Virus record (IMG/VR): IMGVR_UViG_3300042367_000196 | Coordinates: 1,998 to 65,997 of that record | Direction: 5' to 3' (one strand) | DNA: 64,000 nucleotides | From: a virus | Lineage: Duplodnaviria; Caudoviricetes | In this document: positions 1 through 64,000 of the stretch, piece by piece | Layout of the letters: each line of letters opens with the position of its first letter | How positions within the stretch are numbered: the first letter of the stretch is position 1 | Translations under genes and position numbers: made by a program | The notes under the pieces: generated by a model | The model's database searches: none | Seen by the model: only the letters and a program-made list of their open reading frames with translations | Told to the model about the DNA's origin: nothing

Positions 1-975
1 AAAGATGCTATCAAAATTTGGAAGGCCAACTTGAAATCCGGGCTTAAACCCATTGCGAACAAAGTCCGTAACTTCATCTTCGAGATCCCTGAATGTAACA
101 ACGTTCTCGAGTGGAACCGGCTTTGATCTTGCAATTCTTTGTGATAATTTTTCTTTGCCATACTTTAATAAATATTCGTTTGCGTCTTTGCAGTCATCGA
201 AGCTTGCAATATAACAAACTTCTGATCCTAACCTTCTAACTAACTCTGTTTGCAGAGCTTGTCCAGCTTCGTCAGAATCAACTGCTAATATTATTTTTGT
301 TTTATCTTCGAAATAATCTATACAGTTATCTAAGTAATCAAGATTATTATTATTAAGTGTTGCGCCATTAGGCACTGATATTGCATTGGTTATACCTGCT
401 TCATGTAACGCTAACACGTCCATTTCACCTTCAACAATCACACAATATTCATATCCTACGATGCTATTTATATTATAGAATACTTTTTCGGCTCCCTTAA
501 ATAACTTAAAGTTTTTTCTGCCATCTCTATACTTGACATTAATTAATTGATCGCCAATGTAATAGTTAAAATTAATTGTGTTTTCTACTTTGCTAGTTTG
601 AGGCATAAACTCTTGGCTCTCAGAAATTCCTAATTCATAAAGTGTTTCTTTAGAAATTCCTCTGTTGTTAAACCAATTTATTACTGGTTCACTGATTTGC
701 ATTTCCTCAACTTGCTCTTTCTGTGGTGGTTTTACATAAACTTTTTCACTTGTACCTTTTCTTTGATAGGTATGCATCTGAAAAGTTTTGTTACAGTTAT
801 GACAAGTACCAATACCGCGCTCCCAATCATAACTAGCACATTTCGCTTTTTTGTGTTCGCCTTTTCTATCAGCAGAACATAGCGGGCATATACCTTGTGT
901 CTTACCCTCTTCAAGCTTGTATTGATTAAAATTGTCAATTTGAAATCCGTTGATCTCGTGTGTCTCTACATTCAT
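1..975 (-). CDS. T7 gp4/Twinkle-like primase-helicase, N-terminal part (runs off the left edge; missing from the ORF track)
   Basis: Manual translation from ATG at 975: MNVETHEINGF...CPLCS...CHNC (Zn finger), VIVEGEMDVLAL and ILAVDSDEAG...CKDANEYL (TOPRIM motifs); frame is open to position 1. Confidence 0.9.
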   Translation of the reverse strand, partial: MNVETHEINGFQIDNFNQYKLEEGKTQGICPLCSADRKGEHKKAKCASYDWERGIGTCHNCNKTFQMHTYQRKGTSEKVYVKPPQKEQVEEMQISEPVINWFNNRGISKETLYELGISESQEFMPQTSKVENTINFNYYIGDQLINVKYRDGRKNFKLFKGAEKVFYNINSIVGYEYCVIVEGEMDVLALHEAGITNAISVPNGATLNNNNLDYLDNCIDYFEDKTKIILAVDSDEAGQALQTELVRRLGSEVCYIASFDDCKDANEYLLKYGKEKLSQRIARSKPVPLENVVTFRDLEDEVTDFVRNGFKPGFQVGLPNFDSIF

Positions 976-1022
976 AGGAAAAATTTAATTTGATTTAGTT
1001 AATGCGTATTAAATATAATGCG

Positions 1023-1030
1023 CTAAGATA
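1023..1030 (-). promoter_or_regulatory. Candidate host-type Bacteroidota -7 promoter element (TATCTTAG)
   Basis: One mismatch to TAnnTTTG, about 48 nt upstream of the primase-helicase ATG. Confidence 0.45.
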
Positions 1031-1083
1031 CAAAAAATAACTTAACGCATTACATATAATATAAAATTTATAATACTATAAAT

Positions 1084-1401
1084 TTAGAAAGGCAAATCAT
1101 CAAGTACTTCTGCTGGTGCTTGCGCTGGCCTAGCTTGTTGTTGTCCATCTGCTCTTGGTGCAACGTCTACATTTGCTCCGTTAGTCCAAACAACTTTTAC
1201 ATTTCCAAGATATACTTTAGCAGCTTTTGCCTCACGTTCTTCTTTAGACTGTTCAACCATTACTGGTCCTTGATTACCAAACTGGTCAACCTCGTCATTT
1301 AATGTAATTGTAATTGGTAAATACTTTCCTTTTTTGCCGTCAATAATTTTGTGCTTAGGAATGTCGTTCAAGTTAATACTTGTTTTAATAATTGATGCCA
1401 T
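1084..1401 (-). CDS. Putative single-stranded DNA-binding protein
   Basis: Small beta-rich protein with flexible tail ending in acidic DDLPF; lies next to SSAP, exonuclease and primase genes. Confidence 0.65.
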   Translation of the reverse strand: MASIIKTSINLNDIPKHKIIDGKKGKYLPITITLNDEVDQFGNQGPVMVEQSKEEREAKAAKVYLGNVKVVWTNGANVDVAPRADGQQQARPAQAPAEVLDDLPF

Positions 1402-1415
1402 AGTGTTTAATTTAA

Positions 1416-2147
1416 TTAAAGTGTTTTAGTTAATAAATATTGTTGTGGATCAAAGTCCTCTGTTTTATAAAATAATTTGTAAGCATCTATTGCGAGCTTA
1501 ACTTTATCTTCGCCGCCCTGTAGAAATCTATCAGAGCAGTCGAAGATACCAATTTGATGAGTCTTCTTATCTATAGCTATAAAAACTAAATCGTAACCAA
1601 ACAATTTCTTATAAATATAAGCTTGACTATCATAATTATATTTTTTTGCAGAGTAACTAAATCCTGATAAATCTGATGTTGTCTTTAAATCAACGATTAA
1701 GCCTTCATCGTGATTAATTATATCAGCTTTACCTTTCCACATTACCCCGTCTATTTCTACAATACCAGGTACTTCATACTCAACATTGAATCCTCGGATA
1801 AGACTTTCGCATATTTTGTTACTTAACATTTTATCCTTCAGTAGTTCGATATTGTCAACTTCGTGTTGCAATAAACAAATCTCGCCGCCTGATAACTCCT
1901 TGTAAACGTTAGTGTTACGAGTCGTTGTGTTAATAATCTTATACTTATTTAACTTATCTGGTTCCAATATAGCGGTATGAAAATATCCGCCTATTGCAAA
2001 ATTAGGATTTGGAGGCTGTGGTGCATTCATTAATAAAGGGTTAGTCAATAACGCATCTATATTTGAATTGCTTAAAAATTGCTTTCCAAAATCACCGTAG
2101 TAATGTTCGTCTTCTTTTAGTTTATCTAAAATTTCTTTTTTATCCAT
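1416..2147 (-). CDS. PD-(D/E)XK RecE/exonuclease VIII-like nuclease (DUF3799-like)
   Basis: GGYFHTAILEP, KGKADII, IVDLKTT and YNYDSQAYIY motifs; paired with ERF. Confidence 0.85.
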   Translation of the reverse strand: MDKKEILDKLKEDEHYYGDFGKQFLSNSNIDALLTNPLLMNAPQPPNPNFAIGGYFHTAILEPDKLNKYKIINTTTRNTNVYKELSGGEICLLQHEVDNIELLKDKMLSNKICESLIRGFNVEYEVPGIVEIDGVMWKGKADIINHDEGLIVDLKTTSDLSGFSYSAKKYNYDSQAYIYKKLFGYDLVFIAIDKKTHQIGIFDCSDRFLQGGEDKVKLAIDAYKLFYKTEDFDPQQYLLTKTL

Positions 2148-2724
2148 TGATCATTTTTTTAAGAGCTTCAACAGCTTTAGGATCAACATCGTACTTGTTT
2201 AATATTGTATCTAATGTTGTTTGATCTTTAACATAAGCTTTAGCTTTTTCAAAAGTATCAGAGTCTAAAGTAATTTTTACTTTTTGTTTAGCGCTCGGTG
2301 GTGGCGTACCATGATCAGGATCTTGAGTGTCGTCAATCAAGAACAGATTACCAAGGGCATATTTTTTACCGTAACTTGATGCTGAACCAAACTTTTGAGG
2401 CATTTGCATACCTTTTTGATCAAGATCGACGCCAACAATAGCTTCAGCTTGTATAGCATTAGTGCCATCACTAATTGTAGCGGTAGATTCTATAATTGGA
2501 AAATCACTATAATCGTTTAACAGTCTTTCGCTAACTGTTACTGATACGCCAAGACGTAATAGGAACGGTTTGGTTGCTTCAAGAATATCTTCTGCAGATC
2601 TAAAGTTATACTTACCAAATGAATTAAATCTAGATTTCTTAGACTTAAACTCTGTTTGGATTATTGCTAACTTTTCATTAAGCGTAAAGTCTCTCTCTAA
2701 CACTTCTTCTTTTTTTGTTGCCAT
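2140..2724 (-). CDS. ERF-family single-strand annealing protein
   Basis: YNFRSAEDIL and QKFGSASSYGKKYALGNLFLI...DPD signature. Confidence 0.9.
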   Translation of the reverse strand: MATKKEEVLERDFTLNEKLAIIQTEFKSKKSRFNSFGKYNFRSAEDILEATKPFLLRLGVSVTVSERLLNDYSDFPIIESTATISDGTNAIQAEAIVGVDLDQKGMQMPQKFGSASSYGKKYALGNLFLIDDTQDPDHGTPPPSAKQKVKITLDSDTFEKAKAYVKDQTTLDTILNKYDVDPKAVEALKKMING

Positions 2725-2741
2725 ATAATTAATTTAATTTG

Positions 2742-3491
2742 TTACAAATAATCTAATACTTGATCTGGATGAACATTTGCTATTAAACAATCAATTGCCT
2801 CTTTTTTAATTTGTGATACAATAACTGCTGCTGTTGGAACATTTAGACCAATATAAGCCGCAATGTCTTTAGCTGAATGTTTATTACAATCAAGACCGTA
2901 TGACATTCTTAGTACATCGTATTGACGCTTGTTTAAATGCTCTTGCATGATTCCTAATAGATAAACGTTAATCAGATCTATATTATATTTTTTAGCTTCA
3001 TCTGGAAGCTGAAACGCAAAACTTGATTCTTCTGTTTGATCATCATCATAACTAGTAAACACACTGTTAAAGAATAAAGCAACTTTTGATTCATCATCTG
3101 GGTTACGCCTGATCTCATTTAACTTATGCTCTGGCAATTTAATATCCCCTCGATTAATATCGATGGCTCTACGTATTGCGCCCTTAATTCGTTTACTCAA
3201 AAAGCTTTTCAATGTTTGCTCTATGTTTTCAGAATCGTTTAATTGATTCCAATCTAACCTATCAACTGCTGACACTAAGCCTACTGATCCTTCTTGTATT
3301 AAATCTGTAATATCTAATACTCCAGAAGCTTGTTGTGATGTTGAAAACTTTCTTGCTAGATTCTCTACAAGAGGAAGAAACTTAATTATAAGTTCGTCTC
3401 TAGTGTATGCACTCCATTCTTTATCATCTGGCATACTTTTTTTGACGTCTTCCTTGTAGGTAATATAATTTTTTACATTATATTTTTTCAT
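2742..3491 (-). CDS. Phage-encoded sigma-70 family RNA polymerase sigma factor
   Basis: Region 2: FLPLVENLARKF...DLIQEGSVGLVSAVDRLD...FLSKRIKGAIRRAI; region 4-like: LNKRQYDVLRMSYGL...SAKDIAAYIG. Confidence 0.88.
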   Translation of the reverse strand: MKKYNVKNYITYKEDVKKSMPDDKEWSAYTRDELIIKFLPLVENLARKFSTSQQASGVLDITDLIQEGSVGLVSAVDRLDWNQLNDSENIEQTLKSFLSKRIKGAIRRAIDINRGDIKLPEHKLNEIRRNPDDESKVALFFNSVFTSYDDDQTEESSFAFQLPDEAKKYNIDLINVYLLGIMQEHLNKRQYDVLRMSYGLDCNKHSAKDIAAYIGLNVPTAAVIVSQIKKEAIDCLIANVHPDQVLDYL

Positions 3492-3508
3492 CTTAAATAG
3501 TTTATTCT

Positions 3509-3516
3509 CAAAGATA
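3509..3516 (-). promoter_or_regulatory. Host-type Bacteroidota -7 promoter element (TATCTTTG)
   Basis: Exact TAnnTTTG match 17 nt upstream of the sigma-factor ATG; the -33 TTTG is not clearly present. Confidence 0.6.
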
Positions 3517-3556
3517 CTACTATTTAATTTAACTTATGCTAAAATTTTGCTAAAGT

Positions 3557-3754
3557 TTATCTATTTTGTTTTATATTATTTTTCCACTCTATCCAAAAGC
3601 CGGTGGCCACCAATATGCTCATTCCGCATGATGCAATTATTTCGTGTATATCTTGATATATATTTAAAGTTAAATGCACATGCCCAACAACCCAAAAAGG
3701 AACCGATAAATTACTTGATACCCAAGTTATAAAAAATATTATAAATCGTTTCAT
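3557..3754 (-). CDS. Small hydrophobic hypothetical protein
   Basis: ORF track; co-oriented; overlaps the upstream gene by 4 nt. Confidence 0.6.
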   Translation of the reverse strand: MKRFIIFFITWVSSNLSVPFWVVGHVHLTLNIYQDIHEIIASCGMSILVATGFWIEWKNNIKQNR

Positions 3755-4026
3755 ATAAAAAATGGTCTAATTGTTAATACTCCTACACTAAAACCTAAAG
3801 CAAATGCAGACGCTATTAAAAATCTGCCAAAAAATGTTTTAACTTCTATTGTAAAGTGATTCATTGGTAAACATAAAAACGGGTTTATAAACACCATTCC
3901 AACCATGCCATACCAATTCTTATCCATTAAAAATCTAAAGCTTGCAATACTATTTGCTTCTAATGCTATTGCTGACACAAAGACTATTAATAGTTTCCAC
4001 CATGTTATTTTGTCTTTTAATTTCAT
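3751..4026 (-). CDS. Small membrane protein (about 3 TM segments)
   Basis: Hydrophobic segments; translationally coupled to its neighbours. Confidence 0.65.
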   Translation of the reverse strand: MKLKDKITWWKLLIVFVSAIALEANSIASFRFLMDKNWYGMVGMVFINPFLCLPMNHFTIEVKTFFGRFLIASAFALGFSVGVLTIRPFFI

Positions 4027-4700
4027 AACTCAAATATATTACCATTACTAGTTAGTTTGCCAAACTTACCATCTGTTACTACTGATCCATTACTAAATAT
4101 AGTTTGCTTGTCCCCAAATTTTAAAGTTCCTGCATTTATAATATCTTTATTACTATGTATATGTCCAAATAAAGATAATTTTGGTTCTATTTCAAATATT
4201 CTATTTAATAATGATTTGTCACCACACATTTCCATTAAGTTATCCCTATCATAAGATTTATCAAGAGCTCCTTTTGGTGGGCCATGTGTAACCACAATAT
4301 CAACATAGTCCTCAATAGCTAATCTCCAAAATCTTTCTAATTTTGTTCTATCCTTCATAAATGCCCAATTACCAAATTGTGGTGTATGAGGAGATCCAAA
4401 GATTTTAATACCATCAATAGTTATATAATCATTCTCTAAGTATATAATACCATTATCTTCAAAATCTTGTTTTGTAACTAATCTTTTTTCAATAGACGTG
4501 TCATGATTACCTGCTACATAAATTTTGTTTTTAATTGACAGTTCTTTGTACCAATCAATAAATTCTCTAACTTCAGGCTCATTATTATACGGATCTCTAG
4601 GATTGCTGCAATCTCCAGAATGTATTACTGTATCAATTCCATTAGGAATTTTTAATAAATCATGATATGTATGTGTATCTGATATGTGCCAAATTTTCAT
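4023..4700 (-). CDS. Calcineurin-like metallophosphoesterase
   Basis: ISDTH, HSGD, AGNHD, THGPP and FGHIH motifs. Confidence 0.92.
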   Translation of the reverse strand: MKIWHISDTHTYHDLLKIPNGIDTVIHSGDCSNPRDPYNNEPEVREFIDWYKELSIKNKIYVAGNHDTSIEKRLVTKQDFEDNGIIYLENDYITIDGIKIFGSPHTPQFGNWAFMKDRTKLERFWRLAIEDYVDIVVTHGPPKGALDKSYDRDNLMEMCGDKSLLNRIFEIEPKLSLFGHIHSNKDIINAGTLKFGDKQTIFSNGSVVTDGKFGKLTSNGNIFEL

Positions 4701-5311
4701 AAGTCTCTATTTAATAATTCTTTTTCTTTTTTAAGATCTGCGCCCATGTTTCTATGTATGGTTCTTGTTGAACAACCTAAACGTTCTGCTAGTTTTGCAA
4801 TAGTTATTTTTTCGCCAGCATCGATCGTGTATAGCATTGCATCGTATATCTCTGATTCAGATAATTTCTTTTTGCCAACTATTTGACCGACTATTGATAA
4901 CTTCTCATTTACATTTAATCTACAGTTATCTTTGAATATAACCTTACGTAACTTATTTGGAGGCGGTGTATCTAAGTCTTTCATACTAACCTCATAAACA
5001 ATGCTATTAATTAAGCCGTAAGGCATATCAAATGTAACAAACCCATTAGTCTTATCAGATATAAATTTAGCTATCTGTAAGAAGCTATCTTGATCTAGCT
5101 GATGGTTTAAATACCACAACACATATAGATGCCATTTAAGAGACTTATAAGTATTTATTAAAGCTTTACTTCTGAATAAAGAATAACATTCAAATGTACC
5201 ATTCTCATAATAATAACCCCAATCATAAATAATAGTAGGTTTATCTGTGATAGGATTGCGATGGTATATTATCCTGTGTTTATGTAAATATTCTATTCTT
5301 CTGTGTGACAT
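4697..5311 (-). CDS. DNA-binding protein with C-terminal helix-turn-helix (candidate regulator or replication initiator)
   Basis: C-terminal ITIAKLAERLGCSTRTIHRNM HTH; start codon lies inside an inverted-repeat site found three times. Confidence 0.7.
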   Translation of the reverse strand: MSHRRIEYLHKHRIIYHRNPITDKPTIIYDWGYYYENGTFECYSLFRSKALINTYKSLKWHLYVLWYLNHQLDQDSFLQIAKFISDKTNGFVTFDMPYGLINSIVYEVSMKDLDTPPPNKLRKVIFKDNCRLNVNEKLSIVGQIVGKKKLSESEIYDAMLYTIDAGEKITIAKLAERLGCSTRTIHRNMGADLKKEKELLNRDL

Positions 5312-5350
5312 TAGCTGTTTATTATATTTAATTAAGACCCTATTGTCGCA
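5305..5350. repeat. Inverted-repeat site copy 1: GTGACATTAGC-N24(AT-rich)-CTATTGTCGCA
   Basis: Near-identical arms recur at 11809-11854 and, inverted, at 14241-14285. Confidence 0.85.
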
Positions 5351-5436
5351 TACTGTATTTCAGTTTTCGCTTTCGCTTTTACAATGTACACCAGATTAAT
5401 TCTTGATCATCATTATTTATATGCAACTCTTCGTTA

Positions 5437-5712
5437 TTATTTTTTTCCATTTAATAACTTATCTATTTGTTCTTGTAATCCCTTAATGGCTTCGAAGTTA
5501 TCTGTTTTTATACACCTATCTATTTGGTCTTCAAGGTCTTTTATTTGTGCTTCAATACTAACGTCAGCATTATTATATTCTATAGTTATGTCATAATCCG
5601 GCCCTGCATTCTTAGCTAGCTCTTCCATAAACTTAGCGTCATACGCTGCTTGCTTTATTATTAGTTTATCTACAATAATGTCCGCTAATCTGTGCATTTC
5701 TTTTTCCGTCAT
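5437..5712 (-). CDS. Hypothetical protein with C-terminal UVR (UvrB/UvrC-type) coiled-coil motif
   Basis: LEDQIDRCIKTDNFEAIKGLQEQIDKL resembles the UVR pattern. Confidence 0.55.
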   Translation of the reverse strand: MTEKEMHRLADIIVDKLIIKQAAYDAKFMEELAKNAGPDYDITIEYNNADVSIEAQIKDLEDQIDRCIKTDNFEAIKGLQEQIDKLLNGKK

Positions 5713-5715
5713 AAT

Positions 5716-6021
5716 TTATTTTTTATAAGTATATTCATTAGTTAATAAGTCGTATAGGCTTTTTATGTCATAAGCTATTTCGTTTTTGTTTTCGTCCCAA
5801 GCTTTTAGATCTTCACGTGTGCCAAAATCTTTTTCATACATAAACCAATCAATCCAATCAGCACCTTCATCACCAAAGATAATTTTTAATAAGTTTTCTA
5901 TGATAGAATGTAAGCCATCAGTAACCTGTGTTATGTCTATTCCGTGAGAGTACAGTATATTTGCATGGTCATGCGTCTTTTGCAAATTTAGTATTATTCT
6001 TTCAAAGTTTTCGTATGTCAT
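5716..6021 (-). CDS. Hypothetical protein
   Basis: ORF track; tightly packed and co-oriented; DWIDWFMYE motif. Confidence 0.7.
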   Translation of the reverse strand: MTYENFERIILNLQKTHDHANILYSHGIDITQVTDGLHSIIENLLKIIFGDEGADWIDWFMYEKDFGTREDLKAWDENKNEIAYDIKSLYDLLTNEYTYKK

Positions 6022-6032
6022 AGTTTTTTTTA

Positions 6033-6221
6033 TTAATTTTTATTTGGATCATCAGTTAACTCAGCTGCTAACTCAATTATATATTGATCTATAGTTACTG
6101 GTTGCCAGCCACTTGCAATTAGCATGCCTTTAAATGCGTCAAATATTTGGGTAAGATCAACGTCCATGTTATGAAATTCCGTTGTAAACATTTCATATTG
6201 TTTTTCTATTCTAATTATCAT
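6033..6221 (-). CDS. Hypothetical protein
   Basis: ORF track; co-oriented. Confidence 0.65.
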   Translation of the reverse strand: MIIRIEKQYEMFTTEFHNMDVDLTQIFDAFKGMLIASGWQPVTIDQYIIELAAELTDDPNKN

Positions 6222-6223
6222 GA

Positions 6224-6406
6224 TTAATTATTTTCGTTGTGATATATAGTTCTTGTAATTTGTTCTAAATAAAAGTCACTAAGGTCCCATTCGTTCGTTA
6301 AAGATTCTTTAATAAACCTTAATTTGTTAGCTATAAAAACGTTTTCCAATACGTCCAAAGTGTATATACATTTGTCAAGTTCTTCAATTATTTGTGATTT
6401 ATTCAT
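6224..6406 (-). CDS. Hypothetical protein
   Basis: ORF track; co-oriented. Confidence 0.6.
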   Translation of the reverse strand: MNKSQIIEELDKCIYTLDVLENVFIANKLRFIKESLTNEWDLSDFYLEQITRTIYHNENN

Positions 6407-6656
6407 AAGTGTAACAGTCTGCGGTTAATAAATGATCTCCAAATTCTAATTCTATAACTGGTGTAGCCCAATAACTACTTTTTATACCAGCAATTCGTGT
6501 ATCTTTTTTTAATTTTACTAAATATTTATTGTTAGACCATATAGTTTCAGCTGTCCAGCTCCAATCTTCTTTCATGCCGAGGGACACATGTTTAAGATCT
6601 TGGTCTTTATATTTTTCTATTAATTCTTTAGCTTTTTTATAATTATATACTTTCAT
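6399..6656 (-). CDS. Hypothetical protein
   Basis: ORF track; co-oriented. Confidence 0.7.
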   Translation of the reverse strand: MKVYNYKKAKELIEKYKDQDLKHVSLGMKEDWSWTAETIWSNNKYLVKLKKDTRIAGIKSSYWATPVIELEFGDHLLTADCYTYE

Positions 6657-6657
6657 T

Positions 6658-7098
6658 TTATTTGTCTTTTAAGTGAGCTTTACCAATTTCGTAATATTTT
6701 TTGTAGCCGTCAACAGCATCAGCCATTTTGTATTCGTCAGGCATGCATTGTGGTGGATCGCAAAAATCGACAGCGTGTATAGCAGACGGTATTTTAGACA
6801 ATACGTCGCGACACTTTTCAATAGTTAAATGCTTTTTGCCATAGCGTCTAGTATATTCAGCACCAAGAGCTAGCATATATTCGTAGCACCATAAATAGTT
6901 TGCGCGTGATGATCGTACCCATACGGCAGATGGATGGTTCATGTGTGTTTTCTTATAAGGTACATCATCAGGATTACCAGATAAGTGATGAGCTGTACAA
7001 AGTAATTGTGCCGCCTCTAATATCATTTTAACAACATGTTTGTTGTAGTGTTGTCGTGCTGCTTTTACAGGGTCACGATCTAAATAAAATATATTCAT
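6658..7098 (-). CDS. Pyrimidine-dimer DNA glycosylase (T4 DenV/Pyr_excise)-like protein
   Basis: MNIFYLD...HVVKMILEAAQLLCTAH...HMNHPSAVWVR...EYTRRYGKKH...PPQCMPDEYK family signature. Confidence 0.8.
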   Translation of the reverse strand: MNIFYLDRDPVKAARQHYNKHVVKMILEAAQLLCTAHHLSGNPDDVPYKKTHMNHPSAVWVRSSRANYLWCYEYMLALGAEYTRRYGKKHLTIEKCRDVLSKIPSAIHAVDFCDPPQCMPDEYKMADAVDGYKKYYEIGKAHLKDK

Positions 7099-7123
7099 GA
7101 TTAAATTGTTTAGTTACATTATT

Positions 7124-7153
7124 ATTATCGTTTTGCTATCGTATTTGATATGC
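7124..7153 (-). promoter_or_regulatory. Phage-specific promoter-like motif, copy 1
   Basis: RCA-N4-WAAWACGA-N9-GATAAT on minus strand, upstream of the 7098 ATG. Confidence 0.75.
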
Positions 7154-7158
7154 GTTAG

Positions 7159-7290
7159 TAGTCAGGGCAGGATTCGAACCTGCATTTATACCACCATATA
7201 ACTTACTGATTCCACAGACGAGCCACGTGTTACTCTCATTATATGTGCGTTACCACGCCAGAGACATCCCTAGCCTTCCGCCACCTGACT
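7159..7290 (-). ncRNA. tRNA-like RNA with D-loop hairpin insertion and expanded anticodon arm (no assignable anticodon)
   Basis: Acceptor stem AGTCAGG/CCTGACT plus discriminator A; T-arm GCAGG-TTCGAAT-CCTGC; D-arm TGGCGGAA...TGGTAACGC; stem CATATAA/TTATATG enclosing 37 nt; CCA not encoded. Confidence 0.75.
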
Positions 7291-7293
7291 TAT

Positions 7294-7382
7294 GTTGATT
7301 TGCAACCCGGTTAAATTCTTTATTTGCAATTCGACTACAACCAAACTTAGCGGAATAAATTTACATAGCCCCAGAAATCAAC
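7294..7382 (-). ncRNA. Candidate structured RNA directly upstream of the tRNA-like RNA
   Basis: 8-bp closing stem GTTGATTT/AAATCAAC with internal complementary segments. Confidence 0.4.
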
Positions 7383-7397
7383 GTTGTGTTGTTAGAA

Positions 7398-8003
7398 TTA
7401 ATGAAATATTAATCCTACTTTGTTAGTGTTGTTAAACCATTTTGTAGCCATAAGATCAACGCTTGATGCGTCAGTATATCCAGCCTCTTGCAATGCAAAT
7501 GAGGTAGAGAATATTTTAGTATGTCTATGTTTTAATGGGTTGATCAAACTTTTTTGTTTGCCTGAATCGCTGAAGATTACGTCGTAATTATCTGGCAATG
7601 AGGTGTTTAAAAACATTTCGATCATATTGGTGTAACTGTAAAACCGCACGTTCGGATTGTGTATAGCAATCTCGATCCACTTATCAAGATATGCTTTTGA
7701 ATAGTAATCACCGCTATCGTGTACCCGTACGTAATCTGGTTTTTTTGATTGAATCTCAGCATTCATAGCGGATATGAAATCGTCAGTCTTAGTTAGTTCG
7801 TAACGCTTTTCAAACGCAGGTTTTACGTTGCCCCAAATATATGCGCCTTTCTTAGCATAACAGAATTTAACGCATTCGTCAGCCATAGGGCATGTTAATT
7901 TACCGCTTGCCGACTTGTATGCGGGAATACCAAAGTTAAATACTCTAAGAGATAAAGCTTTACTAGTCTTTTTTAATTTGCTGTTTTGTGTAAGTAGGTT
8001 CAT
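7398..8003 (-). CDS. Gene product 88 (GP88)-like protein with a radical-SAM-like Cys cluster
   Basis: NSKLKK, TCPMADECVKFCYA, RVHDSGDYY and FYSYT motifs. Confidence 0.8.
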   Translation of the reverse strand: MNLLTQNSKLKKTSKALSLRVFNFGIPAYKSASGKLTCPMADECVKFCYAKKGAYIWGNVKPAFEKRYELTKTDDFISAMNAEIQSKKPDYVRVHDSGDYYSKAYLDKWIEIAIHNPNVRFYSYTNMIEMFLNTSLPDNYDVIFSDSGKQKSLINPLKHRHTKIFSTSFALQEAGYTDASSVDLMATKWFNNTNKVGLIFH

Positions 8004-8020
8004 ATTATTTTGTTTAATTT

Positions 8021-8050
8021 ATTATCAATTTGTTGTCGTATTAATTATGC
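8021..8050 (-). promoter_or_regulatory. Phage-specific promoter-like motif, copy 2
   Basis: Same tripartite motif with identical spacing, upstream of the 8003 ATG. Confidence 0.75.
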
Positions 8051-8052
8051 GA

Positions 8053-8328
8053 CTATTGCACATTAAGTGTAACTCCGTATGCTTTAACTTTTAGTAGGCG
8101 ATCGATGTTAATTGTGCGCCAGCCGTCGTCTTTCATTGAGAATACAACAATGTTATTGCGCGATTCTGCATTATACTTTAAGCCGTTACCGTTAACGTAC
8201 TTGCGCACGCCAAGTCTCGCGACCATTTTACGTTCTGCACCGTTGTCTTTAATAAATGTTACGCTAAATAACATTCCGTTGTTGCCAACAAATTCTCTAA
8301 AATCTTGTACTGTTTTAATTGTTTTCAT
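8053..8328 (-). CDS. SH3/WYL_2-like beta-barrel protein
   Basis: FSVTFIKDNGAERKM...DGWRTINIDRL pattern. Confidence 0.65.
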   Translation of the reverse strand: MKTIKTVQDFREFVGNNGMLFSVTFIKDNGAERKMVARLGVRKYVNGNGLKYNAESRNNIVVFSMKDDGWRTINIDRLLKVKAYGVTLNVQ

Positions 8329-8339
8329 ATATATAATTT

Positions 8340-8693
8340 TTATTGGTTATCAGGTGTAAAATAATCGTCTAGTTCAGATATAAAGCATCTTTTAAATTCG
8401 TGGTCGTCAAAGGATGTATTCATTTCAAGTGAATAGCTATCGCCGTATGATCCATGCAATTCAGGTTCGCAGCTTATAAATTCATCCCAAGAATACTCGT
8501 TTAACATTTCTTTTACTGAATTAAGAATGTGATCTTTAGTAAAGCCAGTCGTTGTTACTTCAGGCAAATCAGCGATGCATGATTGCAAGGTTGTTAGCAA
8601 GCTAAGTACATCATCTTTAGAAAAGATACTGCTAGCGGAATTGTTTACTTTTGAAATTTGTACTTCAAATAATGTTTTTTCGTCTTGTGTCAT
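8340..8693 (-). CDS. Hypothetical protein
   Basis: ORF track; directly downstream of promoter motif copy 3. Confidence 0.7.
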   Translation of the reverse strand: MTQDEKTLFEVQISKVNNSASSIFSKDDVLSLLTTLQSCIADLPEVTTTGFTKDHILNSVKEMLNEYSWDEFISCEPELHGSYGDSYSLEMNTSFDDHEFKRCFISELDDYFTPDNQ

Positions 8694-8721
8694 AATTTTT
8701 ATTTTGTTTAGTTACATTTAT

Positions 8722-8751
8722 ATTATCAATTGGTTGTCGTTTTTTGTATGC
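8722..8751 (-). promoter_or_regulatory. Phage-specific promoter-like motif, copy 3
   Basis: GCA-TACA-AAAAACGA-CAACCAATT-GATAAT. Confidence 0.8.
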
Positions 8752-8755
8752 AAGA

Positions 8756-9010
8756 TTAATCAAGTAATACCATATATGCTTCAGGGTTAGCTTTACGGAA
8801 CCACGTTAATGCTTTAATCATATCCTTTTGAGCTAAGCCGGTCATTTGGCAACCCATAATAAAGTCGTACATACTTAATTCAGCTGGTGTTAAATCGTAT
8901 GATTCACCGCTAAACGGATTTGTTACAGTTTCGCCATTTGTGTATAGCACGCCGTTAAACCACTTTGGTAACGGTTGTTCATTGGTTTTGTTTTTTCTTA
9001 AGTCTATCAT
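8756..9010 (-). CDS. Hypothetical protein
   Basis: ORF track; NPFSGE...YDFIMG...NPEAYMVLLD. Confidence 0.7.
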   Translation of the reverse strand: MIDLRKNKTNEQPLPKWFNGVLYTNGETVTNPFSGESYDLTPAELSMYDFIMGCQMTGLAQKDMIKALTWFRKANPEAYMVLLD

Positions 9011-9021
9011 GTTTTTAGGTT

Positions 9022-9234
9022 TTATTGTTCGTCTTTTTCTATTAAATCAAAAATGTATTTCCACACTTCTAATTCTGTTTTTGTACCGTCAAGTACGTTT
9101 TTAATTTCTTCAATAGATACTCCGCCAGTGCGACCACATTTAACGTCGTCAGCTAATGCTCTAATATCCATCTTTATTGTTACTACTTTTGCAAACGCTT
9201 TTTGCATCGCTCTCTCTTGTATGTCTCTATTCAT
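9022..9234 (-). CDS. Hypothetical protein
   Basis: ORF track; co-oriented. Confidence 0.65.
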   Translation of the reverse strand: MNRDIQERAMQKAFAKVVTIKMDIRALADDVKCGRTGGVSIEEIKNVLDGTKTELEVWKYIFDLIEKDEQ

Positions 9235-9321
9235 AATTTTTTATTTCTCCAAAGGTTTAGTATATAAAATAACATACCGACAGCCGTTACAATTACTAAT
9301 GCAACTAGGTTTGATATTAAT

Positions 9322-9438
9322 TTATTCATTCGCTAACTCTAATATTTTTTCATAGGCATGCGCCATTCTCTCGTGATCGAAGTAATATTTGTTTCGTATT
9401 TTAAACATCCACTCGTCAAATTTTTGTATTTCCGCCAT
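9322..9438 (-). CDS. Small hypothetical protein (38 aa, below the ORF-track cutoff)
   Basis: MAEIQKFDEWMFKIRNKYYFDHERMAHAYEKILELANE; leader ends ATAACT-ATG like its neighbours. Confidence 0.55.
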   Translation of the reverse strand: MAEIQKFDEWMFKIRNKYYFDHERMAHAYEKILELANE

Positions 9439-9449
9439 AGTTATATTTT

Positions 9450-9656
9450 TTAGTATAAGTATTCATTTAATAGTTCATAAATTTCGTCTTGGTCGCGCTC
9501 ACTTAAGATTGGTAGTATATCAACTTCGTTGTAGTATACCGCATCTATAATAGTATCAGGATATTCTGGTGGGTTATCATAGGTAGCCATTACATAAGTA
9601 CCAACAGTATTGTATTCAACCTCAATTTCTTCGCCTCTGTATTTTAATCGTGCCAT
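9450..9656 (-). CDS. Hypothetical acidic protein
   Basis: ORF track; ATYDNPPEYP motif. Confidence 0.7.
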   Translation of the reverse strand: MARLKYRGEEIEVEYNTVGTYVMATYDNPPEYPDTIIDAVYYNEVDILPILSERDQDEIYELLNEYLY

Positions 9657-9668
9657 AGTTATATTTGT

Positions 9669-9980
9669 TTAAGATAATAATTCTACTTTTGCTAATAATT
9701 CTTTTGTTGCATTGTCAATCATTTTTTGTTTGATAGTTAATTCTAATCCACCTACAAGACCTTTATTCATGACATACAATTTAGTGTGCTTAAATTCTTT
9801 AACACGGTATTCTTGGTTGTATAATTCAAAGCCGTCGGGTATGTGCAAGTACTCACCGCTGTAGTCGCCGTTTTCTTTAAGAAAATCTTTTATTTGATTA
9901 GTTATTTTGGTTGAAAATTCTCTAATCTTTTGATTTACTTTTTCTTCAATTAATTTGTCTAATTTACCTGTTGTATTCAT
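9669..9980 (-). CDS. Hypothetical protein
   Basis: ORF track; downstream of promoter motif copy 4. Confidence 0.7.
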   Translation of the reverse strand: MNTTGKLDKLIEEKVNQKIREFSTKITNQIKDFLKENGDYSGEYLHIPDGFELYNQEYRVKEFKHTKLYVMNKGLVGGLELTIKQKMIDNATKELLAKVELLS

Positions 9981-10007
9981 AGTTATATTTTTATTTGTTA
10001 CATTAAT

Positions 10008-10037
10008 ATTATCAATTAAGTGTCGTTTTTATTTTGC
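10008..10037 (-). promoter_or_regulatory. Phage-specific promoter-like motif, copy 4
   Basis: Same motif and spacing. Confidence 0.8.
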
Positions 10038-10041
10038 GACG

Positions 10042-10149
10042 TTATTCTTCGCACATTTCTTCAAATGAACAGTGCTCTAAACAATCCGCACACAACTCGT
10101 CAAATATGTGATGTCTTGATGCACCACAACAATCGCTATATTCTTCCAT
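10042..10149 (-). CDS. Small Cys-rich, putative zinc-binding protein (35 aa)
   Basis: MEEYSDCCGASRHHIFDELCADCLEHCSFEEMCEE. Confidence 0.55.
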   Translation of the reverse strand: MEEYSDCCGASRHHIFDELCADCLEHCSFEEMCEE

Positions 10150-10152
10150 AAT

Positions 10153-10317
10153 TTAATCGTTAAAAAGTTCTAAAATTGCATAACCTAAGTTACGCTCGTC
10201 ATCAGTTAATTCTTCGCTGTGTTCGTAAAGCCACTCGTCAAGGCTCGCTGGTGTATAGCAAAATTGATTCATAAACAACCTTGCAATATTGTGTAATTTT
10301 TCTTCGTTAGTTACCAT
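10153..10317 (-). CDS. Small hypothetical protein (54 aa)
   Basis: Manual translation MVTNEEKLHNIARLFMNQFCYTPASLDEWLY...; fills the gap between co-oriented genes. Confidence 0.55.
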   Translation of the reverse strand: MVTNEEKLHNIARLFMNQFCYTPASLDEWLYEHSEELTDDERNLGYAILELFND

Positions 10318-10318
10318 A

Positions 10319-10510
10319 TTAATCTCTATTTACAATTTCAAAATCTACATCAAAGAAGTCATCACTATCCAACACTAGTTCAGCGTTGTTATAATCGTAT
10401 CTTACAAACTCAAGTGCTTGTTCTTCACTTTGAGCTTCAACCGTTACTATTCTAATAAGTGTTTCGCACACTTCTACATTATATTCTTTCATATTAATAT
10501 TATTTAGCAA
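10319..10510 (-). CDS. DpnD/PcfM-like protein
   Basis: KEYNVEVCETLIRIVTVEAQSEEQALEFVRYDY...VLDSDDF pattern; true start probably at the internal MKEY. Confidence 0.7.
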   Translation of the reverse strand: MLNNINMKEYNVEVCETLIRIVTVEAQSEEQALEFVRYDYNNAELVLDSDDFFDVDFEIVNRD

Positions 10511-10787
10511 ACCAAGTTAATAATTCATTTACAGTTTCAAATACGTAACATTCGGCTCTCATTAAGTTAATTGAGTGAAGTACATAGTCTCTTTTAGTAG
10601 CGTGAGCATAAGCGTTCTCAAGCGATAACGAACCATTATTATTTAATGCAACAAAATTCTCGTCTCTCGTTTTAATAATTATAGCCTTTGTTTTTGCATC
10701 CTCCCACAATATACCTACGTGAGTATTGTTCCACACTTCTTTTATATCGGCCGTACACGGCATGTTTTCGGTTATAACTTTTCTCAT
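10500..10787 (-). CDS. Hypothetical protein
   Basis: ORF track; co-oriented. Confidence 0.65.
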   Translation of the reverse strand: MRKVITENMPCTADIKEVWNNTHVGILWEDAKTKAIIIKTRDENFVALNNNGSLSLENAYAHATKRDYVLHSINLMRAECYVFETVNELLTWFAK

Positions 10788-10788
10788 A

Positions 10789-10983
10789 TTAATTGTTTTT
10801 TAGTTGGTAAATTATTTCTCCTTGTAAATCTTCGATCACTCGTTGTATATGGTACGATTCACGTGCTTGTTTGTCGTCGCCGATACGTATAGCATCCGCT
10901 AACACATCTGTATGTTCTTCAAACAAATGGTCTAAAGCCACTTGAATTATGTTTGCATCTCGTTTAGTTATATTTAAGTACAT
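10789..10983 (-). CDS. Hypothetical protein
   Basis: ORF track; co-oriented. Confidence 0.65.
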   Translation of the reverse strand: MYLNITKRDANIIQVALDHLFEEHTDVLADAIRIGDDKQARESYHIQRVIEDLQGEIIYQLKNN

Positions 10984-10998
10984 AGCGTTTATATTTTA

Positions 10999-11262
10999 TT
11001 AGTTATTTTCGTAAGCAAAGTGAGCCCAAATTGCTTGATTAATTCGATCAAGTTCGGTAGTACCGTTTAAATAATTTTCAATTGAATTATAGAATTTAGT
11101 TAAACTTTTATCTATACTATTAAAGTTAGACTCAAAGTATTCTAAGTCGTCACCTTGTATGTAGTTTAACCCTACAATATCACCGTCTTCACGGACAACC
11201 AATACAAAACGGTCATCGCTTTCACACCAATAAATTTCTCTACTTTTAACTAGCTTATTCAT
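10999..11262 (-). CDS. Hypothetical protein
   Basis: ORF track; co-oriented. Confidence 0.65.
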   Translation of the reverse strand: MNKLVKSREIYWCESDDRFVLVVREDGDIVGLNYIQGDDLEYFESNFNSIDKSLTKFYNSIENYLNGTTELDRINQAIWAHFAYENN

Positions 11263-11263
11263 A

Positions 11264-11455
11264 TTACTTTGTTTTATAGGTTAATGATTTTAATTTATCT
11301 AATGTTTCTTTTTCAATAGAGCGCATATAACCAACCGTCATGATAGGTCGTCGATCGCTACGTTCCGCTTCAACTATATCGTTGCATATTAAGTTAATAT
11401 AATCTTGCAACCCTCGCTCAAGTAAGTGAGCTTCAAATCCGTTAAACTTTTTCAT
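11264..11455 (-). CDS. Hypothetical protein
   Basis: ORF track; co-oriented. Confidence 0.65.
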   Translation of the reverse strand: MKKFNGFEAHLLERGLQDYINLICNDIVEAERSDRRPIMTVGYMRSIEKETLDKLKSLTYKTK

Positions 11456-11458
11456 AAA

Positions 11459-11656
11459 TTACTTTTTTTGATTAGTTACTAATTTATACCAATACTCGCC
11501 GCCGTCTTCACTGTTACTCAAGTTAAACCACCCGTACACATCGAAAGATGATGCCGTAATTATATAGGCAATCCATTCAACACCGTTTTGTCTAATAGTT
11601 TCGTTAATAGCTTTGGTTTTGTCTTCTCTACTTAATTCTCTAAAATCTAAATTCAT
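11459..11656 (-). CDS. Hypothetical protein
   Basis: ORF track; downstream of promoter motif copy 5. Confidence 0.65.
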   Translation of the reverse strand: MNLDFRELSREDKTKAINETIRQNGVEWIAYIITASSFDVYGWFNLSNSEDGGEYWYKLVTNQKK

Positions 11657-11687
11657 AGTTATATTTGTTTTAATTTGTTACATTTTT

Positions 11688-11717
11688 ATTATCGATTAGG
11701 TATCGTTTTTAGTTTGT
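11688..11717 (-). promoter_or_regulatory. Phage-specific promoter-like motif, copy 5
   Basis: Same motif and spacing. Confidence 0.8.
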
Positions 11718-11808
11718 TAAAAGTATGCACTTTGTTTACACTAAAATAATTGATTGAATGTGTAGCCCTCTCCTCCTCAACGTCTAATTCTTAACTTTTA
11801 CGAAAAGA

Positions 11809-11854
11809 GTGACATTAGCTAGTTAAATATATATAGTAAGGGGCTATTGTCGCA
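11809..11854. repeat. Inverted-repeat site copy 2: GTGACATTAGC-N24-CTATTGTCGCA
   Basis: Both 11-nt arms are identical to copy 1; AT-rich spacer; intergenic. Confidence 0.85.
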
Positions 11855-12028
11855 CTATTTATACCTCAATTCTAGTCTTTTCATGATTTTCCCAAACTCC
11901 TCAAGATCCATTGGATTAAGTAATAACTTAGAACCCACTATTCGATGAGTGAATTGTATCTTCTTTGATTTAGTTAATTCTTGGTGGATAAAGGGACTAA
12001 AGTTTTTTTGGATTTTTAATACTATCAT
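11855..12028 (-). CDS. Small hypothetical protein (57 aa)
   Basis: Manual translation MIVLKIQKNFSPFIHQELTKSK...LELRYK; downstream of promoter motif copy 6. Confidence 0.55.
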   Translation of the reverse strand: MIVLKIQKNFSPFIHQELTKSKKIQFTHRIVGSKLLLNPMDLEEFGKIMKRLELRYK

Positions 12029-12057
12029 TTTACTTTGTTTTTATTTGTTACATTTAT

Positions 12058-12087
12058 ATTATCAAACTTTAATCGTTTTTGTTATGC
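12058..12087 (-). promoter_or_regulatory. Phage-specific promoter-like motif, copy 6
   Basis: Same motif and spacing. Confidence 0.8.
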
Positions 12088-12125
12088 TATACGCTACACA
12101 CCTAAAAATGCTATACACGAGTTTA

Positions 12126-12196
12126 GGGTGAGATCCCCCCGAAACTATGGCGTAGGGCGGAGTCCACTCTTTCGACCTTATTTCAGAGCCAGACCC
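12126..12196 (-). ncRNA. Candidate small structured RNA driven by promoter motif copy 7
   Basis: GC-rich 71-nt island bounded by GGGT...ACCC, starting 5 nt downstream of GATAAT; no ATG ORF. Confidence 0.5.
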
Positions 12197-12201
12197 AAAG
12201 T

Positions 12202-12231
12202 ATTATCAAAAAATACTCGTATTACCTATGT
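12202..12231 (-). promoter_or_regulatory. Phage-specific promoter-like motif, copy 7
   Basis: ACA-TAGG-TAATACGA-GTATTTTTT-GATAAT. Confidence 0.7.
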
Positions 12232-12268
12232 TTGCTATACACCCTTCGGGTGTGCTCGCTACGCTCGC

Positions 12269-12520
12269 TTATTCGTTAGGTTCCATTGGACCGATATAAA
12301 TCGTATCATTTTCAATAAACTCTAACTTTACAGTTGATCCCATGTTTGGTATCGATTCCTCATCATCATTCCACACAAATACTTGTTGTTTTTGAGTGTT
12401 TTCGAGACGTGTAATCTCATTTTCCATTGCAGTGATCGTAGTCATTCCGATTGTTAGAATAACTCCACCAGCGAAGCTTAAACAAGCTAATATTAGTGCA
12501 TCATTTCTTAGTTCTTTCAT
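12269..12520 (-). CDS. Hypothetical protein with N-terminal TM segment
   Basis: ORF track; hydrophobic stretch LILACLSFAGGVILTIGM. Confidence 0.65.
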   Translation of the reverse strand: MKELRNDALILACLSFAGGVILTIGMTTITAMENEITRLENTQKQQVFVWNDDEESIPNMGSTVKLEFIENDTIYIGPMEPNE

Positions 12521-12766
12521 TGTTTTTTTCGTTTTGAATTTGTTTATGTGTTTTACCTTGTAATCTTTGGTTCATGTAGTCTTCGAATGATGGACTACAC
12601 TGTCGGATTAGAGCCGATCTTCTTAGTTGTGAATTACTCCTCATATTCTTTTTCAATTGTTATTAGTATGTTAATGTATTCGTTTAATTCTACGTCGTCA
12701 ATAAGACTTTTGATTTTGTTTAATTTTTCTAGATTTGTCATTTGTATTTGTTTTAGTTACATTTAT

Positions 12767-12796
12767 ATTATCGATTGTTGATCGTTTTTCTTGTGT
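12767..12796 (-). promoter_or_regulatory. Phage-specific promoter-like motif, copy 8
   Basis: Same motif; upstream of a short ORF MTNLEKLNKIK... starting at 12741. Confidence 0.8.
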
Positions 12797-12809
12797 GTAT
12801 AGTAACGGC

Positions 12810-13163
12810 TTATTCGGCCGTCACTTCCACTTCAAGTTGTTCGATAGTCGCCAAGTGTCTAACATTAGCCGGCATATCGGTTGATTGTGACCAATACTCA
12901 CGTTTAATCCAACATGGCATGATACTTAGTTTAGGTAACATCACTTTAAGTACTTCATCATGATTGTAAGTTACTTTTTGATTTTTGTTGTTAACAAAGG
13001 TTATTGTTTGATTACGACCTAACCAAGATTTTCGGACTACAAAGTTGGCTCTTTGGATAGGTGGATAAATTAGAGCCTTTTGTTCATCACTTAAGTTGGC
13101 GATGGCCTCAACTAATAATTCTTTGTTTGATTTAACTACTTCAATTGTTTTTTGATTTTTCAT
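12810..13163 (-). CDS. Hypothetical protein
   Basis: ORF track; preceded by two tandem promoter motifs. Confidence 0.75.
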   Translation of the reverse strand: MKNQKTIEVVKSNKELLVEAIANLSDEQKALIYPPIQRANFVVRKSWLGRNQTITFVNNKNQKVTYNHDEVLKVMLPKLSIMPCWIKREYWSQSTDMPANVRHLATIEQLEVEVTAE

Positions 13164-13210
13164 AATTTTAATTATTTAAGTTATTTATTTATTTAATTTG
13201 TTACATTGTT

Positions 13211-13240
13211 ATTATCAAAGTCTTGTCGTTTTTACTTTGT
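13211..13240 (-). promoter_or_regulatory. Phage-specific promoter-like motif, copy 9
   Basis: Same motif and spacing. Confidence 0.8.
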
Positions 13241-13297
13241 AAGTTTTTTAAGTTATTTTATTTTTTATATTTATTATTTTTTATTTGTTACATTATT

Positions 13298-13327
13298 ATT
13301 ATCAAACTCCCGTCGTTTTTGGTATGC
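13298..13327 (-). promoter_or_regulatory. Phage-specific promoter-like motif, copy 10
   Basis: Same motif; tandem with copy 9. Confidence 0.8.
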
Positions 13328-13385
13328 TATACGCTTCGCTCGTGCTAGCGCACGGCTCCGCCTGTCAATTCCGCCTAGGCAGAGT

Positions 13386-13409
13386 AAAAGATCCCTGTCA
13401 CAGGATCTT
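13386..13409 (-). terminator. Candidate intrinsic terminator or hairpin
   Basis: AAGATCC...GGATCTT stem followed by a short T run on the minus strand, downstream of the 13428 stop. Confidence 0.45.
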
Positions 13410-13427
13410 ATTGAGATATGAATTCAG

Positions 13428-13619
13428 TTAATTAAATACTGAATTTCTTATTGATTCTAGTTCAGTCACAAAGAATCCATTATCTATCTCTTCTTCAGTA
13501 TATTCAATATCTTCTGAGAAACTAGAATAACAATATTCTTTCATATATTCTAATAATTCTTCTTTTGATAGATCTTTAAGATTATTAATATAAAGTTCTG
13601 TTTTAATTAAATTCATCAT
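13428..13619 (-). CDS. Acidic hypothetical protein
   Basis: ORF track; downstream of promoter motif copy 11. Confidence 0.65.
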   Translation of the reverse strand: MMNLIKTELYINNLKDLSKEELLEYMKEYCYSSFSEDIEYTEEEIDNGFFVTELESIRNSVFN

Positions 13620-13645
13620 AGTTATTTTATTTTAAGTTCATTAAT

Positions 13646-13675
13646 ATTATCAGTTATATTTCGTTTTTATTCTGT
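13646..13675 (-). promoter_or_regulatory. Phage-specific promoter-like motif, copy 11
   Basis: Same motif and spacing. Confidence 0.8.
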
Positions 13676-13815
13676 AACTTCTTTAATAATATTTTTAATT
13701 CTTCCTCTAAGTTTTCATAACCACTTACTTCATCTATTCTTTTATAGATCAATTCTTTTATTAACCAGATTTCTTTTAATTCTAATTTCATATTATATTT
13801 TTTAAGTTCATATAT

Positions 13816-13845
13816 ATTATCAATCTCTCATCGTTTTTATTATGC
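13816..13845 (-). promoter_or_regulatory. Phage-specific promoter-like motif, copy 12
   Basis: Same motif; upstream of a short ORF MKLELKEIWL... starting at 13791. Confidence 0.8.
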
Positions 13846-14240
13846 TATACACGCTACGCGTCGCTGCGCTCCGCTCCGCTTGTCGTGTGTTCGTTATGTT
13901 ATGCTGTCGTACTATTATTATAATGTGCTGCTCAACGCTGTGTGCTGCGCCGTGTCCTGCTGCTGTCAATGTACTGTGCATGCCAATCTCCAGAAACCTC
14001 AAACAAATTCACGTGTTGCATCACGCTCATATCCCATAGCTATAACACAAAACCCAAAACCGTTTCAACTAAATTCTAAAAACGGAGGGGGGGTGCCTTT
14101 TTAGATTAGCTTCCCACTTTCAACTTTCGTTTTAAAATGCTATACATAGCCCGTTACTTCTAAATATCTGATGCAATTTTTTTCAATACCCCTTTATATT
14201 GTTATTTTTGTTATTTTTTGCTAATATTTTGGCTGCCTAG

Positions 14241-14285
14241 TGCGACAATAGGTAGTTATATTATCTAGTAGTAGGCTAACGTCAC
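14241..14285. repeat. Inverted-repeat site copy 3 (opposite orientation): TGCGACAATAG-N23-GCTAACGTCAC
   Basis: Reverse complement reads GTGACGTTAGC-N23-CTATTGTCGCA. Confidence 0.8.
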
Positions 14286-14342
14286 ACTTTTAAGAACTTA
14301 TCGATGTGCGTAATCATACAGGTATGACTAATTTACGATAAA

Positions 14343-14726
14343 ATGGGTAAAAATGGAATTGGACCGCAAGGTTTAGGCAATAAATCGCACAATGGTTTTT
14401 GGATTGGATCACCAGCTAAGCAGAAAAAGCAGACATATAAAGAAGCTACAGATAAATTTGAGGAATTTAACCAGGCAACTGACACTGTAACTATGCGTAG
14501 AGGTCCCCATATCACTGCGGCAATGGAAGGAGCTAGTGATGAGACATATTTAAGGTTTAAAGGGCAACAACCGGTTAAAACTAAATACACACAGAGTGGT
14601 GATGGTAGTATTACTGCTTATAGTTTACGAAAAAAAATAACGTCTCCGGCTAAAGCGTGCTGGTCAGGTTACGAACGTGTGCCTGGTACAAAAAAAGGCG
14701 CGCAAGGTAGCTGTAGAAAAAAATAA
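14343..14726 (+). CDS. Small basic protein with two SPAK motifs
   Basis: ORF track; first gene of the plus-strand arm; C-terminal CWSGYERVPG...GSCRKK. Confidence 0.7.
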   Translation: MGKNGIGPQGLGNKSHNGFWIGSPAKQKKQTYKEATDKFEEFNQATDTVTMRRGPHITAAMEGASDETYLRFKGQQPVKTKYTQSGDGSITAYSLRKKITSPAKACWSGYERVPGTKKGAQGSCRKK

Positions 14727-14731
14727 AAAAT

Positions 14732-14977
14732 ATGCCACAAAAATTATCGCCTACGGCGAGGAGAGATAAAGCAGCAAGAGATTTAGCTTTTGCTAAAACG
14801 CCTGCACGTAAAGCTAAAAAGGCCGATGCTCAACGTAGAAGAAGAGCAGCCGGGTCTGCAGCTAATGGTAAAGATTGGGATCACAACGATCAAAGATGGG
14901 AATCGCCTAAGCAGAATAGAGGTAATGATGGCCAAGGCACAAAAAAAGAATCAGGTAACAACTATAAAACAAGATAA
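14732..14977 (+). CDS. Small basic protein with a degenerate HNH-like motif
   Basis: KDWDH...SPKQNRG; Arg/Lys-rich. Confidence 0.5.
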   Translation: MPQKLSPTARRDKAARDLAFAKTPARKAKKADAQRRRRAAGSAANGKDWDHNDQRWESPKQNRGNDGQGTKKESGNNYKTR

Positions 14978-14979
14978 AG

Positions 14980-16461
14980 ATGCCAAGAATAAGAACATAC
15001 GGTACTGACTCCGTAATACAAGATGCAGACCTATTATTAGGGTCTGACTCGTTATACCAATTTGAGACCGTTAACTTCTCGGTAGGAGCAATTAAATCTC
15101 ATATATTAACATCGACAGCATTGGCATACGTTCCGTATACAGGAGCAACCGGTGATATTAATATAGGGGCTAATTCTATATATACATTAGGTGGCGCAAA
15201 GTTATGGGATGATGGTACCGTTGAAGGTATGACCTTCCAATTTGTCAACGCATCAAACTCGTATATAAGTGCGTCTGCTACTGCGACTAGAAACTGGCAA
15301 TTACCTAATCAGTCTGGTACAATAGCCTTGTTAAGCGATATTAGTGCTGCTAATACTTTAAACGACGTACTAACAAGTGGAAACTCATCATTGATTGCCG
15401 CAAATGTTGGATCAATAGGATTAACTGATTCATTTAATAGCTATGCGTATGGTCGCGTTGAGGGCAGCAAGAGCAGAATTAATTTTTTCGGTTCCACCTC
15501 AGGATATTTAGGGTATATTGGACTAAATACTTTGTCTTTATTATCGCCAGCAGGAGGATTCCAAATATCTATAAAAGGGCCTGATGCTTTAACGGCAAAT
15601 AGGACAGTTAAGTTCCAAGATAAAGATGGGGTTGTTGCTTATATGGATGATATTCCGCCTGGACCAATAACAACTCCTACATTGAATGATGTTTTAACCG
15701 CAGGTAATACATCTGTTGTAGATGCAAATGTTGGTAATGAATTTGGTATATACGACCCAGTTGGACTTGACTATGCAAAGATAAGTGTAGCTGATAGAGC
15801 TTTCACGTTTACAGACTGGCAACTTGATAAATCAGTATATTTTGAACAAGGTTTATTAGCACTATATAAAACAAACGCAATAAACGGAACTCTACGCGCA
15901 ACATTACTTACAGCTAGTAGAGATTATAACTTACCTAATGCTTCTGGAACTATTGCTTTAACAGCAGATATACCGGCTGCACAAGTAAATTCAGATTGGA
16001 ACGAAACAAATACAGCTAGTAAAGCTTTTATATTAAATAAGCCTTCTATCATGACTACGCCAGTTGATACAACGTACTTGGTACAAGGAGGAACAGCTGG
16101 GGTGCAACCTACTTTTAATGGGCAACCATTATTTACTGCAAGTTATGTACAAACAGGCGATTTAATATTTTTTCGTATTAATGTAGCTATGACAAACATT
16201 ACTAGCTTTGGAACAGGGCAATATTATATGACATTGCCATTTAACGCAAAATATGATATGATAGTTTCTTCAGGGCACTTAAATGACAATTCAGCAAACG
16301 ACAACTACCAATTGTCGGGTGAAATTACTGCAGGATCTAATGTAATGTGGTTATACTATATTGGATCAAATTCGCAATTAGCAGCGTTTGATTATAATTC
16401 ACCTAAAGTATTGGACTTGAATGACTATTTCCACATTTCAGGCTCATACATTAAACAATAG
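14980..16461 (+). CDS. Putative tail fibre/structural protein
   Basis: Repeated TLNDVLTxGN and LPNxSGTIAL fibre-like modules. Confidence 0.7.
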   Translation: MPRIRTYGTDSVIQDADLLLGSDSLYQFETVNFSVGAIKSHILTSTALAYVPYTGATGDINIGANSIYTLGGAKLWDDGTVEGMTFQFVNASNSYISASATATRNWQLPNQSGTIALLSDISAANTLNDVLTSGNSSLIAANVGSIGLTDSFNSYAYGRVEGSKSRINFFGSTSGYLGYIGLNTLSLLSPAGGFQISIKGPDALTANRTVKFQDKDGVVAYMDDIPPGPITTPTLNDVLTAGNTSVVDANVGNEFGIYDPVGLDYAKISVADRAFTFTDWQLDKSVYFEQGLLALYKTNAINGTLRATLLTASRDYNLPNASGTIALTADIPAAQVNSDWNETNTASKAFILNKPSIMTTPVDTTYLVQGGTAGVQPTFNGQPLFTASYVQTGDLIFFRINVAMTNITSFGTGQYYMTLPFNAKYDMIVSSGHLNDNSANDNYQLSGEITAGSNVMWLYYIGSNSQLAAFDYNSPKVLDLNDYFHISGSYIKQ

Positions 16462-16466
16462 TAGAT

Positions 16467-17177
16467 ATGGCAAGGATAAGCACGTATGCAATAGATAACA
16501 ATATAGATGGGCAGGATAAAGTGCTTGGATCAAACAGCGAAGGCCTTATCACAAAGAACTATACTTTTGATGGAATCGTTGCTTGGTTTAATGCAACAGG
16601 AGCTGTAGCTATAAATGAACAAAATAATTATTTTTTCCAGAGTGTCGCTACTGATACAGGACGATCTCAGGGAACAATAAGTTTTAATAATTTCGGCGGA
16701 GTAGGAACCGCATTCTCTGCAATAACAACATTTAAACTTGCTGAGCAATCATTAGCAGGTTATACACTTGAAGATTATTTGCCGGTATTAGTTGGCAACG
16801 AGGTCTTGATTGGGCAATTGGATAACTTGAATAATTTCGGGATATATAAAGTTGTCAGCATCGTAAGAGACTTGGTTGAAACTACGTTTTTTAACGTAAT
16901 ATTACAATACATAGAAGGACACGGATCTTTAGAGCTAGATAAGTTTTATGGATTGTCATTACATGCTAGTTTAGATAACGCTGATAAGAACTATGTATTC
17001 GTTCAAAGCGTACCCGCGACAGTATGGACAATAACACACAATCTAGGAAAATTTCCTTCAGTTAGCGTTGTGAATATAAATAATGTTACCATGTACGGTA
17101 ATGTGACGTATTTAAACGAGAACGAATTACAAATAGAGTTTTCAGCTGGTTTTTCTGGCAAAGCATATATGAACTAA
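16467..17177 (+). CDS. Putative virion structural protein
   Basis: N-terminal MARISTY resembles MPRIRTY of the upstream gene; C-terminal WTITHNLGKFPSVSVV module. Confidence 0.65.
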   Translation: MARISTYAIDNNIDGQDKVLGSNSEGLITKNYTFDGIVAWFNATGAVAINEQNNYFFQSVATDTGRSQGTISFNNFGGVGTAFSAITTFKLAEQSLAGYTLEDYLPVLVGNEVLIGQLDNLNNFGIYKVVSIVRDLVETTFFNVILQYIEGHGSLELDKFYGLSLHASLDNADKNYVFVQSVPATVWTITHNLGKFPSVSVVNINNVTMYGNVTYLNENELQIEFSAGFSGKAYMN

Positions 17178-17198
17178 GTAACCAAACAAAAATAGACA

Positions 17199-18731
17199 AT
17201 GGCAATTAATTTTTTAAATAGTGTTAATCTCAACCAAAACGAGCTAATAAAAGCTAGGGTTGAGAATCAGCCGAATAACACGGCAGCTGGAACCGGAGTA
17301 GAAGGGCAGCTTTACTACGATACAACATTAGACATCCTAAAGATATGGGCAAATGGCGCATGGACTGAAGTAGGTGGCGGTGTATTAAGTGTATCTACGA
17401 ACAACAGTACATTCGTTAACCTTACAAACGTAGGTACAGCGGTTAACCCATCTCTTACTGCTTCATTAAGTGCAACAGGCACACCTGACGCAACAAAGTA
17501 TTTAAGAGGTGATAATACTTGGTCTGCAATATCTGGTATATACGACTGGAATTTTGAAGGAGATACAGGTACACCAGAAAATGTAGTTTCTGGAGAAACA
17601 GTAAAATTTGTCGGTGGCACACTAATTGGCACTGCAGCTAGTATAAATAATACATTAACAATTAATCACGATTCTGTATCAAGATCGGATTCAACCTCAT
17701 CTGCATCGCCAGCTTTTGGTGGTACATTTACTGTTGTAGATAGTGTAACGAGTACTGCTCAAGGACACATTACTTCTTTAAACTTAAAGACAGTTACGTT
17801 ACCTACACCAACTCCGTCTACAATAACATTAACAGGAGAAGTTACTGGATCAGGTACAACATCAATTTCAACTACCGTAGCGAACAATGTATTAGATATT
17901 GATAACTTTACATTAGCTACAATTGTAACTGCTTCTGAAGGCATTGCAAATAACAATAACGATACAACATTACCAACAAGCGCGGCTGTTAAAGCGTACG
18001 TTGATTCTTCTGTAGCTGGTGGATTAGTATACCAAGGTGGATATAACGCAGCAACAAATACTCCCAACTTGGATTCGCCACCTACAATTGCAGGTATCAA
18101 AAAAGGTTGGACATATACTGTTACAGCAGACGGTACATTCTTTACAGAACAAGTTAGAATTGGCGATGTATTAATTGCTGAAATTGATGCACCTACTACA
18201 TTAGCAGATTGGACTACTGTTCAAAATAATATTGACTTAGCTAGTTTAACTCAAGTTGGTATTGGTAATGTAAATGCAAGTACTGGTATTGATGTTACAT
18301 ATTCTAACGGTACTGCGACTGTAACGAATACTGACAGAGGTTCTCAACAAAACATATTCAAAAATATTGCGGTATCGGGTCAATCAACTGTTGTTGCTGA
18401 TACTAATAATGATACTTTAACACTTGCTGCTGGAAACGGTATATCTATCATCACAGCAGACTTAACTGATACGATCACAATATCAGCATCAGAAGTTGGA
18501 AGATCATTTACAAATACAAACCCTACAACAAGTGCAACTTATACTATAAACTCTGCAACACACGGTTTAGGAACAGACTCATCTGTTATAATGGTACAGC
18601 TTGTTCAAGTTTCTACAGGAGAAACAATATTCAGTGATGTTACAAGAGGAGCATCTGGTTTAATAACAATAACATTTTCAACTTCTCAAGCAGCTGGCTC
18701 AATAAGAGCGTTGTTACAAAAGATTGGATAA
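17199..18731 (+). CDS. Putative tail fibre protein
   Basis: Thr/Ser/Gly-rich; LPTSAAVKAYVD, YQGGYNAATNTP and VVADTNNDTLTL fibre modules. Confidence 0.75.
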   Translation: MAINFLNSVNLNQNELIKARVENQPNNTAAGTGVEGQLYYDTTLDILKIWANGAWTEVGGGVLSVSTNNSTFVNLTNVGTAVNPSLTASLSATGTPDATKYLRGDNTWSAISGIYDWNFEGDTGTPENVVSGETVKFVGGTLIGTAASINNTLTINHDSVSRSDSTSSASPAFGGTFTVVDSVTSTAQGHITSLNLKTVTLPTPTPSTITLTGEVTGSGTTSISTTVANNVLDIDNFTLATIVTASEGIANNNNDTTLPTSAAVKAYVDSSVAGGLVYQGGYNAATNTPNLDSPPTIAGIKKGWTYTVTADGTFFTEQVRIGDVLIAEIDAPTTLADWTTVQNNIDLASLTQVGIGNVNASTGIDVTYSNGTATVTNTDRGSQQNIFKNIAVSGQSTVVADTNNDTLTLAAGNGISIITADLTDTITISASEVGRSFTNTNPTTSATYTINSATHGLGTDSSVIMVQLVQVSTGETIFSDVTRGASGLITITFSTSQAAGSIRALLQKIG

Positions 18732-18748
18732 TCTAATAAAAATTTAAT

Positions 18749-21700
18749 ATGGCTCAAAAGTTTTTAACCGAAATAACTTTGCAAGCTTTAAATAATGCCA
18801 CAACGGACACGGATAAATTTCTTGTGTCCGATAGTGGCACTATCAAGTTTAGAACTGGCACAGAAGTGTTGTCCGATATAGGAGGAGCGGCAGATGCTAA
18901 TGTTGTTCACAAAACAGGCAATGAATCAATAGCCGGTGTAAAAACATTTACTCAAGGTAACACAACATTTAGCAACGCTTCCAATAATACATTAGCGTTT
19001 ACAACTGGATCTGCGTCAACAGCAGAATTTGCAATAAATACAACATTTACGCAATTTACAAGTTACGGAAGTTTTGGTTATTTATTTAATGGCTATTCTG
19101 GTGGGCTAATGACTAACTTGCTCACTTTAGATCAATCTGGTAATGGTGTTTTTACTGCAAACGTAAGAGCAACCTCTTTTACCGATAAAGACAATACTTC
19201 GTACTACTTAAATCCAGCCGCTTTTTCGAACTTATATGATATAACAGCAAATACGTTTGTAAAGTCCGGCGGAACATCAGCTCAGTATTTAATGGCAGAT
19301 GGTAGTGTATCTACGGGTCCTTCATTAGCTGGATATGTTCCAACATCGCGAACATTAACTATAAATGGAGTAACATACGATTTGTCGGCAAATAGAAGCT
19401 GGACAGTATCAGTTACTGAAACAGACACGCTGCAAACAGTTACTTCAAGAGGAGCAACTACTAATTTAGCTATAACGGCTCCAAATTATATATTTAGCGG
19501 AGCAAGCACAGGGGCTATAGGATTAGTTACATCAACAAGTGCATTTGGAACACGAAGCACGGATGGAACAACTTACGGATATGGTGTTAGTACCAATATA
19601 TCTGGTGGATTAGATATAATGGCTAATCAATCTGGGCAACCAATACGATTCTGGTGTGGCACAACAAATGTTACGCCAATACAAAGAATGATAATATCTA
19701 ACGGCGATGTTACAGCAACTGATTCGTTTAGGGCTCCTATATTCTATGACTCAAATAATACAGTATATTATGTAGATCCAACAGCAACAAGTAATCTAGT
19801 AGGTTTAACTGTTGCAAATACAATAACTGGAAATATATCTGGGAATGCAACTTATGCAACTAATAGTACGAGGTTATATGCTTCGGATGGTACTTATGTA
19901 TATGGCGGTGCAAACCCGTATTACATGAGTATGAACTATAATAGCTCTGCAAATAGATGGAGACTATCAGTTACTCCAGCTACACCTACTAATGTTGAAG
20001 TAGCTTATGCAGATTCATCTGGCTCTGCTTACGGTTCTAATAGTCTTTACATTACTGGTTATGGCTCGTCTAATATGACATATTACCAAGGGGCTGGAAC
20101 ATTTGCTGGATATTCAGGATGGGCTGGTTATCTTATATCAAACCACGGCGATGGAGCCACATATTATAATCAAACTATTATTACTCCTTTTTGGGGTAGA
20201 CCACAATATTCTAGACAGCAGGGAAATACAACAATATATGGACCATACACATTTTGGACAAGCGAAGATACTATAACATCATCATATAATATATCTGCCC
20301 CTGTATTTCAGGATTATAATAATACGGGTTATTATATAGACCCTGCTAGTTCAAGCAACATAGATTCTATAACTACAACTAGAACAAGAGCAATAAGATC
20401 GCAATCAGACGGAGATTATACAACAGCCGCTTTGTGGACAGAGTCTTATAGTACAACTACAACCGGTATTGCTTTTCATATTAGTGGCACAGTAGGTAAG
20501 TTTTTAGAAATGAGAACAAATGGGGTGTTATATTGGAATGGCGATATTCTATTAAACTCAAGCAATTACACTTCATACGCTGTACCAGCAACAAGAACGC
20601 TTACAATCAATGGTACAACTTACGATTTGTCAGCAAATAGAAGCTGGACCGTTAGTGCAGGCGCAGCTGATTTTAATACACTTACCAACAAAACTGGAGG
20701 CACTGGCACATATCAAACATCAGGAGACTTTAGAGCACCTATATTTTATGACTCTAACGACACAACATATTATTTAGATCCTAACAATACAACAACAGCC
20801 GCTAATTTAGCAGGAAAGGTTCAGATTAACTATGGGGCATCGTCTGGTACGCCAATATTTCAGGCCACTGGTTCTTACGGAACAATGTCATTAAACACCT
20901 ATTATGGAGTATTCCATACATCCGGTGATTTTTATATAGGTAATCCAGCTGGGGGCGCTGCTAACTTAACTGGAGCACAAGCCAATTTTAATCTTTTTTC
21001 AGATAGAAATAACTCTGCTTATTACGCGGATCCTTCAGCTACATCAAACTTTGTTGGATTAACTGTAGCAAATACAATAAGTGGAAATATAACAGGAAAT
21101 GCTGGAACTGTATCGACTATTACTAATAGAACAAATCTAATGGTAAATAGTTTAGCTGCACCTGCTCTTATTGATAGTTTAACCACAGCTAATTTCAGAA
21201 GTACTTTATTTGGCACAACATCTAATGGCTATCAAATATCAACAGCAAGATGGAATACTACACCGTCTGTATTAAGTGGATTAACTCCATATAGTACAAT
21301 GATAGCTTGGGCCGGAAGCGATACACAAGGGTTTTTAGCAATGGACTATAGCTCGCCAGCAGCTAGAGTAGGGGGCGGTAATGGGAATAATATAAACTGG
21401 ACAAGGAGAGTCCTTTTAGAAGACGCTTGGACTAATAGCAAATACTTTAGCTCAGGCGGAGAAATATATGCTCCTGTGTTTTACGACGCCAACGACTCAA
21501 GTTTTTACTTTGATGGTGCAAATACCGGTGATTCTATCAGGGTAGCAGGCGATATTGTCGCATATTATTCCGACGAAAGACTTAAAGATAAAAAAGGAAA
21601 TATTGAAAACGCATTAGAAAAAGTATTATCTTTGAATGGTTTTTATTATGAGCCAAACGAAACCGCACAAGCTTTTGGATATAAAAAGAAATTAGAAGTT

Positions 21701-21883
21701 GGTGTATCGGCACAAGAGGTTGAAGCTGTATTACCAGAATTAATTAAAGATGCTCCAATAGGTAGAGGATATAAAACTTTAGATTATGGTAAATTAACAC
21801 CACTATTGATAGAAGCAGTAAAAGAACAACAAAAACAAATAGAAGAATTAAAAGAATTAGTAAACAAATTAATAAATAAATAA
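18749..21883 (+). CDS. Long tail fibre with C-terminal intramolecular chaperone (peptidase S74)
   Basis: YYSDERLK...ALEKVLSLNG...VGVSAQEVEAVLPE...LDYGKLTPLLIEAVKE plus coiled coil; internal repeats. Confidence 0.88.
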   Translation: MAQKFLTEITLQALNNATTDTDKFLVSDSGTIKFRTGTEVLSDIGGAADANVVHKTGNESIAGVKTFTQGNTTFSNASNNTLAFTTGSASTAEFAINTTFTQFTSYGSFGYLFNGYSGGLMTNLLTLDQSGNGVFTANVRATSFTDKDNTSYYLNPAAFSNLYDITANTFVKSGGTSAQYLMADGSVSTGPSLAGYVPTSRTLTINGVTYDLSANRSWTVSVTETDTLQTVTSRGATTNLAITAPNYIFSGASTGAIGLVTSTSAFGTRSTDGTTYGYGVSTNISGGLDIMANQSGQPIRFWCGTTNVTPIQRMIISNGDVTATDSFRAPIFYDSNNTVYYVDPTATSNLVGLTVANTITGNISGNATYATNSTRLYASDGTYVYGGANPYYMSMNYNSSANRWRLSVTPATPTNVEVAYADSSGSAYGSNSLYITGYGSSNMTYYQGAGTFAGYSGWAGYLISNHGDGATYYNQTIITPFWGRPQYSRQQGNTTIYGPYTFWTSEDTITSSYNISAPVFQDYNNTGYYIDPASSSNIDSITTTRTRAIRSQSDGDYTTAALWTESYSTTTTGIAFHISGTVGKFLEMRTNGVLYWNGDILLNSSNYTSYAVPATRTLTINGTTYDLSANRSWTVSAGAADFNTLTNKTGGTGTYQTSGDFRAPIFYDSNDTTYYLDPNNTTTAANLAGKVQINYGASSGTPIFQATGSYGTMSLNTYYGVFHTSGDFYIGNPAGGAANLTGAQANFNLFSDRNNSAYYADPSATSNFVGLTVANTISGNITGNAGTVSTITNRTNLMVNSLAAPALIDSLTTANFRSTLFGTTSNGYQISTARWNTTPSVLSGLTPYSTMIAWAGSDTQGFLAMDYSSPAARVGGGNGNNINWTRRVLLEDAWTNSKYFSSGGEIYAPVFYDANDSSFYFDGANTGDSIRVAGDIVAYYSDERLKDKKGNIENALEKVLSLNGFYYEPNETAQAFGYKKKLEVGVSAQEVEAVLPELIKDAPIGRGYKTLDYGKLTPLLIEAVKEQQKQIEELKELVNKLINK

Positions 21884-21888
21884 AAGTT

Positions 21889-22260
21889 ATGCAATACACT
21901 TGGGAAGTAACAGACATGAAAACACTTAACGCTGATGGCGTTGAAAATGCTGTAGTACAAACTTATTGGAAAAAAACAGGAACTAACGACAAAGGAGTAG
22001 AAGGAGTGTTCTCTGGAGCAACACCATTTCCTATTTCTTCAATCAATCCTGAAGATTTTATTCCTTACGATCAGTTAACAGAGGAAATTGTTCTTGGATG
22101 GATTCAAGCGGTTGTTGTTGGATCTTATGAGGAGCACGTTAATGCTCAAATTCAAAAGCAAATTGACGCTAAGAATATTCAAGATCCAGGATTACCTTGG
22201 GCTACACCTCCGACACCTGTTGTACCACCAGAACCAAATACAGACGCTCCAATAAAGTAA
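21889..22260 (+). CDS. Tail-fibre-associated hypothetical protein
   Basis: FIPYDQLTEEIVLGWI...LPW motif; follows the S74 fibre gene. Confidence 0.6.
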   Translation: MQYTWEVTDMKTLNADGVENAVVQTYWKKTGTNDKGVEGVFSGATPFPISSINPEDFIPYDQLTEEIVLGWIQAVVVGSYEEHVNAQIQKQIDAKNIQDPGLPWATPPTPVVPPEPNTDAPIK

Positions 22261-22264
22261 TATT

Positions 22265-22699
22265 ATGCCGGAACCATTACCATCACCAGGATCACCAATA
22301 TCTATAAACCAGATCCGTAATTATTATGGTCAATCGACTGGATCGTTACGAGCGTTAAGTAATATTGCTGGGCTTTCAACTCCTGATGCAATGTCAGAGT
22401 TTTATTCAGGTGGAGGTGGGCTAAATTTGTTTTTCATTAGCTTTGGCGTTAATGACCCAAATAAAATTTGTATTGACAATCCATCAGGCTGTACTCCAAC
22501 TTGGCATAATGGATCAAGCGCTTTGCCGGATTTAGGCGATACAGTTTATACGGACGCAAGTGGAACAACACGATTATCTCCATTTAAAAGCAATGTATTT
22601 TTTGGTATGACTCTTACAGAATGTGAATCCACATATTTATGGTTTAAAATAGCCAGTGACGGGTCAGGTGTTGTAATTGATCTAGGATCGTGTTTTTAA
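22265..22699 (+). CDS. Hypothetical tail-associated protein
   Basis: LPSPGSPISINQI...MSEFY N-terminal motif of fibre-tip/adhesin type. Confidence 0.55.
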   Translation: MPEPLPSPGSPISINQIRNYYGQSTGSLRALSNIAGLSTPDAMSEFYSGGGGLNLFFISFGVNDPNKICIDNPSGCTPTWHNGSSALPDLGDTVYTDASGTTRLSPFKSNVFFGMTLTECESTYLWFKIASDGSGVVIDLGSCF

Positions 22700-22718
22700 T
22701 AAAGTAAATTAATATATA

Positions 22719-22919
22719 ATGAGTAATAAAGAAAAAGTAGATTTATTCCTTAGCAAATGGGTAAGCAGAAAGCTAACTGTTTTTGCGATTGCATCAGCAG
22801 GTTTGTTTTCAGCTAAGCTTGATGGAGACAACTGGACAATAGTAGCTACAATGTATATCGCTGTAGAAGGAGCAACCTCAATCGTAGAACGTTTAATGAA
22901 AGCTAAAACACAACAATAA
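22719..22919 (+). CDS. Putative holin or small membrane protein
   Basis: SRKL followed by two hydrophobic segments; coupled to the lipoprotein gene. Confidence 0.5.
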   Translation: MSNKEKVDLFLSKWVSRKLTVFAIASAGLFSAKLDGDNWTIVATMYIAVEGATSIVERLMKAKTQQ

Positions 22920-23407
22920 TGAAAAAAATATTATTAATACTATTATTGATACTTACAAGTTGTGGTTCACGCAAGGTAGCTATTGAGAAAACAAGTATAA
23001 AGAAAGACAGTGTTGTTGAAACAAAGGTAGCTGTAGTAACTTTAGAGAATAAAGAGAAGACCGATTCTACAAATATAATCACAACAACTGATACTGACGA
23101 AATAGTTATCACTCCAATTGATACATGCAAGGATATTGTAGTTGATGGCAAGATTTATAAAAACGTCATTTTAAGGATCAAAAAAACGAAGTCTAATACT
23201 TCATATACAAATAAAAAGAAAGAGTCAGAAACAAAGCTTAAAGACTCCGTGGCGACTATTAAAGCTGTTAAGACAGAGCAATCAGAATCAAAATCCAAAC
23301 ATATTCACAAATCAGCTAGCTATAGCTGGATTATTTGGTTACTTTTATTAATATTAATATTATACGTATTATGGCGAAACAGACGACGGTTGCTAATAGG
23401 ATTGTAA
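22919..23407 (+). CDS. Lipoprotein with C-terminal TM helix (candidate unimolecular spanin)
   Basis: MKKILLILLLILTS-C lipobox; C-terminal WIIWLLLLILILYVLW followed by RNRRR. Confidence 0.6.
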   Translation: MKKILLILLLILTSCGSRKVAIEKTSIKKDSVVETKVAVVTLENKEKTDSTNIITTTDTDEIVITPIDTCKDIVVDGKIYKNVILRIKKTKSNTSYTNKKKESETKLKDSVATIKAVKTEQSESKSKHIHKSASYSWIIWLLLLILILYVLWRNRRRLLIGL

Positions 23408-23505
23408 AGAATGTATCAAGACCAGGGGTTCATGCTAAAACTAAAACCTCAAAAATGAAAAATTCAAAACTTTACAAGAAGGCTTATAAAGGCCAAGGCA
23501 AATAA
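23371..23505 (+). CDS. Small basic protein (44 aa, below the ORF-track cutoff)
   Basis: MAKQTTVANRIVKNVSRPGVHAKTKTSKMKNSKLYKKAYKGQGK. Confidence 0.6.
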   Translation: MAKQTTVANRIVKNVSRPGVHAKTKTSKMKNSKLYKKAYKGQGK

Positions 23506-23573
23506 AATTAAATATAGTTACTTACCACGTAATAATGTAATTATAAAAATCAAATACACTTAAATATAATAAA

Positions 23574-25166
23574 ATGGAATTTAATTTACCAAGTCAAATT
23601 GTAAAAGACTTAAACTTCGGTGACGAAGCTAAGAGCAGAATAATGAATGGCGTCGAAAAATTAGCAAACGCAGTAAAGAGCACATTAGGTGCGTCTGGTA
23701 AATGCGTAATATACGAGGACGCTATGGGTAGACCGGTGATAACAAAAGACGGTGTAACCGTTGCAGAAAGCGTAGTCTTAATAGATCCGGTCGAAAATAT
23801 AGGAGCAACTTTAATTAAAGAAGCTGCCGCAAACACAGTAAGGGAAGCTGGAGATGGTACTACTACCGCAACAGTTTTAGCTTATTCGCTATTAAAAAAT
23901 CTTAGTGATTATAATGGCGAAGAAAAAGCAAGAGATATAAGACAAGGCATATCTGATTGTTCAGAGGAAATTATGACTTATTTACAAGGCATTAGTGTTC
24001 CAGTTGAAGGGGATATGTTAAAACAAGTTGCTTACATTAGTTGTAATAACGATAAGGAATTAGGAGATAAAATTGGTGAAGCTTTTGAAAGAGTAGGACA
24101 CAACGGTGTTGTATTAATGGAAGATTCAGAAACTAACGAAACTTATGTTGACTTTGTTGAAGGTACTCAGTTTGAGTCTGGTTTAAAATCACCGCACTTA
24201 ATTACTGACAAAGATAAAGGGACAGCTGTATTGGATAATCCATACGTGTTAATAGTTAGTTCACCAATTCCAAATATAAGAAGAATTCAAAGCATATTAG
24301 AGCACATCGTTAAAACAAAACGTAGCTTATTAATTATTGCTTCTGTAGAACAACAACCTTATGCTACGTTATTAGCTAATAAAGTAAAAGGTAATATTAA
24401 AGTAAATATTGTAGATTTACCAGGATTTGGTCCAACTAAACAAGACGCGATTGAAGACTTAGCTATCTTAACTGGAGCTAAAGTCATTAACGAAGAGTTA
24501 GGAGACGACTTAGATCTTATTGATATAGAAGTATTAGGAGAAGCAATTAAATCCGTTACGGACTCTAAAAACACAATTTTGCAGATTCAAAACGTTAATG
24601 AAGATCTTGACGAAAGAATAAAAGACGTTGAAGCAAAAATTGCTAAAGAAACAAACGGATATATTAAGAAAAAATTAGAACAGCGTTTATCAACATTAAC
24701 TGGTAAAGTTGGTGTTATATATGTTGGAGCAGATTCAGCTGTTGAGCTTAAAGAAAAGAAAGACAGGGTTGATGACGCATTGCATGCAACTAAAGCAGCA
24801 TTAGCCGAAGGTATTGTTCCAGGAGGAGGAGTAGCTTTATTAAATGCTTCACAAATTATATATCCACATAACGATGGTTATAAACTTTTGTTAGATGCAA
24901 TTCAAGCACCTTATTATACCATATTAAAAAATGCAGGTTACGATGATACCCTTAATCCAAAAGATTTCGTAGAGTCTAACCCAGAATTAGAAGATAGAGA
25001 TTGGGAAGGCGTTGGTGTTGATGCAACTTGCGGTTGTTATAAAAATATGGTTGACAATGGTATTATTGATCCAGTATTAGTTACAAAGTCTGCATTAAAG
25101 AATGCAATTAGTGTAGCCACTACAATAACGTCAGCTGATTGTATAATTTCAAATATGAGAAGCTAA
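23574..25166 (+). CDS. groEL: Chaperonin GroEL (phage-encoded)
   Basis: AVKSTLG, ITKDGVTVA, AGDGTTTATVLA, GIVPGGGVAL and GIIDP motifs; no GGM tail. Confidence 0.97.
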   Translation: MEFNLPSQIVKDLNFGDEAKSRIMNGVEKLANAVKSTLGASGKCVIYEDAMGRPVITKDGVTVAESVVLIDPVENIGATLIKEAAANTVREAGDGTTTATVLAYSLLKNLSDYNGEEKARDIRQGISDCSEEIMTYLQGISVPVEGDMLKQVAYISCNNDKELGDKIGEAFERVGHNGVVLMEDSETNETYVDFVEGTQFESGLKSPHLITDKDKGTAVLDNPYVLIVSSPIPNIRRIQSILEHIVKTKRSLLIIASVEQQPYATLLANKVKGNIKVNIVDLPGFGPTKQDAIEDLAILTGAKVINEELGDDLDLIDIEVLGEAIKSVTDSKNTILQIQNVNEDLDERIKDVEAKIAKETNGYIKKKLEQRLSTLTGKVGVIYVGADSAVELKEKKDRVDDALHATKAALAEGIVPGGGVALLNASQIIYPHNDGYKLLLDAIQAPYYTILKNAGYDDTLNPKDFVESNPELEDRDWEGVGVDATCGCYKNMVDNGIIDPVLVTKSALKNAISVATTITSADCIISNMRS

Positions 25167-25423
25167 TGCAAGCAGTAAACCATTTTATAGTTATACAGAA
25201 GATTAAAGAAGCGCCTAAAACAATTGGTGGTATGGAAATTACCGAAAGCCAAAACAATGACGTTAGGTACTTAAAGGGTAAAGTAATAAGTGTTGGAAAC
25301 AAAATTGATTTCTTAAAAGAAGGAGATATTATTAGATACGACAAACATGCTGGTCATGGTATCGAATGGAACGATGAACTTTACTTTGTTATAAATATTG
25401 GTGATGTAGTTATTGTAGAATGA
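25166..25423 (+). CDS. groES: Co-chaperonin GroES
   Basis: MQAVNHFIVI...TIGGMEI...GKVISVG...LKEGDII; ATG overlaps the groEL stop (TAATG). Confidence 0.85.
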   Translation: MQAVNHFIVIQKIKEAPKTIGGMEITESQNNDVRYLKGKVISVGNKIDFLKEGDIIRYDKHAGHGIEWNDELYFVINIGDVVIVE

Positions 25424-25860
25424 GAATCACACCAAGAGATTTAAGAGATATGAATTTATTTAAGTATTATAGGCTCGTTCGTAAATGGGCCTGTAAAACT
25501 TACGATCTCACAGATGCCGATTTGGAATTATTGATTTATTTAGATTGCAAAGTGCATTTTACACGTAATGATTTCATAGATGGTGCTTATACATATTCTT
25601 GGGATAAAGCCCGATGGGAAAGATTAAGGAGAAAAGGTTGGATTGATATATGGAGAGCTAGGAATAGAACGACAATGAAATACAATGTTTACCAGACTTC
25701 TCAAAAGTGCAAAAGATTAATAACAAGAATGTACGGTATATTATTAGGTGAAGAAGATTTACCTACATCAACAAAAAGTAAATTTTATAAAAACAAAACA
25801 TATACAGATAAAGTTTTCAATAAAGCTATTGACGATATGATTAGAGATAACGAAAGATAA
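25420..25860 (+). CDS. Hypothetical protein (possible winged helix)
   Basis: ORF track; LTDADLELLIYL...WERLRRKGWI. Confidence 0.6.
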   Translation: MRITPRDLRDMNLFKYYRLVRKWACKTYDLTDADLELLIYLDCKVHFTRNDFIDGAYTYSWDKARWERLRRKGWIDIWRARNRTTMKYNVYQTSQKCKRLITRMYGILLGEEDLPTSTKSKFYKNKTYTDKVFNKAIDDMIRDNER

Positions 25861-25871
25861 AAACAAATATT

Positions 25872-26027
25872 ATGGCAATTAAAAAGAAAGTTACAGAAAA
25901 AGCTACAGGAGAAAAATACAAATCAAAAGCAGCTATGGCTAAACACGAAAAAAAAGAAAGCAAAGCTGAGCAAATGAAAGAGTATGGGAAAGTTAAAAGA
26001 ACTCCTGCTAAAATGAAAAAATGCTAA
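25872..26027 (+). CDS. Small Lys-rich protein (51 aa, below the ORF-track cutoff)
   Basis: MAIKKKVTEKATGEKYKSKAAMAKHEKKESK...RTPAKMKKC. Confidence 0.6.
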   Translation: MAIKKKVTEKATGEKYKSKAAMAKHEKKESKAEQMKEYGKVKRTPAKMKKC

Positions 26028-26028
26028 T

Positions 26029-26322
26029 ATGGCTTTCTCATTAAACCCTAAGTCAGACTTACTAAAAAACACTGGCAATTTTAATATGGTGAAAAGCCCT
26101 GCTAAAATTGCACCATTAGTTGCTGCTGCTGCCGGAGGTGGTGGAGCCGCTGCTGCTGGAGGTGCCGCCGCTGGAGGTGCCGCTGCTAGTGCTGGAGATG
26201 TTGGCAAAATAATGAATATGGTAGGTAAAGCTAAAGGTGGTTCATCTGAAGGGAAACCAACTAAAGAAAAATCAAAACCAAAATTTTATACAGAAGACGA
26301 CGATAGTTATTATGGCGAATAA
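26029..26322 (+). CDS. Ala/Gly-rich small protein with SPAK motif
   Basis: ORF track. Confidence 0.65.
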   Translation: MAFSLNPKSDLLKNTGNFNMVKSPAKIAPLVAAAAGGGGAAAAGGAAAGGAAASAGDVGKIMNMVGKAKGGSSEGKPTKEKSKPKFYTEDDDSYYGE

Positions 26323-26674
26323 AAAAGGCTTTATTATGTCTCCTAAGAGTGTTCTATTTGGGTTGCATGAGGCTACATCAGATTTTGGAACACCAGTAAT
26401 AAAAAAGGATAACTTAGATCCTGGCATAGAAGCTGAAGCTAATAGAGACGGTACTATTTTTGTTAATAGTAAATTATCGGATAATAAAATTAAAGCTGCC
26501 GTTAAACATGAGAAAGTCCATTTAAACCAAATGGCTCAAGGAAGACTACAGTACTCAGACAGTTCCGTTATATGGAAAAGAGATACAAAGTCTCCTGCAA
26601 AAGTTTATAGAAGAGCAGATATGAATGAAGGGCATCCTGATTTCGAATGGGAAAAAGAAGCATATAAAAAATAA
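26312..26674 (+). CDS. Small zincin-like metallopeptidase
   Basis: KHEKVHLNQ (HExxH) plus downstream WEKEAY; start re-called at ATG 26312. Confidence 0.65.
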   Translation: MANKKGFIMSPKSVLFGLHEATSDFGTPVIKKDNLDPGIEAEANRDGTIFVNSKLSDNKIKAAVKHEKVHLNQMAQGRLQYSDSSVIWKRDTKSPAKVYRRADMNEGHPDFEWEKEAYKK

Positions 26675-26679
26675 TAACT

Positions 26680-26994
26680 ATGGCATTTACAATTAGAGGT
26701 TCAGTTAACGCTTTGGATAATAAAAGCAAAGTAGAAAACAAAAACGGTTTTCAAGAAGTTTCAGCCCCAGGTCCTAGGCAAGGAGTTGGCGGGCAAAGTG
26801 TGTCTTTGTTAGAGGCGCAAAAAAAAGCGTCTAGTAGAGCTCAGGGTAATACAGAAAAATGTACACCTATAACTCAAAAAGCTTCCCCTTTAAAAATAAA
26901 CACTACATTAGTACAAGGCGCAGGTGACGCAGCAGCAAGATTTGTTGATGTTCGTGGAGCTATGGGTAGAGGTATTAGTGAAACATATAATTAA
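26680..26994 (+). CDS. Hypothetical protein with SPLK motif
   Basis: ORF track. Confidence 0.65.
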   Translation: MAFTIRGSVNALDNKSKVENKNGFQEVSAPGPRQGVGGQSVSLLEAQKKASSRAQGNTEKCTPITQKASPLKINTTLVQGAGDAAARFVDVRGAMGRGISETYN

Positions 26995-27008
26995 AACAAA
27001 AAAAAGAA

Positions 27009-28175
27009 ATGGCAAAAAACATTCCAATTACGGCTAGAGTAAGCAGAGGCTTATTTGGGCAGAAAGCAACAGAGCCTGTATTAAATGTGGGCCAAGCCGG
27101 TGTATATGGCAATAACGTAACTAAAGGAGATCCATCACCTGCAAAGATGATGACAAAATCGCCTTTAAAGCAAGTTAAGTCTGAGAGCGCTGGTGATAAA
27201 ATTCCAAAAGGACAAGCATCCCCTGCAAGAATGATGAATTCACCTTTAAAGCAAGTTAAGTCTGAAGGTGCTGGTGATTTAATTTTAAAAGGACAAGCTA
27301 ACGCTTCTATTGGCTCAAAAGGTCCAGACAGAGTGCTAAAAGGCGAGTCAAAAACAACATATACGCCTCCAGTACACACAAAAGCAGGTGATTTAGCTTA
27401 TTCTAAAATGACTAAAGCTCAACAAAAAGCAGCTGACAAAAAGTATATAAAAGAAAATACAAAGACCACTACAACTCCAGATCAAATTGTACCAGGAGAA
27501 GATACGACTAAAAAAGTTCCTCTTAGAACCTATAATGAAGGGTCCGCTAAAACATCTTTTTGGAGACGTCAAGACGATAGAGCGGTAACGCATACATCAA
27601 GAAAAAAGAAAAAAGCTGATATACAATTAGCTAAATTAGAAGCTAAAGAGCAAGGTTTAGAAGGTAAAGCTAAAAGAGATTATATTAGTAATGCTAAAAC
27701 TAAAGCTAAAAAAGAAATGTGGGAATCTAGACAAGCTGGATATAAAGGGAGCAGAGAAGCCGCTGTTCTACAATCTGAGCAATCAACTAGAGTGCATGAC
27801 AAATTTCTGGGAGCACATGTTAATAGAGACAAAGAAGAAGTTCTTGATATATCTAGAACAAAGGCGTCTAAAGAGGCTGATTATGAAATCCAAACAGAAA
27901 TGGAGGCGGGTACATATAAAACGCCTAGAGCAAGAGCCGCTACTACTGGTGGAAACATAAATCCAGCAACCGGCAAACCTGCAGGCGGATTAGCTGACAC
28001 TAAGAGCACTGATGTTAAAGCTGCGGAAGCTCCTAAAAAAGAAGAACCTAAAAAAGATGAAGTATCTACAGTAACTGAAAAAGAATTATCTTTAGACACT
28101 GATCCAGTTGGAATGAAAACAGCAAAAGGATTCTTCGCTAAGAAATCACCTTTAAAAATGAAATACTTTAAATAA
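27009..28175 (+). CDS. Basic low-complexity protein with repeated SP[AL][KR] motifs (putative internal virion protein)
   Basis: SPAKMM, SPLKQ twice, SPARMM and C-terminal SPLKMK; 81-nt tandem duplication around 27130-27300. Confidence 0.75.
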   Translation: MAKNIPITARVSRGLFGQKATEPVLNVGQAGVYGNNVTKGDPSPAKMMTKSPLKQVKSESAGDKIPKGQASPARMMNSPLKQVKSEGAGDLILKGQANASIGSKGPDRVLKGESKTTYTPPVHTKAGDLAYSKMTKAQQKAADKKYIKENTKTTTTPDQIVPGEDTTKKVPLRTYNEGSAKTSFWRRQDDRAVTHTSRKKKKADIQLAKLEAKEQGLEGKAKRDYISNAKTKAKKEMWESRQAGYKGSREAAVLQSEQSTRVHDKFLGAHVNRDKEEVLDISRTKASKEADYEIQTEMEAGTYKTPRARAATTGGNINPATGKPAGGLADTKSTDVKAAEAPKKEEPKKDEVSTVTEKELSLDTDPVGMKTAKGFFAKKSPLKMKYFK

Positions 28176-28462
28176 TGGCATACGATCAACCAAACTCTCC
28201 TTTCAAGAAACTAAAACATACCACTAAGGGTAAAGGCCGTCATTTCTTATCAGCAAAGGAGGGTGCTGGTATGACGCAAGCTGGTAGAAACGCATATAAC
28301 AAAGAGACTGGTGGTAATTTAAAAGCTCCTCAGCCTCAAGGTGGACCAAGAAGAGATTCATATTGCGCTAGATCAAAAGGTCAAATGGAGATGCATAATA
28401 TAAATTGTTCTAAAACACCAGATAAAAGAATCTGTGCCGCAAGACGCAGATGGAAATGCTAA
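28175..28462 (+). CDS. Conserved small basic phage protein
   Basis: GNLKAP...RRDSYCARSKG...RRRWKC motif. Confidence 0.75.
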   Translation: MAYDQPNSPFKKLKHTTKGKGRHFLSAKEGAGMTQAGRNAYNKETGGNLKAPQPQGGPRRDSYCARSKGQMEMHNINCSKTPDKRICAARRRWKC

Positions 28463-28466
28463 TGTT

Positions 28467-28631
28467 ATGGATAAAGGATTAGGCGATACAATAGCAAGAG
28501 TTACAAAAGCAACAGGAATAAAAAAAGCAGTGGAAACCGTAGTTAAAGTTATTAATATAGATTGCGGTTGCCCAGGAAGACAGGATATGCTTAATAAAGC
28601 ATTCCCATATAAACAAAAACCAAATAAATAA
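28467..28631 (+). CDS. Small hypothetical protein
   Basis: KGLGDTI...TGIKK...DCGC..RQ..LN..FPY motif; start re-called at ATG 28467. Confidence 0.7.
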   Translation: MDKGLGDTIARVTKATGIKKAVETVVKVINIDCGCPGRQDMLNKAFPYKQKPNK

Positions 28632-28646
28632 TTAAATCAAATCAAA

Positions 28647-28910
28647 ATGAAAAAAGTAGAAGAAACAGGAGTTGAAAAAGTAACAGCAGAAGAGTTAACA
28701 GCATTAAACGAGAAGATCAATGCAATGAACAAATTGCAAATACAAATCGGTGGTTTAGAAGCACATAAGCACGATATGCTTACCGCTTTATCAACTTTAA
28801 ATATTGAGATGCAAGGAATTCAAAAAGACCTTGAAGCTAAATACGGATCTGTTAATATTGACTTAGCTACAGGCGAAATTACTTATGTCTCAGATAATCA
28901 GGAAAATTAG
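28647..28910 (+). CDS. Coiled-coil hypothetical protein
   Basis: Ends LEAKYGSVNIDLATGEI. Confidence 0.7.
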   Translation: MKKVEETGVEKVTAEELTALNEKINAMNKLQIQIGGLEAHKHDMLTALSTLNIEMQGIQKDLEAKYGSVNIDLATGEITYVSDNQEN

Positions 28911-29106
28911 TATAGGCAAAGACTATAAAAATGACGCCATGCACTACGCCTTAAATCAGGAAGTGTATGGCGGTCATACTATAGTTAATATAATAGAAGA
29001 GGAAGATAAGTACTCTATCTATATTGCTAAAGGGGATATTATCATGCCTTGGAAAGATTTTAACAAGAACATGTCAATATCGGTAGAATACGATCTATCT
29101 TACTAA
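28885..29106 (+). CDS. Hypothetical protein
   Basis: IRKISIGKDYK...AMHY...WKDFN...SVEY. Confidence 0.7.
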   Translation: MSQIIRKISIGKDYKNDAMHYALNQEVYGGHTIVNIIEEEDKYSIYIAKGDIIMPWKDFNKNMSISVEYDLSY

Positions 29107-29108
29107 AT

Positions 29109-29699
29109 ATGAGAAGTGTTTTTAGCTACTTGGTTTCTCCTAATGGCAAAAGAACAACAGGAGAGATAGATATTAACGGTAATAAATTACTTCTAAATAG
29201 TGAACTTCAAAATCACGAATATACGAATCGTATAGGCACTGTATTAAATATACCATTGGTAGGAGATACCGTTATAAAACCAGGTGATGACGTTATTGTA
29301 CATCACAATGTTTTTAGAAGGTTCCGAGACATTAAAGGTAGAGAAAAAGACAGTAAGAATTTTATCGAAGAGGATTTGTATATTGTACAGCCTGATCAAG
29401 TTTACGCTTATAAGAGAAATGGGAAATGGAAAGCATTAGATGGTTTCTGTTTTATAAAGCCATTAAAATCAAAAAATATGTTTTCGCTTGATAAAGAAAG
29501 ACCTTTAATTGGCATAGTCAAACACGGTAATGATTCTATTGAAAGCGGAACTCTAGTAGGATTCAAACCTGGAATGGAATATGAATTCATTATAGAAGGG
29601 CAGAGGTTATACCGAGTACCCACCAATTTAATTACAATTGAATATGAATATCAAGGAGACGAAGAGGAGTATAATCCAAGCTGGGCAGAAGGCAGTTGA
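29109..29699 (+). CDS. Hypothetical protein, possibly a duplicated GroES-like fold
   Basis: Two segments of the type GxV...IxxGxxV (RIGTVL...IKPGDDVIVH; IGIVKH...IESGTLVGF). Confidence 0.5.
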   Translation: MRSVFSYLVSPNGKRTTGEIDINGNKLLLNSELQNHEYTNRIGTVLNIPLVGDTVIKPGDDVIVHHNVFRRFRDIKGREKDSKNFIEEDLYIVQPDQVYAYKRNGKWKALDGFCFIKPLKSKNMFSLDKERPLIGIVKHGNDSIESGTLVGFKPGMEYEFIIEGQRLYRVPTNLITIEYEYQGDEEEYNPSWAEGS

Positions 29700-29919
29700 A
29701 GAATTAATAAAAGTAGCACAAGAAAAGATTGTAGACTCAGGCGATGATATAAGCGCTGACAGACTTAAAAATGCTGCTGCTACAAAAAAGCTTGCCATAT
29801 TTGATGCCTTTGAAATACTAAGCAGAATTGAAGAAGAAGAGCGTATATTAGAAGATAGACCTAAGGAAGACAAAGAAGAGAAAAAAGTAACTGGCTTTGC
29901 TGAAAAAAGATCTAAGTAA
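29638..29919 (+). CDS. Putative terminase small subunit
   Basis: Small helical protein coupled (TAATG) to the large terminase. Confidence 0.55.
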   Translation: MNMNIKETKRSIIQAGQKAVEELIKVAQEKIVDSGDDISADRLKNAAATKKLAIFDAFEILSRIEEEERILEDRPKEDKEEKKVTGFAEKRSK

Positions 29920-32132
29920 TGTACGAGCAATCATTATACAAAATTATAACACCCATACGAGAAAACACTATAATAAGACTTAATAAATCTAAAAAGTGGG
30001 ATTATGGGTATAATAAAGAACATGATGTTGTAGTCATAAGTAAGACTGGGGAAATTGGTGAAATATACCAAATACAAGGCTTAAAGATAGCTTTGCCAAA
30101 AGCTCCAACTAAAATAGATACAACAACTAACAAATGGACGCCTGAGGATTATCCTAAGGAGTTAAAAGTTATAAAAGATATATTCGACTGGGATAAACAA
30201 TCGGACTCGTTTAAAGACAAATGGGGACTTTATATAGATGAGCAGTTTAATAGAAGAGAAGCTGGCCACTGGTTTAATAACAACGGAATACCTACTTATA
30301 TAACAGGATCTCATTATATGTACCTACAATGGTCCAAGATTGACGTTGGTCAACCTGACTTTAGGGAATCAAATAGATTATTCTTTATATTTTGGGAGGC
30401 CTGTAAAGCAGATACAAGATGCTACGGAATGGCATACCTTAAGAACAGACGTTCTGGTTTTTCATTTATGGCCTCTGGTGAAATTGTAAATTTAGCAACA
30501 ATATCAAGTGACTCGCGTTACGGTATATTGTCAAAATCAGGAGCTGATGCTAAAAAAATGTTTACAGATAAAGTAGTGCCAATATCGGTTAACTATCCTT
30601 TTTTCTTTAAACCAATTCAAGACGGTATGGACCGTCCGAAAACAGAATTAGCTTATCGTGTTCCCGCTTCTAAATTAACAAGAAAGAAATTAGAAGGAAA
30701 TAACAAAGTAGATATACTTGAGGGATTAGATACAACTATTGACTGGAAGAATACTGGAGACAATAGTTATGACGGGGAAAAGCTAAAGCTTTTAGTTCAT
30801 GACGAAAGCGGTAAATGGGAAAGACCAAACAATATTTTAAATAACTGGCGCGTTACTAAGACGTGTGTACGACTAGGTAGTAGAATTGTTGGTAAGTGTA
30901 TGATGGGTTCAACATCAAATGCTTTAGATAAAGGAGGAGATAATTTTAAAACTTTATATAACGATTCTAATGTAGAAAACAGAAATGCTAATGGTCAAAC
31001 AAGATCTGGTTTGTATTCTTTGTTTATACCAATGGAATGGAATTATGAAGGTTTTATTGATGAATTTGGACATCCAGTATTTAATACACCGACAAAGCCA
31101 ACATTTGGACCAGGTGGAGATCAAATAGAAATAGGGGTTATAGAGCATTGGAATAATGAAGCTGATGGATTAAAAGGAAATCAAGATGCATTAAATGAAT
31201 ACTTTAGACAGTTCCCTAGAACAGAAGATCACGCATTTAGAGATGAGGCACAAAACAGTATATTTAATTTAGCAAAAATATACGAACAAATAGATTATAA
31301 CGAAGATCTTAAAAATAGTGCTGTTATAACAAGAGGAAGTTTTCAATGGGAAAACGGCGTAAAAGACACAAGAGTATTATTTTCGCCAAACCCACAAGGA
31401 AGATTTTTAATAACCTGGACGCCCCCTGCTCAATTACAAAATAGGCAAGTAATCAAGAATGGTTTGAAATGTCCTGGTAATGAGCACATTGGAGCATTTG
31501 GTTGTGACAGTTACGATATTTCAGGAACAACAGATAATAGAGGATCTAAAGGAGCATTGCACGGATTAACTAAATTTAGTCTTGAAGATGCGCCACCGAG
31601 CACATTCTTTTTAGAATATGTATCTAGGCCTCCAACAGCAGAAATATTTTTTGAAGATGTATTAATGGCTTGTGTATTTTATGGCATGCCAATATTAGCA
31701 GAAAATAATAAGCCAAGACTTTTATATTATTTTAAAAGAAGAGGTTATAGAGGCTACTCTATGAATAGACCTGATAAAGTTTGGAATAAACTTTCCGTAA
31801 CTGAGAAAGAAATTGGAGGAGTGCCAAACTCTAGTGAAGATATGAAACAAGCGCATGCGGCAGCTATTGAGATGTACATCGATAGATATGTTGGCCTTAA
31901 AGAAGATGGTGATTACGGAACAATGTATTTTACCGATACTTTAAACGACTGGGCAAAGTTTGATATAAATAATAGAACAAAATATGATGCTGCTATTAGT
32001 TCTGGCTTAGCTATTATGGCTTGTAATAAAGAGTTATATAGACCTAATGCAATAGTACAAAAAGCACCAATAAACTTAAATATTGCAAAATATTCGCAGA
32101 GCGGATTAATATCAGAAATAATAAAAAGATAA
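29919..32132 (+). CDS. terL: Terminase large subunit
   Basis: LKNRRSGFS (Walker A-like), LLVHDESGKW (Walker B), GSTSN coupling motif, FGCDSYD nuclease motif. Confidence 0.9.
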   Translation: MYEQSLYKIITPIRENTIIRLNKSKKWDYGYNKEHDVVVISKTGEIGEIYQIQGLKIALPKAPTKIDTTTNKWTPEDYPKELKVIKDIFDWDKQSDSFKDKWGLYIDEQFNRREAGHWFNNNGIPTYITGSHYMYLQWSKIDVGQPDFRESNRLFFIFWEACKADTRCYGMAYLKNRRSGFSFMASGEIVNLATISSDSRYGILSKSGADAKKMFTDKVVPISVNYPFFFKPIQDGMDRPKTELAYRVPASKLTRKKLEGNNKVDILEGLDTTIDWKNTGDNSYDGEKLKLLVHDESGKWERPNNILNNWRVTKTCVRLGSRIVGKCMMGSTSNALDKGGDNFKTLYNDSNVENRNANGQTRSGLYSLFIPMEWNYEGFIDEFGHPVFNTPTKPTFGPGGDQIEIGVIEHWNNEADGLKGNQDALNEYFRQFPRTEDHAFRDEAQNSIFNLAKIYEQIDYNEDLKNSAVITRGSFQWENGVKDTRVLFSPNPQGRFLITWTPPAQLQNRQVIKNGLKCPGNEHIGAFGCDSYDISGTTDNRGSKGALHGLTKFSLEDAPPSTFFLEYVSRPPTAEIFFEDVLMACVFYGMPILAENNKPRLLYYFKRRGYRGYSMNRPDKVWNKLSVTEKEIGGVPNSSEDMKQAHAAAIEMYIDRYVGLKEDGDYGTMYFTDTLNDWAKFDINNRTKYDAAISSGLAIMACNKELYRPNAIVQKAPINLNIAKYSQSGLISEIIKR

Positions 32133-32133
32133 T

Positions 32134-34563
32134 ATGGCTAAAGGAGTAGTAAATAGTTTTTTCCCGAGTCAGGTAGTAAGTGACCAAGAAAAAATGTCAC
32201 CAGATTACGGACTTCAAGTTGGTAGGGCAATCACTAACGAGTGGTTTTCTGCTAACTCAGGAACTACTAGATATAGAAGTAACCAAAATACATTCCATGC
32301 TTTAAGATTATATGCACGAGGTGAACAGCCTACGCAGAAATATAAAGATGAGTTATCAATAAACGGGGATTTGTCTTACTTAAATTTAGACTGGAAACCT
32401 GTGCCTATTTTATCTAAATTTATAGATATAGTAGTTAATGGTATTGCTGATAGAGCATTTGATTTAAAAGCGTATTCACAAGATCCATACGGAGTAAGCA
32501 AAAGAACAAAATATTTAGAATCAGTTATTAGAGATTTACAAACGGCAGAGTTAAATAATTTTGCTAAAGAAAACTTCGGTATTAACTTATTTGAAAACCC
32601 ACCAGAAAGATTACCTGACTCTCAAGAAGAACTTGATTTGCACATGCAACTATCCTATAAACAGGGCATTGAAATTGCAGAAGAAATTGCGATTAACACT
32701 ATATTTGATGGTAATAAATATGATCTTACAAAAAGAAGAGTATATTACGACATTGCGACTTTAGGTATTGGAGCAGTTAAAAATAGCTTTACAGAATCAG
32801 AAGGTGTTAAAGTAGAGTATGTAGATCCTGCCTATATGGTTTATTCTTACACAGAAGATCCATATTTCCAAGATATATATTATGTAGGAGAAGTTAAATT
32901 CGTTCCTTTAAACGAGATTAAAAAACAATTCCCACATTTAGATCAAGCTACAATGGAACAAATCCAACAGCAAGGATCACAGAATTATGGTGTATGGGAT
33001 AATAACGTAAGTAACTATAACAATAATAGAGACTCAAACGTGGTTCAAGTATTGTACTTTAATTTTAAAACTTACATGAATGAAGTTTACAAAGTTAAAG
33101 AAACAGCTACTGGTGCATCTAAAATTATATTAAGAGATGATCAATTTGACCCGCCTGTTGAAGCTTATGAAGCACAGTTCGGTAAAATGTCAAGATCACT
33201 TGAAGTATTATATGAAGGTGTATTGGTTTTAGGTACTGATATATTATTAAAATGGGAGCTAGCTAAAAATATGATGCGTCCTAAGAGCGATGAAACTAAA
33301 GTTAAAATGAACTATAGTATTACAGCTCCTAGAATGTACCAAGGTAGAATTGAGTCGCTAGTTAGTAAATGTACTGGCTTTGCAGATATGATTCAAATTA
33401 CCCATTTAAAAATGCAACAAGTATTACAAAGAATGATCCCTGATGGGGTTTATTTGGATGCTGACGGTATTAATGAAGTTGATTTAGGTAATGGTACAAA
33501 TTATAATCCACAAGAAGCATTAAATATGTTCTTTCAAACTGGATCGATAATTGGTAGATCATTTACACAGGATGGAGATATGAATCCTGGCAAAGTGCCT
33601 ATTCAAGAAGTTCCTACAGGAAATGGTGGTGCAAAACTACAAACACTAATACAGACTTATAACTATTATCTGCAAATGATAAGAGACGTTACAGGTCTTA
33701 ATGAAGCTAGAGACGGAAGTACGCCAGATTCTAGAGCATTAGTTGGTGTTCAAAAATTAGCAGCAGCAAATTCAAACACAGCAACAAGACATATATTAGA
33801 TGCAGGTTTATTCTTAACAAGAGAAACAGCAGAGTGTTTATCACTTAGAATTTCTGATATATTAGAATTCCACCCAGCTAAAGAAGCCTTTATACAAAAG
33901 ATTGGCGGATTTAATGTTGGGACATTAGAAGAACTTAATGATTTATATCTACATGATTTTGCTATTAATTTGGAATTAACGCCAGACGAAGAGGAAAGAG
34001 CTATGTTAGAAAATAACATTCAGGTTGCATTGTCAGCAGGACTAATTGATTTATCCGATGCTATCGATATTAGAGAAGTTCGAAATATCAAATTAGCAAA
34101 TCAATTACTTAAGTTAAGACAGAAGAAAAGACAAGAAAGATTACAAGCAGAAAAGCAAGCAAACATACAAGCACAATCTCAAGCTAATATTGAAATGCAA
34201 CAAGCAGCTGCTCAGACCGAAGTTCAAAAAGATCAAGCATTATTCCAAACAAAATCGGAACTTGAAAAATTAAAAGGGCAAATTGAGCAACAAAGAATTC
34301 AAGTTGAGGTTGAAGCTAAAAAGCAACTTATGGAATTAGAGTTCCAATATAACATGCAATTAAAAGGCATGGAAGTTGATGCAGCTAAGTCAAAAATAAA
34401 AGAAGATCAAGACAGAAAAGATCAAAGAGCAAAACTGCAAGGTACATTACAAAGTGAATTAATTGACCAGCGACAAAAGAATACTGGTCCTAAAGACTTT
34501 GAATCGTCAGGAAACGACGTAATGGGCAGCGGATTTGACTTAGGTTCTTTCGAGCCTAGGTAA
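32134..34563 (+). CDS. Portal protein
   Basis: Follows TerL; 809 aa; DVTGLNEARDG motif and Gln-rich C-terminal coiled coil. Confidence 0.8.
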   Translation: MAKGVVNSFFPSQVVSDQEKMSPDYGLQVGRAITNEWFSANSGTTRYRSNQNTFHALRLYARGEQPTQKYKDELSINGDLSYLNLDWKPVPILSKFIDIVVNGIADRAFDLKAYSQDPYGVSKRTKYLESVIRDLQTAELNNFAKENFGINLFENPPERLPDSQEELDLHMQLSYKQGIEIAEEIAINTIFDGNKYDLTKRRVYYDIATLGIGAVKNSFTESEGVKVEYVDPAYMVYSYTEDPYFQDIYYVGEVKFVPLNEIKKQFPHLDQATMEQIQQQGSQNYGVWDNNVSNYNNNRDSNVVQVLYFNFKTYMNEVYKVKETATGASKIILRDDQFDPPVEAYEAQFGKMSRSLEVLYEGVLVLGTDILLKWELAKNMMRPKSDETKVKMNYSITAPRMYQGRIESLVSKCTGFADMIQITHLKMQQVLQRMIPDGVYLDADGINEVDLGNGTNYNPQEALNMFFQTGSIIGRSFTQDGDMNPGKVPIQEVPTGNGGAKLQTLIQTYNYYLQMIRDVTGLNEARDGSTPDSRALVGVQKLAAANSNTATRHILDAGLFLTRETAECLSLRISDILEFHPAKEAFIQKIGGFNVGTLEELNDLYLHDFAINLELTPDEEERAMLENNIQVALSAGLIDLSDAIDIREVRNIKLANQLLKLRQKKRQERLQAEKQANIQAQSQANIEMQQAAAQTEVQKDQALFQTKSELEKLKGQIEQQRIQVEVEAKKQLMELEFQYNMQLKGMEVDAAKSKIKEDQDRKDQRAKLQGTLQSELIDQRQKNTGPKDFESSGNDVMGSGFDLGSFEPR

Positions 34564-34595
34564 TAATAATACTAACATTTATATAATATTTTATC

Positions 34596-35777
34596 ATGGA
34601 AGAAAACAACGAATTAGAGCATAAAGAAGAAATCGTTATTAGTAACGGTGCTTCTGTTGCCGAAGACGGTACAATTAAGTTAGATTTTGGACAAATAAAT
34701 AAACCACAAGCTAATGCCATTCAAGAGCAAGAAACAAATGAAGTGGATGTTCCTGAACCAACCGGAAATAGCCAAGCGTTGGATGAAGGAGTACCACAAC
34801 GGGAAGAGCCCATTCAAAATGAAGAGTCCGTTATTGAAGAAATAATTGATGAAGAATTACCAAGTAATGCACCAGCTGCAGCTGTAAATTTACAGGATGA
34901 AGTAAGAGAAGCAATTGCTGATAATAAACAGAATGGTATTGAGCTGCCTGAAAACATTCAAAAAGTAATTGACTTTATGAGTGAAACAGGTGGATCATTA
35001 GAAGATTATGTTAAATTAAATACTGACTACAGCAAATTAGATAATTATAATCTTTTAAAGGAATACTATCAAAACACAAAGCCACATTTAGATAGTGACG
35101 AAATTGATTTCTTAATGGAAGAAAATTTTGCATTTGATGAAGAAGTGGATGACGAGCGCGATATTAGAAAGAAAAGAATCGCTCAAAAAGAAGAATTACA
35201 AAAAGCAAGGAAACATTTAGAAGGTTTAAAATCACAATATTATAGTGAAATTAAAGCTGGAACTAAATTGGCTCCTGAACAACAAAAAGCGGTTGAGTTC
35301 TTTAACCGTTATAACAAAGAGAACGAAGAAGCTACTAGATTAGCTGAAAAACAAAAACAAACATTCTTACAAAAAACAGATCAAGTTTTTTCCAATGATT
35401 TCAAAGGTTTTGATTTCAACGTAGGAGACAAAAAGTATAGGTTTAATATTAAGAATGCAGCCGAAGTGAAAAATTCACAAAGCGATATTCATAATTTTAT
35501 CAAGAAGTTCTTGAACGAAAATAATGAAATGTCAGATGCTAGTGGTTATCATAAAGGTTTGTTTACAGCTATGAATCCAGACGCTATTGCACAACATTTT
35601 TATGAGCAAGGTAAAGCCGATGCAATAAAAGAGAGTACAACCAAAGCCAAGAACATCGATATGGGTACACGAGGTGTACATCAAGATGTTAAAACGATTA
35701 ATGGTTGGCAAGTACGCGCTGTTGATGGTGGAGCTTCTGATTCAAAATTGAAAATCAAAACTTTTAGAAAAATTTAA
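34596..35777 (+). CDS. Putative capsid scaffolding protein
   Basis: Acidic N-terminus, helical; lies between portal and capsid genes. Confidence 0.65.
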   Translation: MEENNELEHKEEIVISNGASVAEDGTIKLDFGQINKPQANAIQEQETNEVDVPEPTGNSQALDEGVPQREEPIQNEESVIEEIIDEELPSNAPAAAVNLQDEVREAIADNKQNGIELPENIQKVIDFMSETGGSLEDYVKLNTDYSKLDNYNLLKEYYQNTKPHLDSDEIDFLMEENFAFDEEVDDERDIRKKRIAQKEELQKARKHLEGLKSQYYSEIKAGTKLAPEQQKAVEFFNRYNKENEEATRLAEKQKQTFLQKTDQVFSNDFKGFDFNVGDKKYRFNIKNAAEVKNSQSDIHNFIKKFLNENNEMSDASGYHKGLFTAMNPDAIAQHFYEQGKADAIKESTTKAKNIDMGTRGVHQDVKTINGWQVRAVDGGASDSKLKIKTFRKI

Positions 35778-35789
35778 AATTAGAAAATT

Positions 35790-37271
35790 ATGGCAGCACC
35801 TGTACCAGGTTTCGCAACCACGCCTGCAACATTGGCGAATTTAGCACACTTGACTCCACGTCCAGTTAAAGGACTTTTTGGAGACAACTATTTGTCTTTA
35901 TCCGATATGGATTGGGCATCACAATTTTTACCTGAAGTATATGAGAAAGAAGTAGAGCGTTACGGTAATCGTACAATCTCTGGTTTCTTACGTATGGTAG
36001 GAGCAGAAATGCCTATGGCATCAGACCAAGTTGTTTGGTCAGAACAAGGAAGATTACACATTGCTTATGACACGGTTAGATCTAACTCTCCTTCTGGAAC
36101 AGGTGGACAAACTATCTCGATTCCTAACCCAGGAGCAGATAATAAAGCGCCTATTTTAGGAGCTGGTATGACTCTTGTTATTGCAAAAGGTAATGTAACT
36201 AACAAAGCTTACGTTAAAGATAACGGAACTGTAGCTGGTGGTCTTACTACTTATGCTATTTCTGTATACGATAATGCTAACACCAACTTAACAGCGTCTT
36301 TACAAGGAGCTACAAGTGCTGCGCCACTTAGCTGTTTCGTTTATGGTTCTGAGTACTTAAAAGGATCTGAAGCTGCTGGAAATTCAGTTGACGCTTCTTT
36401 CACACCATACTCAAACCAACCAATCATCTTAAGAGACAAGTATACTGTTAACGGTTCTGACGTAGCTCAAATCGGATGGGTAGAAGTTACTACTGAGATT
36501 GGAACTGGTGGTTACTTATGGTATTTAAAATCAGAGCACGAAGCTCGTATTCGTTTCGAAGATTACTTAGAAATGTCTATGGTTGAGGCTGAAAAAGCTG
36601 CAACTCCATTTGCTGCTAACGCTTCTCAAAACCCTGGTGGTGGTACTATCGCAGGAACTCAAGGATTATTCTCTGCATTAGAAGAAAGAGGTCTTGTTTA
36701 CAATGACCCTAACTTTGGAGCTGCAGGTGGTGTAGGTCTTGCTGAATTTGATACTATCCTTGCTGAGTTAGACAAACAAGGAGCAATTGAAGAAAATATG
36801 TTATTCTTAGATAGAGCAACTTCTCTTTCTATTGATAATATGTTAGCTGCTCAAAACTCTTACGGAGCTGGTGGTACATCTTACGGTGTATTTGACAACT
36901 CTGAAGATATGGCATTAAACTTAGGATTCTCAGGATTCCGTAGAGGTGCTTACGATTTCTACAAAACTGACTGGAAATATTTGAATGATTCTACAACTCG
37001 TGGACTTATCAATGATATTAAAGGAGTGTTAGTTCCTGCTGGAACTTCTACAGTTTATGACCAACAATTAGGACAAAACATTTCAAGACCTTTCTTACAT
37101 ATCCGTTACCGCGCTTCTGAAGCTGATGACAGACGTTTGAAATCTTGGGTTACTGGTTCTGTTGGAGGAAACTACACAAGTGATTCTGATAAAATGAATG
37201 TTCATTTCTTATCTGAAAGAACTATGTGTACTCAAGCTGCAAACAACTTCGTATTGTTCAAAGCAACCTAG
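35790..37271 (+). CDS. Major capsid protein
   Basis: Position after scaffold; strong high-expression codon bias (CGT, GCT, TTC, AAC); followed by a terminator. Confidence 0.8.
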   Translation: MAAPVPGFATTPATLANLAHLTPRPVKGLFGDNYLSLSDMDWASQFLPEVYEKEVERYGNRTISGFLRMVGAEMPMASDQVVWSEQGRLHIAYDTVRSNSPSGTGGQTISIPNPGADNKAPILGAGMTLVIAKGNVTNKAYVKDNGTVAGGLTTYAISVYDNANTNLTASLQGATSAAPLSCFVYGSEYLKGSEAAGNSVDASFTPYSNQPIILRDKYTVNGSDVAQIGWVEVTTEIGTGGYLWYLKSEHEARIRFEDYLEMSMVEAEKAATPFAANASQNPGGGTIAGTQGLFSALEERGLVYNDPNFGAAGGVGLAEFDTILAELDKQGAIEENMLFLDRATSLSIDNMLAAQNSYGAGGTSYGVFDNSEDMALNLGFSGFRRGAYDFYKTDWKYLNDSTTRGLINDIKGVLVPAGTSTVYDQQLGQNISRPFLHIRYRASEADDRRLKSWVTGSVGGNYTSDSDKMNVHFLSERTMCTQAANNFVLFKAT

Positions 37272-37291
37272 TATTACTTTTTAGTGTAGTA

Positions 37292-37334
37292 GTTACCCTC
37301 GTTGAATCTACGGGGGTAATTATTACCTTTTTTT
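37292..37334 (+). terminator. Intrinsic terminator after the capsid gene
   Basis: TTACCCTCGT-loop-ACGGGGGTAA stem followed by a T run. Confidence 0.7.
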
Positions 37335-37365
37335 ACCCTTATAAATTTTTTAATTATATTATATC

Positions 37366-38217
37366 ATGGCAACAGCAAAAAAGCCTACAGCAGAGACTGT
37401 AGAAGAAAATGTACAATATGACGTACAACCAACACCAGTTCACGAAACAAAAGAGCCTGTAAAGCAAGCTCCAAAAAAAGATGAATGGGTTGTAAAAGAT
37501 AGGTTATATGAATTAACAACTGGAAAAAAACCGTTGATCTTCACATTACCAACAAGACATAGCGAAGTAAAATCTTTATTATGGTTTGATCCTGAAAAAG
37601 GTTATCAAAGAGAATTAAGATACTGCACAAACCAAAGATCTTGCTTTGTTGACGAACAAGAAGGACAAGCAATCTTAGGTAGAATTGTTTTTAAGAATGG
37701 AGAACTAAGAGTTCCTAAAGAACAAGTAGTATTACAAAAACTATTATCATTATATCATCCAGCAACGCATAGCGGAATCATTAGAGAATACAAACCAGAA
37801 GCTATTGCAACAAACGAAGTTGATTGGATTGAATTTGAACTAGAAGCTTTAAATATGGCTAAATCAATGGATATTGACGAAGCTGAAGCAATCATGAGAG
37901 TAGAGTTAGGATCAAAAGTTTCTGAATTATCATCTAAAGAATTAAAAAGAGACTTACTAGTATTTGCTAGAAATTATCCAGAACAATTCATGCAATTAGC
38001 TCAAGATGAAAATACACATTTAAGAAATGTAGGTATTAAGGCTACAGAGATGGGAATTATCGCATTAACACCTGATCAACGTACATTTACTTATGGGGTA
38101 GGAGGAAGAAAACTTATGACGGTTCCTTTTGACGAACACCCTTATTCTGCATTGTCAGCTTTCTTTAAGACTGACGAAGGAATGGAAGTGTTTAAAGCAA
38201 TACAAAAAAGACTTTAA
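37366..38217 (+). CDS. Conserved hypothetical, probably structural protein
   Basis: ORF track; within the morphogenesis module. Confidence 0.7.
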   Translation: MATAKKPTAETVEENVQYDVQPTPVHETKEPVKQAPKKDEWVVKDRLYELTTGKKPLIFTLPTRHSEVKSLLWFDPEKGYQRELRYCTNQRSCFVDEQEGQAILGRIVFKNGELRVPKEQVVLQKLLSLYHPATHSGIIREYKPEAIATNEVDWIEFELEALNMAKSMDIDEAEAIMRVELGSKVSELSSKELKRDLLVFARNYPEQFMQLAQDENTHLRNVGIKATEMGIIALTPDQRTFTYGVGGRKLMTVPFDEHPYSALSAFFKTDEGMEVFKAIQKRL

Positions 38218-38238
38218 AGATTACCCATTATAGTAGTT

Positions 38239-38263
38239 AGGCTGCCTTATGGGTGGCCTTTTT
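38239..38263 (+). terminator. Intrinsic terminator
   Basis: AGGCTGCC-TTATG-GGTGGCCT followed by TTTT. Confidence 0.7.
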
Positions 38264-38293
38264 ACTATAAATAATAAACCAAAATAACACATT

Positions 38294-39046
38294 ATGGCCG
38301 TAAGCGTAGATACAGTTTATCAAAGAGTATTAGGTATACTCAACAAAGAGCAAAGAGGTTATGTTACCGCACAGGAATTTAACTTGTATGCAAATCAAGC
38401 TCAATTAGATATATTTGAGCAATACTTTTATGATATTAATCAATTTGGTAGATTGCATGGAAACGATACAGAGTTCTCTGACATGCTTAATATACTTAAT
38501 GAAAAAATAAATATATTCGAGGTAAGTGCTCCTATGAACTATAACTTAGCGACGGGTTATTGGGAAGCTCCTTCAAACCTTTACCGTATGGGTACAATAG
38601 TATATGCAAATGTAACTACACATTTATCTTTATACCCTGTTCCAAACACAACGGTAACAACTACAACTTTAGTAGAAGCAGAGAGAATCAACCATAATGA
38701 ATTCCTATATATAAATCAATCTCCATACACAAAACCATCAAACACAAGACCTGTATTTGTAGCTAGTGATAAAGGCTATAAAGTATATGGCAATACGGCT
38801 TTAACACAGGGTGTTTCGTGTAATTATATTAAGAAGCCAGCAAAGGTACAATGGGCCTATACGATAGTATTCCAAGAACCATTATACAACGCTGCTAACT
38901 CTGTGGATTTTGAGCTACATCCATCTGAGGAAACTGAATTAGTTATAAGAATACTTGAATTATCTGGATTATTAATTAAAGATTATCAAATGTATCAAGT
39001 AGCTAACTCTGAAGAGCAACAAACTATTCAACAAGAAAAATCTTAA
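38294..39046 (+). CDS. Putative head-tail adaptor/ring protein
   Basis: Position; LNKEQRGY...EFN...YIKKP...FELHPSEE pattern of podoviral neck proteins. Confidence 0.6.
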   Translation: MAVSVDTVYQRVLGILNKEQRGYVTAQEFNLYANQAQLDIFEQYFYDINQFGRLHGNDTEFSDMLNILNEKINIFEVSAPMNYNLATGYWEAPSNLYRMGTIVYANVTTHLSLYPVPNTTVTTTTLVEAERINHNEFLYINQSPYTKPSNTRPVFVASDKGYKVYGNTALTQGVSCNYIKKPAKVQWAYTIVFQEPLYNAANSVDFELHPSEETELVIRILELSGLLIKDYQMYQVANSEEQQTIQQEKS

Positions 39047-39049
39047 TAA

Positions 39050-39976
39050 ATGGGATTATTAGATCAAACACCAGAAGAGTACTACTTAGGTCCCGACGGG
39101 ATATGGAATAGTAACGACGAAGAATATGGAAATTATCAGTTTGTACCAATAAACGACATCATAACAAATTTTATGGTGATGTTCGTTGGTGAGGATAAAA
39201 TAATTTCAAAAATAAAAAGAACTGATGTACAGTTTCACGCAATGCGGGCAATACAAGAATTTAGTTTTGATCTTTTGCCACAAGATAAAGCAATTGAAAT
39301 AGAAGTTCCACCAGGACTATATATGATATTGCCACAAGACTATGTTAACTATACTAAAGTATCGTGGACTGATCAATACGGAATTGAAAGACCAATATAT
39401 AGAACTGATATAACAAGCAATCCCGCGGCTTATATACAGGATTCACAATTTGAATATACATTTGATTCAAATGGAAATGTCCCACAAGCAAACGAATCTG
39501 AAACACTGAAGAGATGGGATAAGTCCGCTTACTCCGCAAACACTCCATTACCTGTAAATGGTTCATGGACCTGGAACAACAATCCAGACTTAATTGGTAT
39601 GTATGCTTATGGGCGTAGATATGGAATTCAACCGGAAATGGCGCAAGCTAACGGTACTTTTTACATTGATAAACTAAATGGTGTTATTAGATTTAGCTCA
39701 GACTTAAGAGAGAAGATTGTTACACTAAGATATATAAGTGATGGTTTAGCAGTAGATTCAGATATGACTGTACACAAATTTGCAATAGACGCAATATATA
39801 AGTACATCATATATGCAATATTATCCGTAAGAGCCAACACTCCAGAATATATGATAGCTAGATACAAAAAAGAATTATCAGCGGCTAAAAGAAATGCGAA
39901 GATTAGATTATCAAATATTAAGAGCGCATTAATATCACAAATCATGAAAAATCAATCCAAGTGGATTAAACATTAA
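39050..39976 (+). CDS. Putative tail ring/structural protein
   Basis: Position; LPQDYVNY and LRYISDGL motifs. Confidence 0.6.
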   Translation: MGLLDQTPEEYYLGPDGIWNSNDEEYGNYQFVPINDIITNFMVMFVGEDKIISKIKRTDVQFHAMRAIQEFSFDLLPQDKAIEIEVPPGLYMILPQDYVNYTKVSWTDQYGIERPIYRTDITSNPAAYIQDSQFEYTFDSNGNVPQANESETLKRWDKSAYSANTPLPVNGSWTWNNNPDLIGMYAYGRRYGIQPEMAQANGTFYIDKLNGVIRFSSDLREKIVTLRYISDGLAVDSDMTVHKFAIDAIYKYIIYAILSVRANTPEYMIARYKKELSAAKRNAKIRLSNIKSALISQIMKNQSKWIKH

Positions 39977-39981
39977 TATAT

Positions 39982-42900
39982 ATGGCAGAGTTTATACATA
40001 CCTTTACATCAGGTAAAATGAACAAAGATTTAGATGTTCGTCTAGTTCCTAATGGTGAATATAGAGATGCACTAAATCTTAATCTAGCTAACTCCGACGC
40101 TAGCGATGTAGGAACTTTACAAAACGTTCCTGGATCATTGCAGCTAAGAGGAAAAGTTGGTACAGGAAATACTTGGGCGGGTTCTTATATAGATGCAATG
40201 ACTAATCCTGTTTGTATTGGATCATATAGAGACAGTATAAACGAAAGAATATATTGGTTTATAGCTTCAGATCCAAATCCATCAACAGGCGTTAGAATAA
40301 GTGCTATTGCTGAGTACGATCAAACTACAAATGTAATAAGCCCTATATTAGTTGACACACACGACATATTAAACTTTACCCCTAATTATTTAATTACGGG
40401 TATTAATATTATAGATAGATTTTTGTTTTGGACAGACGATCAAACTGAGCCAAAAAAAATTAATATACAAAAATTTAAAACAGGTTCTGTAGACTTTGTA
40501 ACACATACAAAGGTACCATTATACATACCTGCTTCTGGTACAATGCCAGAAACCTATTCAACTAACTTAACAGGTCAACCAGATTTCATTGAGGCAGATG
40601 TTACGGTTATAAAGAAATCACCGTTAGCGGCGCCAACTTTAGATTTTTCTGCAAGTAAATACGGAGACAATGTTCCTGGTACTGGTATAACTCCTGTATC
40701 TACAACTTTGCCAACCCTAGCTACTATAAATTTTACTTATGTGCCTGATACTATAAACTCACCTACAGAATCGATTCCGCTAGACACTTACGGAGAGTAT
40801 CTTGTAAACGTAACAACTCCTGGGTTTTATGCAAATAGTAGTTTAAATAATCCATTATTACCTAATTATACCAATCCAACAACTATCTGGGACGGTCATA
40901 TCACATTTAATGTAAATACGGTGCCTCAATGGGGTGCAGGTGATCTTATAATTTTAAAAGCTGATTTTACAAATGAGTTTTTTGAAAGATATGATTATCA
41001 AATAAGTATAAAAGTTACCTCTGTTGTTAACACAACAATAACCGGGCAAATACAAGCCATTTCTAATGATATTAGTAGATTTATAAATTCTGCAAATCAA
41101 GTTCAAGTTTTTACTTGGGAATGCTTATTAGTAGAGGAAGCACCTATGTTTGAGTATGTATTTCCTAGATTTGCTTACAGATGGAAATATATAGACAATG
41201 AATACTCTTGTTATTCTCCATTTTCAGATGTTGCATTTGAGGGTGGGCAGTTTGAATATATCGCTTCAGATGGTTATAACATAGGTATGACAAACAGAAT
41301 TAGACGTTTGATTATAAATAATTTAAACTGGGGTAGTCAGGAAGTACAGGAAATAGACATTCTATATAAAGAAACTACATCCCCAGTTGTATACATTGTA
41401 GACACTCTAAAGAGATCAGATTTTGTGACGCCTCCTAATAGTTTTCAAGTTGAGACTGAATTAATTGGAGCTGTTGTTGAGTCAAACCAATTGCTAAGAC
41501 CTTGGGACAATGTTCCTCGTAAAGCAAAAGCACAAGAAATTGTAGGTAATAGAATAGTATATGGCAATTATTTACAAAACTATAATACACCAACAGTTGA
41601 TTTAACCTTAACATTAACGCCAAATAATCATCCAGCCGTAGCGGACCCATCAAAAATTAAACTACCGGTTCCGTCGGTTAAATCGATAAGAACTTATCAA
41701 GCGGGAGTTGTATTTATAGACGAATATGGCAGAGAAACACCTGTTTTTACAAGTAAATTTGGTAGTACAAAAGTTGATATAGCTAATTCAGATAAAGCAA
41801 ATAAGCTAACAATATCAACAACAGGAGCTCCTCCAGGTTGGGCAACTCATTATAAGTTTTTTATAAAAGAAAATTCAAACGAATATTATAATCTAGCGTT
41901 AGATAAATTTTATGATGCCGAGGACGGCAACGTATGGTTATCATTCCCTTCGTCGGAAAGAAATAAAGTAGATGAAGAAACGTATTTAATATTAAAAAAA
42001 CAGCACGATACAAATGTAGCTGTCACTACATTTAATCGTTATAAGATATTATCTATTGAAAACGAAGTTCCTGAATTTATATCTACATTTGATAAAGTCG
42101 TTTCAAGCTCTGTTGTTACGCTTGATCAGCCAATAGAAATAGGATATATAACAATAACTTTTACTGGACCAGACCCTACTTCTAATCCATTCTTTGGGCC
42201 TAAACTTAATGGTAACAAAATTGTATTAAGTGTTGGTGGATCTAGAACAGACGAATATCCTGTTGCTGTTGCTAAAGTATTAAGTACTTCTGGTGGCAAT
42301 GCCGCTTATGAGGTAACTTTAACTAGATTCCTTGGCTCTGATGTTGGATTTTTACAATCCGTACCTGTTGGTGCGTCTATTGATGTAACAATATATGAAG
42401 AAGATACTGTAAACAAACCTGAATTTGAAGGTAGATTTTTTGTAAAAATAAATAGGGATTTTGCTTTTGATACGAATATAATATCGTCATTTGCGGCAAT
42501 GGCTCCAAGATATGGTATAACTACGGAAATAAGAGTAAACCCAGCTAGGTGGCCTTGGAATGGTGCTGACCCCGTTTTTGTATTTAGTGATAATGGTTCA
42601 GACTTTAGGGACTCTGGTTGTAGCAGTCAAAAATTTAGTAGTCGATTAATAGGCTGGTCTGGTGGCGTTGGAAATCGTGTATTACAATCTGACGGTACAG
42701 TAGCAGCTAAATTTCCTGCATGGCAACCACCAACTAGAGGCAGTAATAAATTTGGTGTAATGGCACTTAGAGTGGAAGGTTTTGGTAGTTATATAAATCC
42801 ATTTTTTGGCAACATAAGATCTAACGGAAATAGACCGTCTGGATCGGGGGCTTCTCCTAATGGTAAATTATCGCAAGGTGCTCTTATTCGCTTCCAATGT

Positions 42901-45030
42901 AATCAAGCTACCGGGCCTTATGCGGGAGTTAAATCACAAGTATACACCGTTACTTATGCTTTGGCTAGTGCCAGCGCAAGAGGGGAAAGAAGAAAAGTAG
43001 GTTTTGGAGGATGTTTTGATGGTAATGATATTCGTAATTATAGATATGCAATATACGTTGAATTAAATAAACCTATATCAGAGGAATGGATGCCTTTGGT
43101 TAATGATTGGACAACTTTAGAAAATAGACAAATATCTATTGAAGTAGTGGAGCAAGTTACGGATGGTGAAAATAAACTTTTAACTTCAACAAATCCTGCT
43201 GTTTTTGAAACTGAGCCAAAAGAAAAAGTAGATTTAGATCTTTACTATGAAGCATCGGACTCTATTCCTATAACTAATTACAATGTACCTAATCAGACAT
43301 TAACTTGGTTTAACTGTTATTCATACGGGCAAGGCGTTGAATCAAATCGCATTAGAGATGACTTTAATGCTCCGACTATAGACAAGGGTTCAAAAGTTTC
43401 TACTGTTCTTGATGAGCCTTATGCGGCAGAAAGAAGAGGTAGTGGATTTATATTTTCACAAATATATAATTCAACTTCAGGTATAAATAGATTAAATCAG
43501 TTTATACAAGCTGAACCAATTACAAAAGACCTTAACCCAATATATGGTACAATACAAAAACTTCACTCTAGAAATACAGACTTACTAACTTTGTGTGAAG
43601 ATAAATGTTTGAGAGTATTAGCAAATAAAGATGCTTTATTCAATGCTGATGGTAATACAAATGTAACATCTAATCAAGCTGTTTTAGGGCAAGCAGTACC
43701 ATACGATGGAGAATTTGGGATTTCTAAAAACCCAGAATCATTTGCGTCTTATGGATATAGAGTATATTTTACTGACAAAAACAGGGGAGCGGTTATAAGA
43801 TTATCAATGGACGGAATAACAAATATTGCAGACACTGGTATGGCTTCATTTTTTGCGGATAACCTAAGAACATCGACAGTTGCAATAGGTAGTTACGACG
43901 ATGATGAAGACCTATATAACTTAACATTAAATCGATTAGATTCTAATTGGCAAAAAATACTTAGCAATGATGCTAACTATCAATTAGATCCTGATTGCGA
44001 AAATGGACCAGCATCAGTTGTAACAGAAACAACAATATCTTTTAAAGAATCTGCTGAAGGCTGGACAAGCCGTAAAGACTTTATACAAGAGTCAGGCATT
44101 ACTTTAAATAATATATATTATACCTTTAAAAGAGGTTTAGTTTGGGAGCACGGCGCTAACCCGTTGTATAATAATTTTTACGGTATACAATATGACAGCT
44201 CCTTCAATGTATTAATTAATGAAGAACCTCAAGTTGTAAAAGGCTTTAGCACATTAAATTATACCGGAAGTAAATCTAGATATTTCCAATATCAAGTAGG
44301 CCCTAAATGGTATTCAATAGATGAGATAAATGCTAATCAAACTATACCTACTGCTATTACTCAAAAAACAGCTGGTTGGTATACAAGTTTTATTAGAACA
44401 GATCTTGAAGCGGGAGAAGTTAAAGAATTCCAAAAGAAAGAAGGTAAGTACTTTAACTACATAAAAGGAACCTTAATAGGTTGTGATCCTAAAGGTATTG
44501 GTGTTGGTAGTCCAATAGAAATCATTGCTGAACCACAAGATTACATTTTATTGGTTTCAATAGATCCAAAATGTAGTATGACTAATGACCCAAATACTGC
44601 TCAAGGAGGATTAACATTGTATTCTGGATGGTATGATTGTAATGCTCAATATAATAATCAGTTTTACTATAATAATGAAACAACACCATTCCCAACAGCG
44701 GATGATGCTGCTTGTGGTGCAGGAACATTTTTTGCAAATATGGAGGGTAACTATTTACTTGGAGGATGTGCGTTTGTTCAGCAGTTTAATTATTTTACAA
44801 ATGTTGGAATAGTGGTTGGGGCGCAGCTTTACGATCCGTTTACATTAAATCCAATAAATAATAGCGGATATTTCTTATATACTGGAAATCTTAATTACGG
44901 CCCTGATATACCAGCATACCTTGATCCTACTAATACCGAATATCAAATACCAGATGATTGGTCTATGATTATAATTACAAACGGTATAATAACTCAAATA
45001 ATACAGTATAATACATTATCGTGTCCTTAA
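39982..45030 (+). CDS. Large tail (nozzle/stabilisation-type) protein
   Basis: MNKDLDVRLVPNGEYRDALN N-terminus and FGISKNPESFA...YFTDKNRGAVIRLS beta-propeller-like C-terminal region; 1682 aa. Confidence 0.7.
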   Translation: MAEFIHTFTSGKMNKDLDVRLVPNGEYRDALNLNLANSDASDVGTLQNVPGSLQLRGKVGTGNTWAGSYIDAMTNPVCIGSYRDSINERIYWFIASDPNPSTGVRISAIAEYDQTTNVISPILVDTHDILNFTPNYLITGINIIDRFLFWTDDQTEPKKINIQKFKTGSVDFVTHTKVPLYIPASGTMPETYSTNLTGQPDFIEADVTVIKKSPLAAPTLDFSASKYGDNVPGTGITPVSTTLPTLATINFTYVPDTINSPTESIPLDTYGEYLVNVTTPGFYANSSLNNPLLPNYTNPTTIWDGHITFNVNTVPQWGAGDLIILKADFTNEFFERYDYQISIKVTSVVNTTITGQIQAISNDISRFINSANQVQVFTWECLLVEEAPMFEYVFPRFAYRWKYIDNEYSCYSPFSDVAFEGGQFEYIASDGYNIGMTNRIRRLIINNLNWGSQEVQEIDILYKETTSPVVYIVDTLKRSDFVTPPNSFQVETELIGAVVESNQLLRPWDNVPRKAKAQEIVGNRIVYGNYLQNYNTPTVDLTLTLTPNNHPAVADPSKIKLPVPSVKSIRTYQAGVVFIDEYGRETPVFTSKFGSTKVDIANSDKANKLTISTTGAPPGWATHYKFFIKENSNEYYNLALDKFYDAEDGNVWLSFPSSERNKVDEETYLILKKQHDTNVAVTTFNRYKILSIENEVPEFISTFDKVVSSSVVTLDQPIEIGYITITFTGPDPTSNPFFGPKLNGNKIVLSVGGSRTDEYPVAVAKVLSTSGGNAAYEVTLTRFLGSDVGFLQSVPVGASIDVTIYEEDTVNKPEFEGRFFVKINRDFAFDTNIISSFAAMAPRYGITTEIRVNPARWPWNGADPVFVFSDNGSDFRDSGCSSQKFSSRLIGWSGGVGNRVLQSDGTVAAKFPAWQPPTRGSNKFGVMALRVEGFGSYINPFFGNIRSNGNRPSGSGASPNGKLSQGALIRFQCNQATGPYAGVKSQVYTVTYALASASARGERRKVGFGGCFDGNDIRNYRYAIYVELNKPISEEWMPLVNDWTTLENRQISIEVVEQVTDGENKLLTSTNPAVFETEPKEKVDLDLYYEASDSIPITNYNVPNQTLTWFNCYSYGQGVESNRIRDDFNAPTIDKGSKVSTVLDEPYAAERRGSGFIFSQIYNSTSGINRLNQFIQAEPITKDLNPIYGTIQKLHSRNTDLLTLCEDKCLRVLANKDALFNADGNTNVTSNQAVLGQAVPYDGEFGISKNPESFASYGYRVYFTDKNRGAVIRLSMDGITNIADTGMASFFADNLRTSTVAIGSYDDDEDLYNLTLNRLDSNWQKILSNDANYQLDPDCENGPASVVTETTISFKESAEGWTSRKDFIQESGITLNNIYYTFKRGLVWEHGANPLYNNFYGIQYDSSFNVLINEEPQVVKGFSTLNYTGSKSRYFQYQVGPKWYSIDEINANQTIPTAITQKTAGWYTSFIRTDLEAGEVKEFQKKEGKYFNYIKGTLIGCDPKGIGVGSPIEIIAEPQDYILLVSIDPKCSMTNDPNTAQGGLTLYSGWYDCNAQYNNQFYYNNETTPFPTADDAACGAGTFFANMEGNYLLGGCAFVQQFNYFTNVGIVVGAQLYDPFTLNPINNSGYFLYTGNLNYGPDIPAYLDPTNTEYQIPDDWSMIIITNGIITQIIQYNTLSCP

Positions 45031-45056
45031 ACAAACAATTATTAAAATAATATAAT

Positions 45057-47087
45057 ATGCCATCAATAAACAATTATAGCTTCTCAAACGTGACATATAT
45101 AGTGCCAGAGGGTTCAAACGTCTCTAGCTTATATCCTACTGCGGTTATAACTCTTACTCCAGAACCTGGATATACGTTAAACGCTAATGATTTTTCACTT
45201 GATACTAGCTCATACTTTCCAGAGTTACAATCTGTTTCTTTTGCACAGTCAGGCCTTAATGTTATATGTACTGCTGTGTTTGCAACAAATTTTGTTATGC
45301 CTTCTACCAATGTTCCTATCCCATTATGTGTTATAGGTGGTGGTAAAGTAGAAAAAAGAGAAGTTAGTGGTAGAGTATATAATATTATAGGAGCCAACGT
45401 TGAGGGAGATATTGATCCTGTTGAGAACCATTTTTACACATATTACTCAGAAACTGGTGCTCTTGATGAAACTAAAATAGTGTTTACAAAAACATTTACT
45501 GCTCCAACCGGCTATTATTTATCAGCAGAAATATTTATGACGCAAGGTAATGCAGGAAATTATACAATAGAGAGATTGCCTACTTATGACATAGATGGAA
45601 ACTTAATAGCTATAACATGGAATGCGCATTATTTATTCCCTAACTACGATGTTGCTGGCGATGAATGGACCTTAAAAGTGGCAGGCTCCGAAATATATGT
45701 TGCTCCACAGTTTGTTACATCGTATACAATAGATACTATTAATGTTAACCCTGTTGGAGAAGTGCGGGATATGTTTATATATGGGGATGAAGGTGCTGTA
45801 TTTAGTATTGTTATGACGGATTCTTCTAGTAATGTTTATAATATAGTAACAAACGGAATAATTAATAGCACAGGTATTTATACCGCTACAATTACATTCC
45901 CAGATATTACATTAGGTACGATTAATGAGGTATACGAGATTGTATTATCAGGGGACATAGACCCAAACATGGCTTTACCTACAACAATAGAGCTTATTCA
46001 AAATTTAGAGCAACCTATAATAAGCTTAACAGCTTCATCATCTTATGGTATAACAGGTTTCACAACTGTAAGCGCACAAGGAAATGCTTTTGAAGCACCT
46101 TCAAACTTATTTATAAACGCAAACTGGACGTTAACATCAGCAAATGAAGACATAAGTTATTCAGGATTTACAGATATAACAGACTTTAAATTTACACAAC
46201 CAACAGCAGCTGATACTGAGGTTGCTACTTCTGTTGTAAACTCAAATACAGTAACATTAATTAATGCAACAGGCGTACAAATAGGAGATAGGTTTAATGT
46301 TACAGGACAACCATTAGCTCCATTTTCACACGAGGTTACCAATATTTCCGGTAATACTCTTACAGTTTCTCCTCCAGTTACAGTGGCGGCGGGTATAGAT
46401 ATATTTACATATAGAACTAACGGTAACGTAATAAACAATCCTGTTGTTGTAGCTACTCAAATAGATCCTACGACAATTAATTTAGATGTTACTGTTCAAG
46501 TTCAAAATTTTGGTGACGAAGATGTTACGTTTACATTAAATCTTGATGAAATTATAGAAGTAGACATTGTTCCTATAACATGCGGTTCTACCGTTAATAG
46601 TGGTGGAGATGGTATTACTGATTTGGTTATACCTCTTGAACCAACTGGCGGCTTGCTTACATTCTTATTAAATGGACAAGGTATTGCTGATAAGTTTGAA
46701 ATAATTCACGGTGGTCCAAGTGGCACAAAAGTCGCTACATCTAGCATGACTCCTGGTGGAAATAACGGTCCTTTTGATAATGTATATGGTACGGAACCTA
46801 GCAATGTTGTACCTACTGAACCACAAGTCGCATCAATTCCTCAATTTATTGGTACAAACAAAGGTCCAATACCTAGTGGCCAAATTGAATTTACAGATAA
46901 TATAGGCTATACAATAAATAATATGACAATTGGCGGTATAGATTATCAACAAATTATATGGTGGGCTTATGACGCTGCCGACTACGCTACCAGCCCGATA
47001 GCTATTCTAAGAATAACTGGTACAGTGGGCACAGGATGGGATGTGTTAAGAATTTGTTGTCCAGATAGTAATTGCATACCAGCGTAA
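45057..47087 (+). CDS. Putative virion structural protein with beta-sandwich repeats
   Basis: Thr/Val/Ile-rich; within the tail module. Confidence 0.6.
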   Translation: MPSINNYSFSNVTYIVPEGSNVSSLYPTAVITLTPEPGYTLNANDFSLDTSSYFPELQSVSFAQSGLNVICTAVFATNFVMPSTNVPIPLCVIGGGKVEKREVSGRVYNIIGANVEGDIDPVENHFYTYYSETGALDETKIVFTKTFTAPTGYYLSAEIFMTQGNAGNYTIERLPTYDIDGNLIAITWNAHYLFPNYDVAGDEWTLKVAGSEIYVAPQFVTSYTIDTINVNPVGEVRDMFIYGDEGAVFSIVMTDSSSNVYNIVTNGIINSTGIYTATITFPDITLGTINEVYEIVLSGDIDPNMALPTTIELIQNLEQPIISLTASSSYGITGFTTVSAQGNAFEAPSNLFINANWTLTSANEDISYSGFTDITDFKFTQPTAADTEVATSVVNSNTVTLINATGVQIGDRFNVTGQPLAPFSHEVTNISGNTLTVSPPVTVAAGIDIFTYRTNGNVINNPVVVATQIDPTTINLDVTVQVQNFGDEDVTFTLNLDEIIEVDIVPITCGSTVNSGGDGITDLVIPLEPTGGLLTFLLNGQGIADKFEIIHGGPSGTKVATSSMTPGGNNGPFDNVYGTEPSNVVPTEPQVASIPQFIGTNKGPIPSGQIEFTDNIGYTINNMTIGGIDYQQIIWWAYDAADYATSPIAILRITGTVGTGWDVLRICCPDSNCIPA

Positions 47088-47101
47088 AACAAAAAAATAA
47101 T

Positions 47102-47431
47102 ATGGCACTTATAACATTAACATTTGCAAATCCTTTACCAGAGGGAATACAAGTTGGAGATATTGCTTGGTACTTAGATGTTTCAACCAATATAAATATA
47201 CAAATGGGTCCAATAGTTTCAATAACTAATAACCCAACAGTAGTTGTGATTAATGCAGGGCCGGGAGTTGTACCTCCTAGTCCGGCTGATTTCATGTTTT
47301 ATGTAAAGAATCCTATAGGATATTTAGGACAATTAAAAGGATATTATGCTGAAGCTCAATTTAGAAACAATTCACCAGAAGACTCTGAATTATTTTCTGT
47401 TGGAGCTGAAGTCTTTGAAAGTAGCAAATAA
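47102..47431 (+). CDS. Hypothetical structural protein
   Basis: ATG at 47102; LKGYYAEAQFRN...ELFSVG. Confidence 0.65.
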   Translation: MALITLTFANPLPEGIQVGDIAWYLDVSTNINIQMGPIVSITNNPTVVVINAGPGVVPPSPADFMFYVKNPIGYLGQLKGYYAEAQFRNNSPEDSELFSVGAEVFESSK

Positions 47432-47463
47432 TACGTAATAATAATCTATAAAACAATATAATT

Positions 47464-48096
47464 ATGATACCAGGTTTAGGCGGCATGATTGCTGGCGGCG
47501 TACAAGGTTTAACAGGTATAGCTGGTGGTATAATCGGTAGTGGCGCAAGAAAAAGAGAACAAAGAGCAGCACAAAAAGAGTTTAATACACGTAAAGCTCA
47601 ATATGAAATGCAGGACACATCAAACCTGTATAAAAACATGGAAAATGTTTATGAGGACTTGACTGTTAATCAAAAAGAGGCCCAATTTATAGCGCAACAA
47701 CAAAACCAGGGCATGGCTAACATAATGAATTCAATGCAAGGCGCTGCGGGTGGATCCGGCATTGCTGCATTGGCTCAATCATTAGCTAATCAACAATCAC
47801 AAAACGCACAACAAGCTGCGGTATCTATTGGTAGCCAAGAAGCTGGTAATCAAATGGCAGAGCGTGGAATGGCTGCAAAGTTAGATGTAATGGAAAGAGA
47901 AGGTGAACAAGCTTCAAGAGACGCGGAAAGAGAAAAAGTAGAGACATTATTAGGTATGTCACAACAAAGATTGGGTGCTGCAAATGCTGCAAGAGCCGCT
48001 GCTACTAAATCTATTGTAGGTGGTGTTGGTAATCTTGTTGGCGCTGGAGCAAGCTTACTTGATGCTAAGCAAGGAATGAATATGGCTACAGTGTAA
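47464..48096 (+). CDS. Putative ejection/pilot protein
   Basis: Gly/Ala-rich hydrophobic termini with Gln/Ala-rich coiled coil, typical of podoviral internal proteins. Confidence 0.6.
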   Translation: MIPGLGGMIAGGVQGLTGIAGGIIGSGARKREQRAAQKEFNTRKAQYEMQDTSNLYKNMENVYEDLTVNQKEAQFIAQQQNQGMANIMNSMQGAAGGSGIAALAQSLANQQSQNAQQAAVSIGSQEAGNQMAERGMAAKLDVMEREGEQASRDAEREKVETLLGMSQQRLGAANAARAAATKSIVGGVGNLVGAGASLLDAKQGMNMATV

Positions 48097-48120
48097 TGAA
48101 AAATAATATATTACAATAAT

Positions 48121-49359
48121 ATGGGAAATAATACATTGATAAGAGGAGCTGCAGATATGGAAGAAGAATATGTAGATGCAGGTGAATCATTTGCTGGCGG
48201 ATATAAAACTGCTTCGAGAAAATCAAAAAGTAGCGGAAGTGCTTGGGGTGCATTACCTCAAACTGTTAGAGATAATGATAAATACCAAGAGATAATTAAT
48301 AAGCACATGAACGACATGAAGACCGATATGGATCTTACTGCGTTCTCTAATGCTGAGACTGCCTCTATTCGTAATTTTCTTTTAGCAGAAAGAAGTAAGT
48401 ATGCCGAAGCAGCTAAAAAAATAGCAACTATAGATGATAGATCTTCTGAAGAATATTTGTCTCTTGTCGATGAAATGAATAGCGTTAATAATAGTTTTGT
48501 TAATTTATCAAAACAATTACAAGCTTATAAGAAAAACAAAGTAGAGTATGCTCAAGACCAATTAAACAATTCATTGTCTAAAGGAATGGACCCAGAGCAA
48601 AATCGTCAAGCAATGATTATGTACGGTTTCTACGATGCAAACAAAGACAAAAAATCAGATTCTAACTATGACGTGCCGTTCCAAATACTTGAGAACGGTA
48701 ATCTTGGTTTTAATATAGACGGTAAGACTATATCATATAATGAAGTTCCTGCTCCTATATATAAAGATTATAAGTTAGCAAACTCTATTCTAAAAACAAA
48801 CGAATCTGTTTATAAAAGTGGTCAACCAATGACTAAGACAGAATCAGATATGTATCGTTTGCAATTAGAAGAAGCATTGCAGGATCCTAATTCACTAAGA
48901 TCAATTGTATATGATTTTGACAGTGAGCTTGGTATGAGAGACATCGGAAATATGTGGGACTCTAATAAAAATAAAGACGGTGCCGTTGAAGAGGTTAGAG
49001 CTATGGTAATTAATAGATTACTTAAGGCTCGTGTGGATGTTGCTAGCGAAGGAGCTGCTGAAAAAGAAAGAAAGAAAGCCGCAAACAAAAAATCTTCAGG
49101 AAGATCTGGCGGTGGAAGCAGCGATAGTGGAGGACAACCTGATTATGCGCCACCAACCAAAGGATCAGATGGTAAATGGTATTCATATAAGATAGGCAAG
49201 AATGGATTAGCAGATGGACAAAAATTTGTTGTACCTGCGCCTGCTGGTCAAACAGAAACCGCCCCTGCAAAAACTGCTCCAGCAAAGACAACCAAGAAAG
49301 AGGTTAAAAAAGAAAGTCCAGGATTTTTCTCTAGAGAATACTGGCTTGGGACAAAGTAA
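48121..49359 (+). CDS. Putative ejection/internal virion protein
   Basis: Helical; lies between the pilot-like and giant genes. Confidence 0.55.
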   Translation: MGNNTLIRGAADMEEEYVDAGESFAGGYKTASRKSKSSGSAWGALPQTVRDNDKYQEIINKHMNDMKTDMDLTAFSNAETASIRNFLLAERSKYAEAAKKIATIDDRSSEEYLSLVDEMNSVNNSFVNLSKQLQAYKKNKVEYAQDQLNNSLSKGMDPEQNRQAMIMYGFYDANKDKKSDSNYDVPFQILENGNLGFNIDGKTISYNEVPAPIYKDYKLANSILKTNESVYKSGQPMTKTESDMYRLQLEEALQDPNSLRSIVYDFDSELGMRDIGNMWDSNKNKDGAVEEVRAMVINRLLKARVDVASEGAAEKERKKAANKKSSGRSGGGSSDSGGQPDYAPPTKGSDGKWYSYKIGKNGLADGQKFVVPAPAGQTETAPAKTAPAKTTKKEVKKESPGFFSREYWLGTK

Positions 49360-49386
49360 ATTTAATAAGAATAAAAACAGGATAAT

Positions 49387-52300
49387 ATGACTCCATTTTT
49401 AACGAAACAAGAATTAGAAAAAAAACGCAAAGCAAAAGAATCTCTTTTACCAAAAATTAAAAAAGAGGCTGGAGAAACTGAAAAAGCGTTTTTGGACCGT
49501 TTGTTAAAAAACGCTCCAATTGTTAAAACAATTGAAGTCCCAAGACAAAGAAAGTTTACTGGCGTACCTGAAGTTAGTTTAGGTGGAGTAGTAGAAAAGA
49601 AAATAAAAAAACAAGAAGAGAAAAAGATATTCCCTAATAAAAAGGTTGTTGAAGAAGAACCTGTAGAGAGAACTATAACCGAAAAAGTGATGCAACCAGG
49701 AGAAGACATAATTCCTGGTTTCAAACATTTTATTACCGATATAATTGATTCTAACGAAGTATACCGAATGCAAGATGATATTTTTGGCTTGGAATACGGT
49801 GAATCAATTTCAGAAAAAGAAAACTTAGATACATACGAGGAGTTACTTAGTAATGAAGATATAAAAGGTAAATTAAGGAATCGCGCTTTAGCTAACTACA
49901 AAGCACTACATCCAAACCAAAAAATAGATGACTACTTTGTTGATGTAATGGTTAACGATGTAATCGCAAATAAAATTCAAGAAGAACAGGAGACCGAGGC
50001 TAAATGGAAAAAAGAGTATGCAGACAAAAGCATATTGGCTGGAAAATATGATAATGTATTAAATTTAGGTATAGACACCCATATAAAGCAAGTAAGTCCT
50101 GAGGAACAATTTATAATAAAAGGTCTTGCCGAGGCTCGCAAATTGCAAAAAATTGTAGATAATCCTAATGTTAACCAAGATGAGTACGCTAAGGCTTTTT
50201 CTAAATTAGGAACCTTGGATAAAAATGTAAAAAACGCATTAAAGGAATATGATAGTAAATATTCTTTTCATTTTGACAATGTAACCGGCCGTCGTCTTAC
50301 CAAAGAGGAAGTAGATAACAGAATCAAAGCCGGAGAGGGTAATACTATGACTGACCAAGAAAAGCAGATTGCTAAGATGAGGACTGCTCATAAAAATTCG
50401 GATTTAGAATCATTAGAAAGAGGTTACTTTTCGCATTTATATAAATACAATAATTACATAAGTAAACTAAATAAAACTTATGATTTAAACCCAAGTGATA
50501 TTGTACTACGTAATTCATTAGCAACTAAAGGTTATAAGTTTAAACCAGGTACGAATATTTTTACCGGCGTTAAATTAAAAGACCTTATACCTTTTGTAGG
50601 TAGCAGTAAAGGATATGATAAGTCAATAGAAAAAGCTTTTGTTGATGCTGCTCCTCCTGGGAAAGGTACCCAAGTCAGACAGCTTATGGTTCCGTATTTA
50701 AAGGATCTTATTAAAGAAAAGACGCCTTTAATGTTAGAAAGGGAAGCTTATAAGCTATCATACTTAATGAATATCGATCCTAAAAGCATGAGCCAAGGTT
50801 ATGGGGAAAGATTTTTAGAAAGTGTTTCCGATGCAACCATCGGAGTAAAGGCAACACGTGATCTTTTCAAAACAAGTTCAAGAACAAAATTAGACCAAAT
50901 AAAAGAAGTGTTTAATGATGCAGGTGTTAAACCTACTAAGGAGCAAGAGGATAATTTTAGGAGAGATGATGTAATGAAAATCACAGAAGGGGTTGGAACA
51001 TTTTTACCGGAGTTGCCTAAGTTTGCTATTGCAAATGCTATTTCCGGTGGAATATTAGGATCAACTGCTTTTGGGGCTAGAATGGCTGCTTTAGGTAGAT
51101 CAACAAAACTAATGGATAAAATAGTATATAATGGTTTCAATGCTTTAAAAGAAGAGGCTATATTTAAAACTGTTACTGCTGGCGAATCCCAAACTGGTGG
51201 AGGAGCTGGATTTTATTTAGGGGGAAAACTCGTTGGTAAATTAGGTAAATTTTCACCAATAAATTTAACTGGTAGATCAGCCGCATTTAGACCTTTTGTA
51301 CAAAAAGTTATTCAACCTGGTGTAGGTATGTCTGTTGGTTCAGAAGGCGCAGCTATTGTCGAATCAATATACAAAGACGTTAAAGATAATAAATCTTTTA
51401 AAATGTCTATGGAAGACCTTTATGGGAATAGCGATGAGACTACTTCTCGTATGATGGTTAATCTTGCTATAGGTGGATTAATAGGTGCTAAAGATTTAAA
51501 GCTAGCTACTGATTTTAAATCTATAGCCGCAAAAAGGGACATGGTAGATAATCTTAATGTTGAAATAGAGAACCTTGAAGCAGAGAATAATCCAAAGAAT
51601 AAAAAAACAATAGAACAAAAAATAAATCTAATGAACTCGCTTAATTTAGAATTAAATTTTGCGGATCAAGCGTTTAATGATTTAGATGTATTAAGCTTAA
51701 AACAAGAAATTAAAAAAGCTAAAGCAGAAATTGAGTCTGGCAAACTAGACGAAAGACAAAAGTTAGAAGCTGAAAATTTTATAGCAGAAGGCGGAGCAAA
51801 GATTGACGCTGTAAGAAGAAACCTTATAAGAGACTTTAACGCAAAAGCTAAAGCAGGAGCATTCGGCAAAGATACAAAATTAGTTGTTGTTGATGGTGAA
51901 GAGGCTATGGGTAACGGTAATAAAGCTGAGTTTAAGCCTAACGGAGAGATTTGGGTAAACATAGAGAAATTTAGAAAAGGAGTATTAGGCCATGAAGTAG
52001 GACACGCTATGGTAAAAGCTGCTTTTGAAAAAAATAAAGATTTAGCGCAAAAAATGAAAGATGCTATACAACCTGTTGTAGAGAAAGCATTACAAAGTAG
52101 AAGACAATTAGGAGGTAGTTTAGAAAAAACAATAGACAAATTTTATTCTGAAGCAGAATTAACAGGGTCAAAAAGACCGGAGGAATATATCATGAATGTG
52201 GTAGAATTACTTCAAGAGCCAAGTCTTAGAGACGCAATGCTTAATACTGATATACTGCCCACGTTTAGAAGAGCTCTAGGCGAAATTGGAAATAAAATAG

Positions 52301-55300
52301 GGTTTGATTTTACTTCAAATAAAGCGCTGGACGTAGGCGAAAAAAATGCAGACAGAGCAAGTGATTTATTAGAATTTCTTTATGAATTAGGGACTAGTGC
52401 AGAGGGTAGAAGTGCAAGTGCTTTAAAAAATAAATTTAAGAAATTTGATAATATTTTAATAGACGGTAAAAAGCTTATTAATGAAAAAACCGGCGAAGAA
52501 ATAATAACAGAAGAAAAAGCTATTGGTGAAATTGAATCAATGGCATCAAAAGAAATAAGCGAAAACGAGAAAAAAGATATATTTTCTAAAGCTACTAGAG
52601 CTTATGAAGATGCCATGAAATCAGGAAGCTCGCCAGAAATCGCGGGGTTAATGGTTGGCATGGAGATGGAGCCTCTTATTAAAAAACAAGTTGAAAGGTA
52701 CCTTATTTCAAAAGGTATCACTATGTCACGCGATCAAATTCAAGATATTGTTGATTCATTGACCACTGATTCAGGTACAGGTACCTTTGGTGTGCCGAGT
52801 TTAACACAAGGATGGACAAAAGGTCAAGAAATTATAAAATATATAAATACAGAAAACCCTACTAGAGAACAGATAAACAACAAAGCAAAGGAATTAGGTA
52901 TACAGGATAGAACGTCTGCTGGAAGTGAGTCAAGCACTATTGATAAGTATATTAAGATGGCTAAAGGAGAAACCGAACAGGCTCAATTAACTTCTTACAT
53001 ATTTGGTAACTTGCCAAAACGTATATTACAAACTTTACAAAAATCTGAGTTTTCCGATTCGTTTAATACGTTTTCGATGGAGGATGTTAAGAACATCGAT
53101 AAATTAGAAGAAAGTGCAGGTATAAGTGGGGCTAGCGGCAGCAATGAGCAAGGTTATATTGATATATCATCTCCAGAGAAATACACTAGAGACTCTCAAA
53201 AAAATGCAGAAACAATATTAGAACTGCCTGCTCCTTTGGTAGAAAAAATTAATACTGATGCTAACAAGTTTTTAAATTCTCAAAAATTAGAGAACTTAGA
53301 TGCTAAATCTATTGGTACTGTTCCATTAAAAGACGGAGGTAAAGCTAAGGTAGCTATGCTTGAAAGTGATAAAGCAAGAATAACTTATCCTGACGGAAGA
53401 GTTGAGACTATTAAAGCTAGATCACCAAAATTAGTAGAGCAATACTTAGGAGCCGCGGATAAATCATTTGAAAAAGATTTTAATTTTAAAGAAGGTTTAT
53501 CTGAGGATTTTAAAAATTCGTTATTCAATGATTTGTCTAAACATGCTGGTAATATTATTGACAACAAAAGAGCCACCCCTGAATATGCAAAATTCATAGA
53601 TAATGCTTTCCCTTTGTTTAAAACATTTTTAAGCCAATATTCCGTAAACAAAAGATTTGCTGATTTTAAAGAACCTTATATAGATCCAGCGACCGGAAAA
53701 CAAGCAAGAGAAAAAACTGCTGCTGGAAATCCTATTTTTACAAAAAAGAATATAACTTTAGCTGAATGGAGAAAATACTTTTTAGGTGATGGTACACAAC
53801 GTATCGACGGTAAAAGAAGATCTATTATAGAAGCATTAGCTGTTGAATTAGGGTTTGATGCAACAATGAACGTGCTTGGCAAAGAAGCTATGCGTGAACA
53901 ATTAGAGCTAAGACAAGGTGAGTTAAGTGTAAAATTAGTAGAAAATTATGTAGCTGTTATTGGTAAGCAAATAGACCGCGGTATTGAAACCATGGCTTCT
54001 AAAGATCTTAGAGAAAGAGTGCAAGAAAAGTTTGGTCTTAGTAAAGAAGTAGCTGATTTTAGAATAGTTAGATCTTTGTTTGACGAAAACAACAATATAA
54101 GATCAAATGAAGAAATATGGGCGTCACCTATTGGCAGGTTTGTATGGGAATTACAAGAATATAATGCTGAAAATAGACTTGCTAATGATATTGAAGCCCG
54201 TATAGCTGCTGATAAGGAAAATGCAAATTTTAAACAAAAGTTAAAAGCAGACGGGATTAAATTTGATTATGAAAATATAAAAGACTTTGTAACAATAAAC
54301 AAAAAGTCAGAAAAAGAATTAAAAGAGTACGAAGAAGAATTTGTTAAACCTTTTGCCGCATTAGTGCCTAGAGAAGTATCAGAATTTACTACAGCCGCAA
54401 ATACTAAACTTGGCAATAATGAATTGTCATTATATGGAGGTAATTCTATTTTAGCACCGTTTCTTTCATATACGAGTAGACAAGATATAAAAGGAGAGTT
54501 GCTTAATCGTACAAGATTTGAAGAAGTAACTAAAGATGCAAAAACAAATATAGAACTATCACCTGAATTAAAAAATGAATGGGAAGAGCTTATAAAGCAA
54601 GCTAGAGCTAACAATAAAAAAGGTAAGGGAATAACAATAATAACAAAATCTAAAGACCATCAAAAGAAAATAGATGTAATATCAAAATCTAATTTAGACC
54701 CAAAAGAAAAAATAAATCTAATAGATAATCTGCCTTCAAGAGAAGAGGCTATTATAGATACAGCTATTAAAAACAAGCTTTTTGAATTAAAGTTAAAGAC
54801 TATTAAAGAGATGGCTCAGTCTTTAGACCAGTCAAAAGCCGGAGATCCTGCAAGAGAAAGGCTAGCTAAGCATGTTGCCGCTATGGTTTTAAATAATGAC
54901 AAGTTTGGCCCTAGAAAATATTCAAGTGAAATTTACTATGATCTTAGTATGCCTGCTGATGCCAAAACCAAAAACGAACATTTAACAAGCAAAGCGCGTT
55001 TTGGAGCAGATCTTGTTGGTGCTATAAAAGAAAACAAGCTTACCGACGAGAAAATAACAGAGCTGCTAACATATTTCGAAAGCGCTCTTGGTAATAAAGA
55101 GGGTCAAATATTTGCCGATATACATCTTGGAAAAACAGCTGACAACGCAAAATTTTATAAATTAGCTATTGCTCAAATGGCTAATATAACTGTTGAAAAA
55201 TCAAAATATAAAGAAGCTCTTGAAAATGTATATAATTGGACTACAAAAAAAACGGCATGGCAAGAGCTTATTGAAAGTGATTTAGCTAAAGAATTTTCTA

Positions 55301-57720
55301 TTAAAGACGAGACTTCCGAGCCAATGGCTTCAAAAGACCTTTCTAAAGATCTTAGTGAAATGATTGAGCGTAAAAAAGGCCTGCCAGCGGGAGAGGAAAT
55401 ATCGGCTGCTAAAGCTGCAATACTTGGCAGGAAGAAAGGAAACTTTGAATTCTTTGTGCCTGCTAATGCTGAGGATTTTGCTGGTATGCTTTATAAATTT
55501 TATGGCAAAGGAGAACAAGGTAACAAAGATATGGAGCTAATGAAAAAAGCTTTATTAGATCCATACGAAAGAGGCGAAAATGCGCTTAGTTCATACAGAC
55601 AAAAACTTACTACCGATTTAAAAGCAATGGATGCTCAATTAAATGAGTTAGGTGGTAAGGTAACTAATGAGTCTAAAGAAGCTTTAAAGAAATCTGGTTT
55701 TGACGCTGATCAAGCAACAAGAGTATATATATGGAATAAGAAGGGTGAAAAAATACCTGACATAACAGATACTGAAGTTAAAGAACTTTCAGATATTGTT
55801 GCAAATGATGCTCGTTTAAGAAGTTATGCGGATGGCGTTATGTCTCTTGTTGATTTTCCAGCCCCTACAGATTCATGGTATGGAAGTAATCTAAAATACG
55901 ATTTATATAAATACAGTACAGAAGGTGTGAGAAAAGATTTCTTAGCTGAATGGAAAGAGAATATGGATGCAATGTTTACAAAAGAGAACTACATTCGTAT
56001 GGAAGCTGCTTATGGAAAAGGATTTGTAGAAAACTTTAAGTCATTAACAAAAAGAATGGAAACAGGTAAGTTTAGACCTGAAAACATTAATAGAGCGGCT
56101 CAAAAAGGATTAGATTGGATCAACGGATCTGTTGGTGTTATCATGTGGATGAATATGCGTTCCGCACTACTTCAAACTACATCGGCGATAAACTATATAA
56201 ACTGGGGAGACAATAATATATTAGCCGCTGGTAAAACAATAGCTAAGCCTGTAGAGTTTGCTAAGACTTTTAAAGAACTAATAAATTCTGATTTCTTAAA
56301 GCAACGTAGAAACGGGTTAGAGATAAATATCGAAGATGCCGAGATTGCAAGAGCGATTGAAAAGGGAGGTAATGCACCTCAACGTATATTTGGCCAATTG
56401 ATAAAGGCCGGTTTTAAACCTACTCAAATGGCAGATAGTTTCTCTATTGCAATTGGTGGTACACCTTTTTACATGAATAGAACTAAAACTTACCAAAAAG
56501 AAGTGATTATTGATAGCAATGGTAATGAAGTTAGAAAGTATACCGATGCTGAAGCAAAGAAAAAAGCATTTGATGATTTTAGAGCATTGTCAGAAGAACA
56601 CCAACAGTCAAGTAGACAAGATCGTGTTTCTAATGTGCAACTTGGGGTTTTAGGTAGATTAATATTTGCATTCAACAATACTCAGATGCAGATGGCACGT
56701 TTACAAAAGAAAGCCACTCTTGATATAATAAATAAAAGAGGAGATATGAAAACAAACGTATCTAAGCTTGTATATTATGGAGTGGTACAAAGTGCGATCT
56801 TTACCGCTTTACAACAAGGTGCTTTTGGAATGATGTTTGGCAAAGATGAAGATGAACTAAAAGAAGGTGAAGCTGAGCACATTGCTAAAAAGAAAGAAGA
56901 GAAAGTTGTTGGTATGTTAAATAGTATGGTAGATGGTACTTTAACCGGTATTGGATTAGCTGGTAAACTAGCTGTAACTGCTAAAAATACTTTATTGAAA
57001 TACCAAGATGAAAGCGCTAAAGGATATAAAGCAAACTACGGTAAAGTTGTTAATGAAGCTTTAAGTATATCTCCACCTTTGTCAAGTAAAACTAAAAAAG
57101 CCGCTAGTGCTTTTGAGGATATAAAAAGATTAAGCACCAAGAAAGGACAAAAAGAAGTTGAAGAGTCTGGTGCATTCAATAATCCTTATAACATGCCTAG
57201 AGCAAAATTAGTGGCCGCTGCAACAAATATACCAGTAGACAGGGTGTTAACAAAGCTTGATAACTTAATTACAGCTATAGATGATGAAAATATTCAAGGT
57301 TGGCAAAGAGCTGCGTTATCTTTAGGATGGGATAAATATAGTTTAGGGATGTATGAAGACGAATATTTGGATCCTACTGAACAAGCCGCCGCTGATGCAA
57401 AAGAAAAAGCTGAAAAATCTGCAGAAGCAAAAGCTACTAGAGATGCTAAAAAAGCGCTAGAGCAAGCAGAATATGACGCTTTACCACAAGTAACAAAAGA
57501 TAGCCTTGACTTAGTAAAAATAAAAGCAAAAGAAAAAAAATCTAGGGATAAATACATAGAGGAGCAAGTTAGAAAATCAAAACTAACACCTGAACAGTTG
57601 GAGTACGAGAAGTATTTAGCGAAAGAGAAAAGAAAAAAGTCTAAAGAAAAGGCAAGGATTACAAAAATACGAAACCAAAAAATAAAAGATTCTATAAATT
57701 ACGCTAATACAAGAAGGTAA
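49387..57720 (+). CDS. Giant (2777 aa) putative ejected, polyvalent-type protein with zincin HExxH domain
   Basis: VLGHEVGHA at 51991-52005; three MASK[ED] linkers; hydrophobic Gly-rich segments; last gene of the ejection cluster. Confidence 0.75.
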   Translation: MTPFLTKQELEKKRKAKESLLPKIKKEAGETEKAFLDRLLKNAPIVKTIEVPRQRKFTGVPEVSLGGVVEKKIKKQEEKKIFPNKKVVEEEPVERTITEKVMQPGEDIIPGFKHFITDIIDSNEVYRMQDDIFGLEYGESISEKENLDTYEELLSNEDIKGKLRNRALANYKALHPNQKIDDYFVDVMVNDVIANKIQEEQETEAKWKKEYADKSILAGKYDNVLNLGIDTHIKQVSPEEQFIIKGLAEARKLQKIVDNPNVNQDEYAKAFSKLGTLDKNVKNALKEYDSKYSFHFDNVTGRRLTKEEVDNRIKAGEGNTMTDQEKQIAKMRTAHKNSDLESLERGYFSHLYKYNNYISKLNKTYDLNPSDIVLRNSLATKGYKFKPGTNIFTGVKLKDLIPFVGSSKGYDKSIEKAFVDAAPPGKGTQVRQLMVPYLKDLIKEKTPLMLEREAYKLSYLMNIDPKSMSQGYGERFLESVSDATIGVKATRDLFKTSSRTKLDQIKEVFNDAGVKPTKEQEDNFRRDDVMKITEGVGTFLPELPKFAIANAISGGILGSTAFGARMAALGRSTKLMDKIVYNGFNALKEEAIFKTVTAGESQTGGGAGFYLGGKLVGKLGKFSPINLTGRSAAFRPFVQKVIQPGVGMSVGSEGAAIVESIYKDVKDNKSFKMSMEDLYGNSDETTSRMMVNLAIGGLIGAKDLKLATDFKSIAAKRDMVDNLNVEIENLEAENNPKNKKTIEQKINLMNSLNLELNFADQAFNDLDVLSLKQEIKKAKAEIESGKLDERQKLEAENFIAEGGAKIDAVRRNLIRDFNAKAKAGAFGKDTKLVVVDGEEAMGNGNKAEFKPNGEIWVNIEKFRKGVLGHEVGHAMVKAAFEKNKDLAQKMKDAIQPVVEKALQSRRQLGGSLEKTIDKFYSEAELTGSKRPEEYIMNVVELLQEPSLRDAMLNTDILPTFRRALGEIGNKIGFDFTSNKALDVGEKNADRASDLLEFLYELGTSAEGRSASALKNKFKKFDNILIDGKKLINEKTGEEIITEEKAIGEIESMASKEISENEKKDIFSKATRAYEDAMKSGSSPEIAGLMVGMEMEPLIKKQVERYLISKGITMSRDQIQDIVDSLTTDSGTGTFGVPSLTQGWTKGQEIIKYINTENPTREQINNKAKELGIQDRTSAGSESSTIDKYIKMAKGETEQAQLTSYIFGNLPKRILQTLQKSEFSDSFNTFSMEDVKNIDKLEESAGISGASGSNEQGYIDISSPEKYTRDSQKNAETILELPAPLVEKINTDANKFLNSQKLENLDAKSIGTVPLKDGGKAKVAMLESDKARITYPDGRVETIKARSPKLVEQYLGAADKSFEKDFNFKEGLSEDFKNSLFNDLSKHAGNIIDNKRATPEYAKFIDNAFPLFKTFLSQYSVNKRFADFKEPYIDPATGKQAREKTAAGNPIFTKKNITLAEWRKYFLGDGTQRIDGKRRSIIEALAVELGFDATMNVLGKEAMREQLELRQGELSVKLVENYVAVIGKQIDRGIETMASKDLRERVQEKFGLSKEVADFRIVRSLFDENNNIRSNEEIWASPIGRFVWELQEYNAENRLANDIEARIAADKENANFKQKLKADGIKFDYENIKDFVTINKKSEKELKEYEEEFVKPFAALVPREVSEFTTAANTKLGNNELSLYGGNSILAPFLSYTSRQDIKGELLNRTRFEEVTKDAKTNIELSPELKNEWEELIKQARANNKKGKGITIITKSKDHQKKIDVISKSNLDPKEKINLIDNLPSREEAIIDTAIKNKLFELKLKTIKEMAQSLDQSKAGDPARERLAKHVAAMVLNNDKFGPRKYSSEIYYDLSMPADAKTKNEHLTSKARFGADLVGAIKENKLTDEKITELLTYFESALGNKEGQIFADIHLGKTADNAKFYKLAIAQMANITVEKSKYKEALENVYNWTTKKTAWQELIESDLAKEFSIKDETSEPMASKDLSKDLSEMIERKKGLPAGEEISAAKAAILGRKKGNFEFFVPANAEDFAGMLYKFYGKGEQGNKDMELMKKALLDPYERGENALSSYRQKLTTDLKAMDAQLNELGGKVTNESKEALKKSGFDADQATRVYIWNKKGEKIPDITDTEVKELSDIVANDARLRSYADGVMSLVDFPAPTDSWYGSNLKYDLYKYSTEGVRKDFLAEWKENMDAMFTKENYIRMEAAYGKGFVENFKSLTKRMETGKFRPENINRAAQKGLDWINGSVGVIMWMNMRSALLQTTSAINYINWGDNNILAAGKTIAKPVEFAKTFKELINSDFLKQRRNGLEINIEDAEIARAIEKGGNAPQRIFGQLIKAGFKPTQMADSFSIAIGGTPFYMNRTKTYQKEVIIDSNGNEVRKYTDAEAKKKAFDDFRALSEEHQQSSRQDRVSNVQLGVLGRLIFAFNNTQMQMARLQKKATLDIINKRGDMKTNVSKLVYYGVVQSAIFTALQQGAFGMMFGKDEDELKEGEAEHIAKKKEEKVVGMLNSMVDGTLTGIGLAGKLAVTAKNTLLKYQDESAKGYKANYGKVVNEALSISPPLSSKTKKAASAFEDIKRLSTKKGQKEVEESGAFNNPYNMPRAKLVAAATNIPVDRVLTKLDNLITAIDDENIQGWQRAALSLGWDKYSLGMYEDEYLDPTEQAAADAKEKAEKSAEAKATRDAKKALEQAEYDALPQVTKDSLDLVKIKAKEKKSRDKYIEEQVRKSKLTPEQLEYEKYLAKEKRKKSKEKARITKIRNQKIKDSINYANTRR

Positions 57721-57903
57721 ATGAAGCCAATAACTTTAACAATCAAGGAGAACAGATCAAATATTACTTTTCCTAAAGGCATGGAAATCTCTGTCAGTGC
57801 TAATGGTTCTGGCAGAGCCGTTCCAAAACAAAATCAAGATCCAGCAAGCAGCTGCTGCGGAAAAAAAGGTAAGTGTAACTGCAAAAACAAAAGTAAATCA
57901 TGA
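57721..57903 (+). CDS. Small hypothetical protein with Cys/Lys-rich tail
   Basis: ORF track; abuts the giant gene. Confidence 0.55.
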   Translation: MKPITLTIKENRSNITFPKGMEISVSANGSGRAVPKQNQDPASSCCGKKGKCNCKNKSKS

Positions 57904-58076
57904 AAAATTTTATAGATGATCTTAAAGTTTATGCACTTAATTCAGGAGCACTAATGATTTCATTCACCCAAGTAGAGAATGTATTGAAAATACTATTATT
58001 AATAATCTCCATAGCGTATACGTTAATGAAGATGAGACTTGCCATCAAAAACAAAAAAGATGAGACCGATAAATAA
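57900..58076 (+). CDS. Putative holin (58 aa, below the ORF-track cutoff)
   Basis: MKNFIDDLKVYALNSGALMISFTQVENVLKILLLIISIAYTLMKMRLAIKNKKDETDK: TM segment plus charged tail; overlaps the amidase start. Confidence 0.6.
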   Translation: MKNFIDDLKVYALNSGALMISFTQVENVLKILLLIISIAYTLMKMRLAIKNKKDETDK

Positions 58077-58494
58077 AATAATTTTGCATTGTACCGCCAC
58101 GCCAGAGGGTAGAGAGACGACTGTTGATGACATCAGAAAATGGCATAAAGCTCAAGGATGGAGCGATATTGGTTACCATTATGTTGTATATCTTGACGGG
58201 ACAATACATAAAGGTAGGCCAATTGATAGAGTTGGTGCACATACACAAGGGCATAATGCTGGATCTATAGGTATAGTCTATGTTGGTGGAATTGATAAAA
58301 TGAGTCTGAAACCAAAAGACACTAGAACCATAAAACAAAAAGAAGCATTGTACGAGTTTCTTATGGAGCAGATGCTAATATATAAAGGCGCAACATTGCA
58401 TGGTCATAACGAGTTTGCGGCGAAAGCTTGCCCGAGTTTTAATGTTCAAAAAGAATATGCCGATATAATAAAATTCTACAAAAAGACTAAATAA
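58060..58494 (+). CDS. N-acetylmuramoyl-L-alanine amidase endolysin (T7 lysozyme-like)
   Basis: IILHCTAT, WSDIGYHY, GAHTQGHN, GHNEFAAKACPSF; start re-called at ATG 58060. Confidence 0.93.
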   Translation: MRPINKIILHCTATPEGRETTVDDIRKWHKAQGWSDIGYHYVVYLDGTIHKGRPIDRVGAHTQGHNAGSIGIVYVGGIDKMSLKPKDTRTIKQKEALYEFLMEQMLIYKGATLHGHNEFAAKACPSFNVQKEYADIIKFYKKTK

Positions 58495-58495
58495 T

Positions 58496-58529
58496 AAAAA
58501 AAGGGACCACATTTGTGAATCCCTTTTTT
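58496..58529. terminator. Bidirectional intrinsic terminator at the convergence point
   Basis: A7-GGGA-CCACATTTGTGAA-TCCC-T6 between the amidase (+) and nrdA (-). Confidence 0.8.
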
Positions 58530-58549
58530 ATTTTCAAAAGTGTATAGCA

Positions 58550-60277
58550 TTAACCGTCGCAGGACAAACAACCCTCATCCATTGCTTTTGCTGCAATATC
58601 TCCTCTTAAAACACTCTCTGTTCTTGTGTAGTATAAAGTCTTAACTCCTTTTTTCCAAGCGTCCATGTGAACTGTATTAAGCCACTTTGGTGTTGCTTCA
58701 CTTGGGAAAGCTAAATTCAAACTTACCGATTGATCAATATACTGTTGTCTTATACCGGCTTGATTAACCAATTCTAACTGATTAATTTCTTTAAACGTTT
58801 TAAAAACCTCTTTAACAGGTATATCGTGATTACCAACTAAAACACCTTCAAGTTCGTCTATATCTTGTATTGATCCTCCATCAGCTAATATCTTATTCCA
58901 TATTGCATCAGTGTTTAAATCGTTGTCTTCAAGAACTTGTTCTAATGTTGGATTCTTTCTAATGAAAGTTCCTTTAGCGCTTTGTTCTGTAAAAACATTA
59001 GCCGCCCAAGGCTCTATTCCAGAAGATACGTTACCACTAAGCTTACTATTTGAAACAGTAGGAGCAATAGCACGTAAATGGGTATTGCGCATACCAGAGC
59101 CAACACACCACAAAGGCTCACCGTAAACCTCAGCCAAAGCTCTACTGGCTCTTTCACTTTCGATCTTAATTTGCGAAAATATTTTCCTAGTCTCAAACTG
59201 AGCAAGTAAACCTTCAAAAGGAATACCCTTCTCTTGTAAGTATGTGTGCCATCCGAGTACTCCCAAGCCCAATGCTCGTCCTTTTTGTGCAGATCGAACA
59301 GAATTTTCGAATCCGCGTAATCCCTTTGCACGTTGAATAAATTCTTCCATAACTCCATCAAGAAACCATGTGGCGTCATATACAAGATTAGTGTCTTTCC
59401 ATTCTTCATATTTAGCTAAATTTAATGATGATAAGCAACATACAAAACTGTGACTCTCATCTGTATGCAACGTAATTTCACTGCATATATTTGTCATGTG
59501 GACTTTTAATCCGTTATCCTTGTATGCTTTAGGATTAGCTTTATTAACATTTCCTTTAAACATGATATACGGCTCTCCAGTTGCTTTTCGCTTTCTAAGA
59601 AGTTTGCTCCATCTATTCCTAGCTTCTGCATCTCCTTGTTCAAGCTTACGCATAAATTTATCACCAACAACTGCGCATTGATGTAGATTAAGCGCTTGTC
59701 TGTTAACATCGCCTTTTGGCTCTCTAATTTCAAGCCACTCTTCAAAATCTCTGTGTTCAATGTTAATATTAACCGAGGCAGCTCCTCTGCGGACGCTTCC
59801 TTGATTTGTTGCAAGAATTGTTGAATCATATATCTTGCAGAATGGGACGACTCCATCTGATGTTCCATTACCTGTTATTTTACTGCCAGCGGGTCTAATT
59901 TGATTAACACCGATACCAACTCCACCGCCGTGCTTAGCGAGTAGCATCATCTCTAAATTTTTCTGTCCAATGTCTTGAATGCTATCGGCTACATCAATAC
60001 CAAAGCAACTAATTGGTAATCCTCGATCTGTGCCTGTATTAGACAACACTGGTGAAGCTAAACATAGCCAACCATTCCAAATGTATTCAAAAAACTTTTC
60101 TGCTAGTTCTGGCTTGTATAAACGTCTCGCTACTGTTGTAGCAACTCTCATATAAGCATCTCTTGGTGTTTCATCAAACACTAAATATCCTCCAGTAATA
60201 GTTTTCTTATACACTTCTGTATCACCCCAAGTAGGATAATCTACTCCTTTAACCCATTCATCATTCCATGTACTCAT
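58550..60277 (-). CDS. nrdA: Ribonucleotide reductase class I alpha subunit (no ATP cone)
   Basis: PISCF, TNICSEI, AIAPTVSNS, IDQSVSLN, KTLYY and C-terminal CLSCDG. Confidence 0.95.
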   Translation of the reverse strand: MSTWNDEWVKGVDYPTWGDTEVYKKTITGGYLVFDETPRDAYMRVATTVARRLYKPELAEKFFEYIWNGWLCLASPVLSNTGTDRGLPISCFGIDVADSIQDIGQKNLEMMLLAKHGGGVGIGVNQIRPAGSKITGNGTSDGVVPFCKIYDSTILATNQGSVRRGAASVNINIEHRDFEEWLEIREPKGDVNRQALNLHQCAVVGDKFMRKLEQGDAEARNRWSKLLRKRKATGEPYIMFKGNVNKANPKAYKDNGLKVHMTNICSEITLHTDESHSFVCCLSSLNLAKYEEWKDTNLVYDATWFLDGVMEEFIQRAKGLRGFENSVRSAQKGRALGLGVLGWHTYLQEKGIPFEGLLAQFETRKIFSQIKIESERASRALAEVYGEPLWCVGSGMRNTHLRAIAPTVSNSKLSGNVSSGIEPWAANVFTEQSAKGTFIRKNPTLEQVLEDNDLNTDAIWNKILADGGSIQDIDELEGVLVGNHDIPVKEVFKTFKEINQLELVNQAGIRQQYIDQSVSLNLAFPSEATPKWLNTVHMDAWKKGVKTLYYTRTESVLRGDIAAKAMDEGCLSCDG

Positions 60278-60566
60278 CTAAATCTATTTTATATTTACTA
60301 TCTAATTTTAATTCGTCAATAAGCTCGTGACAAATTTTTGTGTTGTATATGTTCCATGCTTTCTGATCGAGCTCAGGTTTGTGAACTTTCATTCTTTCAA
60401 ATAACTCATCTACCTTGCATAATAAAGGCCTGTCTTCATATATAGAACAGGTTTTATTATCTTTTTCTAGGTGTTCACAAGCGCCGTCCCCCCTATCTGG
60501 CATAAGACCTTTTGCTCCGATTGTCATACAACACGCACCGCAACCGGAACATAAGAATTTACTCAT
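60261..60566 (-). CDS. YkgJ/CxxCxxCC Fe-S or zinc cluster protein
   Basis: FLCSGCGACC...ACEHL...CSIYEDRPLLC. Confidence 0.85.
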   Translation of the reverse strand: MSKFLCSGCGACCMTIGAKGLMPDRGDGACEHLEKDNKTCSIYEDRPLLCKVDELFERMKVHKPELDQKAWNIYNTKICHELIDELKLDSKYKIDLDEYME

Positions 60567-60816
60567 TAGTTAATGATTTGTCTACGAAGTTAGCAAGCTC
60601 TTCAACAGCTTTCTCTTCAGCATACTTAGGATCCATTCTGTTTTTCAACTCAGCAATCGCTTCAGCATAACCCGGCATAAGTTCAATAGTCTTTATTATA
60701 CCTATGTTCAACGTAGATAAATGCTGATTCTCTTCCATAAGATTCAATACAGCTTTCTTTAATACTTCGATCTTTTTTTCTAGTTGATCTACTCTACTTT
60801 GTTTTTGTGCACTCAT
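60559..60816 (-). CDS. Coiled-coil hypothetical protein
   Basis: ORF track; co-oriented. Confidence 0.65.
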   Translation of the reverse strand: MSAQKQSRVDQLEKKIEVLKKAVLNLMEENQHLSTLNIGIIKTIELMPGYAEAIAELKNRMDPKYAEEKAVEELANFVDKSLTNE

Positions 60817-60837
60817 AATTAAATTGTTTTTTTATTA

Positions 60838-61806
60838 TTACCATATATCTTCAAAGTCTTCGTTTTCGCCAGCTTTCGAATAATCTGTCGGCCTAATTGC
60901 GAAAAAATCAGTATGAGTAACCCCCCCGGTAAGATGGTAGAACCAATCAAGATTAGCTGCTGCTTCCTTGTTAAACGGGAAATACGATCCCAAGTCGACA
61001 TAACCAAGCTCATATAGTTTTTCATTAGTTCTTTTTCTTATAAATTGAATTAGATCATAAGATTTGATACCTTCTATCTCTCCGGCTTCAAACATTTTGT
61101 CTATATATTTTGTCTCTAATTCTATCATTGTTTCGGCAGCAGCAACAACATCAGCCCTGCAAGCTTCCAATAGATCTTTATCTTCGTCGCACATGTGACG
61201 GAATAATTGACAGCCCATTTTACTGTGTAATGATTCATCTCTTACACTCCATTTCATTTGTTGACCAATGCCTTTTAGCAGATTACGTAATTGAAAAGAA
61301 TATAACACTGCAAAAGCAGAATAAAGACTGACACCTTCAGCAAACGCGGAGAATATTGCCAACGATTTACCAATTGCAACAGTATCACTACTATTAGTAG
61401 CAACCAAATTATTAAAACGCCTAGCAGTTGCTGGCTCATGCAAAAATGCTTCATAATTTTCTAGTCCTAATGTTTCATTCAAATAACTATAAGCTACAGC
61501 ATGAACAGTTTCTTGTGATCCAAACATCATAGCCATTTGTTGAATCTCGTGTTTTGGAAACCACTTTACAACTTTTTGTGTCCAATAATCTGAAACAGCA
61601 CATTCAGTTTGAGCAAAGCCTAATAAGATATTTCCTACTAGACTTTTCTCTTTACTGGTTAACTTTTCGTTCCAATCTTTAATATCACTTTGCATTGATA
61701 TTTCAGTATGCAACCAAAAAGCCTGAGCTTGTTTCAACCAACCCTCCGTATAATATTCAGGATATTCAAACGGTTTGTACGCGACGCGCTCATTAAATAA
61801 TCCCAT
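60838..61806 (-). CDS. nrdB: Ribonucleotide reductase class I beta subunit
   Basis: QETVHAVAYSY, AEGVSLYSAF, VRDESLH and DFFAIRPTDY motifs. Confidence 0.95.
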   Translation of the reverse strand: MGLFNERVAYKPFEYPEYYTEGWLKQAQAFWLHTEISMQSDIKDWNEKLTSKEKSLVGNILLGFAQTECAVSDYWTQKVVKWFPKHEIQQMAMMFGSQETVHAVAYSYLNETLGLENYEAFLHEPATARRFNNLVATNSSDTVAIGKSLAIFSAFAEGVSLYSAFAVLYSFQLRNLLKGIGQQMKWSVRDESLHSKMGCQLFRHMCDEDKDLLEACRADVVAAAETMIELETKYIDKMFEAGEIEGIKSYDLIQFIRKRTNEKLYELGYVDLGSYFPFNKEAAANLDWFYHLTGGVTHTDFFAIRPTDYSKAGENEDFEDIW

Positions 61807-61946
61807 TATTTATCAATCTCTATTGCTATGTCTATAAATGGTAAGTAAATCACCCATGTTGTATAATCTTTTTCCTCATACGCTCTGAAACCAAATAATA
61901 TTCCAGGATATAATCCTATTGCTATTGTGTACCCTTTTTCTTCCAT
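61806..61946 (-). CDS. Small hypothetical protein (46 aa)
   Basis: MEEKGYTIAIGLYPGILFGFRAY...IYLPFIDIAIEIDK; stop overlaps the nrdB start. Confidence 0.55.
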   Translation of the reverse strand: MEEKGYTIAIGLYPGILFGFRAYEEKDYTTWVIYLPFIDIAIEIDK

Positions 61947-62061
61947 TATTTATACATATTTATTACTTCCATTAATTCTTTATACTTAACTTTTCCTTTT
62001 ACCTCTATGCTCCACTTAACAAATTTATCGACTTGTCTTTCAGCATATTTCCTTTTAGCTA

Positions 62062-62502
62062 TTATTTTCGCTTGCCTAGGATTATCTCTATTGTCTTGTC
62101 GCATTCTGCTTGATTTTGTGGTTTATATAACGCTCTCTTGTCTTCTTCTATAGACATTAAATACTTAAACATTTTCCAACGCAAAGGAAAAGATTCATTA
62201 GCCCTACCTTTTGTTTCTATTATAAAGTCTTCACCAATGAAATCTGGTGTGTATTTTATATTAAGAACTTTTTTAAGTCCTCTATTTATAAAATCACCTT
62301 TGCCATTTGATTGCCTTTCGTAACAATCATTGCTAAAATTAAAACCAGGTAATAATTCAAATGTTTCGCCTTCATATTTAAAATCAATTTTAGCGTTTTT
62401 TAATGCTTTGTACATATACTTTTCTAATCCAGAAGCAAAGGTGACACCATTATATATCACCTTTTTTGCAACTACTGGACCTTTTTTTCTACTCTTTGTC
62501 AT
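62062..62502 (-). CDS. T7 endonuclease I-like nuclease/resolvase
   Basis: FASGLE, YTPDF and IIETKG motifs; start re-called at MTKSRKK. Confidence 0.85.
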   Translation of the reverse strand: MTKSRKKGPVVAKKVIYNGVTFASGLEKYMYKALKNAKIDFKYEGETFELLPGFNFSNDCYERQSNGKGDFINRGLKKVLNIKYTPDFIGEDFIIETKGRANESFPLRWKMFKYLMSIEEDKRALYKPQNQAECDKTIEIILGKRK

Positions 62503-62878
62503 GCCCACACCAATCACACTGCCATCTAACAGAGTCAATATCATCTATGGTAAAAGAATAATGATCACCTCTGCCAACAATATATTTTTCTTTTTTTGGA
62601 GGGCTCTGTTCAAAGTTGTCTATTACATCAATATCCTGTAATTCATTAAGCAAAGCTTTTTCTTCTCTTAACGTGGAAATTTCTTCTTTTAATCGCTGTA
62701 AATATAATGTCGCATCCATTAATTCTTCTTGAAGATGATTAAGCCAAACATATATATCAGAATTATCATCTCTTAATGTTTTACCGTATTTAGCATAGCC
62801 AACGTCTGAACGATCAACAAACTTGTTTACAACACATTGTACAACTGGGTCTCTGAATTTAATTTTTTGTTTTCTCAT
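62489..62878 (-). CDS. Hypothetical protein, possibly all-alpha NTP-pyrophosphatase-like
   Basis: RSDVGYAKYGKTL...WLNHLQEELMDATLYL. Confidence 0.6.
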   Translation of the reverse strand: MRKQKIKFRDPVVQCVVNKFVDRSDVGYAKYGKTLRDDNSDIYVWLNHLQEELMDATLYLQRLKEEISTLREEKALLNELQDIDVIDNFEQSPPKKEKYIVGRGDHYSFTIDDIDSVRWQCDWCGHDKE

Positions 62879-62879
62879 T

Positions 62880-63917
62880 TTATAATGTAGATGTTAAATG
62901 GTTATTTACAAATCGTCCGCCAATTGTTGTAGAACCTGTTGTGCTTTTTACAAAAGTACCGTTTTGCATTTCGCCTGTTCTATCTTTAATGACTGTGTAA
63001 GCTGAGGTAATGCAATCTTCAATGTCAAAACCTTCTAGATGTGCTAAATTAGTTAATACAACAACCATATCACCAATCGCATCTTTAATCTCTGGCTTGT
63101 CTCTTTTAAGAATAGCTTGTGCTAATTCTCCGGCTTCTTCCATTAATTTTACATATTGAGTCTTCGAATCTCCTGAAGCATATATACCTTTATTAGCAGC
63201 CCAATCTCTTATTAAATCATAAACATTTGGTAGTTCATCTTCGTTTTTTCTACGCTCTGCCTCAAGCATTGCTTTCTCAAAGCTCTGTAATGTATCTTTA
63301 ATACTTTTCTTAGCGTTTTGTAATCTCTCTTCTTGGCTTCTTAGATTTGCTTTTAAAATAGTATCTCTTACCAGATCATCAATTTGATCCATAACATCGA
63401 TATGTCCGTTAACTTCAATATTCTCAGCAGGAACTAAAGGTTGATTAAAATGTTTGTACCATTCTGCCAATGCTTTGTTATAGATAAAACTTCTGCCGCT
63501 GTTAAACATTGATGTAGACGCGTTTTTAACGATCCATTCAGCCATATCTTGATCTAATATATACTTGCCGTATTGTGTCTCAAAATTAAGCCCCATTGCG
63601 TCCATAAGCTGTCCTTTAAGTTTATTTACTGGACAAGGAAACGTTACTGTTTGTTCTGTTACATTTAATTTCATTTGTTTTTTGGTTTTAAATTTATTCA
63701 TTAAACTTTTATAAGTATCACGATCTATCTTATAGCCGTAGAGTAGTTGAAGCTCTGCTTCCCTATTAGATATATAATCAATATCTAAACTGGTTTCCAG
63801 AACTTCGTATTCGCTAGGCTGGTACCCTTGTTGTACCGTTAATCTATTTTTAAGATTACGTGTTACTCCTATTTTTTTACCAGGAATATGGTAAAGATAA
63901 TAAATTATTTGATTCAT
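62880..63917 (-). CDS. Fusion of a GIY-YIG-like N-terminal domain and a C-terminal MazG-like NTP pyrophosphohydrolase
   Basis: N-terminal YYLYHIPGKKIGVT...REAELQ; C-terminal KLMEEAGELAQAI...DAIGDMVVVL. Confidence 0.75.
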   Translation of the reverse strand: MNQIIYYLYHIPGKKIGVTRNLKNRLTVQQGYQPSEYEVLETSLDIDYISNREAELQLLYGYKIDRDTYKSLMNKFKTKKQMKLNVTEQTVTFPCPVNKLKGQLMDAMGLNFETQYGKYILDQDMAEWIVKNASTSMFNSGRSFIYNKALAEWYKHFNQPLVPAENIEVNGHIDVMDQIDDLVRDTILKANLRSQEERLQNAKKSIKDTLQSFEKAMLEAERRKNEDELPNVYDLIRDWAANKGIYASGDSKTQYVKLMEEAGELAQAILKRDKPEIKDAIGDMVVVLTNLAHLEGFDIEDCITSAYTVIKDRTGEMQNGTFVKSTTGSTTIGGRFVNNHLTSTL

Positions 63918-63934
63918 TGTACATATATATTAAA

Positions 63935-64000
63935 TTATTTTCCTACGCTTAATTCTGCTTTTATTGCTGGTAGCGGATGATAGTCTCTTATCTCTATGTC
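63935..64000 (-). CDS. thyA: 3' end of thymidylate synthase (runs off the right edge)
   Basis: DIEIRDYHPLPAIKAELSVGK-stop matches the ThyA C-terminal pattern; only 21 aa are visible. Confidence 0.6.
   Translation of the reverse strand, partial: DIEIRDYHPLPAIKAELSVGK

Follow-up and report, generated by a model that had tools for sequence, protein, structure and literature searches.

How does a phage begin to transcribe its genome if the genes that it presumably expresses first lie behind a promoter-like motif with little resemblance to the consensus of its likely hosts? Early phage transcription is known to start in two ways: either the host holoenzyme acts on host-like promoters, or a complete RNA polymerase is injected, as in N4 and in the crass-like and phiKZ-like phages. 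The DNA considered here, a window of 64,000 nucleotides that comprises the whole stretch analyzed (positions 1,998 to 65,997 of IMG/VR record IMGVR_UViG_3300042367_000196), poses this question through a giant protein of 2777 aa, in which a first-pass annotation had proposed a sigma-like factor that is injected and redirects the host polymerase. Several elements of that proposal bear up, namely, the position of the giant gene among presumed cargo genes, the lack of a DxDxD motif, the reality of the promoter-like motif, an hhalign match to the phage's own sigma, and a predicted docking on the host polymerase; against it stand the lack of any family match, of a sigma fold among the structural matches listed, and of a region 4.

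If real, an injected domain that confers promoter specificity or docks on the polymerase would constitute a third way of starting early transcription, and it would explain how an abundant group of phages of marine Flavobacteriia, which have a tail of the crass type and no polymerase motif, can use non-host promoters. In a limited literature search, none of the titles or abstracts listed described a sigma-like protein packed in virions. The explanation that we prefer, although we see about as much to be said against it as for it, is that the relevant segment of the giant protein (module 2) is a conserved piece of a modular cargo protein, the helical domain of which is not demonstrably a member of the sigma-70 family.

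Genomic setting and the early promoter-like motif

The record is a complete, podophage-like 66-kb genome (65,997 bp, terminal repeats present), in which the genes for the terminase, portal, capsid, and a muzzle-like protein are followed by the giant ORF (49387 to 57720, on the plus strand like all the features within it), whose translation is a modular, presumed virion cargo or ejection protein. The muzzle-like tail protein (39982 to 45030, plus strand; 1682 aa) matches the crAss_MUZ_C family (PF25729) with an E value of 1.9e-6 and 28.6 bits (cutoff, 27) and phrog_14478 with an E value of 4.5e-137. In crAss001, the available part of the published account describes the genes after the muzzle gene as encoding cargo proteins, which were detected in virions by mass spectrometry (PMC10172136). 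Hence, by analogy of gene position, the giant ORF coming next after a muzzle gene of the crass type within a complete podophage-like genome, we regard its product as probably a virion cargo protein. A scan for hydrophobic segments recovered just three weak 19-mers (KD 1.2-1.3) from it, and a membrane role is therefore without support.

A search at E <= 0.001 recovered 126 relatives of the giant protein, 120 of which were listed. It belongs to no Pfam or PHROG family, and tblastn against 50,697 phage records gave zero matches and, thus, no cultured relative with the giant protein. Besides crAss001, the gene order is paralleled in Cellulophaga phage phi38:1 (Pervagoviridae), where gp97 to gp101 are annotated as structural, and where gp101 is likewise the last large gene of the structural block, after a muzzle-like protein homologous to the one described above (identity, 32.6%; query coverage, 55%). 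gp101 differs in its size (1691 aa) and has no Pfam family; as a candidate homologue of the giant protein it was rejected, the best BLASTP match (E 0.043) falling in a Gly-rich stretch.

Upstream of leftward small genes, on the minus strand between positions 7114 and 13837, a motif scan found ten copies of a promoter-like motif of about 45 nt (TTACATTNNTATTATCRN8TCGTWTT), all in a single orientation and each directly upstream of a minus-strand ATG, compared with 0.04 copies expected from shuffles. Related genomes also carry it, with 11 copies in G001 and 4-5 in G004, and it is kept in relatives whose giant protein is just 48% identical. Matches to the Bacteroidota-type pattern TTTG-N17-21-TAnnTTTG number 4, where 3.5 would be expected, which is chance level; the earlier observation that the early motif does not follow the Bacteroidota consensus is borne out. 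In the case of phage phi14:2, early transcripts are reported, in the part of the study that we draw on, to have no common upstream motif (10.1101/2020.03.07.982082); the present phage differs in that ten early genes have one such motif in common. A tRNA-like T-arm near 7170 was also considered and dropped, as ARAGORN found no tRNA.

The phage encodes a canonical sigma factor of its own (2742 to 3491, minus strand; 249 aa), which matches Pfam Sigma70_r2 with an E value of 1.4e-6 and is the only match to that family in a six-frame scan of the 65,997 bp at E <= 10. Its gene is located among replication genes, and the search for its relatives gave at least 8000 matches. A profile of this protein matched 79 distinct PDB sequences, the 60 listed being all sigma factors (best E value, 1.2e-18), and hhalign aligned it to host ECF sigmas with a probability of 94%. 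In the scheme that we favor, the early promoters would be read by the host holoenzyme, and this 249-aa sigma would take over later.

Module 2 and its resemblance to sigma region 2

Module 2 (aa 1052-1535; 52540 to 53991) is bounded by the tetrapeptide MASK at aa 1052 and 1536, and we studied it through an alignment of 23 sequences. Its AlphaFold2 model (mean pLDDT, 75) consists of a helical domain at module residues 8-174, a disordered stretch at 175-214, and an alpha/beta domain at 215-450. The helical N-terminal domain (aa 1052-1226; 52540 to 53064) has a pLDDT of mostly 76-89 per 10-residue block, with one block at 64; its invariant positions are K1062, the glycines G36 and G40 of the module (G1087 and G1091 of the protein), and a block of the form A-x-L-T-S-Y-x-x-G-x-L. 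Within it lies a 52-aa insertion (aa 1146-1197; 52822 to 52977) that is missing from many relatives, including 7 of the 23 aligned sequences; around this insertion, the phmmer matches of relatives P0055 to P0092 are split into residues 1-94 and 147-481. The helical domain is followed by a linker of low confidence (53065 to 53181; pLDDT below 50 at module residues 175-214) with the sequence G-F/Y-V-D-x-S-S-P-E, in which D1259, S1261, and P1263 are invariant, and then by a basic alpha/beta C-terminal domain (aa 1266-1535; 53182 to 53991; pI 8.9) with many invariant K, R, and aromatic columns. This last domain is conserved more widely than the rest of the module, the distant relatives P0105 to P0120 matching solely module residues ~280-482.

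The helical domain had been read, by eye, as following the order of sigma-70 regions 2.1 to 2.4. The peptides quoted in support are indeed present in the 2777-aa ORF, starting at aa 1094, 1116, 1135, and 1201 (nt 52666, 52732, 52789, and 52987) and together spanning aa 1094-1217, and hhalign recovers the same three blocks above its internal controls; searches of Pfam, of PDB sequences by profile, and by HMM, on the other hand, were all negative. Thus, Pfam returned no sigma family for the whole giant protein and its four pieces at E cutoffs from 1 to 10 or for any of the 23 module 2 homologues at E <= 10, a module 2 profile gave 0 matches to PDB sequences at E <= 10, and HMM-sequence searches between the domain and sigma, in both directions, stayed at the level of reversed decoys. 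A BLASTP alignment of module 2 with the phage sigma (best E value, 0.10) was discarded; its register differs from that of the first-pass annotation.

With the 52-aa insertion kept as match columns, the hhalign probability was 0.2-0.4%. With the insertion set aside by taking an insertion-less homologue as master, the domain aligned to columns 34-108 of the phage sigma clade, i.e., its region 2, with scores of 25.7-33.4, probabilities of 14-52%, and P values of 1.4e-4 to 2e-3. In a scan with three such masters, the scores were 31.0-33.4 (probability, 44-52%; P, ~2e-4), and the aligned stretch ranked first among 86, 83, and 87 windows along the giant protein, the next unrelated window scoring 18.2-19.4, the reversed-sigma null at most 17.4, and decoy templates at most 16.1. 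This stretch corresponds to about aa 1091-1218 (52657 to 53040), coordinates that are good to a few residues because they were mapped from homologue P0055 by alignment. The signal was retained (31.7) with 21 sigma-clade members less than 40% identical to the phage sigma and fell to 19.3 with just 9 sequences; the alignment itself is gappy, with 58 aligned columns and four gaps.

The likeness is seen toward the phage sigma clade but not toward the host factors: host profiles of 25 ECF and 2 RpoD sequences scored 12.3 and 13.4, respectively, and the same profiles gave 12.2 and 12.8 once the query was reversed. Region 4 likewise yielded null-level scores among the windows of the giant protein, at best 19.2-19.4 for the phage sigma (columns 175-218) and 16.6-17.3 for ECF. 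At the level of residues, the helical-domain family lacks the conserved residues of sigma 2.2-2.3; D1116 and Q1119, which match the phage sigma 2.2 in this phage only, are variable within the family, and the DLIQEG signature of that region is not retained. The likeness to sigma-70 region 2 (PF04542) consists of three blocks within a helical stretch, ordered as 2.1, 2.2, and 2.3/2.4, together with the docking modeled below, and the differences include a split of the 2.2-like helix by about 10 residues and, in this phage, the 52-aa insertion before 2.3. Once the insertion is removed, the spacing from the 2.2-like to the 2.3-like block approximates that of the phage sigma. Further, the domain has no regions 3 or 4 and sits inside a 2777-aa protein of structural modules.

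In the ESM Atlas, clusters of Sigma70_r2 were the sole Pfam-named family returned for both queries, at rank 11 and below the tool's own threshold, with scores of 0.88 and 0.89 and with 78 and 93 of 256 features in common. Structure comparison gave no such match: Foldseek with the module 2 model (pLDDT 75) found nothing in PDB or BFVD at E <= 0.001, and no sigma factor appeared among the 50 rows listed for each database, so that the fold check proposed at the outset lent the sigma assignment no support as far as the matches listed are concerned.

The prediction of a complex between the helical domain and host beta-prime scored 0.63, 0.63, and 0.49 (median, 0.63), compared with 0.00 for the best of three controls; in a benchmark, 58 of 80 complexes of solved structure reached the mark, as did 2 of 110 mismatched pairs. 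At least 88% of the contacts were common between runs, and the partner pLDDT was at least 79. The contacts of the domain, at aa 1081-1092 and 1112-1130 (52627 to 52776), are placed by the model on the sigma-2.2-binding face of the beta-prime coiled-coil, including residues 292, 312, and 319; a gap-free offset of +17 (measured on Flavobacteriaceae beta-prime, the F. johnsoniae reference numbering being assumed identical) equates these with R275, E295, and A302 of E. coli. Substitutions at these three E. coli positions impair holoenzyme formation according to the available part of one study (PMC8321222). The suggestion that the domain acts together with host beta-prime fares unevenly: the predicted docking is on the sigma face of the coiled-coil, but the residues with which the phage domain would make contact show poor conservation (0.443, compared with 0.639 for the rest of the domain). 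Moreover, the 2.2 equivalent in the hhalign alignment (~aa 1135-1145) differs from the helix placed on beta-prime (aa 1112-1130). The complex prediction may owe its pass to likeness to solved sigma-core complexes, and the ESM Atlas result is not independent of it, since both come from the same model family.

Competing readings of the helical domain

The foremost rival reading, which we consider unlikely, takes the helical domain for a much-diverged sigma region 2, nearest to the phage sigma clade, that arrives with the DNA, docks on the host beta-prime clamp, and starts transcription at the ten early promoters in place of the crass-like virion RNA polymerase, with the basic C-terminal domain perhaps helping on the DNA. 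A minimal, sigma-2-only architecture is known from the T4 late factor. The colinear three-block hhalign match (44-52%, the top window for three masters, against nulls of at most 19.4), the complex prediction (0.63 against 0.00) on residues that bind sigma 2.2, the Sigma70_r2 clusters of the ESM Atlas (0.88 and 0.89), the spacing of the 2.2-like and 2.3-like blocks after removal of the insertion, the lack of a conserved DxDxD in the giant-protein family, and the persistence of the early motif in relatives with a 48%-identical giant protein all speak for it. These are offset by the uniformly negative sequence-to-profile and fold searches; by the dependence of the hhalign signal, which is lost with the insertion as match columns and drops to 19.3 with 9 sequences, on a gappy alignment of 58 columns and four gaps; by the absence of a signal against host ECF or RpoD profiles and of any window above the null against sigma region 4; by the split of the 2.2-like helix and the mismatch between the aligned and the docked helices; and by the poor conservation of the contact residues in spite of an invariant target. 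In a more elaborate form of this reading, to which we give little credence, a marine Flavobacteriia phage lineage with 66-kb genomes would have given up the virion RNA polymerase of its crass-like relatives for a sigma-region-2 domain copied from its own sigma and set into the giant ejected protein; upon entry, the domain would dock on the beta-prime clamp helices of the host core enzyme and fire the ten near-identical early promoters ahead of all phage protein synthesis. Taking the parts separately, a sigma-like docking of the domain on RNA polymerase is a possibility that we doubt without dismissing, and the reading of promoters by it appears improbable.

The modeled docking would also accommodate a domain that binds the beta-prime clamp helices without reading promoters, either competing with host sigmas or holding the polymerase at the entry channel; the outcome might be a shut-off of host transcription at entry or transcription that helps draw the genome in. 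We view this, too, as a long shot. It shares with the preceding reading the prediction (0.63 against 0.00) on the sigma-binding face, it is consistent with the missing region 4 and conserved sigma 2.2-2.3 residues, and an action on host systems at entry has been proposed for polyvalent proteins in the portion of the literature considered here (PMC5512222); it suffers, however, from the poorly conserved interface and from the chance that the pass reflects likeness to solved complexes.

A further idea is that the giant protein is itself a very divergent virion RNA polymerase, so that a phage enzyme reads the early motifs. Its position is that of the crassvirus polymerase genes, i.e., after the tail and muzzle genes of a Bacteroidota podophage, as for phi14:2 gp66 and crAss001 gp47/49/50, and, like those polymerases, it is presumably packed and ejected, to judge by that analogy; further, the early motif has the length and the conservation often seen in promoters of phage polymerases. 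The virion polymerases of crassviruses have a DFDxD/DxDxD metal-binding motif, as stated in the available part of the report (10.1101/2020.03.07.982082), and it is here that the giant protein differs: consistent with what had been noted at the start, no D.D.D occurs anywhere in its 2777 aa, and none is conserved among 95 relatives. A DFDID found in a few relatives was rejected as a catalytic motif, since the column to which it aligns is not conserved (D in 39, 18, and 77 of the 95). The best-conserved part of the protein, the C-terminal module (aa 1985-2660; model pLDDT, 60.7), has no Foldseek match in PDB and no profile match in PDB sequences, and neither search links module 2 to a PDB entry; the models of both modules (pLDDT 60.7 and 75, respectively) are helical or alpha/beta, without a barrel pair. 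On the part of the N4 literature used here, the parallel with the N4 virion RNA polymerase would be one of concept, a giant protein being ejected to initiate early transcription, but the N4 protein is a complete T7-like polymerase, and no polymerase motif or fold was found in the present one. A hidden polymerase is, in our estimation, exceedingly improbable.

Modular construction of the giant protein

We return to the reading that we prefer, in which module 2 belongs to the conserved core of a cargo protein. The module combines a helical domain (120-175 aa) with a basic alpha/beta domain, the two being connected by a flexible linker in which D-x-S-x-P is invariant, and the sigma-like look of the helical domain would go no further than a weak likeness, in three blocks, to the sigma of the phage itself. 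Taking into account that the modules are joined by [M/F/L]-A-S-K and that cassettes are inserted at the joints, we propose that the giant protein most likely serves as polyvalent cargo and leaves the virion early, as its gene position and architecture suggest.

Polyvalent proteins are said to be processed by zincin-like peptidases, and it has been proposed that they target host systems during entry, with delivery along with the DNA and a jump-starting of transcription, in the passages of Iyer et al. 2017 that bear on this point (PMC5512222). By a term count, neither the word "sigma" nor its Greek letter is present in the text of that paper. As far as that account goes, the giant protein resembles them in being a very large, multimodule protein of the virion module, in having a zincin-like xExxH, and in the variable enzymatic cassettes of its relatives. 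The differences are that no Pfam polyvalent-protein domain scores above cutoff, LPD26 coming at an E value of 0.033 with 14.7 bits (cutoff, 27), and that Gln takes the place of the first His of the xExxH motif in 51 of the 95 relatives. The only HExxH of the protein (aa 869-873; 51991 to 52005) lies in module 1 as part of a conserved xExxH...E motif: its first position varies among the 95 relatives (H in 43, Q in 51, E in 1), E870 and H873 never change, and at least 97% retain E933.

The sequence MASK occurs at aa 1052, 1536, and 1980 (nt 52540, 53992, and 55324), and, in the form [M/F/L]-A-S-K, it recurs across the 95 relatives as the junction that joins the four modules. One explanation that we considered, namely, that MASK marks fused genes, is unsupported, since a search for stand-alone module 2 gave just 3 shorter matches, apparently fragments. 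Even if no part of it is sigma-like, the giant protein defines a large unannotated family of cargo proteins built from modules, in which a simple junction motif recurs, and as such it offers a useful system for studying how these proteins are built and processed. Among the 95 relatives, the first junction (52540 to 52551) is the least conserved of the three; the second (53992 to 54003) has M in 70, A in 79, S in 90, and K in 65, and is preceded by a D (94/95) and an R (95/95); and the third (55324 to 55335) has S in 93 and K in 78. It is directly before this third junction that relatives carry extra modules. The extra cassette of relative P0107 is a Zeta_toxin/AAA_33 kinase, and other added cassettes include an insert containing FDFDDTL and a 157-aa insert in P0008.

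Module 2 and sigma region 2

Module 2 of the giant protein (aa 1052-1535; 52540-53991) is predicted by AlphaFold2 (mean pLDDT 75) to have two domains, helical at module residues 8-174 and alpha/beta at residues 215-450, joined by a low-confidence linker (residues 175-214). A 52-aa insertion in the helical domain (aa 1146-1197; 52822-52977) is missing from many relatives; of the module, the distant relatives P0105-P0120 retain just the C-terminal portion. The insertion has the pattern N-P-S/T-x-x-x-I-x-x-K-A-x-E-L-G, which recalls helix-extended-helix DNA-binding motifs, and individual homologues give weak Pfam matches to small DNA-binding domains (SAM_3, 0.002; HTH_24, 0.037; Cro, 0.22). The linker, which is predicted to be disordered, carries the invariant residues D1259, S1261 and P1263 (53161-53175), a D-x-S-x-P motif inside G-F/Y-V-D-x-S-S-P-E that is a candidate short linear motif or cleavage site.

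The first-pass annotation had proposed that the helical domain is a sigma region 2-like element, and the four peptides cited for this are present, starting at aa 1094, 1116, 1135 and 1201. Searches with Pfam recovered no sigma family in the giant protein or its pieces, and 0 of 23 module 2 homologues (representatives at 80% identity, drawn from the 100 of 123 relatives spanning the module) matched one at E <= 10. The profile of these 23 sequences had no match among PDB sequences at E <= 10; as a positive control, a profile of 32 phage sigma-type sequences from two sequence searches matched 79 distinct PDB sequences, with the 60 listed all being sigma factors (best 1.2e-18). Direct hhalign comparison of the two profiles gave a probability of 0.27%, with the alignment at another place. 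The Foldseek check suggested for the AlphaFold model gave nothing at E <= 0.001 from either PDB or BFVD, and sigma factors were absent from the best 50 rows of each. A sigma HMM reached at best 4.7 bits against 123 giant proteins (4.4 with reversed sequences) and a domain HMM 6.2 bits against 270 sigma sequences (8.2 reversed), so that HMM-sequence searches in both directions are at the level of reversed decoys.

Because many relatives lack the 52-aa insertion, hhalign was rerun with an insertion-less homologue as the master, which brought the 100-sequence profile of the domain into colinear alignment with sigma columns 36-108 (score 25.7, probability 14%; reversed query 14.2). When a 95-sequence alignment of the whole giant protein was scanned in 122-residue windows with three masters, the domain windows ranked first, scoring 31.9 (86 windows), 32.0 (83) and 31.0 (87) at probabilities of 44-50% (P ~2e-4), followed at 19.4, 19.4 and 18.2 by the next unrelated windows. 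The best score from a reversed sigma template was 17.4 among 86 windows, and with 17 decoy templates taken from the giant protein itself the domain reached at most 16.1. A re-aligned 35-sequence sigma set scored 33.4 (probability 52%), and 21 clade members less than 40% identical to the phage's own sigma scored 31.7. The originally proposed alignment is recovered in its 2.1-, 2.2- and 2.3/2.4-like blocks by hhalign, but Pfam, the PDB profile search and Foldseek are all negative. The signal, which spans 58 aligned columns with four gaps, is fragile: it is lost if the insertion is kept and drops to 19.3 with 9 sequences. Each block alone is at noise level; their order and spacing have a family-wise P of roughly 0.02-0.1, allowing for windows and analysis variants. 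Against 25 host ECF sigmas (from 30 loci, after removal of three wrongly picked ORFs and two primary sigmas) and host RpoD, hhalign gave no signal for the domain.

Up to E 10, Sigma70_r2 matches nothing in the genome other than the phage's own sigma (249 aa; 2742-3491, minus strand; E 1.4e-6), which aligns with the host ECF set at an hhalign probability of 94%. This sigma is highly abundant and well conserved: at least 8000 proteins match it at E <= 1e-5, the 120 listed all being at least 70% identical. Only 487 cluster representatives among 1.84 billion match it, and it therefore forms a compact phage-specific sigma clade.

Predicted docking on host polymerase

The suggested pairing with host beta-prime passed in complex prediction: module 2 residues 1-175 and residues 150-420 of Flavobacterium johnsoniae RpoC scored 0.63, 0.63 and 0.49, with the best of three controls at 0.00, a mark that 58 of 80 solved complexes and 2 of 110 mismatched pairs also reach. 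At least 88% of contacts are common to the runs, partner pLDDT is at least 79, and the predicted beta-prime contacts are 291-319 and 337-342. Flavobacteriaceae beta-prime aligns gap-free with that of E. coli over 111 residues at an offset of +17; assuming that the F. johnsoniae reference shares the Flavobacteriaceae numbering, predicted contacts 292, 312 and 319 correspond to E. coli R275, E295 and A302, which are described in PMC8321222 as coiled-coil residues required for holoenzyme formation. The model supports a predicted binding of the domain to beta-prime; the pass may also reflect likeness to solved sigma-core complexes. In the ESM Atlas, Sigma70_r2 clusters are the only Pfam-named family for module 2 and for the domain alone, at rank 11 in both queries, with scores (0.88 and 0.89) and features (78/256 and 93/256) below the tool's thresholds. 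Since they come from related models, the Atlas lead and the complex fold do not count as independent evidence. Conservation is lower at the 20 residues predicted to make contact (0.443) than at the domain's other 94 positions outside the insertion (0.639), unlike the target surface on beta-prime, which is invariant. Further, the helix that the complex model sets against beta-prime (aa 1112-1130) differs from the stretch, near aa 1135-1145, that hhalign pairs with the bulk of sigma 2.2.

The modeled docking is the strongest single item for the sigma idea, and we discount it for its poorly conserved interface and for the model family that it has in common with the Atlas lead; the negative fold, HMM and host-sigma results also weigh against a sigma-like reading. 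Taking these together, we give about an even chance to module 2 being a conserved cargo module for which no polymerase link is proven. Sigma-2-like docking of the domain on the host polymerase, in whatever role, appears unlikely. That the domain reads the early promoters is a good deal less probable still. A polymerase hidden in the giant protein is very improbable; no D-x-D-x-D occurs anywhere in it, in agreement with the earlier reading. Being both unusual and directly testable, the idea of an injected sigma-like factor merits follow-up even at such low probability.

The giant protein, its joints and its genomic setting

A word-indexed search with aa 1052-1535 (E <= 0.001) recovered 126 relatives. 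The 120 listed, from marine and other aquatic metagenomes, are 30-95% identical and mostly 2500-3300 aa long; only three matches are shorter and look like fragments, and no stand-alone modules were found among the relatives. In the 95 proteins above 2500 aa, out of the first 104 listed, the most conserved stretch is aa 2000-2650. MASK occurs at aa 1052, 1536 and 1980 (52540-52551, 53992-54003 and 55324-55335), and [M/F/L]-A-S-K-x-[IL] recurs at module borders in P0002-P0104, down to about 35% identity (joint 2: M 70/95, A 79/95, S 90/95, K 65/95; joint 3: S 93/95, K 78/95). Extra cassettes in relatives sit immediately before such motifs, with further copies flanking them. The motif may serve as a protease site or as an adaptor. 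One distant relative has a Zeta_toxin/AAA_33 kinase domain. The single HExxH (aa 869-873; 51991-52005) has H at its first position in 43 of 95 relatives, Q in 51 and E in one; E870 and H873 are invariant and E933 nearly so, and the site may be a degenerate or atypical zincin. Polyvalent proteins are proposed in PMC5512222 to be delivered with DNA and processed by embedded zincin-like peptidases; the architecture of the giant protein (modules, cassettes, xExxH) matches this idea, although Pfam detects in it no curated polyvalent-protein domain above its cutoff.

The giant ORF (49387-57720, plus strand; 2777 aa from translation) lies in a complete 65,997-bp record with direct terminal repeats at its ends, of which the window spans bases 1998-65997. 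It is downstream of genes for a terminase (phrog_6681), a portal (phrog_6547), a capsid-type structural protein (phrog_13704) and a 1682-aa muzzle-like protein (PF25729, the crassvirus muzzle C-terminal domain, E 1.9e-6; phrog_14478, E 4.5e-137). The post-muzzle genes of crAss001 are described as encoding cargo and polymerase-associated proteins detected in virions by mass spectrometry (PMC10172136). From gene position we infer that the giant protein is packaged and ejected. The leftward arm carries primase/helicase, exonuclease, Erf-like, phosphoesterase and sigma genes, and the right end ribonucleotide reductase and MazG. Judged by the muzzle protein (87 records matched, every one below 60% identity), phi38:1 and phi40:1 of Cellulophaga and the 'elemo' phages of Flavobacterium are the closest cultured phages. 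The corresponding block of phi38:1 closes with a 1691-aa protein annotated as structural, with no real similarity to the giant protein; that phage is annotated with a GroES-type co-chaperonin. Ours has a GroEL-type chaperonin inside the late block (23574-25166, plus strand; phrog_5725, E 1.8e-138). A 117,301-bp contig of a Flavobacteriaceae MAG carries two copies of the giant-protein gene (L020 and L021), 65,167 bp apart; it resembles a concatemer, placed in a Flavobacteriaceae bin, of a related 65-kb phage genome, and hints at this family as the host group. The gene also occurs in bins of unrelated taxa, probably through mis-binning.

Early and possible late promoter-like motifs

Ten copies of the early motif, with about 45 nt in common, lie at 7114-13837, where nearly every gap between the small leftward genes holds one. 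On the coding strand it reads AAAAACGA, a 7-8 nt gap, TTGATAATAT and then AATGTAAC; in most copies its end lies some 10-30 nt upstream of the ATG. It is present in three of five related records, the other two being 57% and 83% complete: one complete 66.6-kb genome has 11 copies, and a genome with a module 2 just 48% identical has 4-5. As the first-pass annotation held, the early motif does not fit the Bacteroidota TTTG/TAnnTTTG consensus. For phi14:2, transcripts of the virion polymerase are described as lacking a common motif, whereas the middle promoters, with -35/-10-like blocks, are described as read by the host enzyme (10.1101/2020.03.07.982082). A tRNA-like T-arm string, GGTTCGAATCC, lies at about 7150-7200 (minus strand), upstream of the gene at 6658-7098; ARAGORN calls no tRNA in the window. 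Past the capsid-region genes, GC-rich hairpins followed by TATAAAT-containing stretches occur directly before the next ATG (37272-37365 and 38218-38293), and these may represent a late promoter type separate from the early motif.
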